Of a DNA stretch of 64,000 bases, positions 1 through 64,000 are shown piece by piece. The first letter of the stretch is position 1, and every line of letters begins with the position of its first letter. Position numbers and translations under genes: made by a program. Source of the DNA: Azolla caroliniana (Eukaryota; Plantae; Polypodiophyta); NCBI GenBank assembly GCA_043228905.1, contig JBHGNT010000015.1, positions 6,386,001 to 6,450,000 on the forward strand, given 5' to 3'. The notes under the pieces are model-generated. The model was not told where the DNA came from, made no database searches, and worked only from the letters and a program-made list of their open reading frames with translations.

Positions 1-483
1 TTGCTGCCATTCTACACTCAGTTGCTACCACAATTCAGTCATGGATTGCTGTCATTGTTCAATCCGACGTAGTTCACTCCTCCATTACCACCATTCTACA
101 CTCAAGTGTCGCCATTATTCAGTCATGGATTGCTACTATTGTTCGATCCAACGGAGTTCACTCCTCCATTGCCGTCATTCTACACTTAGTTGCTGCCACT
201 CTTCGGTCCTGATTGCTACCACAGTTCGATCCGACGAACTTCCCTACTTAGTTGTCGCCATTGTACTCTCAGTTGTCGCCACTGTTCAGTCCTGGATTGT
301 TGCCACTGTTCTATCCGACGGAGCTCACTCCTCCATTGCCGCCATTCTACACTCAGTTGCCGCCACTGGTCGGTCCTGGATTGCTATCACTATTTGATCG
401 GACGTAGTTCACTCCTCCATTGTCACCATTGTAGTCTCAGTTGCCGCCACTATTCGGTCATGGATTACAATAACTATTCACTC
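1..483. repeat. 84-bp tandem repeat, ~5.7 degenerate copies (21+24+39 bp sub-units each starting TTGYYRCCA)
   Basis: CCATTCTACACTCA-like motif recurs at 7, 91, 175, ~258 and ~342. It runs off the left edge. The Cys/His-rich ORFs here are by-products of the repeat. Confidence 0.9.
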
Positions 484-539
484 AAATTGGTATCCATTGC
501 ATCTACATCTTTGTCTGTTGATTATCTTGTGTATAATCT

Positions 540-1385
540 TTGTCTGTCAATAACCGGTTTGCATGTGGTTTAGTAACTAGCTATGTGTTTATTTTTTGCT
601 TCAATTTACTAATGAATATGTCAACCCAAATGGAAGGGGAAGGAGGGTGTTTACCAACAACCCTCATGGATCATCAAGATAGGGATGACGCTATCAGTAG
701 ACAACAATCGATACGAAAGTATTGGGCAGAAAAAAAAGGAAACATCGTCAAATGTTGAAGGATAAGAAAGACACATTCACTAAAGGCAAGGATAGTATTG
801 GTTGTGATGTAGGTCTGAATACCACTAGGAATGGAAGTAATGAGACTACTATCATAGAGAGAAGGTTGTAGAGTATTTCAATGTTCAAACCAAACACATC
901 AACAATGAAGACAAGAAGGTAGTGCTTTATAGAATATTAAATGATCCATCGATAAAGGAGTTAATTTATTGTGTTGTCTTAATGCAAACATAACATCTGT
1001 ACTAGTAAATAATCTTCGTAATAGTTTCGTATCCATGAGCAGGTCAAAAGATGATCTTGTCTTAAAAAGGTCTAGTCTAATGATATTACTTAATAGTGAT
1101 GTTGCCGATCTTAACATCAGTGTACTATCTAAGGTAATCGGTGTTAGTAGAAAAAGTGTCTACAGGACAATGAACCGGATTATTTCAAGTGGTGAAGGAA
1201 CTAGTCTACTAAAGCTAACAACAAGATGTAAGCCAATGACACCCATAACATCATAAATCAAGGATATAATCATCGTATTTTAGACTAATGAGAGTAGGGT
1301 TTCACCCAATAAGGATTTATGCAAGAAACGTGTTGGAAGGAGTCAATACGAGGATCATCCCATTCATCTTCTTAATGTACCTTAG
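540..1385 (+). pseudogene. Degenerate DNA-transposon-type ORF fragment (superfamily unresolved)
   Basis: Broken frames give an HTH-like SKVIGVSRKSVYR and then IIVF*TNESRVSPNK..CKKRVGRSQYEDHPIHLLNVP. This resembles repetitive transposase-like hypothetical proteins of seed-free plants as I recall them. It is followed by a GT donor-like site at 1386. Confidence 0.4.
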
Positions 1386-1465
1386 GTATTTACATTTATC
1401 TCAACTTTTGTTTTGTTTTCTGAGCTTATTGTCACAAGTCTATACACTATTGAGATTACAATCAC

Positions 1466-2610
1466 TAGGTAATTAGCTACATCAAGGATCGGGCATAGCT
1501 AATTAACACCATACGATATTAGCCATAGCTAATTTGCTACATTTGGTAGGGCCATAGCTCGTTAGTAACATCAGGTCTAGATAGCTATGTCTCCTACTTA
1601 ACTACATAACCGATTTAGCTAACTGTGTCTCCTACTTGCTACTAGTAATAGCTAGTTAGCTACAATTGTTGCCAATTAGCATTAGAATATAACCATAGCT
1701 AACTAGCCACTGATAATAGCTAAATAGTTATTGCCAATAGCTAACTAGCTATTATCAACTAATTAGCTACCACAATAGCGAATTAGCTAAATCTAAATAT
1801 GATCATAACTAACTATCTATTGGAAATAGCTAACTAGCTATTGGTAATAGGTAATTAACTACTCTTAATAGGTAATTAGCTACTCTTAATAGGTAATTAG
1901 CAACTACTAATATCTAATTAGCTATTGGCAATAGTTAAAGTTAGCTATTATTAGCTAATTAGCTACAACTGTTGCTAATTAGCATAAGAATATGAGCATA
2001 ACTAACTAGCTACTAGTAATAGCTAATTCGCTACCACAAAAGCTAATTAGCTACATCAAAATATGATCATAGCTAACTAGCTACTCGAAATAGCTAACTA
2101 GCATGATAATAGGTCATTAGCTATTGGTAATAGTTAATTAGCTACAAGAAAGTATGATCATAGCTAATTAACTACCACACTATATCTAACTAGCTATTAA
2201 CTATTCTCAATAGTTAATTAGCTACTCTTAATAGCTAATTAGCTACTCTTAATAGCTAATTAACTACATGAAAGTATGATCATAACTAATTAGCTACCAC
2301 ACTATATCTAACTAGCTACTAGTAATATCTAACTAGCTATTGGTAATAGCTAATTAGCTATTGGTAATAGCTAATTAGGTATTGGTAATAGGTAATTAGC
2401 TACTCTTAATAGCTAATTAGCTACATTAAAATAGCTAATTAGCTACACGAGAGTATGATCATAGCTAATTAGCTACCACACTATATCTAACTAGATACTG
2501 GTAATAGTTAATTAGCTATATGTAATAGGTAATTAGCTACTCTTAATAGGTAACTAGCTACTGGAAATAGCTAATTAGCTATTGCTAATCGCTAATTAGC
2601 TACTCCTAAT
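1466..2610. repeat. AT-rich minisatellite built from the palindromes TAGCTA / AGCTAATTAGCT (~21-bp basic unit)
   Basis: Dozens of copies of (T)AATAGCTAATTAGCTA variants, with higher-order blocks such as AGTATGATCATAGCTAATTAGCTACCACACTATATCTAACTAG repeated at ~2152, 2273 and 2453. Confidence 0.9.
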
Positions 2611-3840
2611 TGTTGTTGGCCTAAAGAGTGTCCAGAGGAGTAATGTGAACAGGGACGAGTCGGCAAGTCGGAGTATAATAATATAATTATTGTATTAAAG
2701 TAAAGTAATATTATGTGTTGGCCTAAACAATGTTTACAGGAGTAATGTGAATAGGGGCAAGTCGGCAAGTCAGAGTATAATAATATAATTATTAGTATTA
2801 GTTAAGTAATATTATAGGAACAGATGGATCTAGATAGTTGTACCGATCCGGATCTGCATCGATTGATAGCCGGTAGTTAGGAAGACACTGTTTTGTAAGC
2901 TATATCGGATGCCTAAAAAAGGGTTCGGAATCGATGTAAATGTTAACGGAAGTAATAAGATATTAGTGTTTTTTGTTATTAATTCTATTGTTCCTGGTGT
3001 ACTTCTTGCCATTCTGTGCTTAAACTATTAATCTTACGCGTGTTATAAGTAATCGGTTGCATATTAAGTGATCGGATCGGAACCGGATAACATCCATACC
3101 CTAACCACCCCTTTGGAGAAGTGTTCCGGAACAGAGGAGGAAAATGACCGCCCACTGAAACCACCGGCACATGAACCCTTGTTGGAACCAGAACGAGCTA
3201 CAAAAGACGACAATATGCCGTACCCATATCCCAAATATAGGGATGAACAAGATGCAAAAGCACACATATACACTTTTTTGCAGACATGGGAGGCCAACAT
3301 GTTTCACAACGATTAATGGAAGCAGAAGTCGAGCGATAGAAAATCGCAAAATTCGGCATGTCACTAGAAGGACCGGCAGCAAGGTGGCACGTGAAGCACC
3401 TCCCGGGAAGCTTCGCCACATTTCAAGCCCTGCGGGAAAAGTTTTTGAGTTTGTTTCACCGACAGGTGGAGCAAAGGGAACTCGTCAGATAGTTCTACAC
3501 AACATACCAGGAAGCCAACAAAACCGTCCCGAAATTTATAATCCGGTTTCAGACATTGCACAACCAACTCACAAAGGAACCCCCGGAGGATGAAGCAAAT
3601 GTAGGTTGCAGTCTGGGAGCCACTACGGACAATGCTAGCAGTGCTAGATTTCCATACGAACACCATCGATGAAGTCATTGACCTAGTTGTGGAACTGGAT
3701 TAGGCCCAAAATGGAAATTACATGGCAATGGGGGCCTTACAATGCGCGCTGCCAGGAGAGGAGGACTTGCGATTCCGGTAGGCAGTACAGTGCACGACGT
3801 GTGTCAACACTGGTCATTCCATTGTGGAATGTACGATGTG

Positions 3841-3940
3841 GACCCAATATATGTTGTGGCACTCCCTGTCACACACCACGGACCGATGTGGACCCAATAT
3901 ATGTTGTGGCACTCCCTGTCACACACCACGGACCGATGTG
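3841..3940 (+). repeat. Perfect 50-bp tandem duplication inside the gag of element A
   Basis: GACCCAATATATGTTGTGGCACTCCCTGTCACACACCACGGACCGATGTG occurs twice in tandem. Confidence 0.95.
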
Positions 3941-4568
3941 AGTATAATTTATTAAATAGACAGGCAGCGCCGGTTCGACAAATTGAGCTTCAGAATGACC
4001 GACGACCGGAGGAGGAGCGGTCCCAGAGAGAGGACCGTTACAAACCAGAACGCGGATACTAGTACGATGATCGACAAAGAAAAGATTATGTTCGGGACTG
4101 CTATGAACGAAATTACTCTCGGAACTACGACCGGAGAGGAAGCGAAAGACGGTACATGGATAGGTAAGGGCACTACAATAACCAGCAAAACCCGAATCAC
4201 CGAAGGAGGAATTTTCGACGAGATGAGCGTCGGGAGATAGATCAGGAATACCATAGGGGGCCGGACACGAATCGATCCGCCTCACAGCCAAAGCAGTGAA
4301 GGCCGGAGGAGGCCAACAAGATGGATTCCGGCATTCCACCGTTTAATGCAGAAAGGGCGAATCAAGTGGACTCATGAAAGTATACTGCTACTACTGTCGG
4401 CAAGAGGGACACTATAGCAGCCAATGCCTGGTAAAGACTAAGGAGAAATAGTCGGCAATCAATATGGTGACCGCCGAGGTTATGGACGTTGAACAAGTCA
4501 CAACTCGGTCAAAAGAGAAGTCCACAGAACGGGAAAAGGAAGAAACAAGCCATGGAATGGATACAGCG

Positions 4569-5014
4569 TGTTAAGAGACAAGCTCAACATGGATAGAATC
4601 GGCCGAAGAAGACGAGGACCGAGGGCCGAGGGCCTAGAGTTGGGAGCCGAATCGAAGAAAGTGCAACTTGATTAGACCGAGTCGGAAGAATTCAAAAAAG
4701 GTTGTTGAAGGCATATATTCCTATTATGGTAGATAGGAATATTGTAGGCAGAATTCGTGTCAGGCTCATTTATGAGCATTCAAGTACTAACGATACTTGT
4801 GTCAGCCCACTCATCAAGGGCTTGTATAAAAAGTGCTCACTAAGCACAGTGTATGTACAGAGTGTTCATTATTCGAAATAGGAGTTGTTGTCTGCTCTCT
4901 ATGTCTCTCTCTCTCACTTACAAAATTCTCTGTGTTTACCTAACTGTCGAGTTTCCAAAACCAACTATGTACTCGGTGTCTATCGCACACACTTCAGCAC
5001 AAGTATTCTCTTCA
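4569..5014 (+). repeat. 5' LTR of copia B
   Basis: TG...CA ends, TATAAAA at ~4827, followed by the PBS. Homologous to 18399-18847 and, inverted, to 29240-29643. Confidence 0.9.
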
Positions 5015-6404
5015 TAGTACCAAAGCACGAGGGTTGAGACTCCTCTGCAGCCGATAGAAAAGCAAGCGCACAAGATAGAGTCAAGTTTCTCGTTTTTTGG
5101 AAAAGGAAAGACAAGAGCATGGACAGAGGAATGGGAAGCTTGCTTCCGACTGAAAAGTTCGATAGGAGAAACTATGTATCTTGGTCGTACAAGATGCACC
5201 AGTACCTGCTTGGGCACGGTTACTGGAGTTACATCGAAGGAGTTAATGATGTAGCACCCGAATCGACACACAGAGATTTCCCGGCCTGGGAACAGGTGGC
5301 AAGCAGAGATTTCCACGTGTGTAGAATACCATGGTAAATTCTCACCACATGATATTATATGGTCATGCCCTTAACATACTCCCCCTCTTTAAAACATTGC
5401 ACTCTTGCAATGGAATGTTAGGGAAGTTGTTCTAAGAGTATTTTCACGTTCCCATGTGGCATCTTTTATAGACTTATCCATCCATTTAATTTTAAATTCT
5501 CGGATTATTTTAGAACGCAAATTTTTTGTTTTAACATCGATAATTTTTTCTGGTATGTGTGGTTTAGAAGATAATTCTTCAAAAGTAACCAGAGTTTCAA
5601 TTGTCACTGTATTGTCGCCAGAACCAAGAAGTTCTTTTAGACGACTTACATAAAAAACTGGATGGATTTCAACGTCATCATGAAGAGCGAGAGGATAGGC
5701 TGATGAGCCAATGCGTTTGAGGACTGTAAAAGGTCCACAACACCATGGGGCTTACTTAGCGCACTTACCCGTAGACAATGTCTTAGAATTGTGAGGTACA
5801 TGTAAAAATACTTTCTGTCCAGGGTTGAATACATGAGGTTGCCTATTATGATCGGCATAAAAACATGCTCTATCTTGAGCTGTTTTTATATTATCTCATG
5901 CAATATGCAACATATCTTGCATATCCCGAAGAAAGTTTTGTGTACTTCGCAACTCATCATGATGTATATTAACATCAATCAGGACTCGTTGCTGAAAACC
6001 ATACATCAACATAAAAGGATTGTATCCTGTCGATGTATGCTTGGAACTGTTATAAGAAAACTCCAAAGTTGGGAGATAACGTTCCCATTTTGTTGGTTTT
6101 GTACCAACATATGCACGGGGCATGTCCTCAATAATTTGATTTACTCATTCTATCTATCCATCGGATTGAGGATGATCTGTGGAGCTCATGCTCAATGTAC
6201 TTTCTAACTTCTTAAAGACTTACGTCCAAAAGGCGCTAGTAAACTTTGGATCTCAATCACTCACGATATCCATCAGTAACCCATAAAAGTGAAATAACTC
6301 GTCAACGAACTGGTAAGCCAATTGAGGAGTTGTTACCGTGGTTTTTGTAGCAATAAATCTAGCCATTTTAGTTAGTCAATCAACCACAACCCAGATGGCA
6401 TCAT

Positions 6405-9400
6405 TGTCATGAACATATACCAAAACTCCAAGACTTGTAATAAGGATTCGAACCCATGACCTCTTCAAAGATAATGTGCAATTTCAACCACTAGGATACA
6501 TCATATTACATTTATTAAATTCTAAATTCTTATATTAGATCAGGAAAAAACATATCTAATAATGTGAAATGTTCCCACCGCATAGACTAACGCATGATTA
6601 CCAAGTGTCATGCTTGCATGAATGCCAAGTGGCACACTTGCATGAATGAGAAATGGCGAGCATGTGTGCCTATGAGGTGGCGAGCATGCATGTATCCAAA
6701 GCATGCTATATAAACATATAGCGAACTATTGATGAACCATTCTGGTTCAACGCCAGGCTTCGATGTACTCTTGTAACCGTTGTTCTCATTGCTATTATAA
6801 CCCTTGTTCTCATTGCTAATACATTTTCAATATCTTATTCCTCTCTTATTTTCTATTTCTCATTCTTTTCTTCATTTTAAACTTGTCTTTGGCTACGACC
6901 CTAACAGTTTGAACCGAAATCCCTAACCTTCCTCATTGTAATGTTTTTTTCCAAGGAACCTCTCATCCTATCTTCTCATAACCATGGCAACTGTAAGTGA
7001 ACAAGAATATATGCGCGTTCTAGGTGAACTTGAACGCTTGAACACCAAGTTCATGGCCTTAGAGCAAGAGAAGCAAAGGCTGCTCGGGGATTTACAACAA
7101 GTGAATGTCGAAAAAGCTCAACAATAGGAGGAATTAACTCAAAGGGTTCACCAACTTGAAGCGGCATTAATAACATTGCGACAACAAGTATTACAAGCAT
7201 CAAATTCGACAAAAGAACCCAAGATAAGCCTCCCATCGAAGTTTGATGGTACTCGATCACAATTTCAAGGATGTCTAAATCAGGTGCGTCTAGTATTTCA
7301 AGTACATCCCACTCGATATCCAACAGATTCGGCACGAGTAGGGTTGGTCGGAACTCTATTAACTGGTACAACATTGGCTTGGTTTGCGTCATTACTTGAG
7401 AAAAAGTGCCCTATTTTGGATCATTTTGATGAGTTTATTAAAGAGTTCCAAGCTTGTTTTGGAGATACTGATAGCATGAGAATAGCTATTAATAAGATTC
7501 GAAGGTTGCGACAAGGGGATCGCCCAGCCTCATCCTATGCGGTTGATTTTCGCCTTCTTGCATGTGACATTCCTTGGGACGAAGAGGCATTGATGGATCA
7601 ATTTCGTCACGGACTTCGTAATGATGTGAAAGACTTGCTTCTCAGTTTTCATGAAGATCCAAAATCTCTTACTGAGGTGATTAGTCGAGAATCGATTATT
7701 CGAGTGACGCTTTGAGCATCAACAATGGTCTCGACCTCGATTAGAGCAGACATATGCATCAGTAACATCACTACCTACATCTGGAACTATGCAGGTTCCT
7801 ATTTCTAGCCCAATAAGTGGTCCTACTCCAATGGAAATTGATTCTACACGTCGTCGAGGACCTTTAACACAAGCTGAAAAGCAGAGACGTCGGGCGAACC
7901 GCCTATGTTTATATTGTGGTGGTTCAGGACATATAGCGATAAGTTGTCCCCATCGACCTAGGCGTCAAGTTTACCAAGTAAGTGCTAGTACTAAATTGGA
8001 TCTCGATTCTCCAAATACATCTAGCAATCCTAGTAACCCTACACTTTCAAATCGTTTTGAAGTACTTAGCCAACTAGATGAGGTGTTAAAGGAGTAAATC
8101 CAACCAAAATAGGAGCCATTTGGTTGGATAACCCAGAATTTGTAGAGTCAGTCCATAGTAATGGTTCCATTTCATCGAACCAAGTTAATAGGGTTTTTGT
8201 TGCACATGTCGAGCTTAGTACCTCAAGATGTCATCAGGTCTTCGCATATGCTCTCTTAGATTCCAGAGCCAACTCTTGTTTCATGGACTAGAATTTTGCC
8301 TTGACACATAATATCTTATTAAAACCATTGCATTGTCCAGTATCAGTCACAATAATAGATGGTCGACCCATTGCCTCTGGAAATTTAACTGAAGAGTTTG
8401 AATCAATTCGTGTAGTTCTTGGTGATTTAGCTTGTGTCATCTCATTCAATATCATACATAGTCCGGAGCATCCGATTGTCCTTGGTCTACCTTGGTTTGA
8501 GCTTCACAACCCCCAGATTGACTGGAGAAAATGAGTTATCCTAGAATCCAAGGAAAACCATATATCAGATTTCCCTATTACTTATAACCCAAATTTAGAA
8601 TGCCATCAGATCTCAACAATATCTTTGGAAAACTTATGCAAAGAGGGAGAGAAAGAAGAAATGTTTATATTTGCGATAATAACAATGCCAACACCAACTC
8701 AACAAAAGTCAAGTACCTTTCTTCCAACCAAGTATCAAGAATTCCAAGATGTCTTCAATAAGGACAAAGTTGATAGACTCCCAGAACATCGACCTTATGA
8801 TTGTCCTATTGATCTTCAGCCAGGAAAAGATCCACCGTGGGAACCCAGTTATAGTTTATCACCTGCAGAGCTCAAGGTTCTTCGCGACTATATCGATGAA
8901 AATTTAACTACTGGATTTATTCGTCATTCCAAATCTCCTGCTGGCGCACCAATATTTTTTGTCCAGAAGAAAGATGGATCTCTTCGTTTGGTTGTAGATT
9001 ATCGAGGATTAAACAAAATCACAATTCGAAACAGGTGTGCCTTGCCTTTAATACCAACACTTTTGGGGCGGTTGAGTGGAACCAAATACTTTACAAAGAT
9101 CAATCTTAGAGGTGCTTACAATCTAGTTCGAATGCGTACGAGCGATGAATGGAAAACTGCATTTCACACTAGATATGGGCATTTTGTGTATACAATTATG
9201 CCATTCGGTCTTACAAATTCTCCTGTGGTTTTTCAGCATATGGCCAATGATATTTTCTGAGACTTCTTGGATATATTCACCGTCATTTATTTGGATGATA
9301 TCTTGATATGTTCCAGGCCTCAAGAAGAGCATAATGAGCATGTACGCCAAGTTCTACGACGATTACAAGAATATGGTCTCTATGCTAAACTCGAGAAATG

Positions 9401-12091
9401 TAGTTTTGATCGCAACCAAGTGGAATTCCTAGGGTACATAGTATCACCAAAAGGAATATCTATGGATCCAGCAAAGGTGCAAACAATTCTAGAGTGGGAA
9501 ACACCACAATTTGTGCATGATGTCCAGTGTTTCTTGGGATTTGCGAATTTTTACCGTAAATTCATCAGGAGCTACTCAAAGAAGGTGTTGCCTCTTACAC
9601 AATTAACACATAAAAACCAACCATTCATATGGAATTGGCATTCGAAAGCTTAAAACATGCGTTCACATCAGGTCCTATTTTGATCCATGCTGACCAAGAC
9701 AAGCCTTTTATTTTGGAAGGTGATGCATCATATTTTGCACTCGGGAGTGTCCTGTCACAACCCAAAGAAAATGGGCGATTATATCCAGTTGCTTTTCATT
9801 CGCGAAAATTTGAATCTACGGAAATTAATTATGAGATTCATGACAAGGAGCTTTTGGCTATTGTAGACTCTTTTGAGCATTGGCACCACTTCTTGGAAGG
9901 TTCTCCCATCAAATCATTGTCTATAATGATCACAAGAACCTAATGTATTTCCAGAATGCTCGAGTCTTAAATCGTCGACAGGCATGTTGAGCACAATTTC
10001 TTACACGCTTTGATTTCTTGATTGTGTATCGCCCCGCAATACACCAGGGAAAGGAAGATGCGCTATCTCGACGTTCGTACATGGCACCCTGTTTAGGGGA
10101 ACCTACTTTTCATCATCAAAAGCAGATCCTCCTTGGTCCTAATCGTTTACAAGTGATGGCCACTAATGCTTTTAAGACACCTACGGACTCGATACTTAGT
10201 ACGATTCATACTGATCTTGATGCAGACGAATTTGCCCAAGATTTCTTGAATCATATTATTCCAGATCGTGCTTCTTGTTCAAGGTCGATGAATTCTCGTA
10301 AAGATTATAATCGGTTCAGTTGGCATGATAATTTACTTTTTCGAAATAATTTTCTTTATTTCCCAGATGGCCACTCTCGACTCCTTATTTTACAACATTG
10401 CCATGACATGTCAATGGCTGGACATTTTGGAGTTCACAAAACATTCGAATTAGTTTCTAGAAATTATTGGTGGCCGCATCTTTGTAATTATGTTGAAAAC
10501 TACATTCGTAGTTGTGCTGCATGTTGTCGGTCCAAGTGTCCTCGACATCGACCATATGGTTTACTCCAACCCTTACCAGTTCCTGATAGTCCTTGGAATT
10601 CTATATCTATGGATTTCATTACTGATCTTCCATCTTCCAAAGGTTTTGATTCCATCCTTACTATTGTAGAACGGTTCACTAAGATGACACATTTTCTACC
10701 ATGCACAAAGACTATTAATAGTCAAGAGACATGGTTATGCGTGAAGTGTTTCGGCATCATGGTCTTCCTGATGACATCATTAGTGATCGAGGACCAAAAT
10801 TTATCTCAACATTTTGGAAACACTTGTTTGGGCTCCTTCAAATTGATTGTAAACTCTCTTCAAGCTATCACCAAGAGACAAATGGTTAAAATTACAGTTC
10901 ATTCTTACAACAATTCAGTTCATTCTTCTACCAAAATTACTCCCTTCTTTGCCAACACTGGTATTCATCCCTATTGGACAATTCTTGACCAACCAAGAAT
11001 CTCGAAAAACCCCGCTACGGAGGATCGCCTACGTCATATCCGAGAAATTCATATTGCTCTTTCTCATCATTTACATCACACTAAAACCACCCATAAGAAA
11101 TTTGTAGATCGTCATCGACTCAACTCATCACCGGAAAAACCCAAATTTCAAGTTGGAGATAGTGTATGGATCTTACGATGTAATGTGAAGACCACTAGGC
11201 CTTGTAACAAGCTGGATTATCAACGCCTTGGTCCATATTTAATCACTAAACAAATCAATGAAGTTGCTTTTCAACTCGATCTCCCTCCTCATATGCGTCT
11301 TCACGCAGTGTTCCATGTCTCACTCTTGGAACCTTATACTTCAAACTCTATTCTAGATCACGTTGTTCCCCCTCCACCTTCTATTGAGCTTGATGAAGGC
11401 CTAGAATATGAAGTAAAAGCCATTTTGGACTCCAAAGTTGTGAAGAACAAATTGTATTACTTTGTTGATTGGTTGGGTTATGCACCTGCGGATCGAACAT
11501 GGGAGCCAGCTAAAAATCTCAATAATACCAAAGAACTGGTTGTTGAATTTCATCAACGATATCCAAATAAGCCAACTCCTAGTTTGTGCATTGCGACTCG
11601 TGGAACTCGTTGTCAAAGGAAGGGGATAATGTCATGAACATATACCAAAACTCCAAGACTTGTAATAAGGATTCGAACCCATGACCTCTTCAAAGATAAT
11701 GTATAGATTCAACCACTATTAAATTGTAAATTCTTATATTAGATCAGGAAGAAACATATCTAATAGTGTGAAGCATTGCCACCGCATAGGCTGACGCATG
11801 ATTACCAAGTGTCATGCTTGCATGAATGCCAAGTGTTGCATGAATGACAAATGGCGAGCATGCGTGCCTATGAGGTGGCGAGCATGCATGTATCCAAAGC
11901 ATGTTATATAAACATATAGCGAACTATTGATGAACCATTCCGGTTGAACGCCAATCTTCGGCGTACTCTTGTAACCCATGTTCTCATTGCTAATACATTT
12001 TCAATATCTTATTTCTCTCTCATTCTTCTCTTATTTTCTATTTCTCATTCTTTTCTTCATTTTAAACTTGTCTTTGTCTACGACCCTGACA
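6405..12091 (+). mobile_element. Full-length Tcn1-like chromovirus (Ty3/gypsy) element D, coding regions disrupted
   Basis: LTRs 6405-6906 and 11630-12091 (TG..CA) with a perfect TSD ATCAT (6400-6404, 12092-12096). Gag 6984-8097 (PSKFDGTRS, PMEID, CLYCGGSGHIAISC). Protease ALLDS(R)A ~8252, RT YLDD ~9290, RNase H, integrase HHCC and GPY, chromodomain YEVKAILD..YFVDWLGY..RTWEP. PPT ~11616-11629. Confidence 0.95.
8085..8128 (+). promoter_or_regulatory. Putative -1 ribosomal frameshift signal at the gag/pol junction of element D
   Basis: G_TTA_AAG heptamer in gag frame, 7-nt spacer, then a perfect 10-bp stem TCCAACCAAA/TTTGGTTGGA. The protease lies in the -1 frame. Confidence 0.7.
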
Positions 12092-14447
12092 ATCATGGCC
12101 TTTTTGGGTGCAAGGAAGGCTAACAATAAAATCCATGTATATACTTTCCCACTTATTATTGGGAATTTCCAAGGGATGTTAAAGTCTTGCGGCTTTAAAT
12201 CGCTCAGCTTTGTTAACCTGACACTGGTGACATTTAGTCACATAGCTATGTATATCAGGATGTATCTTAGGCTAATACAATTGAGTGGAGATGAGAATGA
12301 GCATACGATGTATTCCAAGGTGCCCTACTGAGGGTGCATCATGGCATTCAAAAAGAATTCTCTTTTTGAACTCAAGCAAATTTGGAACACAAACCTTCCC
12401 ATTATGGTAGAGCAGACTGTTAGCAATGTGGAAGGATTCCTTCGAGGATGTGGTGGTGTTTGTTCAAGACTCAACTCTTGCCCAATATTTCGCAAAATAA
12501 TTGTCATCAGGATACTTTCCTCGAAGGTGATCATAAGGATCTGATGTTATTTCAGTGAAGCTAAGCATGTTAACTTCACAACATGTGTTCATGGAACCTT
12601 TACGATATCGTATGGAAAAATCAAAGTCATGGATGAGATTTGCCCATCGTGCCTTACGACCTTTAAGGTCTTGTTGGTCACAAAAATATTTCAAGGACTC
12701 GTGGTCCGTAGTTACCACAAAATGATTTCAATAAAGATAATGGCACCATGTCTTGAGCGCATGAATAACTGCAAATAATTCCTTTTCTTGTATGGTATAC
12801 CGACAATAAGCAGAATCAAGTTTCTTACTCTCAAATGCTATTGGTTTACCATCTTGATATAAGACAACACCTACAGCATAATCACTTGCATCGGTTTCAA
12901 CCTAAAAAGGTTTCAACCTAAAAAGGCCTGACCAAAAACTCATAATGGCCATAGCACGCACGAAATGCCATTTTAGGAACATCTTCCTCACTTATATGAA
13001 TTTGATGGTAGCTCGTACGGAGATCAAGTTTCATAAAATACCGAGCTCCCTAGAGACGGTCAATTAGATCGTCAGCCCAGGGCAATGGATATGAATTCTT
13101 GATCGTCACTTTATTCAAGCGTCGGTAATTAATATACATGTCATGTGCCCTCTTTCTTTTTTACCAAGAGAATATGTGCAACCCATGGAGATTTACTGTA
13201 ACGTATATAACCCATTTGTAAATAGTCCTTGAGTTGCTTAGATACCTCATTCTCTTCGGATCGACTTAAGCGATAAGGAGGTATACTTATTGGTGCAACA
13301 CCAGGTACAATATCTATACAATGGTCTATATTACATTTCGGAGGCAACCCATGTGGTAGTTCACTCGGAAAAACATCACAAAAATCATTTAAGATTTCAT
13401 CGAGTTGATGTTGTTCAAAATATGATTATTGACCCGAGACATTATCGATATTATAAATGTGAATGTTCGGATCAAGTACACAATAAAATAAAGAAGAACA
13501 AGACAACTCGGATATTGATGGAGAGGAAACAATCAAAAGAGATTGTTTATTTACACATTGAATAAAATGAGTACAATCGTTCAGTACAAAGGAAATGGAA
13601 TGACGAACCCAATCAATAGACAAATAAGAGTTTTTATTATGAAACCAGGGATAACCTAGTATTACATCAATGGTACAAAGATTCATTACATGGAATTCTA
13701 CTTCCTCTATATAAGTATCAATAGAAATTCCTAATGAATGAATTGCCCCGTTGATGTATTGTACCCTATAGGTGTGATCATTTACAGTGGGTTGGATTCC
13801 CCATATCTAAACCAAACAATCCTTCACAAAATTGTGTGAGCTTCCCGAATCACAATTAAATACGTATACACGTGATTACATATGCATATATTTAAAAAAA
13901 TTGTAACATCACATAGCCAATGAATGATGTAAATGGAGATACGTAATCGAGGAATATAGCCTCCACACACGCCAAACATCCAAAAATAAGGGTGAACGTA
14001 ATATGCAATTGAGGTATGGACCTCTTACACATACGACACCAATCGCATATCCTTTACATAGAAATGTATGAGGTATTGACCTCATACGCATACATAACAT
14101 ATGCATGTGAACATAATACGCAATTGAGGTATTAACCTCGTACACATACAACACGAATCACATATCATATATATGTCAAATGAGGTATGGACCTCATACA
14201 CATATGTAAACGTTTTAAACAACCAATTAATTACCACTACAACATCATTGAATCAATGAAAGAAAACACATATTTGCTATACATGATTAGATTGGGAGAA
14301 GAAAGAATAGAAAAAAGAGAGAGTTAATGAAGCTCCTTTCTTGATAGCTATTTGGATCAAGCTCGGTCGTACATCGATCGATCGCCATCCAACAAGAAAA
14401 AAAGCAATCAACAAAAGAAACATTAGAAACATGGCTCGGATACCAAT

Positions 14448-14902
14448 TGTTAGAGCTTAGCTACTAATGTAAGCATATGATAAGGATAAAAGGTAGATAA
14501 ATAGGAAAGGAGAGAGAGAAAGAAGGGTGTCGATCCACCCGACCACCCCAAGCGGAGGGATCGAGACGGACTCGAGCCTCAATCGGTGTTCCATACCACT
14601 TTCATGAAGTCGAGTCATACCTGGTGCTGGCGCGCTTCCTACAAGAGTTGACCCACCAAAATTTCAGAGTCTCGACGTAGTCGATAATGCCCCAAATGAG
14701 GGTATCTAGGCCTCATATTTATAGCCAGACCTAAGGCCTCCAGGCAAGTTCACACTTGGCCTAATGGGTTGTCTCAATCCCAAGGATTAAAAGTAATCCT
14801 CCCCTTCTTTACACTCTCGTTTAACCCTCACACTTTATCCACGTGTATAGAATACTATGGTAAATTCTCACCACGGCATATTATATGGTCATGCCCATAA
14901 CA
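14448..14902 (-). repeat. 5' LTR of chromovirus C
   Basis: TG..CA ends and adjacent PBS. The last 65 bp match 5312-5376. Confidence 0.85.
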
Positions 14903-17900
14903 ATGTCGACCAAAAGGGAATCATGAGAAATGTCTTTCATATGCCCACAATCACCAAGAATTTGGTGTCGGTCGGATAGATTGTTGACCAAGGCATGCAA
15001 GTTTGATTTACTCATCTCGGATGCTTCATTGAAGAAGAAGGCATGATCATCGCGGAAGAGTGCTGAGAAGGGAGGATGTTCATCCTCGAAACGAATGACG
15101 TAGGCACCACTATGTTCACCAAGGGGCAAAACTTCAAGTCGGACATCAACTTGTGGCACAAGCGGTTCGGCCACGTAAACTTCCCGCAGGTTCAGGAGAT
15201 GCAGACGAAAGACATTGTTTTCTGCTTGCCGAAATTCATTGGCTGAAATGACGAAGTTTGCAAAGCCTGCTAGTTAGGGAAGCATCACCGACTTCCATTC
15301 CCAAAGGAAAGAAATTAGAGCTGAAACAAGCTCTATTTGATGCATTCGGATGTATGGGGACCAGCACAGAACGTGAGTATCAATGGAAGTTATTACATTG
15401 TAACCTTCATCGATGATTACACTCGACAAACTTGGGCGTGCTTGATCGAGAAGAAAAGCGAAGTCTTCTCCTGATTCTTAAAGGTGAAGAGCCTTGTTGA
15501 ATGGGAGATAGGCCAAAAAATCAAGTGCCTAAGGTTCAATGGCGAGAAAGAGTACAAATACACGCCACAACATAATGACGTGGTCGAGAGGAAGAATCGG
15601 ACGATCGAAGAAGCGGCCCGGGCAATGCTTGATGAGAAGCATATGCCAAAATTCTACTAGGCCGAAGCCATCAGGACAGCGGTATACCTGCAAAATCGAA
15701 CTTCTAGAAATGGAGTTTCACCACACGAGTTGTATTTTGGAAAGAAACCGAATTTGGCACACTTCAAGGTTTTTGGTAGCGTTGCATATGTGCATGTGCA
15801 GAAGGAAAAGCAGAGGAAGCTAGACGCGAAAGTAGAAAAATGTATCTTGGTCAGCTACTCGGATGAGCAGAAGGGTTATAAGTGTTATAACCCCCACAGG
15901 AGAGATGTTCGAGTAAGTCGAGATGTCGTCTTCGACAAGTTGGCTTCGTGGTACGTGGCTTTACCTCCAGCTCCCATCCACTCCATTCTAAATTATGAGG
16001 ATGAGGCTAGTGAGGCCGAGATGCCCCTTGATAAGTGGGCCAAATGAATGACTGAGTCGAAGGGACCAATCGGATGAAGAGTCGGCGAGTAGTGGAGACT
16101 CCGTCGTGCAGTCCCTACGCCAGAAATCAAGGAGACAATTTACGCGCAAGGAGAAAGGGAAGATGAAGCTGCCAGAATATGGCACCGAGGCTGAAATGTC
16201 GGATCGACATGAATTTGACATGGCTAGAAGCATGGAGAGACCTCCAAAAATGGGGTCAAAGTCGGCCAAGAGGGCCACGAAATCGCTGAACCGAAAGGTG
16301 CGCCGATCGACCAACTAAAAGAATCCCGTAATTCGGTATGGGTACAATGAGTATATGGCGCATCATTATGCATATATGGCGAAGGTGGCAAACGTGCGTG
16401 AGCCAGAGAGCTTTGCAGAAGCGGCGAAGGACGCAAATTGGCGTGCCACTATGGAGGAAGAGATGCATGTGTTAACGGAGAACGAGACTTGGGACCTAGT
16501 TGACGCCCCCAAGGGTGTGAAGCTGATCAGATGCAAGCGGGTGTACAAGGTCAAGTACAACACCGACGACTTAGTCAACCAATATAAGGCCCGATTGGTG
16601 GCGAAGGGCTATGCGCAAAAACACGGCATCGATTACGATGAGACCTTCGCACCGGTCGCAAAGATGATGACATTCCGTGTCTTACTTGTTGTAGCACCGG
16701 TAATGGGGTGGCACTTACATCAAATGGATGTAAAGAATGTGTTCCTGTAACGTGATCTTGAAGAACAGGTGTACATGGTACAATCCCCCGGATTTCTATC
16801 CAAACAAAACACCTCGCCAGTTTGATGATTGAAGAAGTCATTTTATGGACTTAAGCAAGCCCTGTGTGCCTGGAACGCCAAGATCACACAGCGGTTGCGT
16901 AGGATAGGGTTTGCTTCATCAAAATCGAACTCTTCATTGTTCATTCGGCCGAGTCTGACTGGACTGATTTGCATTCTACTATATGTCAATGATCTAGTCA
17001 TCGCCGGTGCCAACCTCGGAGAAATCGGTCAAGTAAAGTTTCAGCTTGCGGCATCATTCGAAAGGAAGGATTTGGGGGACCTTCATTACTTCCACAGGAT
17101 CAAAGTGATCTGAACCCCCAAATACAAATTGATTAGCCAACGCCATTATGTGTCGAATATGCTCTTCAAGTTCGGGATGGCGGATTGTAAGTTCATCTCA
17201 ACCCCTCTAGATAGAAACATGAAACTTTGGGAAGAGCGTTCAACCCGACACGGTTCCGAAAAATTGTGAGCAGCCTCATTTATTTGACGATTAGTCTGTC
17301 GGACCTCAATTACCCGGTCGGCTTGATCAGTCAATTCATGTCGCAGCCAAAGGCCGAACACCTTCAATGCACGCAAAGGATATTGTGATATGTCAGCAGC
17401 ACTAAGGACAGGGAGTTGTTGTATCAAGTAGGAGTAGCCAATGAGTTAATCGGCTACTCAAACGCCAATTGACCAGAAATGTAGGCAATCACATGTCCAC
17501 GTCTAGGTTCGCATTTTCACTAAGAAGCGTAGTGATCGCCTAGAGCAGTAAAAAGCATCTGACAGTGGCATTGTCCAGCAATGAGGCTGAGTATTGAGGA
17601 GCGATTGTCGCCACGTGCGAATCCATTTGCCTCAAAAGACTACTAAAGGATTTGCATGTAGAGGTGTCTGAGTCGACAGTCATATTTTGTGACAACCTTA
17701 GCAACATCCAATTAGTGAAAAACCATGTCTTCCACGCCTGGACAAAGCACATCGAAGTGCACTATCATTTTGTTTGCACATCGAGGTGAAGTCGAACTCG
17801 AGTATGTTCTGACCGATCGGCAGGTTGTCGATATCTTCACTAAACCTCTTGGCCTAGACAATTTGTAGCATTTCTCGGGCATGCTCAATCTTCAACATTT

Positions 17901-18398
17901 CAGGCATGCTTGAACTTGAGGAGGAGGAGTGAAGCCAAAAAGGAGAGAGACAAAGTCCAAAAAGACGAATCGGATGATGAATTTGATTTCGGCACGACTG
18001 AAGAATTCGGAACGTTTGAATCGGCTGGAGAAGCCGAGGACGCATGGACAAATGGAAGAAGATCGGCTAAGAAGAGACTAGCTAGATGCAAGGGGGGTGG
18101 CCGAAAGAGAGAGCTAAAGCCAGAGCCAACAGAACCAAGGGGAAGTGAAGTTGAGAAGGGCAAGGAAGGCGATAGCAAGGGACCTGACAAGGGCCCTAGA
18201 AGCTATCAAGCTAAGCGTAAGGGTCGAGGTGCACGGAACCAGTTGATTCGAGGAGCACCAGACCGAAAGGATCGTGCGACGCAAGGCTGAACTGGATGAG
18301 GAGCACGAGCGAGGCATCAGGACACCAGGAGAAGAGGCTGGAATGACGAAACAGCTGAACCTAACACGAAGGGACCTCAAGTTGAGCTTGAGGAGGAG

Positions 18399-18847
18399 CG
18401 TTGAGAGACAAGCTCAACATGGACAGAATCGGTGGAAGAAGCTGAGGTCCGAGAGCCGAGAGTCGAGAGCTGAGGGCCGAGAGTTGGGAGCCGAATCAAA
18501 GAAAGTTCGACTCGGGTGTGCCAAGTCGGAAGAATTCCAAAAGGCCGTTGAAGGCCCATATTCCTATTATGGTGGAGAGGAATATTGTAGGCAGAATTAG
18601 TGTCGTGCTTATTTATGAGCATTCAAGTACAGACGGTACTTGTGTTAGCCCACTCGTCAGGGGCTTGTATAAAAAGTGTTCACTAAGCACAACGTATGTA
18701 CAGAGTGTTCTTTATTCAAAATAGCAGTTGTTGTCTACTCTCTCTCTCTCATACACCATTCTCTATGTTTACCTAACTATTGAATTTTTGAAACCAACTG
18801 TGTACTCGGTGTCTATCGCACACGCTTCCGCACATGTATTCTTTTCA
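18399..18847 (+). repeat. 3' LTR of copia B
   Basis: Follows the PPT GAGGAGGAG and aligns with 4569-5014. Confidence 0.9.
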
Positions 18848-20887
18848 CAATGGGCCAACCAAAGGAACATGGACGAAATGAAGGATCGGGCCAAGCCCCC
18901 GAAAGAAATGATCGGAAGCACCGACAATGACCCATCTTGGCAGGCCTTACAACAATGCCAAATTATGCTACCACTGGACCAGCTCTTGCAGTTGGTTCCC
19001 AGGTTCACAAAGGAGTTAAAATCAGCATTGTCAGAACAAAATCCAGCATTGGCACCCACATTTTTCACAAATCCGGGTGAGGAACCGGTTGTGGTGGACA
19101 CCAACAATTCGGCGGTAATAGTCATTATAAAAGGTAACGAGGTACCCAGTATGATCATAGACGGAGGCTCGGGTGTGAATGTGATCAGTAGAAGAACCTA
19201 CGATACATTGGGTATCCGAGAATGGGAACCATGCCCATTCTGGTTACGCATGGTAGATACCAATTCCGTCCGGCCAACTGGACTAATCCGAAACCTCGAA
19301 ATGACGATCGGAGGACACGCGTTCCGAATCTCAACAGTTCTCTTGCAACTCAACGCGCCAAGAGCATACCCTCTATTATTATGAAGATCGTGGCTAAAGA
19401 CAATTCACATCAAACAGAATTGGCAAAAGAACGTGGTCACTTTCCGACGGGGTTAAACCAAGGTCCAGGTACCAACACAGGAACGGGTTGGCACAAGCAA
19501 GCAAATAACGCCATTATACGCCGAGATTACAAACATGTTGGATGGATTGGCGGACGAGGAAATAGACCAACATTTAGAAGAACATCCCAAAATAGTGTTG
19601 CTCTTCGACGTGAACGTGGCCGAAGTTATCAAACCATATGTTACACACTGGGAAGAGGAATTCGACGTGCCAGATCAGGAGGCGATCCGGGAATTCCAAC
19701 AGGCCCAAGAAGCATTGGAAAGAGAGATGGTGTTGTTACAATGAGTCAACGTGTCTACAGTGGAAGAGGTAGATCTCGGCACAAGCGAGGCACCCCAGCC
19801 AATAAACGTGCCCAAAGAAATGCCACCAAGTGAGAAATTGGCCATGATCGAGTTATTGAAAGAATTCACAGACGTTTTCACATGGTCATTTGAAGATATG
19901 AGGGGACTGGAACTAAAATTGTACAAGCACTAGATCCACCTAAACACGGACACCAAACCGGTAGCCCAGGGACGCTACCGGATGAATCCGAATTATGCGT
20001 TGAAGGTGAAGGAGGAAATCGATAAACTGATGTGCGTAGGGTTCATCCGACCTGTAAAGCAAGCCATGTGGCTCAGTCTGATCGTGGTAGTGCCCAAGAA
20101 AAATGGGAAAATCTGGATGTGCGTAGATTATCAAAAGCTCAACGCGGCCACAATGACAAATGCATTCCTGCTATCGTTTACGGATGGAGTATTGGATGGG
20201 ATAGCAAGGTAGAAAGTATATAGCTTCCTAGATGGATTCAATGGGTACAATTAGATAGGGATGCATCCAAACGACCAAGAGAACACGACATTCATTACGG
20301 AATGGGGAGTATTTGTTGTCGTCGTAATGATATTTGGGCTAAAAACGACACCTGCAACATTTCAGAGGATCATAATGGAAATATTCAGCAAATAAATTCC
20401 GGCCTTTATGCAGGTGTTCCTAGATGATTTTGCCATTTACAGACGAAAGGAGGATCACTTAAACCATCTCCGTATGTGTCTCGAAAAATGCCAGGGATCC
20501 CGGTTAAGTTTCAATCCGGCGAAGTGTGTATTCGGAGTCACGAGTGGAGCGTTGTTAGGGCACATAGTAAGCAAGGAAGTAATTGCAGTGGATCCGGGTA
20601 AGATAAAAGTAATCCTACAAGCACCGGCACCTACAAAGCCAAAGACTTGAGCCGATTCCTGGGACAGATCTAGTGGTACAACCGGATGCTCCAGTACTTA
20701 GTCGATTTCGCCACTCCATTGCATGCAGCAGTACACAAATTACCCTTCCAGTGGACGGAGCACAAGGATAAAGCATACCATGCACTTAAAGTCATGCTAT
20801 CATAGGCTCCAGTGGTACAACCACCCGATTGGACCAAGGATTTCGACATATTTGTAGACGCGTCGAATGAGGCTATTGGAAGCGTAA

Positions 20888-23800
20888 TGTAAAGGTTAAT
20901 ATGCAGAACCTTGTAGACAAAACGGCTCAGCCAGATAACAACAGTAAAACAATGATGAAGTTTTAATGGAAGCTTAAGAATACACTGTACACGGGAGAGA
21001 CAGATAGAGTAGAACAGTAAAACTAAATTCAAAAAATAATAACACTCTATGCATACAAATGTCCTACAAAACACTTTTTATACAAGTACTTTAAGGTCTA
21101 ACAGAAATATTGACATGTACTTCAATGCTCATATAAGTGACTAAACTAACTCCAAGGAATATGCCTACGTACTAGGCTCGAACCATAGGCTCCAACGGCC
21201 TACATGTTCTCATTATTCCGGAGTACGATCCGATTCTTTGGTCTGGCTCTAGGTTCTGGAAACCGATCTATTCGGACACTGATCCGGTTCTCCACTCCGG
21301 ATACCGAGCCGACTCTAGCTTATTTAGCCGACCCGAATCCAGTTGAGCTTGCCCGCTCAACACTCCCCCTCAAGCTCAACTTGAGAACGGATCACTATGT
21401 GTTTGTGCCTACTAAATGTTGCAGTCCACTTCTTCTAACGTCTTCACCCCTCATTCACGCTCCTCGACCTGTCCGATTCCTCTGCGTCGATGTCGACTTC
21501 CATTGCCTCCTCGTTTGTTTGGCCTTTAGTTGATCCGACTCCTCCAAATCAAACACCTCTTCTGAATCGGGTGCCTCCGATTCATTCCAACTCTTGTCCG
21601 AATTGGTTTTCTCCAATTCGTCTTCAACCTTCAGGCCCTTCACCACGTCCAGGTCTTGGCCTTCTTGTTCCGGTTGGCTCTGTCCTTCTTGATTATGCCG
21701 CCGTTGCCGCTTGTTCCGACTTGTTCGGATATGCCGACTTCTTCAGTCGACTTGGCTCCCATTTTTCTCTTGTTTCCCCATGTTTCAATCTTGTCCTTCT
21801 CTCAGGTTGCTTGTCCGGCACCATTACCTACCTTTCCGATTTCTGTTCCAGTTTCCTCCTTTCTCCCCCTCAAGTGCGGCATGTTGAGATGTTGAAGACC
21901 AAGCATCTCAAATAAATGTTGCAACTTGTCGGTTCCGAGTGCCTTGGTGAAGATGTGGGCAACCTGCCAATCCGTCTGGACATACCGGAGTTCGATTTCA
22001 CCGCCAAGGACCTGCTCACGCACAAAGTGATAATGTACTTCTATGTGCTTTGTCCGAGCATGGAACACGGGGTTCTTGGCCAACTGCATGCTACCCATGT
22101 TGTCGTAGTAGATCGGGATCGGAGTTGATACATCGATCCCGAGGTCTTGCAGCAGTTGCCGAGGCCATATGGCTTCACAGGTGGCAATGGTAGTGCCCTG
22201 ATACTCAACCTCAATGCTCGATAGAGCCACAATTGGCTGCTTTTTGCTGCCCCATGCAACAACAGCGCTACCTAGAGAGAACATGTAACTAGAAGGGGAC
22301 CGACGATCCAACGCATCACCAGCCAAGTTGGCATCCGTATAGCCAACTACCTTTTCAGCTATATTGTATCGGTATAACAGTCCCCAATCCTTAGTGCCGC
22401 TAACATACCTCAGTATTCGGTGTGCGCACTGAAGGTTCTCCGTGGTTGGCTTGTGCATGAATTGACTGATCGCTCCAACCGGATAGCTAATGTCGGGTTG
22501 AGTGATTGTTAAATAACTAAAGCTTCCGCCAATTTGTCGGAACCATCTCTTGTTGCAGACCGGTCCAGAGTCAGCACGAAGCTTGAGATTCCAGTCCAGG
22601 TGTGTGGAGACTGGTCGGCAATCCGTCATGCCGAACTTGTACAGCATATTCCATACACAATGTCGTTGTGAGAGCAATATGCCGTTGAGGATATGGATCA
22701 CTTCAATCCCAAGGAAATAATGGACTTCGAGGCCGCAAACCCCATCCTACGTAACTGGTGCATGATCTTCGAATTCTAAGCACGGGGGCTTGCTTCAGGC
22801 CGTAAAGGGACTGTTTGAGTCAGCACACTACCGACTTGTTCATCTCCAACTGAAAACCAGGGGGTTGGATCATGTAGACATGTTCTTCAAGGTCACCTTG
22901 AAGAAATGCATTCTTCACATCCATCTAATGAAGATGCCACCCCCTTGCCGCAACAACCTCCAGTACCACACGAACCGTCGTCATCTTCGCCACTAGAGCG
23001 AAGGTCTCGTTGTAGTACCATGGGTCTGCGCATATCCTTTGGCCACTAACCGGGCCTTGTACCAGTTGACCAAACCATCATCATTATACTTTACCTTGTA
23101 CACCCACTTGCACCCGATCGGTTTGCAATGTCAGGGAGGGTCAAGTAGGTCCCATGTGTCGTTGGCATCAAGTGCCCGCATCTTTTCCTCCATTGTTGCA
23201 CGTCCATTGCCACTTTGGGATAGCTCTCCGGCTCACGCACCTCCGCCACTTTCGTCATGTATGAATAGTGTGTACCATGTACTCATTATATTCGTACCTT
23301 TTTATGGGGTTATTCTAGCGGGTTGACCGGCATAACTTCACATTCGCCGATTGCAAGGACCTCTTGGCCTACTTGAACTTTGTTCCCGGAGGTCCGTATT
23401 CGTTCTTTCCGGAGTCGGTTTCGCTCTGATCCGACTCTTCTATGCCGGTGTCATACTCTGGCATCTTCTTCTTCCCCTTTTCTTTGCGTGTGAACCTTCT
23501 CCTCGACTCCTTGCGCGGGGAGAGCACGGTCAAGTCTTCACTACTCACCAGCTCATCATCTTGCTAGTCCTTCCGACTCAACTCTTCTCTCGTCCCGCTC
23601 AACCGGAATGAGATCGAACTCTCATCTAGAGTACCAAATCCTCCTCCTACTTCTGCCCGGATCTTTTCGGGCTCATTGGCCTCATCTTCCGGAATCGGGT
23701 TGGGATCGGGGGTCGGAGTCGGCAGAGAGTACCAAGATGTCGATTCGTCAAACTCGACATCTCGGTTTACTCGGTCAATCTTTGTCCAGGGGTTGTAGCA

Positions 23801-25733
23801 CTTGTACCCCTTCTGGTCATGAGAGTAGCCGACCAATATGCACTTCTCCAACTTTGGGTCCAGCTTCCTCCGCTTCTCATCTAGTACATGCACATAGGCA
23901 ATGCTACTGAATATCTTAAGGTGCCTTAAATTCGGCTTGCGCCCGCAATATAGCTCATGTGTTGACACCTTATGCCCGATCCGGTTTTGGATGTAGATGG
24001 CCGTCCAGATCGCCTCAGCCCAATAGAACTTGGGCATGCTCTTCTCCTCCAGCCTCACCCGTGCTGCCTCCACAATTGACCGATTCTTCCTTTCGACCAC
24101 ACCGTTTTGTTCCGGTGTATATCTGCAACTGAATTCTCGCCGAATTCCCTTCTGTTGCAAATAACTGTCGAATTGGTCAGAAAAGTATTCTTTTCCTCCA
24201 TCCTACGGCAAGCACTTTATCTTTCTCTTTGTTTCCCATTTGATAAGGCTTTGTAGGTTCCAAAAACAATCAAAGACTTCACTTTTCTTCTCAATGAGAT
24301 AGATCCATGTGTGTCGGTTGTAGTCGTCGATGAAGGAGACGAAATATTGGCTCCCGCCAAGCCTAACGTTCTGTGACAGTCCCCAAACATCCTGTTGAGA
24401 ATCAAGCTCAACATAGCACAACATGTGAACACACCTTTTGAGAATCTATGATTACTCAAAGGTCAAGAGTCACACCACTACTCTCTACACATTAACTATA
24501 TGTCATAGAATCATATTCTATGACACATAACTAATGAATTGCATATTCCCCGTGACTATGAGTATTCACATTCCCCAAGACAGAGAGTGGTTGTTGTAAG
24601 TTAATGAAGAGAGAGGGTGACTCTATATAAAGCACCCTCCTCATACTTCATACCAAGTCGGTTGTGACTCCTTATTATGCTACATTTTGTAATTCTTATT
24701 CTACTTGTGAAATATACACCTTCTTCTTGAGTATTCCTTTTTCTATCTATCTTGTGTTCTCTCATCTCTCCTCTAATTCCTCTCACACATACACATAGCA
24801 CACATCTCTTCCGCTACACAAGAATCACCATTGATTCTTTACACATCCAAATGTATTAAATCGAGCTTGTTACGGCTCTAGTTTCTTTTGGTGGGGAACG
24901 GAAGCCGATGTTGCTTCCCGAGTTGACATGCTTCACAAATTTGGGCCTTCCGGCCACTAAATTTTGGTAGTCCGAATGCAACATGTTTCATCGGCAAGTC
25001 TTGAAGCCTCTGATAGTTGAAGTGGTTGATCTGCGTGTGCCACAAGTCGATATCCGACTCGACTTTGTGTCCTTTTGTGAACAAGGTAGTGCCTACATCA
25101 TTGGTGTCGAGGATGAACATCCTCCCGTCCTGGCGTCCTTGCGCGATCACTTGGCTCTCTTCACCGATGAAGCACCTGATGTGCGTAAACGGCACATGCA
25201 TCCCCTGGTCGACGATCTTCCCGACCAACACCAGGTTCTTTATGATTTCGAAAACATGAAACACGTTCATAAGATTCCCTTTTTTTCCAACATGATTCGA
25301 GGGAACTTCTCCGACATGCACGATCGGGTGAGGAGTGTCATCTCCAGTCTCGACAACTCCCGGTTGCTCCGGCTTTTCCAAAAATGTGAACCACTCTTTG
25401 TGGCTCATCATGTGGTTAGACGCTCCGGAGTCAACGTACCACACTTCCTCCCATTCGACTTGTGTTTCATCACAAAGGCTGGCCCTTTTTCGGTCTTTCC
25501 GGTCTCAGATTCTTCCTATCCTTCAGCATCTTGCTAGATCTGGATTTATCCAAATCGACACGCTTCTTCCAGCACTCACTCTCCCGATGGCCTTTCTTGT
25601 CATAGTACCAGCATTCCACGTCGACCTTCCCTTTCCGGTTTCCGGCACCGATTTGACTCCCCCTGCTTGTGGAGGGTCCATAACTACTATCGTCACCATC
25701 TCTATACCTTCGGTTCTACTCCAACCGGCAACT
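20888..25733 (-). mobile_element. Ty1/copia element E, 5'-truncated
   Basis: 3' LTR 20888-21362 and PPT 21363-21371. RT/RNase H ORF 21802-22701 (TDANLAGD, HARTKHIEVHYHFVRE), INT 23564-24390 (PEQNGVVERKNR), protease WYVDSGASNHM ~25440 and gag knuckle ~25570-25620. Confidence 0.85.
24393..24843 (+). mobile_element. Solo LTR (copia-type, 451 bp) inserted in the integrase of element E
   Basis: TGTTGAGAATCAAGCTCAAC...TTTACA, TATATAAA at ~24624, perfect TSD CATCC (24388-24392, 24844-24848). Confidence 0.9.
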
Positions 25734-28700
25734 CTGATCAGGCCGACCGGATAGCTGAGGTCCGGCCAAGTGATTGTCAAATAAATAAGGCTCCCGACAA
25801 TTTGTCGGAACCATGTCAGGTCGCACGCCTCTCCCGAATCGCGGCGAAGCTTCATGTTTCTGTCTAAAAGGATGGAGATGGACTTACAATCTGCCATCCC
25901 GAACTTGAAGAGCATATTCAACACATAATGACGTGGCTGATCAATATGCCTTCGGGGGTTTGGATCACTTCGATCCCAAGGAAGTAATGAAGGTCCCCCA
26001 GATCCTTCATCTCGAATGATGCCACAAGTTGAGACTTTACTTGGCTGATTTCTTCGAGGTCGGCACTGGCGATGACTAGATCATTGACATATAGCATAAG
26101 GCTAATCGGTCCAGTCCGACTCGGGCAAATGAATAGTGATGAGTTGTGTGATCTTCGCATTCCATCCATGTGGGGCTTGTTTCAGTCCATACAATGACTT
26201 CTTCAATCGACAAACTACCGAGGTGTGTCGTTCGGATAGAAATCTCGGGGGTTCTACCATGTATACTTGTTCCTCAAGATCACCTTGCAGGAATGCATTC
26301 TTTACATCCATTTGATGTAATTGCCACCCCTTTACCATTGCTACCGCCAACAATACACGGACAGTTGTCATCTTCGCGACCGGTGCAAAGGTCTCATCGT
26401 AATCGATGTCATGTTTTTGTGCATAGCCCTTCGCCACTAATCGGTCCTTATATCGGTTGACTGAGCCATCGGCATTATAATTGACTTTGTACACCCACCT
26501 ATATCCGATCGGCTTCACACCCTTGGGGGCATCAACCAGGTTCCAAGTCTGGTTCTCCATTAGCGAGCGCATCTCTTCCTCCATAGCAGCATGCCAATTC
26601 ATGCCTTTGGCCGCTTCTGCATAGCTCTCCGGCTCACGCACATTTTCCACCTTCACCATATATGCATAATGATGCGCCATATACTCATTGTACACGTACC
26701 AAATTACATGATTCTTTTGGTGGGTGGATCGAAACAACTTCTGGTTCACCAATTTTGTGGCCCTCTCGGCCGACTTTGACCCCGTTTTGGGAACCATGAA
26801 GCTTCAGGTTAGATAGGAGCTCAGCAACGTCCAACAAAGAGACATGTTGATGGCTTACTACACTCCAAGATCAAGGAGATCTGCAACTCTCTCACCTTCG
26901 TCAACATGAACATCGAGGAGGACGAAATGGTGCAGGTTTTCCTCGAAGGGTTGACGTTGAAGTTCGGAGCATTCTGAACGGTTGTTTGCATGAGGGAGAA
27001 TGCGCCTTCGTTTTTCGAGCTACAATCAATTTTGCTCATAGAAGAAAACCACTCGGGTGCGTCGATGAGTACGCACACCGGTAGCAAGATGTTGTACACG
27101 GAGGCAAATCGACCCCGTGGTCGTGGTGGACGAGGTGGGTCAACACGTAATGGAAGCGGCCGACAGGAGCAGAACTCGAGGCATAATCGAAATGCCGACA
27201 ATAGTTCTGGACCTCCACGGGTAGGGGGAGTCAAGGTGGTGCCGAAGGTCGGCAAGGAAAGGCCGAGGCGAACTGTTGGTATTGTGGTTGGAAGGGCCAC
27301 AAACCGAGCGAGTGCTGGAAAAAGCGAGCCGAATCGGAAAAGGACAGATCAAGCCGAGGAGACGCAGATAGGCGTAAGAGATCGCACTACGCCAAAGGCT
27401 CACAGGGCAAGCTGAAATAGGCCCAACCTTTGTGATGAGGCACAAAACCAATTCAATGGCAGTGAACACCTCAAGGTCGAACGAGGTGTGGTATGTGGAT
27501 TCGGGCGCGTCAAACCATGAAGAATCACAGTGAGTGGTTCTTGACTCTAGAGAAGCTGGAGCAGTCGGGGGTCATCGAAACTGGTGATGACACCCCTCAC
27601 CCCATCAAACACATCAGAGATGTCCTTTGAGCCATGTCGGCCAGAAGGGAATCATGAGAAATGTCTTGCATGTCCCCACAATCACCAAGAATTTGGTGTC
27701 GATCGGACAGATTGTTGGCTAGTGCATGCAAGTTCGATTTACTCATCTAAGATGTTTCATTGAGGAAGAAGGCAAGATCATTGCGCAAGGGCACCGAGAA
27801 GGGAGGATGTTCATCTTCGAAACGAATGATGTAGGCATCACTATGTTCGCCAAGGGGCAAAAAATCAAGTCGGACATCGACAAGCGGTTCGGCCACGTCA
27901 ACTTCCCGTGGCTTCATGAGATGCAAACGAAAAATCTCATTTTCTGCTTGTCGAAATTCATTGGCCGAAATGGCCAAGTCTACGAAGCCTTCCAGGTAGG
28001 GAAGAAACATTGACTTCTATTCCCAAATGAAAGAAATCAAGGCCAAAACAAGCTTGATTTGATCCATTTGGATGTATGGGGACCGACGCAGAATGTGAGT
28101 ATCGATGGAAGTCGTTACTTTGTAACCTTCATCGATGATTACACTCAGCACACTTGGGCGTGCTTGATTGAGAAGAAAAACGAAGTCTTCTCCTGGTTCT
28201 TAAAGGTGAAGAACCTTGCTGAATGGGAGACATGCCAAAAAATCAAGTGCCCAAGGTCTGATGGTGGGAAAGAGTACTTTTTTTACCAGTTCTGTAGTTA
28301 TCTGCAAAAGGAAGGAATTCGATGTGAATTCTCCTGCAGATACACGCCACAACTAAACGGCGTGGCCAAGAGGAAGAATCGGACGATCGAAGTGGCGGCC
28401 AGGGCGATGCTTGAGGAGAAGCATATGCCTAAATTCTATTGGGCCGAAGCCATCAAGACGGCGGTATACCTACAGAATCAGACTTTTGCAAATGGAGGAG
28501 TGTCGCCAAACGAGATGTATTTCGGGAAGAAGCCGAATTTGGCACACTTGAGGGTTTTCGGTAGCGTTGCACATGTGCATGGGCTTTGGAAAAGTGGAGG
28601 AAGCTGGACGTGAAAGCCGAAAAATGTATCTTGGTCGGCTACTCGGATGAGCAGAAGGATTAGAAGTGTTATGACCCCCACACGAAAGAAGTCTGAGTAA

Positions 28701-29643
28701 GCCGAGATGTCATTTTCGACGAGTCGACTTCGTGATACGTGCTTGCACCTTCAACTCCCATCCACTCCATTCCGAATTTTGAGGATGAGGCCAGTGAGGC
28801 CAAGATGCCCCTTGATGAAGAGGATATCGGAACTCTAGAAGAGAGTCTGATCTCAATTCGGTTAAGTGGTCCGAATGAATGACTGAGTCGAATGAAGAGC
28901 TAGCGAGTAGTGGAGACTCGGTCGTCCAGTCCCCACACCAGAAATCGAGGAGATGATTTACGTACAAGAAGAAAGGGAAGATGAAGATGTCGGAATATGG
29001 CATCAAGGCCGAAACGTTGCATCATTAGTTCCTTCGACATAACTCCAATAACCGTGCTCGAGTAGGTACTAGTGCAACATAGTTGCTCCTATCGAGCTTT
29101 TCGGTCAAAAGCAAGCTTCCCATTCCTCTATCCATGTTCCTGTCTTTTCTTTTCCGAAAAACGAGAAACTTGACTCTGTCTTGTACGCTTGCTTTTTTGT
29201 CAGCTGCAGAGGAGTCTCAACCCTCACACTTTGATACCATGAAAAAGAATATGTGTGCGATAGACACTGAGTAGGCAATTGATTTCAGAAACTGGACAGT
29301 TAGGTAAACACAGAGAATGGTGTGAGAGAGAGAGACAGAGAGAGCAGACGATAACTTCAATTTCGAATAATGAACACTCTGTACATACACTGTGCTCAAT
29401 GAGCACTTTTTATACAAGCCCCTGACTAGTGGGCTAACACAAGTACCGGCAGTACTTGAATGCTCATAAATGAGCCTAACACTAATTATGCCTACAATAT
29501 TCCTATCTACCATAATAGGAATATAGGCCCTCAATAGCCTTTTTGGAATTCTTTCGACTTGGCCCACCCGAGTCGAACTTTCTTCAATTTGGCTCCTTGC
29601 CTTCGTCAACCGATTCAACCCATGTTGAGTTTGTCTCTCAATA
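25734..29643 (-). mobile_element. Second copy (F) of the copia B family, 3'-truncated, with an internal 2.2-kb inversion
   Basis: 5' LTR 29240-29643, PBS TGGTATCAAAGT 29228-29239, gag start (MDRGMGSLL) on minus. Gag-protease-INT lie on plus at ~26798-29020 and RT on minus at 25734-26797. Confidence 0.85.
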
Positions 29644-30810
29644 GAAGTCTTATGCACACGATGGAGGTGACCCGACTAGACCGTGCCTATGTCGTAGGGG
29701 TCACCAGCCACTACATGTCCAAACCCATATGGAAGCACTAGGAAGCTATGAAAAATATATTCTGGTACTTGGCTGAACCAAAGATCTATAGCTAACCTTC
29801 AGATCGGACAAGCCAACCGAAATAGAAGGTTTCACATATTCCGATTATGCCAACAACCCCAACAATCGGTAGTGCATGTCAGGATATGTCTTCACCTATG
29901 GCGACGTTGTTATATCGTGTAGGTCAAAGTTACAAGACTGCATGGCACTCTCAACGACAGAGGCTGAGTATATAGCTGCATCAAAGGTAGCCAAAGAAGC
30001 CATTTGGTTACACCGATTATCGACCGATTTTTCCACTAAGAGCTGAATCGACTATCCGGCACAGACCTTATATTGCGACTCTCAAAGGTCAATACACCTC
30101 ATCCAAAATCCGGTGTACAATGCAAAGACAAAGCATATTGAGGTGAGGTAGCACCATATCTCAGAGCTTGTCACCGACAAGAAGCTCGACGTCCGAAAAG
30201 TGGATACTGAGGTGAACATCGCTGACAGCCTGACGAAGCCTCTCCAAATCAACCTTCAACATACTAAGAGGATAGATGGGACTACAACAAACAAGCAAAC
30301 AAAGAGGAGCCGAACAAGAAGAATTGGAAGGTAAGTCAAGAAACAACACGGCTAGAGAACTCGAAACAGCTAAGAAGGAGTTGGACAATTGAAAGGTTGT
30401 AGACGTAGCTAAGCACAAAGGAAGCCGACAGAATGGAGGATAGTTGAAAGGCCACGGGAATTGGAAGTCTATCATTGGTCCATCAGAGAGTACAAGGACC
30501 AACATACACAGGGAGTCGATGGTCCAAAGGCCGAAAACCGAACCGGCTACTAATTGATTTGGACAACAGCAGAATTCGGCTACCACCCGATAGTCTTGTA
30601 GCATACAAGTTGTAATTCAACCTTACGAGTAAGATAACCCAGTTGTATGTAAAATAGAGTAGTCATTTTATGGGGGAGTTTGTTGGCATAAAAGGATGAC
30701 TCTAGCCAAACTTGTATCTCTAGTGTGAACACAGTTAACCTAACTATTTAAGTAGGTAACTGATTCTGCTAAAGAAGTTTGGTGGAAATAGAAACATTGA
30801 TTCTCTTTCA

Positions 30811-30863
<53 letters not shown>

Positions 30864-30900
30864 AGTTCACTCCGGCCATTGTTTCTACATTCTATAACTC
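29644..30900 (+). mobile_element. Ty1/copia 3' fragment (RT end, RNase H, 3' region, PPT, partial LTR)
   Basis: Broken frames give SGYVFT, ALSTTEAEYIAAS..AKEAIWL and KTKHIEVR. PPT GGGGGAG 30672-30678 and LTR start TGTTGGC at 30681, with (CT)n at ~30817-30862. Confidence 0.8.
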
Positions 30901-30918
30901 GTTGGAAAGATCTTTAAC

Positions 30919-33900
30919 TTGATTTCTCTTCAAGAAACGATAAACAAGCAAGGTGAAGAGATTAGGACGTTAATGAAAAAGAGAATGCTAAGCTCCAAAT
31001 TGTTGTCATTGAGAATGAAAGTCTTAAGCAAGTGGTTGCAAAACTGGAAGAAGAGATTCAAGAATGTAAAAGAGCTTCTTTCGAAACAAATGAGCGCCTT
31101 AACAAGATTAAGTTAAAGGAAGCATTAAAAGAAGAAAAATTGGACATGATGAGGCGGGATGTAAGTGAGATGAAAAATGTAAGTACAACGAAGTCATGGG
31201 CTGATGTATGTGGTGCGGATGTGGTATCAAAATCATCTAATATGCATGACATGCATCAAGAGAAGAATATAGAAAGCATAGATGTTTGAGAATTGAAAGA
31301 ACGTGAACAAGAACATTGTCGTCCGTGGGATTAAAGAGGAGAGTATGGAAACACCCGCATCCCTCGGAAAGGCCATTGGTGAATTTTTTAGCATGCATTA
31401 TGGGATGTCGGATGTGAATGTATATGGGGCACACCGAGTTGGGAAACATGGTGTTACTCGCTCCGGAGAAAGGCCTATTGTATGCACAATGACAGATGAT
31501 ACAAAGCGGCGGATCATACTCGAAAATAGTTGGGTATACCTCAAAGGTACGCAATGCTTTGTGAGTGAAGATCGTACGATCTCACAACAAAATGATCGTC
31601 GTAAAGCATATAAAGAAAGATTGAAAAATAAGGTTAAGGATGTGCCTAAAGATGGAAATGTAGGCAAATAGGGACATGTACCCTATGAGACTAACCCACG
31701 CCTTTTATTACTATGCTTTTGTAATTGCAATGGATACCCATGGAATGTGGGATTTGGCATAGAGGATTTCATTGATGACTCGGATATCACACTTCTTGTT
31801 GAAACATGGGAGCATCATACTCAAAGGATTCACGGTTTAGGAAACTATAATGTACACTCTTTGATATGAGAGAAAAATCGAAGACAAAGAAGAGGACAAG
31901 GAGGGGTGGCATGTTTGATTAAGAAGGAAGTAGAGAAATATGTGCCAATCATAAAAAATAATAAACATGAATAGTACATTTGGCTCAAAATAGAAACACC
32001 TAATGATTTGCCCACTTTTGTAGTTGGATGTTACATTCCTCATCAAGATTCTAACGTTTATGCTTGTTTGGATAAAGATCAACCTTTTGCCAATCTAGAA
32101 GATGATATTGTTTATTTAAAATCCAAAGGGGAAGTTATTGTTTTTGGTGACATGAATGCTCGTACAAGAAGTTTCCAACTTGATTCACAAGAATCTTTCA
32201 TGCCACATATCTCAAGGATGCAAGAGGATATGCAAATGTATAGCCACTCTTCTAGCAATGAAAAAGATCTAGACCAATTTGGGAAGTTACTCCTACAAAT
32301 GTGCAATAGTGCCGGATTGCTTATTGCAAATGGTATTTACTTATGGCCCAACACTAATCGTTTTACGTGTAGAAAACTTAACCAGTGTGATTGACTATGT
32401 GCTACTTTCCGAAGGTATTTTGGATTGTATACATAAATTCTCACTTGGTGAATGGACACCGAAATCCGATCATAGGCCTTGTATTGATCTCAAATGTATG
32501 CATAGGTTTGATTGTGAGAATGTTATTGAATATAATAAACAACCGCACTTGAGCATGAACCTTAAGCGAGCGCCCATATATTCCAAGATGGTTGAGGATA
32601 TGTTACAAATGACAAAGATACAACATGGTGCCACACTAGAAAGCGAATGGGAAGCTTTCAAGAAAGGCATTCTCTCATGTACAAACAAACGTTTTTCGAC
32701 CAACCACACATCTTGGAAATGCACCAAGAAACTTGGGAAAAAATGGTTTGATAAAGAATGTCATGAAGCTCGAAAGTGCCTTATGGTTTTGGATGTAGTT
32801 AAGGATAAAGAGAATTACCAAAAGCATCTGCATGAGTATAAAAGGCTTATTCAAAGAAAGAGAAGAATATGGGAAGTTACTCAACAATTTATCCAAACAC
32901 AAGAGAAAGCACATGCATGTGCTAAATTTTGGGGAAATCTAAAGGGGAAATGTGTTGAGAGTTATGGTGACTTAATTCTTCATGACATGTCTATGCATTG
33001 TTAGAATTTATATGAGTTATCTCTTGCCGGAAAGATGATGTGTTATGGTTCTCTTTCACATATGTCTCCTTTCTTTACAATTGAAGATATATGCATAGGA
33101 CTTAAGAAATTGGCCTCTCGAAAGACAAGCGATCTTCAATGTATAAAGGTTGAAATGCTTAAATGGACGGGAAAGGAAGTATATGTATGGATAAGCGATA
33201 TGTTTAATGATACATTCCAACATAGTATGCCGTATGATTGGATGACAAATTGGATCAAACCTTTACATAAAGGTGGAGATGTAAATAATGTAAACAACTA
33301 TCGAACCATCATGGTTGGCTCATTAATGGCAAAACTATTTGGATGTATAATGGAATCAAAGGTAAGTGTATGGGGTGAAAAAAATGGTAAGAGAGCTTAT
33401 GGACAAGCTCGCTTTCGAAAACACCATAGCACCATTGATCACCTTGTCACCCTTTGAGTATTAATGGAGGAAAGTCGCCTTAGAGGTAAATGTTTATATT
33501 GTTGCTTTGTAGACTTCAAGAAAGCTTTTGATATGGTACCTCGTGAGCATCTTCGGAGGCGAATAGAAGAACGTGAGGTGCCAAGTGAATATATGCTTGC
33601 AATTTCCCGAATTTATGAGAATTTTATATGTTGTGTACGTATGAGAGATAGACTTTCAGATTTTTTCAATAGCACTATTGGTGTTAAGCAAGGATGCCCA
33701 CTCTCACCAACACTATTTGGTCTATGCATTGATGAATTGGAAGAAATGGTTACCAAGTTTTCAAAGGAAGAATGTGTTGAAGAAGTTGTCATTGGGAATG
33801 TTGTGATTATGCTTTTGCTATATGGAGATGATGTAGTGCTTTTTGCAAATACTTTAGGAGATGCACAAAAGCTTATGAAGGCATTGGAAAAAATATGTGT

Positions 33901-35120
33901 GCATACTAAATTAAGTGTCAATAGCTCTAAAACAAATATTACGCTTGTGAAGAGCCAAAAAAGAGACAAACCATGCATTATGTACAACAATGAGTCACTT
34001 GAATGTGTGGAAAGCTTCAAATATCTTGGCCTTGAAGTTCCTTCAAATCATAGATGGAATGAATGTGCTACACGCCGCTTAGAGACAGGTAAGCGAGCAT
34101 ACTATGCATTTGAGAACACATGCAATCATGGAGATATTATGTGTTGGGTCCTCAAGAAATATCTTTTCGACACTTTGGTGACACCAATTCTTCTTTATGG
34201 GTTGGAAGTATGGGGTGGTAGCATCCCTAAATCTACGTGGAAAGAGTTTGAAAATGTCCAAAAACATTTTCTTACAAAGTTTCTACAAGTTAAGAAACAA
34301 ACACCCTACACCCGCCTCCTTGAGACAGGATCGCTTCCCATTGAGATCATGGCCATGGAAAGGGTTGTTGAATACATGCTTAAGGTTCAAAAAAATCCCT
34401 CACATTGACTTCCTAAAATTGCATGGGAAGCAAGTAAAAAGATCCAAAAGACGCATAAAAGCAAATTTTTGTGTTCCGGTTGGATGCAAGATATAGAAAA
34501 ATGGTTTGGTCGATGGGATGCGAGACACTTGCTTCATGATGCATCACTAGATTCCTCTATATAAATGAGACATTTTTGCAACGCCAATGTATCATGACAT
34601 GGAACAAATGTGGAGGCTCACGCTTCACACATTATACTACACATGTTGCACCTAACTACAAAACCATATTCTTTGCGAAACGGGGAAACCGTACACATCA
34701 ATACATGTTAGAGCCCATCTTGTTATCTGTCATTCGAACCATTGCTTCCATGCGACTTAGCTCACATGCATTGTGATGTGAAACAGGGGATTGGGGCACA
34801 AGTGATGAGAGTGGTCGGCTATGCACACTTTGCCCTAAACAAATTCGTGAGTCTGAGTATCACACTTTGATACAATGTTCTGCCTTTGATCATATTCGAC
34901 CATGCTTTCCACATCTCTTCGACCGAGCCCAATCCTTGCACAAATTTCTCTCACAACCAGAATGTGCACTCTCAATTGCAACATTCATTAGTAAAGTTAT
35001 TCAACATCAAGAGTCACTACTTAGTTTCACACGTATCACGTGAAATGTAATATTTTTGGTCTCATAGGTCATATTTGACCTCTGAAGACGATAATATAAT
35101 CTATCTATCTATCTATCTCT
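30919..35120 (+). mobile_element. Near full-length non-LTR retrotransposon (LINE, RTEX-like), disrupted
   Basis: ORF1 ~30919-31671 has a coiled coil plus NIVVRGIKE..HRVGK..RPIVC. ORF2 31672-35043 has AP endonuclease (LVETWE, GDMNAR, SVIDY, SDH), WFDKEC, RT (GVKQGCPLSPTLF, YGDD) and a C-terminal CxxC..H..C. A 3' hairpin and (CTAT)n tail end the element at 35099-35120. Confidence 0.9.
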
Positions 35121-35199
35121 AGTCATCATCTTCCTTCTCATTCTCTTGTTGCACAATGTGTCTGATTTCATTTTCTTCTACCTTGTCATCCATGTTGCT

Positions 35200-36500
35200 T
35201 GCTTGACGCATCAATAGTTCCTCATAACTTTTGCATCACATATATGTGGATGACTTGGTAATTGGTAATGAACACATTGCTGACATCAACAAGATTAAGA
35301 TGCTCCTCTTTGGGAAGTTTGAGATGAAAGATATGAACAAGCTTCATTACTTCTTGGGAATCGAGGTCATTTGAACTAGGAAAGGCATCTTGCTTTCCCA
35401 ACCCCACTATACCTTGAATCTTCTCTTCAAGTTTGGCATGAGGGATCACAAGCCCATTTCGACTCCCCTTGATCGTAACTTGATGTTGCACTTGGACTCC
35501 ACCAAAACATGTGAGTTGACTCAATATATGGCAAATCATTGGGAGTCTAATATATCTAACTATCACCCGACTCGACCTTAACTATCTGATCGGCCTCCTT
35601 AGCCAATTCATACAAACACCATGTCACACACATTTGAATTGTGTTAAGCAAGTTTTACGATATGTTAGTGGAACCATGGATTGAGGTATCTTCTAAAAGG
35701 GAAGAGCGACCATTCGTCTAGCAGGATACACCGATGCCAATTGGGCCAGTAGCATATCCAATCGACACTCAACATCCAGCTTCATCTTAGAACTCATAAG
35801 TGGAGCAATCCCATGGAGCAGCTAGAAGCAACCGACACTTGCATTGTCACGCACCGAAACTGAATACAAGGGCACGGCCATAGCCACATGTGAAGCAATT
35901 TGGCTAAAGTAGTTATTAAAGAACTTTAATGAATTGATTGACGGACCAATACATATCTACTGCGACAATCAAAGCAATCCAGTTTTCCATGCCCGAACGA
36001 AGCACATCAAAGTGCACTATCACTATGTTCGAGAACGCATCATCGTGGGAGAAGTCGATCTCCAACACAAGACACCAACCACCAAACGGCCAATATCTTC
36101 ACCAAAGCGCTTGGAGCGAACAAGCTTCAACAATTTTTTATGGCGCTTGGCCTTCGGCCACTCGACATCTCAAGCTTGAGGGGGAGGGAAGCCGAAAGTC
36201 GGACAAGAGCTGACATGAGTCGAAAACTGAAAGCGATGGAAGCCGAAAGTCAGAAGCCGAAATCCGAAATCCGAAAGTCAGACACCACACGCCGAAAGCC
36301 GGCAATTGCGAAAGCTGACAACACACTTGAGCTTGATGGGGTGTGTTGAGATATCAAGTTCAACTAGGTTTAGTCATTTTGTCAACCATGTAACTTAGTA
36401 GTTACATAAATAGAATCTAGTTAGTATGTTGACTACCAAACTCATTTATTACACGATATTCTCTTCCCACATGTGCACCCTTGCACATGAGATGTATATA
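35200..36500 (+). mobile_element. Ty1/copia 3' fragment (RT, RNase H, 3' region, PPT, LTR start at 36344)
   Basis: FEMKDMNKLHYFLGIEV, YTDANWA and HARTKHIKVHYHYVRE motifs. TGTTGAGATATCAAGTTCAAC begins the LTR, whose right boundary is uncertain. Confidence 0.8.
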
Positions 36501-36663
36501 TCCCCCATTATGGGTACTTTTGTGATTTGATTCTTTTTAATATAAGAGATACTTCTTTAAGCTACAATCTTGTTAATCATCCCCCAGTTAAGTTTTCATT
36601 AGTGTAATTTCTATTTAACTTCCTCTCTCTCTCTCTCTCTCACTCACTCACTCGCTCACACAT

Positions 36664-37450
36664 ATCACATAGTCTTTTGTTGCTCACATATGTGATTAAC
36701 TACTCACATAATTAGATATTAATTAACTTATAGTTAATTATCTAATTATTAACAATGGCATTGGTTTGGTATGCATAATAACTAGAGAAGAAAATCAATG
36801 CCCACGGCACGATAAGAGCAAGGGACAAGTGGTGAATACCATTATGGCACAAGTACAACAGGTAACCACCCGCATCCAGTCCAAGGCAGCCGAGTGGGAT
36901 GCGCAAAATGAAATACGAAAAGAGGCAAAATCCTCGGTGGAAAAGGTCAATGAGGCTAACATCGACTGCCAGGATAGAGGAGCCGAGACATCGTCGTCTC
37001 GAACGGAGGCAACGATGTCTCCATTCGAGACGACGATGTCTCGGCTTAATCACATAGTCTTCCATTGCTTAATCACATACATGATCAACTACTCACATAA
37101 TTAGATATTAATTAACTTATAGTTAATTATCTAGTTATTAACAATGGCATTGGTTTGGTATGCATAATAACTAGAGAAGAAAATCAATGCCCACAGCGCG
37201 ATAAGAACAAGGGACCGGTAGTGAATACCATTATGGTGCAAGTACAACAGGTAACCACCCGTAGCCAGTCCAAGGCAACCGAGTCGGATGCACAAGATGA
37301 AATACGAAAAGAGGCAAAAGCCTAGGTGGAAAAGGTCAATGAGGCTAACATCAACCGCATGCGCCAGGATAGAGGAGTCGAGACATCATCGTCTCGAACG
37401 GAGGACGCTACGATAGGCGAGGACCCAATATGGCAGGCCCTCACGGACTG
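36664..37450 (+). repeat. ~385-bp tandem duplication containing a gag fragment related to gypsy A
   Basis: Units start at 36664 and 37049. They translate to VQQVTTR.SKAAEWDAQ.EIRK...DPIWQAL, matching 4490-4568 and 18848-18950. Confidence 0.85.
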
Positions 37451-37479
37451 TTCGCATTCATGGACTAGTTCTAATATGG

Positions 37480-38660
37480 ATTGTGAAATGATGTAAAGGA
37501 TTTGTTGTTAACAAAATCGATAAAGATCCAAGATCACTTATAGAAGTGATAAGTCAAGTAGTGCAATGTGATAACCACTTTATTCAAGCGACGTTTAGAG
37601 CATTAGCTAATGTCATAACTAAGAACAAAAAAAACAGGTGCTTTAGTAGTAGCTTTGACACCTCCAAGTACTATCCAAACATCCTGCATGACTCTAGAAT
37701 ATCCAAGATTGCTTATAGAAGCGACAAGTCAAGTACTGCAGTGGATAACCGCTTATTCAAGTTATGTTCAAAGCGTCAACTAATGAACCACCAAGAACAA
37801 ATCAAACATATGTTTCAGTGGTAGCGTCAACACCTCCAAGCACTACCCAAACATCCCACATGATTCTAGCAAGGTGGCCCTAATCTCTTGGAAATTGACA
37901 TAGCACGTTGTTGAGGGCTTGTGCCCGAAGTTGAGAAAAAACAAATTTGGGCAAACTGTCTAACGTAAATTAAGTACTAGTGAGAAACTTGATTATACTC
38001 CTCTAGTTGTCATCTTGAAAATTTACATCCCACATGATTCTAGCAAGGTGGCCCGAATCTCTTGGAAATTGACATGGCACGTTGTTGAGGGCTTGTGCCT
38101 GAAATTGAGAAAAAACAAATTTGGGCAAACTGTCTAACGTAAATTAAGTACTAGTGAGAAACTTGATTCTACTCCTTTAGTTGTCATCTTGAAAATTTAC
38201 ATCCCACATGATTCTAGCAAGGTGGCCCTAATCTCTTGGAAATTGACATAGCACGTTGTTGAGGGCTTGTGTCTGAAGTTGAGAAAAAACAAATTTGGGC
38301 AAACTGTCTAACGTAAATTAAGTACTAGTGAGAAACTTGATTCTACTCCTCTAGTTGTCATCTTGAAAATTTGTTTCTAGTTTCACATGTTTTTTATTAG
38401 TTGAATAGATTCAAAGTTTTGAGTCAGCTAAGTGAACTATTAAATGAATAAGTCCAGCCAAAATTGGAGCCATTTGGTTGGACAACCCAGAATATGTAAA
38501 GTCAGTCCCGAGTATTGATTTCATTTTATCGAGTCAAGTTAGTAGAGTTTTTTCGACACAAGTTGAGCTTTAGCACTTCTAGGTGTCATCAAGTTCTTGC
38601 CTTAGCTCCCTTAGATTCAAGGGCCAACTCTTGTTTTATGGACCGAGGATTTGCTCAAGA
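37480..38660 (+). mobile_element. Relic of a Tcn1-like element (gag C-terminus to protease) related to element D
   Basis: DPRSLIEVISQVVQCDN matches DPKSLTEVIS of D. 38403-38660 aligns with 8050-8300, including LDSRANSCFMD. Confidence 0.8.
37851..38372 (+). repeat. Three near-identical 174-bp tandem repeats
   Basis: Units start ACATCCCACATGATTCTAGCAAGG at 37851, 38025 and 38199. Confidence 0.95.
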
Positions 38661-39732
38661 AGAAGGTGATTGGGTCCAATAGAACATGTGGGTTGAACTA
38701 GATAACTAGATATACTTTGTAAAGGAAAATAGAAACATACAGTGTTTTTCTAAAATTCCTATAAATTTGCACTTAAAGTTTTGAGTTGTTATGTCAAGCA
38801 TGACATGGAGCTCAGATGATTGATAAAGACCGAACATAAAAGGGACCATCATTTCTCTATGTAGTAACTCTTGTTAATGTGAGACGTTCAAATAACTCTT
38901 GTTAGATAACTCAACTATAGCGAATACATTGTTGTCACTCTTCTACATCATGGACAAGTTAAAGACGAAGGTGATTGCATTGATTAATTGAGCACAATGG
39001 TTGATCTAGGCACTTAATATATTTGTATAACGGATAACATGTAATAATAGAAAATTAATAGAATTCTTCAGAATTCTTCCTTTTTTTGCGGCCACATTCC
39101 CATGTAACAACAATATCAAGCATGAAAAGGGAGCGGGAAACTAATTGCGAGAGAATCGAGCACATAATTGGAGTATGCAAAATGCTTTCACTTTTGATTC
39201 GCAAGTTGGGGTGAGAAAATATATTGTAAAGTTAGAATGACTTCTTTTATGGCAATTGACGGTGTAAGAGAAGTCATGAAATTGCAACCATGTAGAGAGC
39301 CAACTTTGCAAGGTCACATGTGATCATATTCGACATTTGAATTGGAGTGTAGGGTGGGATTGAGTTCGTAGCGGTAGTATTTAGATCCCCCAGAAGAGTT
39401 CTATACGTACTTGTTTGTAAGTTAGTCATGGTTTTCATAATGAAAGCCATTGATATTTACACGAAAAAACAAAGAATCAAGCATAGAACCCAAACCAAAA
39501 GTCCTCCACGTGTGACTCTTTAGGACGGGTTAAATAAAAATGTGATGTGAGGCGGTCAATGGGGGAGTAGGTTGTGATAAGGACCAAGAAGGTTTTGCCC
39601 ATCCTCGAAGAGCTTGATGGAACCGACCCAATAGTGGAGGGATGGCAGAGTAGTTGACTCGATATGGGTTAGGAGTTAACCAGGGTTAGTTATGTACTCA
39701 AGAAATTAGGCTTTTGTCCGAGGGGTCTTGTT

Positions 39733-39763
<31 letters not shown>

Positions 39764-42259
39764 AAAGCACGCGTGGAAAAGGAGGTGAGAAAAAATATGT
39801 GGGTTTTACTTATTTATTTATTTATATATTTTTGTTGATTTAATTTTTTAAGGTAGAGAGCGTCGAGGACGGAAGGGAGGAAGAAAGGGCAGTAAAAAAT
39901 ATAATAATAATAATAAATAAATAAATTCGAGTAAATACGAGTAATAAATAATTAGGCTTTTACCAATTTGCCACGTCAGCGGTGGCGAAAGGCATAGTGG
40001 AAGAGAGAGGAGAGAGAGAGAGAGGGAGAGATGCGCACGTCGCTGCGAGGTAGAGAGAGAGTGAATATCCTTTTTTATTCATTTCTTTATTATTTTAGTT
40101 TTTTTGGGGGGGAGGGAGCAGGGGAAGGGGCTATTTTATTTAATTAGCTATTTAATTATCTATTTATTTATTTATTTTTCAGTCGCCTCCTCCTCAAGGC
40201 TTCTCTCTCTCTCTCTCTCTCTCTTGTGTGTGTGTGCTCAGCTCGAGGTTAAATGAAATTTTAATCAGTAATTCAAAAAAACAAGAGCAAATTCTTATCC
40301 TAAATTCCAGTTATAATTTCACACTATAGAGTTGAGTCCATACAACCCACACACACACACATGCACACCCCCATTGGGTGTGCCTGCCTATGTGTATATC
40401 ATCAAGGATCAATCATGGGCTGTGCATATCTCTCATCATCGAAGCTTGATTCAGGATGCTTCTTCCCCCATGCCAATTACGATGCCCGTGATAAGAAATC
40501 GGGCATTCGCACTCTTATATGTCTCACATTCTCCATGTTCTCTCATTAGCATTTACACACACACCTGCATTGTGTAAATCAAGCTCACGATGATTTTTGT
40601 ATGTGTTCAGTTCGGCTATGCCTCTTGCATTCTTGTCTACTCTTGAAGGAATTCTGGAGTATGTTTGCTCCATTCAGCTTGTAGCCTCTAAAGCACTAGT
40701 CTACGTATGTGCATATGTGCCTACACATTATCAAACTCACGATCTTGAATACTAAAACTTGAATGAAGGTTGCAAAGAACTTTCAAGGATGAGCATGTGA
40801 AGAAGCCAACCCAACCTTCAAACTTTTCTTGACCTCCTCATCATCGCCTCTCTCTCTTTCGAAACCCATTATGGGTTTCAAAATAAGCTTGTCGGTGGAT
40901 TATATTTTTAAAGTTCCAAGTATTGTTGAATTTTCATGATCTCGTTTAGTTTGAGTTCTTAGAATTGCTAGCTTGTCATACACAATGACATTATTTTATT
41001 CGAGCTATATGTACTTCTCTCAAGGGCGGTTAAAATATTCCAGAATTGTTGATGTGCGAATCAAATTTAAGGTGCTCATGGTTTCACGTTCAAGGCAATT
41101 AATAGTGGAGATGTAAATTCCCGCAACCCAAGCGAATGACATTGAGATGAATTTGTTCACAAAATCATGAGCGATCTGAAGGGGACTGCTAGCACATGAT
41201 TGCATCGTCATCATCAATTCAAGTCTTTCGACATATCAAAGGAATCTTAACATCATCCCTAAATGTTTGGCAAAGTCATATGTTTACATCCAACTATATG
41301 GTCATTACTTTCTTTTGCAAGACCATAATTCACTCAATGGTGATGTATGCGGTCGATTAATGCCTAATTGTTCTCAATGAAGACAATCTTGACAAAATTC
41401 AGCTCTTCTTTTTATGTCGGGGAATGGAAAACTAGATTTCTAAAAATGTTTAGGGAAAATGTTCTAAAGTAAAGCATGGCAGGGACAAAGTTGGGGTCAT
41501 GCAAAAATGTATGTTATTTAATGATGGATGTATGACCATGGCCGAGATGATCCAATATTGTCATGTTGATGGTGGATGAACAATCAATTAGTGGAGTGTA
41601 TTTGGAGAGGGTCAAGCCCACTTTCATTCATGTTTCTTGATAAATTCAACATCACAAGGGTTCATCGCATGTGGAAAAGTGCAGAACATTGGCTTGTTGC
41701 AAAATGCCGACAATTACACACTCAGAATTCCTATATCCAAATGATGAGAATCATAGCCCAAGCAATATCTCGGATCATTCCTTGCAAGGAGGGTGGTAGT
41801 AGTAGTAGTAGTAGTTGTTGTAGTTGGAGAGTTGGATAAACGATGCGATATAGTGTTCACGATTCAGAGCCTCGTTGCAAACGGGAACGACATAAGAAAC
41901 AGAAATGCTGTCCAATAAAAAGGAAAAGGACACACAACAACCTACATACTAACTTACCAGAGTACTACTACGTAAATCCTCCCCACGTTCTCTTATCAAA
42001 ACAAACAACAGAATTCCTCAATATAAGTAGTGAGACATGTAATTCCTTTTTTGTAAATAATCATTCCTCTCTAAAAAATAATAATACATTCACCAACACA
42101 CACACACACACATACATTATTACATATATAATCCCTTTCCTCTTCTACGACGAGTAGTTCTATGTTTTACATATATAATCCTTTTCCTCTTCTTCTACCA
42201 CTAGTAGTTCTATGTTTTGTTTTGTTTTGTTTTTAAGGAATTGGCTAGGTCTCCTCTCT

Positions 42260-43974
42260 CTCTACTCTCTCTCTCTCTCTATATATATGCAAAATCTTCT
42301 TCCTGCTTTAAAATTCCCCTCTTGTCTCTTACTTCTCTCTTTCCAACTGAATTCTCTTCCTTCCATTCCCTTCATGTTTTACTCTTGTCATTTAAAAACC
42401 TTCTCTCTCTCTCTCTCTCTCTCTCTTTCCCCCCTAACTTCCACATACAGATTACCACTAACTGCTGCAAGAATTGTATTATTATTATTATTATTAAAAA
42501 TCCTCAAATTCCTTTCTTCCCTCCTGCACCACGCTACCGCCATAGCCAAACCCCCCCCCCCCCCCCCCTTTTCTCTGTCTGTCTGTCTGTCTGTTTGTCT
42601 GTGCTTACATTAGCCCAACTACACGCAGCGTCACAAAAAAGTCAGCGACCCTCCACCATTCTTTAGCTGTCGAATCGATCTATCTATCCTTCTGTCTGTC
42701 TCCATTCACACAGGAAACCCTAACATCACCATATCCTACGAATTCCAAAGCTCTCTTACATTAAGTCTGCACACCACGTATATATGTATATCACACACAC
42801 ACACACACATTTAATATAATACTCTCTCTTTCTCTCTCTCTCTCTCTCTATCTGGCCTGCCTCTCTCTGCCTTTTGATCTTCTGTGACTGCAGAGTACAA
42901 CTATGGCAGCTGCATCGCCATCACTTCCACCAGTACCTTTTCCCCCCCAGAGATGATGATATATTATATATATATATATATATATACATACATACACACA
43001 CACACATTTTCCTTCTAAAACTTGCGTTACTACTACTACTTCTTCTTCTTCTTCTGCTGCTGCTTTTACTTACATACTTACACAACACAGAAGTTCTCAT
43101 TAATTCTATTTGTTCTTCCAGCAAGCTGCAACAACCTGCAGGGGCGTTGTTTTGCTTCTGAGTTTTTCTCTGATCATCAATCTCTGTGCCAGACCTCTCT
43201 CTCTTTCTCTCTCTATTTTCTGCAGAGAGATTGGCCATTAAACACTAGGCCAGTAAGTAAAGTACTACGGTGCTTCTCTCCTCCATATATATATATATGT
43301 ATATAGCAGCGCAGAGCTAGCTACGCACTGACCTAATTCTCTGTGGGTTCTGTCTCTGTCTTGGACGTAGCGTCTTGGCGGTCGCGTTTGTGTCTATATA
43401 TATATGCACACAGACTGCAGCTATGTCTGTGTATATTTACGTGTCACGTGCCTGCCAACCTGATTAACTTCTATAACTGCAGGGTTATAAAGAAACCATA
43501 GCCATAGCCATAGCCATAGCCATATAGCCATAGCTAATAACCCATAAAAGTAATGCTGCTAGCCATGTGGTCGTCATCAGCAGTACCTTCTTCTTCATCA
43601 GCCATCATCATCATCATCATCATCATCATCATAGCCATCATCATCATCATCATCATCATCAAAATCAGCCATCCACTCTATATCCATACGTTGGTTTCTC
43701 TGCAGAACTTCATGCGCGCAGCCCTCAGTCCTTTCGTTATGGGAATAATAACAAGTCTGCCGAGAAATGCCGTTTCTCTAATTTTTTTGATCTGTTGAAG
43801 CAGAAAGAGCGTCAGCTTATCAATAAAGTTTGCAGCTGATTTACCTTGATCCTCGTTCTCATCTTCATCACCTCCTTCGTTATCCATTGTCATCATCATC
43901 ATCATCATCTTCATCACCTTCTATTCTGTTGATCGTCTCTGTAGCAGAGAAGAAAGAAGAGATTTTTCGTAACC
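42260..43974 (+). promoter_or_regulatory. Probable promoter / 5' UTR of the WOX gene, rich in (CT)n, (CA)n, (TA)n, (GCCATA)n and (CAT)n microsatellites
   Basis: Directly upstream of the ATG at 43975. CT-rich tracts are typical of plant 5' regions. ACGTG motifs at ~43438-43450 and TGTCTC at 43351. TSS not determinable. Confidence 0.45.
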
Positions 43975-46900
43975 ATGTTTCCAGTGAGAGATGGAGATTC
44001 TGAGCAGAGGCCGAGGCCAAGGCCTAATGTGGTCTATGGCGAAGAAGATCGAATGGTTGTTATAAGGCCATCTCCCCACCTCCTTAATTCGCAGCATGCT
44101 CCTAACAGCACAGTGAATAGTCCTCACCATGGCATCTCTGCGGCACGCCATAGCCTGCAACAGTATCGCGACATTCACAGCATCGAGCAAGATCATGATC
44201 ATGATCATTCGACCGGATTTCATCAGCAATTTCAACTGTCGTCCCTGCCATTGAACTCGGTTAATTCTGCCTCGGATTCTCAGTCCCTGACAGATCACAT
44301 GGTAGCTCCTTACAAGCAAAATTCTAGCGGCAGACATGCTAATTACATTCCGAGTAATATGGACGAAGACGCGTTACTGATGAACCCTACATCATCGTCG
44401 TCGTTCTTGCAACAGGCAGATCACACAGGTCTTAATGCTTCTGTATCAGGTTATACTACTGCTTATAATCATAGCCAGAGAGATCAAATACTGCAGAGCT
44501 TGCAACGAAGCAATGGTCTTCTACCTGCATCTGATCAGACGCAGTTTCAACTTCCTCGTGAACAGTTATACCATCCATTAAGTAGCAGTGGTAGCTATGG
44601 CATAGATAACTATAACAACAATAATGGTAACAATAATAGTAACAATCATATGCTCATGAGCCTGCGCGCTAGCAACTACGGCTATGGCGGCTCTGGAAGC
44701 TCGTCGAAGAATCAGTTTTATGGTGCTGGTAATTATTCTCTTCCATATCCATTCGATCTGAGAATGATGCATGATAACGCCAGTCCAGTTAACAAAGATG
44801 ATCTTCACGAGCTTCGACAAGCAGAGTACGGAGCTATACTTAGCCCCCTGCAGCAGGGAGCATTGCCTTCTACATACAGTAATTCTGTGTTGAGCAAGAC
44901 ACTAGAGAATATAGGAAGATCCACAGGCTCATACAGTACTTCAACAGCAAACACAAACGCAAACACGGCATTAACTGGCACAGGGTCGCCGAAGCCGATG
45001 GGAGCAAGTAAGAAAGAAAACTCCATAGCTAGAACCTCAGAACCTTCTACTCATGATGATTCCTTTTTCTTTTTTTTTCTGGTGTAGGCAGTGATGATTC
45101 TGTTTTGAGCATTTTGTTTCCATTGTTTTGATAATCGATCTGATGGTTGCATTGGCATGATGGGATCGATCCGCCTCCTCCATGGATTGATCTGATCTGA
45201 CTATGATAATGATGATGATGATGATGATGATGATCTGTGTTTCAGGGGATCAAAGATACGAAGAAGTCTGTACACCCAGGCCGCGATGGTGCCCAACGCC
45301 GGAGCAGATTCAGATACTAGAGTCGCTGTTCATCTCTGGGACGACAACGCCGTCACGTGATGCCATCGTGGACATAGCTTCTCAGCTCAGGAAGTATGGC
45401 ACCATCGCTGAGGCCAACGTGTTCTACTGGTTCCAGAACAGGAAGGCTAGGGCAAAGAGGAAACTGCAACCCCCTCACCAGTCACAGTCTCATGACATTC
45501 TCATTGGAAACGCCATGGATCCTCATTCTCATCATCGTCATCAACAGAACAAGCATCCATCGTCGTCTTCTTCCTCTGCAGATCATCATCACCATCACCA
45601 TCGCTGTGACGGTGATGCCCCACCTGTTGAATTAGTGGAGATGAAGAAGCAGCAGCAGCACAAATCTCGGAAGGTGCAGCAGCCTGCAAAGAGGCCCCGT
45701 ACTAACTCTAATTCGGCCACCAGGTCCACTGCTAGTAATACCACCGCCAGTGGTCATGGCCATGGCGGCCATGGCCATGGCGGCGCCTCCAGCTCTGAGC
45801 AATCTCTCGACAAGGGCAGTGGTGGTGGAGGAGGTGCCTGCTCGTCCATGATAACGCCATATCCATCCCTACCTGCACAGCTTACTCAAGCCGACAGACT
45901 GATGTGCAGCTCCGCTCAGACGCCTTCTAGTGTTAATTCCTCCGCGCTTCATCTGGTTGAAGAAGCCATATCTGAACCGAATAGTTATAACGTGGCCTCT
46001 GCGAGCGGTTCCAAGAATCCGGATCTTCAAGTTTCCATTGATTCCGCGTGTACAGCCGCAGTTCCTTCTGAGAGTACAGCAGCGACTCCAGCAGAGCGGC
46101 CTGATCATTCTTCTTCCTCGCCATTCTTGCACTGGCCGCTGCAGCAATACGTTAATCATGAAGAACGACATAGGTCTGCAGAGCTCCATCACCATAGCAG
46201 CAGCTGTGCTAATAATACTACTGATGACGATGCCATAACCACTCCTTCTGCTCGCCATCCTTATGATATGAACAAGCTCATGAGCTTCCATGGTTCCATG
46301 GCATCTTTCTTCAGGCGGCCTGATGCAGCAGCTACCTCCGCATTACCTAGTTGTGATTCTAATGCTGCTAATTATGGGATGATTCTAAACACTGCTGATC
46401 ATTCTCGCATCTCTCTGTCTCTTGCTCCCCCTGCACAGCATCAATTACAAGCAGGTCCGCCATTGCCGCAGGACTCCTGCAGTCGTATGTCTGCATCAGA
46501 TCATAACTCATCATCACCATCATCGGCGATTCATCCCCACACTCTCGCCATAGCTCGAAGCTACGAAGATCACCCTCCCGACCATCAGTTTCTTCAAGCA
46601 ACCATGAGGAAAGGTAAAGAAATCGGCATCACCTCTCACTCTCTTTCTTTCCCTCACTCACCGTCTTTCTGTCATAACTCAGAGATGGGAAACCGAGCCA
46701 TTATGATTCCTGCTAATAACTAACGGTACTCCTCTGATCAGTCCATTCTCTGTTCATTGGAGACGAATATGTCGCAGGTCGAAAAGCCGCAGCAGTAGTC
46801 TGTGGTGTAACTGTAGATCTTCTTTGTCTCACAGAATCTGTTACGGGTCTCTATCATCTTCTGTCAGGCTCTCTTGCAGGGAGAATCCTTTGTGATCTAT

Positions 46901-48282
46901 CGTGCAGCCTTTAAGTATAAGCCGAGGATCTTCTTTGACTCTGTGACGATTAGAAGCGAATACATTCATTCCAGCCATCGCTGAAAAGCTTTCAATATCA
47001 CTAGATAGATCAGACCTCTATCTTAGATGCTATGCTTGCTCAGTTAAAGAATGAAAGAAAGAAAGAACGGGAAATCCTTTTGAAAAGGCATAGCCTGCTG
47101 TTTCTCGAATCATTTCACAGCTGGTGATCTGGTTTTGTATTAAATGAATGCCATGGAAAAAGCTTCCTTCCTGTGTTATATTGTTTATCACATGAACCTA
47201 CTTTAACAGAGATCCGATATGTATAGCCATCGCATGTCAATACCCTTCTCTGTACATTATTGAATCCACTGGTTAAACGATGTCCTCTCTTTTTTACCAG
47301 TTGCTACGCAAATATGATGTAACTGTTCATTTTATGATAAGGAGAAAGGAAGGAAGCTATTGATTCTGATCTAAAGGTTCTCTTGAGAAGACCCACCCAT
47401 ATCGAATTTCCTGACATGGTTCTCTCTTTTCTTTTAGGGTTTTTGCTTGTGAATGATACTTCGACGGAGAAGAGCTTAGGAGAGGAGGAGGCCGAGAAAG
47501 GTGGAGGTCCGGTAATGGTGGATATGGCGGCCGCCAGCAAGAATCCATATAGCAGTAGCAGTAACCAGCAAATTCCTGCAGGAAATAACGACTGCAGCAT
47601 TAACACTATTCTGCACGACGATCAGAATGTGGTGTTCCCTCGATTAGAATCGTCTTCTGCTACAGCCAGGCCCCTCATCATGACTGGACTCGAATTCAAT
47701 GAATTGGGCACCACGACTATTCCCTGCAGCAATCATCTTCATCTCTGTCATTCGACTCAGGTAATTCAACCGCCTCCATATGTATTTGAACATGTTTCAC
47801 CAAGGCCTGATTAACCTGCTGCAATTTCGGTCTAAAATCGTAGGATTTATTTGTTTATTTTCTCTAAAAAAAGCCTGTAATTAGATCAAACTGGTACGAA
47901 TTTTCTTTTCTCTCTAAAGTTTTCATGGGTTTGTGACATCCCAATGCATGTTTTCCTTGAATCTTCAACAAAGTGAGTGCTAATTACAATTAGTTAACTC
48001 CCATGGAAGCAGTCTTTTGGTGACATACCAATGCATGTTTTCCCTGAATCTTCAATAAAGTGATTGCTAATTACAATTAATTAACTCCCATGGAAGCAGT
48101 CTTCTCTGCCTAATCTGGGGAGTAGCGAGACCCCGAAGCTTCGGTCGTCGTCTCCAATGGCAACATTGCCGTCGGACGACCATCTCCAGCTCTGGGAAGA
48201 GATCGATCCTTGCGGGAGTCTGAGTAATTGGCCGGCCAATGCACCTCCACGGCCCCAGTATAGCCCACATGAATCATCATAG
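43975..48282 (+). CDS. WOX: WUSCHEL-related homeobox transcription factor, predicted exons 43975-45007, 45246-46613, 47438-47760, 48100-48282 (~968 aa)
   Basis: Homeodomain PRPRWCPTPEQIQILESLFISGTTTPSRDAIVDIASQLRKYGTIAEANVFYWFQNRKARAKRK (~45275-45463). The NVFYWFQNR helix 3 points to intermediate-type (fern WOXA/B-like) rather than WOX13 (NVYNWFQNR) or WUS (FQNH). GT-AG introns with matching phases 1,1,0 give a continuous 2907-nt frame. Exons 1-2 are solid, exon 4 is least certain. Confidence 0.85.
47934..48103 (+). repeat. 87-bp tandem duplication of the branch point and acceptor of WOX intron 3
   Basis: TGACAT.CCAATGCATGTTTTCC.TGAATCTTCAA.AAAGTGA.TGCTAATTACAATTA.TTAACTCCCATGGAAGCAGTCTT occurs at 47934 and 48021. 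Confidence 0.9.
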
Positions 48283-49871
48283 AAACAACAGGGTAAGGTA
48301 AGTTAAGGGTATTCTTCCATTCATTCCCCCCCCCCCCCTTTCTACTTAAAATGTCTTATTTTTGCTTTGTGTTCCTTCTCTTTCATTCTTAAAGGTGGTA
48401 TGTGCATGATGTATATGTCTCCATCTCCATGGCCACAGCCATCTCTTGACATTGTTTGTTTGTCTGTGTGAACTTCTGCAGAGATGGAGGGGGAGGGGGT
48501 GATGGTGATGGTGATGGTGATGGTGATGGTGATGATGATGATGATGGATGAGTATGGATCATGCATGGATGTGAGTATGGAACCACAACCCTTCTTATGA
48601 AAAGGCTAAAAGAAAGAGAGACAGAGACAGAGGCGTAATGGCATGGTGAAGCAGAAGAGAAGAGAATGGAAGAACATGTGGCCACCACCTTCCATTGAAG
48701 ACCCCAGTTTTGATTGCACTTTCTTTTAACAGCACTACAGTCCTTTCACACATTCTTTACTTGCTTGGGGTTGGCCTCTCTCTTCTCCCAATTGCCATTC
48801 CTTGGCCTTACCATATATATACATACATATACATAGCAAAATCCCAAAGTGTTCTTTTTTATTAACAAACATTGGATTGTGTGTTCTGATTGCCTAGCTC
48901 ATGTCATACAATTAATTGATTGAGTTGTCTAATGATTGGGCTGCTGGTGTCCCATAATTTCTAAAGGTTTGTTTAAATCACCCAATTTTCTTGCACAACA
49001 GTTTTCTTGCTTTCACACAATGCATGATGGACACTTCACATATATAACCTTACAAAGCATGACTAGGTGCCAATGTATGTGATACATTAGGTCATTCATT
49101 GTATATGGATTGGCACATACTATATGTATTGACTAGTTGGTAGGAGCTGTGATATGCATGTGAGTCGAGTAGATGTGGGCATAGTTTCGCATGCATTATA
49201 ATGACATACCTGTGAAATGCATGCCTACCAAAATTGGATTGATATTGTACCCCTTTGATGAGTGATAAGTTTCATCTAAATTCTATCGTGGAAGAAGTCT
49301 GAACGTGTTCATTCTCGATTGATATCGGCATTACTTGATTTTATTATGGTGTTGGTTTAAGCTCTATATTGTTAGTTTAATGTGAGCATGTAAATCACTA
49401 AAAATCTGGCTTCACACATCACTTTCTACACAATCTCACGGTGCATTGGTTATAATGTGTTCCACAGAGGCAAAAATGTGCACCATATTCAGGCCACCAA
49501 TCATTGATCCTGATCATGTTATGTAACATATCTGACAATATTATAGAACATATGATATTCTAGCAAACGCAGAAATACATGGTCTGAGATGAGTAGGTTA
49601 TACTTGCCACGAAGCAGAAATCTATATAGAAAATTGGTCAGTTACTTTTAGAGAGGATTAATGAAGTTCATTTGGATCACACAAGCGAATGCTAACAACG
49701 AAGCTTTAAAAGAGGAGGGAAACCATAAAGTATGTTTACACGAAAATGTGAAATTATTGAAGAGCATCTATGCCTAAAAAGTGCTATTGTTATTCTCTAG
49801 TTAGGTTGTTTTGCTAGTAGAAAGAGAAAATGATGAGATATTGAAATATACAGAGAACATTCACGAATGAT

Positions 49872-50030
49872 GAGAGAGAGAGAGATTTTACTATATGGCT
49901 TTGGAGGTCAAATATGACCTATGGCAGCAAAAGTGAATCACATTCACATAGTATGTGGAATTGAGTAGTGATTCTCAAGTCCAAGAGTATTAGTGATAAT
50001 GCAAACATGACCAAATAAACATATGGCCTT
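49872..50030 (-). mobile_element. Short 3'-terminal fragment of a LINE related to the 30919-35120 element
   Basis: The minus strand reads ..ATCACTACTCAATTCCACA...CATAGGTCATATTTGACCTC...AATCTCTCTCTC, matching 35010-35120. Confidence 0.7.
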
Positions 50031-50849
50031 GTGTGTTACTCGTTCCTCACCAAGGGGGTTATTACATTGGAATAGAAACTCTCTATGTGAAAATAATGCA
50101 TACAAATGTGCTCACCTATATCCAAATTGAGGTTTAAGTTTGCCACTTAACATGGTGATGTCCGTTTAACCAGTTGTCATACTTCCTTATATGTTGAGCA
50201 TGTGAGAAGTAAGTGATATCAATCCTCCACAATGTTCTCATTGCTTGCCTACCTTGTATATTTTAATGCTTGGTGAATGATGCCATGATGCTACGTCAAT
50301 CACCTAACTAATGTGAGTGAGTTTGAAGAAGTGTTAAGGCTTTTTGAGAGCCAAGGCATGGCGGATAGTAAGACCTTGTTTTGGGGAAAAGATTGAGGGT
50401 TAACAATTGCAATGTAATATTTCAATTTTGACATTTAAGCATTTTTCCATTTCATCCTTAGTGTCTTTATTAATCTCCTCAACCATCATATGCTTTTGCT
50501 CTCCATCTTTTAAACTATTTCACCTAGTCGAATGAGGGGATTTTGCTCTAATTAGCTTTTATACCTTGCATCATATGTTACAAGCCTATTTTTATGAAGA
50601 AAGGGTGCTTCCCATTAGTTAGGTAAAATGTTTTTACAGTCCAATATGTACACCAATAATGTAATCCTAGACACTCCACAGATCTATCTACCACATTACC
50701 CTATCTGGCACACTCCTCTCTATTTATCATTAAACTCTCTAAAACCAATATTGATCATGAACAAAAATATATTTTAATCTTCATATATTCTAGGACCATC
50801 GGTTTGTGTTGATCATCCAATCACCTGCAAAATTTCAGAAAAATACCAT

Positions 50850-52000
50850 GTACCTTCTTGGTTGGGCTACCAAGGTGGATATAGTCATTGAGTCGTGGTG
50901 TAACACCACTTTGACATGCCGTTTACATAGTCCACCAAGGGTAAATCTGACCATGAATGTGGAAAGGAAAGTGCCACAACTTCCATTGTGTCTAAAAAGC
51001 ATTGTAGCTCTTCATATTGAGCTCGAATATTCTTTAGCATATCATGCCATAGAGCACTGATTGTCTCCTTTAGTCGACTTTCTTCTCCCGAGAGACATGC
51101 TTTGCATATGGATTTCTAGATGGTCCATGGTGTGATAGAGGTTATGGTGGGCCAGATGTCACATTGCTTATTTTAACACCAAATTTGCATTTCCCTTGTT
51201 GGTTGTACAATGCATTTATTTCTCTACATACAAAATGCCTTTAGTCTACCTAGGTTTCCCAATATCCAAGCTTTCTTCTCCAATCGGCACCATAGTGTGA
51301 ATCCCAAACATATGGAGCCTTTTGGTCTGCTCTTGATTAGTATTCTCATCACTTTAGACCAAACTTCCTACGCATGTGACCATTCCCATAAGCAATGTTC
51401 TAGAGACTCTATTCTTGAACAACACAACTTGCCCATCAATTCCCCTTTTTTTCAGCCAAGCGCCTACTAGAAGAGACCTATGGCTACATAACCATAAGAA
51501 TGGTTTTATTTTTTCTGTAATCGTTGTGGTCCATAATTGTTTCCAGTATAGTTTTAGGAAATCGTCATCTAATTCTTTCCTGGTCCACCTGCTAGAAAGG
51601 CTTGGTTGGTCCATGTTCTTGCATTATAGAATACTGCGGCCAAGTTTAGATGAATATTGGAAAAACTGAATAGTACCTTTCAAAGTTTTCCATCCTAGTT
51701 CCATTGGATCCCACGTCATGTTCTTAAGGCATGTACCTTTCAAGATCTAGATTTTAGAAACTGCATCACTTTTGCATCTGTCCGTGTCTACTTCCCATTG
51801 GTTTTTGCATCTAGTAAGCAATTTAATTGGCATCCATTCTTGGATTTCTACCATTGTTGGAGAGCTCTCAGTATTTGCATTAGCTCGTATAGTGTCATGT
51901 ATATCCCCTTTGGCATTGATGCACGCCAATGTTCTAATAAATGACCTTGCCAAGGATACATCATCCTAATGACGTACTTGAGTACTCTTTTAGCACAATC
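50850..52000 (-). mobile_element. Degenerate L1-clade LINE ORF2 C-terminal fragment (zf-RVT region)
   Basis: WKQLWTTTITEKIKPFLWLCSHRSLLVGAWLKKRG matches the zf-RVT consensus W..IW...P.K...F.W......L. Boundaries are approximate. Confidence 0.65.
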
Positions 52001-52936
52001 CAGGTGAATATCCCGAGGTTTCTACATGAATTGGTTAAGTAGAAAGATTGATAGTTGAGGTCGGGTCGTGTGATGATAAGATAGATTAAGCTACCGATCA
52101 GCTGATGGTACTAAGTCGGCTTGCACTCTTTTGTTCTAGAGTTGGTATTGAGCTTAAGGTTTCGATCAAGAGGGGTTGACACAGGTTTGCACTCCGTCAT
52201 CCCGAACTTCTACAACAAGTTGAGAATGTAGTGCCGTTGGGAGGTCACGATCTCGATTGGTGTTCAAATTACTTCTATCCCGATGAAGTAATGGAGCTCC
52301 TGCATGTCTTTCATTTCGAATCTACCAGATCCACCTGCAATCAATCACTTTCTTGTGTGGGGTGCGAGGGACAAGATCCCATGTCTCGTTCTTGCATAGT
52401 GCTTGCATTTCCTCGTTCATGGCTTCGACCCATCGTGGATCCTTGGTTGCTTCAAAAACGTTTTCTGGTTCTTGGATTGTCGCCACCTTCATCATAAAGG
52501 CATAGTGATATGCCATGTAGTCATCGTAGCTGAATTGGCTAACTGGATTCTTCTCTCGAGTGGAGCGACGGAGTTTCTCATTCATGGCGACTATGGTTTT
52601 CGTAACTCCATTCATCTGGATAATTGGAGCATCAAGTCATTTGAACTCACTATCGAGGGAGTAAGACGATTCGTTGTCGTCCGGAACTTTGTACTCCGGC
52701 ATCTTGGCCTTCCCTTTGTCAATCTTCGGACTTGGCTGAAATGTGTTTCGATCGCTCGGATGCTCTTAAGGTCCACTAAGCTTGGTCGTAGTTGGAATTT
52801 CTTCGAACATATGCCAATTTGCGTTTTCCGTGAATGCGCGCATCTATTCCTCCATTGCGGTATACCAATTTGTGTCCTTTGCCGCTTCTGCATAGCTCTC
52901 CGGCTCACACACTCCCGCCACCTTCGCCATATACGC

Positions 52937-55900
52937 TGTCGTGCCTTACGACGCCAGATCGTTGCGTGAGTCGGGTGGGAACCACTGGGGTTTTGGACTA
53001 GGAGGAGGAAGAATTTGAGACAAGTCTAATTATGAATAGATTATATAAACGAGAGATAGAAACTTGTGAATCCCACAAGTATAGTTGTTTTAGTTTATCT
53101 TAATCGTAGTAATAAATTGAAATAATTTAGAATAGATTAGAGTAGATTGAGAAAAGAGATCAAACCTCGTGAATTCCATAAATATTATATTAATCAATAT
53201 TTATGTAAGAATATGAATTTAGATTGAAAGAAAAGGATATAGAAATCTCGTGAATCCCAAGAGTATAGTTTATTTCGTGAATCCCACGAATATATTTTAT
53301 TAATTGGTGTCTTTTAGAAATATATCCAATTTCCAAATATTTCACCCCCCCCCCCCCCCCCCCATTACATTGTGCTCCTCCATCCTTATATAGTGATGAG
53401 AGAGTCTTAATAATCCATACTTTTTCTCTAACAATAGACTATATGCTTTTTCTAACTTGATGCGTTTTTATCGACTATAGTGTTTATGCACGCTAGATGT
53501 GCATGTGTAGATTTTTCTTTTATCATGCGTTTTCTTCTAACTAAAGTTTATTCTAGCGTGAACTTACCTTTCTATGTGGGACATCTAGTTTATCATTATA
53601 AATGATGTGTTAATGTAATGGTAAGGCTTTACATTATTAACATGGAGGTACAAGGTTCGAATTTTGCCCGCACATCCTCCGGTATGTGCCGAAGTTGTCG
53701 GTGATTGTTAGTCTCCTCTGTCCGGTCTCCACCCGATTGGTTTCGTTGCCTGTTCCGTTGCAAGTTTCTGGTTGCCGGCTTTGCCCAGTCACCGGTTCTC
53801 GTAATTCTCCTTTACTCGTAGTACCCTTCGTTTCTCTAGCTATGTCGACTTTGTCTCTCCATTTTGCGCATATCCATTCTTTCCACCTGAACCATTTTGT
53901 TGCCATCTGATCCACCATAGTCTTCGTTCACTGTTTGCATGGCCATGGCCGGTTGTCACGACTCCTCGTGCTCCTCTTGAGCATAACCCTTCATGTCTTG
54001 TGCATGTGCGATGCTTCCCACTTTGTCCACCTTTGTCATATAATCTCGCATTAGAGTTAACAATCTTCATGTTATAGCCCTCCTTTGTCAAGATCTCATC
54101 CTTGGTAACACCCTTCATATTTACTTGGCTTGCTTGGTCCTTGTCATCCTTTGTAGTGCACCTGCTTGACCTCTTTCTCGTAATCGTCAACCTTGATCTC
54201 TTCGACCTCCGGTTGAGTCAGATTAGCTTATTTCTGAATCGGTCTTGACCGATCGTCTTTTAGTTGAATCGGCTTTTGTTCCGATTCAGACTCGGTTGAT
54301 CGGTTTTTACTGATTCGGCCCCCTTTCGGGTCGGTTTCGACCGATCGGTTTTCGTCCAGATTTGTTTCCTTTTCCTTGTTTTCACTGGCCTCAACCGGTT
54401 CGACCTCCGGCATTTCTTTCCATTGTCTGCCGCATAGGTCCTCCGATTGGCCCCCTAGTCACTCAAATCGCACGCCGGATTCTGCCCCTCGCATGCCACC
54501 TTCGTTCCTCCTTTGGCTCGATCGTCCCCTCGTCTTGAGCATCTTGCCGTGCTGTCTCTCTTCGTTCCACGCTTGCCTTCTATATGCTCTACCCACACGT
54601 CGATGTTGACCTCCGAATACATACTCGCTCTTAGGTCCTCGTGCAGCCGTAATGCACACTTCATTTCTTGTCATAGTGCATGTGTCGTATTATGCTGTAG
54701 TGCATGCTTCGTATTCTGTCGTAGTGCGTGCTCCATTTTGTGTCGTAGCGCGTGCTCCATATTACGCGCTTCTCCCGTCGTAGACCCGACCTCCGCGTTG
54801 TTGTGTTTTCGTTTAGATCAGAATTTCGGACTGACCATCTTCCATCCGAACCGGCTTCCGACTTTACCTTCCTCACCGTCATCTCCCGTCTCTCTGGTCT
54901 CATGTTGCTTCTCAGACACAACCGCCGAAGTCTCTAGGATTAGTGGGCAGGAATCCTCGGTATTATCGTTCTCCGTTGTTTCACCCATAGCTACCTTCTT
55001 GGCTATCTCTCCGTCGTATGCATCATATTCGAACTTTGTTTTCTCTCTGCCACCTTCCATGTCTTCGGTCTCACGTTGTCTTTCGAATGCAACTGCTGAA
55101 GTCTCTAGAACTAGTGGTGGGAAAGTCTTCATACAACCATCCGCCATTGATTCGTCCATAGCCACCTCCGATTTAATGTCATCTTTTGTGGCTACCTCCT
55201 CAATCACGTCTGGCTCGCACTCTTTATCTCCCTTGATCATGCAAGCATCGATTATGCTTACCCCTTTCTCTCTCGATGTTTTGGATACTCGTATCCCGAA
55301 ACCTTCTTCCGTTCTTGAAGTGGTGTTCACCACTCTCAAGTCATCGACCTTATCCTTGGCCGCCATTCTTTCGCAAGACAAGAGGATGCCTTGTTCCACA
55401 CCCTCTCCCGTGGCACCGTTGAATCGTACTTCGGCCTTCGTATCAACCACATTGTTCATCCTTAATCGATCATTCCTTATAGGCCATGTTGTTCTCGACA
55501 ATATTCTCGTCTTCCTCTTATCATATCTTTGGCATACTCTTTCGACTTCAGCCCAATCCTCGGTAAGGCCATTTGCACTATCATCATCTTCGAGTTTGCT
55601 CCCGATGTCCATCCTTTCTTTCCGATCAATAGATCTTATGAACATTAGGACTATCTTCCCCTACCAATCTTTGTTCCCGCTCTGAGAGTTGAGCAAAATG
55701 ATATTCAAACTCTAGGAATGCTTCTGTTACACTTCAGTGGGTCTTTGCCGATGCCACCCATTTGTCGAACTCGCGTCAATCTCGTCCCTTTGGTCTCTCA
55801 TAGTCATATGCCTCTCGTAAACCTTCTTTAAAGGACCCCCATGTCGGGTTTTGTTGCCGTATCTTGTGGATTCTCTCTTGTAGCTCATCCGTGGCCACCC

Positions 55901-57907
55901 GACTGAAGGATAACACTTGCAATCCTTCCGGTATCCCATGTCGCATCATTGCCGCCTTGTAGTCACATAGATAACGTGACATATCCTTTCCTTTGAATTG
56001 TCCGTTTCGTTGTATAAGCCGCTTTACTACCACCGTGATCTCCGATATCGCTCGTTGTTCTTGTAGCATCCGCTCGAACATCATCAACATCGTGTTCATC
56101 GCCTCGTGTTGATTCTCCATCTCCTTGTCACCCGTCTTCACGTCGGGTTCACCACTTGTGTTGTGCCTTACGGTGCCAGATCGTTGTGTGAGTCGGGTGG
56201 GAACCATTGGGGTTTTGGACTAGGAGGAGGAAGAATTTGAGACAAGTCTAATTATGAATAGATTATATAAACGAGAGGTAGAAACTTGCAAATCCCAAAA
56301 GTATAGTTGTTTTAGTTTATCTTAATTGTAGTAATAAATTGAAATAGTTTAGAATAGATTAGAGTAGATTGAGAAAAGAGATCAAACCTCGTAAATTCCA
56401 TAAGTATTATATTAATCAATATTTATGTAAGAATATGAATTTAGATTGAAAGAGAAGGATATAGAAATCTCGTGAATCCCACGAATATATTTTATTAATT
56501 GGTGTCTTTTAGAAATATATCCAATTTCCAAATATTTCACACCCCCCCATTACATTGTGCTCCTCCATCCTTATATAGTGATGAGAGAGTCTTAATAATC
56601 CATGCTTTTTCTCTAACAATAGACTATATGCTTTATCTAATGTGCTTTTTCTAAAGTGATCTTGCTTTTTCTAACTTGATGCGTTTTTATCGACTATAGT
56701 GTTTATGCACGCTAGATGTGCATGTGTAACTTTTTCTTTTATCATGCGTTTTCTTTTAACTAAAGTTTATCCTAGCGCTGTCGTAGTGTATTTCGTACAC
56801 TACGTGAAAAAGTAAAAATAATATAACCGATTTAATTACATATAAATAAATAAAATAAGAATATTAAGATATTTATCACCAATAAATAAAATAAGAATAT
56901 CAAGATATTTATCACGTGCATAGGGCAAGATTCGAACCATGTACCTCCACGTAGCCAAACTTCAACTTTACCATTATGCTACCTTATCTTTAGTGTTCTA
57001 TAAATAGATTTAATAACTATAAGTGCTTTATTTGCGCCTACCTTTATTAAAAGGTAAACCATGCATTTTTAGAGTGCGTGAATATTTTATAGAGAAACGC
57101 AAGCAACTAAAAAGTGACTCATGCACATCTAGCGTGCATGAGCACTATATTTAGCAAATAAAAGCAAGGATTAGAAAAGCATCACATGCATATTTAGTGT
57201 GCATGAACATATTAGAAAAAAGCATGTAGCTATGCTTAGTCTCTCCCATCACTACATAAGGATGGGGAGCACAATGTAATAGGGTGTGAAATATTTGGAA
57301 ATTGGATATATTTCCGAAAACACCAACCGATTAATATAATCGTGGGATTCACGAAAATAATATAATCTATACTTGTGGGATTCACAAGTTTCTTATATCT
57401 TTCTTTCAATCTAAATTCATATTCTTACATAAATATTGATTAATGTAATACTTGTGGGATTCACAAGTTTCTTATATCTTTCTTTCAATCTAAATACATA
57501 TTCTTATCTAAATATTGATTAATCGAATAAAATACACTCGTGGGATTCACGAAATTTCTATCTCTCTTTCTAATAATCTATTTATTACTAGCCTCATCTC
57601 ATATTCTTCTTTCTCCTAGTCCAAAACCTCGGTGGTTCCCACCCGACTCACGCAAACGATCCGGAGCCGAAAGGCACGACAGCGCGAACTTACCTTTCTA
57701 TATGTGACATCTAGTTTATTATTATAAATGATGTGTTAGTGTAATGGTAAGGCTTTACATTATTTACATTATTAACATGGGGGTACAAGGTTCGAATCTT
57801 GCCCTATGCATGTATGATGTATTTTAACATTTTCTTCTATTTCTTCATATTTATTGAATCAGCTATTTTATACGTTTTTCACGTAGTGTACGAAATACAC
57901 TACGACA
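52937..57907 (-). mobile_element. tRNA-Trp-primed Ty3/gypsy-type element G, internally deleted (no pol detected)
   Basis: 5' LTR 56159-57907 (interrupted) and 3' LTR 52937-53669 (missing ~100 bp of U3 and the PPT). PBS TGGTGAACCCGACGTGAA at 56137-56154. Gag-like ORF 55776-56123 (GQFKGKDMSRYL...TWGSFKEGLREAY). 4-bp TSD ACGC. Confidence 0.85.
56779..57681 (+). mobile_element. Solo LTR (903 bp) of a family related to G, inserted antiparallel into the 5' LTR of G
   Basis: TGTCGTAGTG...GGCACGACA with TSD GCGC (56775-56778, 57682-57685). The uninterrupted site is visible in the 3' LTR at ~53555. Confidence 0.92.
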
Positions 57908-58289
57908 ACGCATAGTGATGCACCATGTAGTCATTGTATCCGTACTAGATTACAAGGTTTTTCTCTGGTTCGCCAATTTCAAGGCCCTCTTGGTAGACTT
58001 CAACCATATATGCATAGTGATGCGTCGTTATATCCATACCATATTACGAGGTTTTTCTCTGGTTCGCCGATTTCAAGGTCCTCTTGGAAGATTTCGAACT
58101 CATTTCCGGAGGTTTATCTTCGCTCTTGGTTGTGTCAGATTCACTCCGATCCGACACGCATCTTCCCCTTCTCCTTGCGCGTAAACCGTCTCCTCGGTTT
58201 TTGGCGTGGGGACTGCATGGCCGAATCTCCATTACTCGCCGACTCATTTGACTGGTCGTTCCGACTGTTGAATACGGGTTTCTAATGGA

Positions 58290-59295
58290 CGTATTCACAC
58301 CGTCTCCTTTTGTACACACCAGGCTTAGGATATTTATGTAAATAGTGAGAAGGGCAGTTGCCCTAAGTGAGTCAGTATGTAAACTGACGTTGTAACCTAG
58401 TTAGTGGTTGTTGTTTTAAGTTGAAATATACTCAAGTGACGTTGTGCCTAACTGTCTCTCTCACTTGTGTACTAGTTGTATTGTTTTGTCTTTACTGCCA
58501 TCAAATATACGATCTTGCATTCTTTCTCGATCTTATCCTAGAAGAATGTTGATCTTGTTCCACATTAGATGACGGTGATCCCAACATATGGTATTAGAGC
58601 CTTTATAATCTTCGTATGAAAGAGTTCGACTCGGTCCAGGCACACCTGAATGAGTACGAAAGCTTAAGTTCCCAAATTTCGGCCCAGGGGACAATTATCG
58701 AGGATGAACTAAAAGCAATGCTGCTTATGAGTAGTCTTCCTCCTTCGTGGGAAACTTTCGTCACAACCGTGTGCAATGCGTTGACAGCTGCCGTCAAGTA
58801 CTCTTTAGTCACGAGCGCAATTTTGACTGAAGCAGCTCGGAGAAAATCGTTTGCTAACGATTGAACCAACATCTCTTACGTAGTACAAGGTTCGACCGAT
58901 CGATCGAACAGCCGTGGAAGAGATTCTTCACGGAAACCGAACAATCAACGAAGTCGGAGCAAGTGACAGGATAATCGAGTATGCAACTATTGCAAGAAAT
59001 CCAGACACATCAAAGCCGATTGTTGTGCACTCAAGGATAAAAACGATAAGGCTTAGAGAGCTGAGCAGAAGAGTGGCTGACACGAGGAGATCAACTACAT
59101 TGGCTCTTCGGCCGAAGTATTGATAAATGACCCAAATATACTATCAATTGAGAACCCAATCGAATCAGAAGTTCTGCTTACCACTAAAGGATCAAGCACG
59201 TGGCTCTTAGATTCGGGTGCATCTTTTCATGTGACTCCTCATTGATCCCAATTTCGGTAATACACAGCCTGACATTCCGACTCAGTTCGGGTAGC
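58290..59295 (+). mobile_element. Ty1/copia 5' fragment (partial LTR, PBS, deleted gag, protease start)
   Basis: LTR end CCCAACA and PBS TGGTATTAGAGC 58589-58600. UBN2-type gag LLMSSLPPSWETFV, knuckle CNYCKKSRHIKADC, protease WLLDSGASFH. Confidence 0.8.
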
Positions 59296-59297
59296 TT

Positions 59298-59803
59298 CGA
59301 CATGTGCTTCTCCTCAAGCATTGCACGTGCCGCTTCCTCTATAGTTGGATTCTTCCGTTCGGCCACACCGTTCTGCTCCGGTGTGTATCTGCAAGAGAAC
59401 TCTCGTCGGATTCCCTCCTTCTGTAGATAGCTTGAGAATTGGTCGGAAAAATACTCTTTTCCGCCATCACTTGATTTTCCTTCCAGCCTCCCGTTCAGCA
59501 CACCCAAGTGTGCCGAGTGTAGTCATCGATGAAGGTTACAAAGTAACGATCCCCACCGATACTCATGTTCTACGTTAGCCCCCACTCATCCGAATGGATC
59601 AAATCGAGCTTGTTACGACTCCAATTATGCTCATTGGGGAATGGAAGTCGGTGTTACTTCCCTAACTAATAGGCTTTGTTGACTTGGCCCTTTTGGCCAC
59701 TGAATTTCAGCAAGGAAAAAATGATGTTCTTTGTCTACATCTCTCGAAGCTGTGGGAAGTTGATGTAGCTGAACCGCTTGTGCCACAAGTAGATGTCCGA
59801 TTT
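59298..59803 (-). mobile_element. Integrase fragment of the copia B family
   Basis: SDGGKEYFSDQFSSYLQKEGIRREFSCRYTPEQNGVAERKN. Confidence 0.85.
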
Positions 59804-60133
59804 TGTTAAGATTTCGGTCCCTCCGGATGGGATGATGAAGGCCCGGTGAGAACCGGATGATGAAGGCCCGGTAAGAACTGGATGATGAGTATTCGGCAAG
59901 GAAGACATGGTGAGAACCAGATGATGCAGGCCCGGTGAGAAGCTCTCACCGGATGAAGGGACATATATGGAAATATGTTTCTGAGAGTCCATTGGGGCTA
60001 TATCTGTAAATAGTCCTAATGTCATATTAGTATAAATATGACCTAGGGCAAACAGAGTGTGTGTGTATCATTGTTGTTGTCATTATTTTGTATAGAGTTA
60101 TTGGTGTAACTGATGTACAGAGCGTAGCAGAGG

Positions 60134-60174
<41 letters not shown>

Positions 60175-63100
60175 TCTGTTGTAACCGCTGCAAGGCGAAG
60201 ATTGTGACCACAAGGTCACTGCCTCCGAGCTTACTTGTATTCCTCTCGACATAGTGATAGTTAGAGTTTGTGAACTCCCATGGTTTTCCCATTTAGGGTT
60301 TTCCACGTTAACATCCTGTGCATTCTTTTTTGTTTGTGTGCTTACTTCCATTTCTCCAATTTTACTGTGTTTGATTATCATTAAGTGATCCAAGCCTCGG
60401 TTGTGGCCGAAGATTATTCCGCATATTCTCATCAATCTGGTATCAGAGCGAAACAACACAGAAAATGGAAGATTCATTTGGCGGCATGTTCAAGCTCATC
60501 GGCTCCAACTACTAAGTGTGGAAGTCGAAGATGAGGGACATGCTTGTGGTTAAAGATCTTTGGCTGTCGGTTCAGTTCGGGGACAAGAGATCGGACAAGA
60601 TCGATGACACGATATGGACATGAAGAAAACGGCGTACATACGGTGCTTCATGAACATGAGCTTGTACAACAACTTTAATGAGAAGAGTAAGGCTCATGAG
60701 CTCCGGGAGAAGATTAACATTATGTTTCAGAACAAAAATGATGTTAATTGGGTTTCGGTATTTCGGAAGCTAGTGAGGCTTCGGTACCAAGATGGCTCCA
60801 GTATGGCGGAGCACATGAATGCCTTCCAGGGGTTGATTCACCAGGCAACATCGTTGGAAGTACCTCTCGCCGATGAGGTACTAGCACTGCTCCTGCTCGG
60901 TTCCCTCCCGGATAGCTGGGATCCGTTGGTTGTCACTTTGGGCAATGCTGGCCTGGAAGGGAAACAGTTATCCCTAGCAAGAGTTAAATCGAGTTTGCTA
61001 GATGAGGAGGCGCATCGGAAAGACAAGGATATGAGCTTCGATTCCAAAGCGCTCCTTACCGAATCAGAATGTGGAAGACAAAGGAATCAGAGTCCCAAGA
61101 ACCGGGAAAAGTCAGGGACACGGTCAAAGTCAAGGGGAAGGCCCACTTGCTTCTATTGCGGCAAGCCGGGGCACTTCTAGAAGAACTGTCGGCATTTCTG
61201 GAAAGACAAGGGAACCGACAATACCGATTCAAAGAAGTCACCGGATCGAAACGGTTCGGATCAGCGAGGACCGGACTGGAAGGGAACGACGTCAATCACG
61301 GCAAGTGAAGAAGAGTTGATGCTCATCACCGAGGAGAGTGAGTTGAACCTTGCCGGCGATGAGACAACGTGGGTTGTTGATTCCGGACCGTCGTTCCACC
61401 TGACCCCGGACCGGAAATGCTTCTCATCCTACACAGCCGATGAGCATGGCTGTGTCCGGATGGGGAATGAAGGGACATGCCGAATTGTCGGCATAGGAGA
61501 CGTTTGTTTGACAACACCAACCGGATGCAAGTTGCACCTGAAGGATGTCCAACACGTTCCGGAGGTTCGACTGAACCTTATATCAACCGGTCGGCTAGAT
61601 GATGAAGGCTACACGGGTAGCATCCGAAACGGTGTCATGAAGTTCAGCAATGGGAGCCTGATAGTGGCTCAGGCCTGGAAAGTCAACACACTGTACCTGA
61701 TGAATGCCCGGTTATGCCGGGAAGAAGTGAACGTGGCATCTGACACTGCCGGTGAGCTGTGGCACAGGAGACCGTGTCACATGAGCGTGAAGGGGATGAA
61801 GAGGCTTGCCGATGACAACCACATTTTGGTGAAAGACGTGCATCTTGAGAAGCAAAACCGGACCTCCTTCCGATCACGGCCACCGATGAGACGTAATGCA
61901 CCACTGGAGCTAGGGCATACCGATGTGTGCCAAGTGGACACGAAGTCACATGACGGATCACAGTACCTCGTGACGTTCATAGATGACCACAACCAGTAGC
62001 TGTGGGCCACGCCGTTGAAGATAAAGGATCAGGTGTTATCCGTCTTCAAGGAGCTCCACGCGAGAGTGGAAAGAGAAACCGACCGGAAGTTGAAGGCGGT
62101 TCGAGCAGATAACGGAGGCGAATACCGGGGGCAGTTTGAGGAGTATTGCCGCTCGAAGGGAATCCGGCTCGAATTTACCATGCCGAAGACGCCAGAACTA
62201 AACGGGTTGGCCGAGAGGATGAACCAGACCATAATGGAGAGGGTCCGGAGTATGCTAGGACATGCAAAGCTACCCAAGACATTTTGGGCTGAGGCGCTGT
62301 CGACAACGACGTATGTGATAAACAGATCACCCTTAGTACCCTTGGACGGAGACATGCCGCAGAGAGTGTGGACCGGTAAGGAAGTGTCTTACCGGCATCT
62401 GAAGGTGTTTGGGTGTCTCGCTTACGTGCATGTTGCAAAGGACCGGAGAGCAAAGTTGGATCCAAAGTCCCAACCTTGCATATTCCTCGGATACAACGAT
62501 GATGAGTTCGGCTACCGAGTGTGGGATCCTGTCGACAAGAAGGTTTTCCGGAGTCGAGATATTATCTTCATGGAGGACAAGACCCTTGCCGACAGGGAGT
62601 CGGAGAAGAAGATAATGAACTTTGAGTTGACTAGTAAGGATCGGTTCGATGAGATTCGGACCTACCTGGCTAAGAGCCAGTTGACACTCGAAGAACTAGC
62701 CAGTTACGGTGAGGATACTAAACCGGCAGAAGAAGTAGAAGAAGCAGAAACCGGAACCAGCCAAGACCCTGAATCGGATTCGGATGAAGAACAAACAAAG
62801 GAGCTGGTTGCCGAAAGCCAAAGACAGAGATATCCTCTCAGAGAGAGAAGGCCCCCTCGGAGATTTCCGGATTCAGAGCGCGTGTTGCTAACCGATGAGG
62901 GGGAGCCGGAAAGCTTCGAAGAAGAAAAGGAGGACACCCACAGCCGCAAGTGGTTGAGTGCCATGTAGGACGAGATGGATTCCCCGCTTGAGAAGCACAC
63001 GTATGAACTAGTGGAGTTGCCGAAAGGAAAGTGGGCACTCCGGAATAAGTGGGTGTACAAGTTGAAACCGGGAGATGTCGGCAAATCCCCAAGGTACAAA

Positions 63101-64000
63101 GCCAAGATTGTGGTGAAGGGGTTCCAACAGAAGAAGGGAGCATCCGGTAGTAAAGATGACTTCCATCCGGACGGTGCTGAGCATAGGGGCAAGCATGGAC
63201 CTTGAGATAGAGCAGTTAGATGTGAAGACGGCGTTCCTCCACGACGACCTCGAAGAGGAGATCTACATGCAGCAACCAGAGGGATTTGTGAAGAAAGGGA
63301 AGGTGCACCTGGTGTGCCGGTTGAAGAAGAGCCTCTACGGTTTGAAGCGAGCTCCCCAGCAATGGTACTGGAAGTTCGACTCCTTCATGACCGATCAAGG
63401 GTACCACAAGACACAGGCCGATCACTGCGTATTTGTGAAGAAGTTCGAAGGTGGAGACCTCCTGATACTTCTCCTGTACGTGGACGGCATGTTGATCGTC
63501 AGACGAGACCAAGTCAAGATACAGATGATGAAGAAGGCCCTGAACTGGACTTTCTCAATGAAAGACTTGGGTCCGGCAAGACAGATACTGGGGATGCATA
63601 TCATCTGGGACTAGTCAACGAAGCAATTGTGGCTGTCACAGGAGAAGTAGGTGACAAAGGTGCTTCACCGGTTCAACATGTCAGACGTGAAACGGGTCGG
63701 ATCGACATTTCCAGCAAACTGCAAGCTATCCGGTAAGCAAAGCCTGAAGATGAAGGCAGAGAAGGCGGATATGATAAAGATACCATATGCCTTTGCCATC
63801 GGGAGCCTAATGTACGCAATGGTGTGTACCTGACTGGAGATAGGATACACAGTTGAAGTGGTGAGCTGGTTTATGAGCAATCCCGGCAAGGAGCACTGGA
63901 ATGCGGTAAAGTGGATACTCTGGTACTTGAAAGGCACCTCAAGTATGTGTCTCCGATTCAACTCTGGTAAACCCCAACTTAACAGTTTCACCGATTTGGA
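59804..64000 (+). mobile_element. Ty1/copia element (Tnt1/Tork-like), 5' LTR to RT, continuing beyond the window; several stops
   Basis: LTR 59804-60434 and perfect tRNA-Met PBS TGGTATCAGAGC 60438-60449. Gag from 60465 (LLLGSLPDSW, CFYCGKPGHF), protease WVVDSG, INT (DNGGEY, PELNGLAERMN), RT (QLDVKTAFL, KKSLYGLK, LYVDGM). Confidence 0.93.

Follow-up and report, generated by a model that had tools for sequence, protein, structure and literature searches.

A decayed two-ORF LINE in the Azolla window

The window, a stretch of 64,000 nucleotides from Azolla caroliniana, carries on its plus strand a decayed, slightly 5'-truncated LINE with two open reading frames (30863..35118), recognized by translation, by an RVT_1 match (E 2e-24) and by the intact relatives P0003 and P0004, which share 74% and 69% RT identity with it, respectively. 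P0004 matches both Exo_endo_phos and RVT_1 above cut-off, and the closest named protein to the RT piece of the window is from Adiantum nelumboides (74% identity, 81% of the piece covered). The ORF1 remnant (30863..31668, by profile and translation) features a coiled coil followed by an L1-like RRM and C-terminal domain; its profile matches human LINE-1 ORF1p structures (E 7e-4), and Pfam names no family for it. Frameshifts and stops interrupt this remnant, while its final 124 codons are open and in frame with ORF2. The translated ORF2 remnant (31672..35043, ending at TGA 35041-35043) harbors an APE endonuclease, an RT and a C-terminal Cys/His knuckle, and the element closes with an (ATCT)n tail (35099..35118). 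This combination of APE and RT in ORF2, coiled coil and RRM in ORF1, and a repeat tail is that of an APE-type non-LTR retrotransposon. We presume that it is RTEX-like, a label based on architecture; the RT tree contains no named LINE clades.

Between the two frames lies a stop in the type III readthrough context UAG-GGA (31669..31674). An earlier, sequence-only reading of this DNA had placed TAG 31669-31671 in frame with both the end of ORF1 and the start of the endonuclease, with no Met between, and this is borne out: the first strand of the endonuclease begins 16 codons past the stop, and no in-frame ATG precedes it. Shortly downstream, a segment at 31678..31694 (+10 to +26 from the first stop base) is complementary to 35056..35072 near the 3' end, 3.4 kb away. 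The 13-nt match with one G-U that had been reported between 31682-31694 and 35056-35068 lies at exactly those coordinates. Its 3' partner is also the 5' arm of a terminal two-part hairpin (35059..35089), a predicted RT recognition site that folds as claimed (z -3.57, equaled by 1 of 200 shuffles) and shows compensatory changes in relatives. A second copy of the hairpin core had been placed at 49908-49923; the inner hairpin is present, but at about 49905-49920 and on the minus strand, within a fragment of a related copy (49872..49975, minus strand; 107 nt, 75% identity, no ORF2 match). Being a 3' end only with a broken outer stem, this fragment offers no test of the long-range pairing.

Besides TAG 31669, the LINE copy in the window has stops at 31867, 31972, 33002, 33455, 34406 and 34774 and two frameshifts in ORF2, and is dead. 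The first question is therefore whether TAG 31669 is itself a product of decay.

Several other features surround the element. A short motif ahead of the repeat tail (35087-35094) is common to most families though the tail unit varies, and is likely part of the RT recognition site. (CT)n microsatellites abut element ends in the window (30815-30862 and 49872-49885) and at the ends of L001 and L060, which hints at a target preference. The LINE sits between copia-like pieces, amid LTR-retrotransposon debris; fragments that look by eye like gypsy- or copia-type LTR elements lie at 7128-11637, 21802-27348, 29500-30270, 35250-36000 and 60608-62968. Open frames at 43945-46723 (plus strand), including a WOX-like homeodomain seen by eye in the translation, apparently represent a host gene. 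One raw RNA run yielded 17 partial reads, which have no bearing on expression.

The in-frame stop is fixed in the family

Family state at the junction was read from short contigs. In the contigs of all four runs, from four related organisms, no other letter reaches 2% or more at TAG 31669-31671. The decay stop at 31867-69 served as an internal control and is TGG in about 99% of the depth, where summed contig depth does not equal copy number and contigs clipped at a variant cluster after the stop are under-counted. CAG or TGG at 31669, which a methylation-type nonsense mutation would leave in most copies of a once continuous frame, does not reach this threshold.

Three family positions depart from the window sequence: 31677 is C (73-95% of depth), 31680 is G (at least 99%) and 31681 is A (about 99%). 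G31680 and A31681 mend the mismatches at +12 and +13, which lengthens the complementarity to 17 contiguous pairs from +10 to +26, two of them G-U, with the 3' partner sequence in this helix taken from the window's own 3' UTR. Position 31678 is G in the family, so that the family majority reads GTG at codon 3 past the stop; an ATG ahead of the endonuclease appears in some loose contig ends only.

Junction layout among related elements

Relatives were sought with a set of 25 aligned, intact ORF2 proteins; from metagenomes, the best 80 of 401 confirmed loci were used. A scan of genome contigs added 47 loci, and in 17 of these a junction or a 3' end was looked for; among these 17, L082 alone had both ends, and L084, L090 and L091 had 3' ends without a junction. 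Scans of viral contigs returned zero and one loci and were uninformative. Many bacterial MAGs in the genome collection hold eukaryotic LINE contigs (L082-L128), a sign of binning contamination.

The resulting set comprises 27 junctions, including the window, from 17 families: 19 were found automatically, two with a relaxed motif and six by hand or motif, and L013, L059 and L060 were excluded as truncated or decayed. Families were grouped by a quick RT tree with SH-aLRT support only, are mutually related, and include L082 from outside the tree. In all 27 junctions, a stop lies in frame 9-22 codons upstream of the endonuclease Asn motif. The shared frame with ORF2 is built into the junction method; a long ORF reaching the same stop is not, and at least 96 open in-frame codons precede the stop in 14 of 27 (with another frame just as open in L053). 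Nine ORF1s that could be aligned are homologous and end in frame, yet their tails differ by more than 100 aa. Close to the N-terminus of the L003 ORF1 (L003:293-1579) is a weak NF-YA-like segment, which narrowly passes the Pfam cut-off (CBFB_NFYA, E 2e-6) and may have been captured from a host.

The stops occur in a narrow range of contexts. UAG-GGV, UGA-CGG and UAG-CAA, which correspond to Beier-Grimm types III and II and to the opening six bases of type I (PMC13517186), account for 14, three and two junctions, respectively. This strict total of 19 of 27 compares with a background of 2.8% among 32,409 stop triplets. Near-class contexts (UAG-GA or UGA-CGA), defined post hoc after the data had been seen, add five for 24 of 27, against a background of 7.3%. 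The remaining three junctions fall in no readthrough class, and two of these are TAA-GG in decayed copies. Across junctions, the stop and its context switch together among the three viral readthrough classes.

The layout is not universal among matched elements. It is absent from five that have an endonuclease start (L044, L054, L058, L077 and L107), where one to nine open codons and a Met lie upstream; the first four fall in the outgroup of the tree. Longer proteins that might fuse the two frames were sought with a junction-spanning search; it returned two matches, both to ORF1 only, and is weak evidence.

These junctions bear on how ORF2 could be translated. One idea, raised by P0004, was that ORF2 starts at an ATG lost in the window copy; it was dropped, as the TAG is fixed, codon 3 is GTG in the family, and 18 of 27 junctions (11 of 17 families) have no in-frame ATG in the linker. 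A broader alternative is termination followed by reinitiation at an ATG or near-cognate codon just past the stop, with the long-range helix positioning or masking the start. Codon 3 is GTG in the window family and L009, ACG in L002, and ATG in L031 and L069, so that an ATG or near-cognate occupies it in families A, C, K (L009) and N and in one E copy; gene callers likewise start P0004, P0031, P0033, P0034 and P0044 near codon 3, although their M may be GTG. An in-frame ATG stands somewhere in the linker of nine junctions, within the first three codons in L031, L069 and the frameshifted L041, and in or adjoining the first strand in the other six. There is also precedent in SART1, whose coupling requires a downstream structure, and in L1, which reinitiates unconventionally (PMC5972666). 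Reinitiation would have no need, however, to hold frame through linkers of 9-22 codons. The families lacking an in-frame ATG also argue against it, as does the want of an obvious codon-3 start in L003, L045, L051, L053, L072 and L073, and the stop contexts fit three classes of readthrough. We consider reinitiation unlikely, and favor readthrough of the stop to yield an ORF1-ORF2 fusion.

Complementarity between the post-stop segment and the 3' end

Within the window element alone, complementarity of this length carries little weight. Stems of 13 bp that include no more than one G-U occur somewhere in 24 of 25 shuffles of the 4.2-kb element (mean 3.4, compared to five in the real sequence). Between the two fixed windows, such a stem occurs in none of 3000 shuffles, but these windows were picked after the finding had been seen. 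The case therefore rests on relatives.

Both ends were available for 16 elements of nine families, or 17 elements of 10 families with the held-out intact L082; L007 and L072 fall outside this set, as neither could be assigned a terminal hairpin and tail. For each element, contiguous stems were sought between +4..+30 and the final 45 nt, and the best one was compared with two sliding controls of about 440 and 220 windows. The element's own stem tops every sliding window in both controls in eight of 16 (the window, L001, L002, L023, L025, L066, L051 and L073), representing six of nine families. When families were permuted against 3' ends, two of 362,880 arrangements were as good as the true one, with the identity counted. 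A family's own 3' end is the single best of nine in five of nine families, since D, E and F have a core in common with others. When mismatches are tolerated, the best tile of the whole element lies at its own 3' end in 11 of 16 elements and eight families (11 of 17 and eight of 10 with L082). In the other six of 17, the best partner is not at the expected 3' site: L038, L041, L045 and L069 are decayed copies of families that otherwise show the pairing, L050 represents family I, and the last is L082. Sister contigs pair as well, L031 with L030 over 14 bp and L008 with L060 over 13 bp; no such pairing joins the L003 junction to the 3' ends of L011 and L020, its neighbors in the tree.

The pairing sequences themselves change in concert. 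Three-way matched changes at +16 (L001) and +20 (L001, L002) preserve pairing in the long-range helix as well as in the local hairpin, and L066 differs from L023 and L025 by a matched G-C to A-U change. The partners in L051 and L073 are wholly unrelated sequences that span the ORF2 stop. Family-majority bases make the complementarity longer than in the window copy, and it reappears in distant families, built from other sequences. In all positive families, stems of 9-17 bp begin at +9 to +14, mostly at +12. At L051:4165, L073:8382 and about L091:7430, the 3' partner and terminal hairpin overlap the ORF2 stop, leaving a 3' UTR of about 20 nt.

The local hairpin is likewise retained. Across 13 3' ends of the window clade, pairing is seen in 73 of 78 cells of the inner stem and in 44 of 52 of the outer, with loop length chosen per sequence to maximize pairing; pairs were counted by anchor because MAFFT misaligned the 3' ends over loops of differing length. 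In every positive family, the partner overlaps the terminal hairpin stem and includes bases unpaired in the hairpin. Those to which the post-stop segment is complementary lie in the internal loop, where they are invariant, in families A-C, and in the terminal loop in D, G and H. Since the partner overlaps the hairpin and matched changes occur in both helices, both folds appear to be selected and cannot coexist.

Folding energies were less informative. Cofolding fails to separate positives from the negative L050, which also gains, and the 92 nt after the stop in the window fold locally no better than shuffles (z -0.14), with local folds varying among families. In four elements, the best post-stop partner lies 410-434 nt downstream, within the endonuclease coding region (L007 +414, L009 +420, L082 +410, L072 +434). 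These partners span 10-13 bp in L007, L009 and L082 and are weak in L072, and other tiles of the GC-rich L082 are almost equal to its +410 partner; they may represent a shorter-range variant of the stimulator.

Pairing and readthrough need not be linked. Local context alone could drive readthrough, with the helix serving circularization of the RNA for RNP assembly, hiding of the 3' hairpin, protection from decay, or repression. Readthrough contexts do occur without a 3' partner in L082, L050 and probably L003, and type I contexts require no structure; type III contexts, however, generally require downstream structure (PMC13517186), and in every positive family the helix starts within +9 to +14 instead of at varying distances. 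This reading seems to us improbable beside stimulation of readthrough by the helix. It is more doubtful still, and by a wide measure, that the post-stop segment is a direct repeat of a protein-binding sequence resembling the 3' arm of the hairpin. The two are indeed alike, since both complement the same 5' arm; the post-stop segment also complements loop bases that are unpaired in the hairpin, which the 3' arm does not. Finally, a methylation-type nonsense mutation in a single ORF with a chance 13-mer, conceivable in a copy with so many decay stops and for a stem length expected somewhere, is refuted for practical purposes by fixation of the TAG, the family permutation and the same layout in intact relatives and across the 27 junctions.

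A putative readthrough switch

Stems near +12 like those of viral stimulators, the two-state hairpin of CIRV and the stem-loops of stringent LINEs together lead us to favor helix-stimulated readthrough. The shared frame, fixed stop, context, complementarity and matched changes are direct observations. The mechanism drawn from them we consider probable, at some distance from certainty: an ORF1-ORF2 fusion would be made by stop-codon readthrough, stimulated by a predicted helix between a segment starting about 12 nt from the stop and the element's own 3'-terminal hairpin. The readthrough switch proposed in the sequence-only reading is, in this respect, supported by comparative data.

In the translation state, the long-range helix would form at +12, where the stimulators of MoMLV, VEEV and CTFV begin (PMC13517186). 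Most ribosomes would terminate and release ORF1p, and a few would read through. Formation of the helix would open the terminal hairpin, so that the folds exclude each other and the RNA would switch between states: new enzyme may bind the refolded hairpin and prime reverse transcription at the tail. RNAs missing the 3' end would be expected to yield little enzyme.

A wider proposal, which we hold with slightly more doubt than belief, is that a widespread LINE lineage makes a Gag-Pol-like fusion by readthrough that is self-licensed through its own 3' hairpin, which then refolds into the RT-binding site. A single switch would fix the ORF1p:ORF2p ratio, keep truncated transcripts from yielding enzyme, impose cis preference and pass the RNA on from translation to reverse transcription. 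If true, this would be a plus-strand virus strategy in a cellular retrotransposon; enzyme synthesis would be tied to template integrity, giving a simple basis for cis preference; the predicted ORF1-ORF2 fusion, of about 165 kDa in an intact family such as that of L001 or L002, could join ORF1p trimers; and annotation pipelines would miscall the ORF2 start in this lineage. The mode of ORF2 translation is a long-standing open question in LINEs, and the pairing offers a well-defined RNA element that can be mutated and for which compensatory variants exist in nature, so that both readthrough and its link to the 3' end are directly testable.

Comparison with known systems

Reviews attribute LINE ORF2 translation to reinitiation, coupling, frameshifting and 2A skipping (PMC5972666, PMC5009743, PMC3894237). 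Pairing between stop and 3' end in LINEs was not found in the literature searched, which covered few subscription papers and no Repbase Reports; the accessible parts of PMC8226300 and PMC10294476 describe none, and "readthrough" has no occurrence in that of the latter. The sequence-only reading had presented the whole arrangement as not known to be described for LINEs. This stands for the pairing but not for readthrough of the ORF1 stop, which had already been proposed for Paramecium tetraurelia non-LTR Group 3 (PMC5405496); the new part is the long-range pairing.

Among LINEs, Paramecium Group 3 is similar in carrying ORF1 and ORF2 in one frame, with readthrough proposed from a consensus. It belongs to a separate ciliate clade, however, and no RNA stimulator or 3'-end pairing is described for it in the accessible text (PMC5405496). 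SART1 and L1 also express ORF2 from a bicistronic RNA, in SART1 with a required downstream structure, but do so through an overlapping stop-start or a 63-nt spacer and produce a separate ORF2p rather than a fusion (PMC5972666). RTEX and stringent-type LINEs share a full ORF1, APE and RT, a short-repeat tail and a conserved 3' stem-loop (PMC3905857, PMC3747384), which in stringent LINEs is thought to be recognized by the RT (PMC3747384); the accessible parts of these papers describe neither readthrough nor long-range pairing.

Viral systems offer closer parallels on the RNA side. MoMLV gag-pol and the alphaviruses and coltiviruses share the context classes, a structure at +12 and a fusion of structural protein to polymerase, whereas their stimulators are local (50-180 nt) and are not the 3' recognition site of the template (PMC13517186).

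The nearest match is the PRTE-DRTE system of tombusvirids. In CIRV, readthrough depends on a 3.5-kb pairing together with a mutually exclusive 3' hairpin that sets readthrough against replication, and a dual-luciferase context failed (PMC3234231). The LINE resembles it in its UAG-G context and in a predicted stop-to-3'-end pairing over about 3.5 kb, and would do so in mutually exclusive 3' folds for translation and replication and in a polymerase fusion product (PMC3234231). Complementarity between stop and 3' end with compensatory change is found in 11 of 17 elements and eight of 10 families, and the two 3' folds overlap with three-way covariation. The LINE differs from CIRV in integrating into DNA and in its helix of 9-17 bp, compared to 6 nt in CIRV, starting at about +12 (PMC3234231). 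The tombusvirid proximal element lies in the bulge of an extended local stem-loop, which is absent from the window LINE; no significant local stem-loop follows its stop, and its predicted helix would invade the terminal hairpin itself. Overall, the complementarity is a real and conserved feature, and a known viral mechanism is predicted in a new kind of element: the LINE system would work like PRTE-DRTE without being a member of it.
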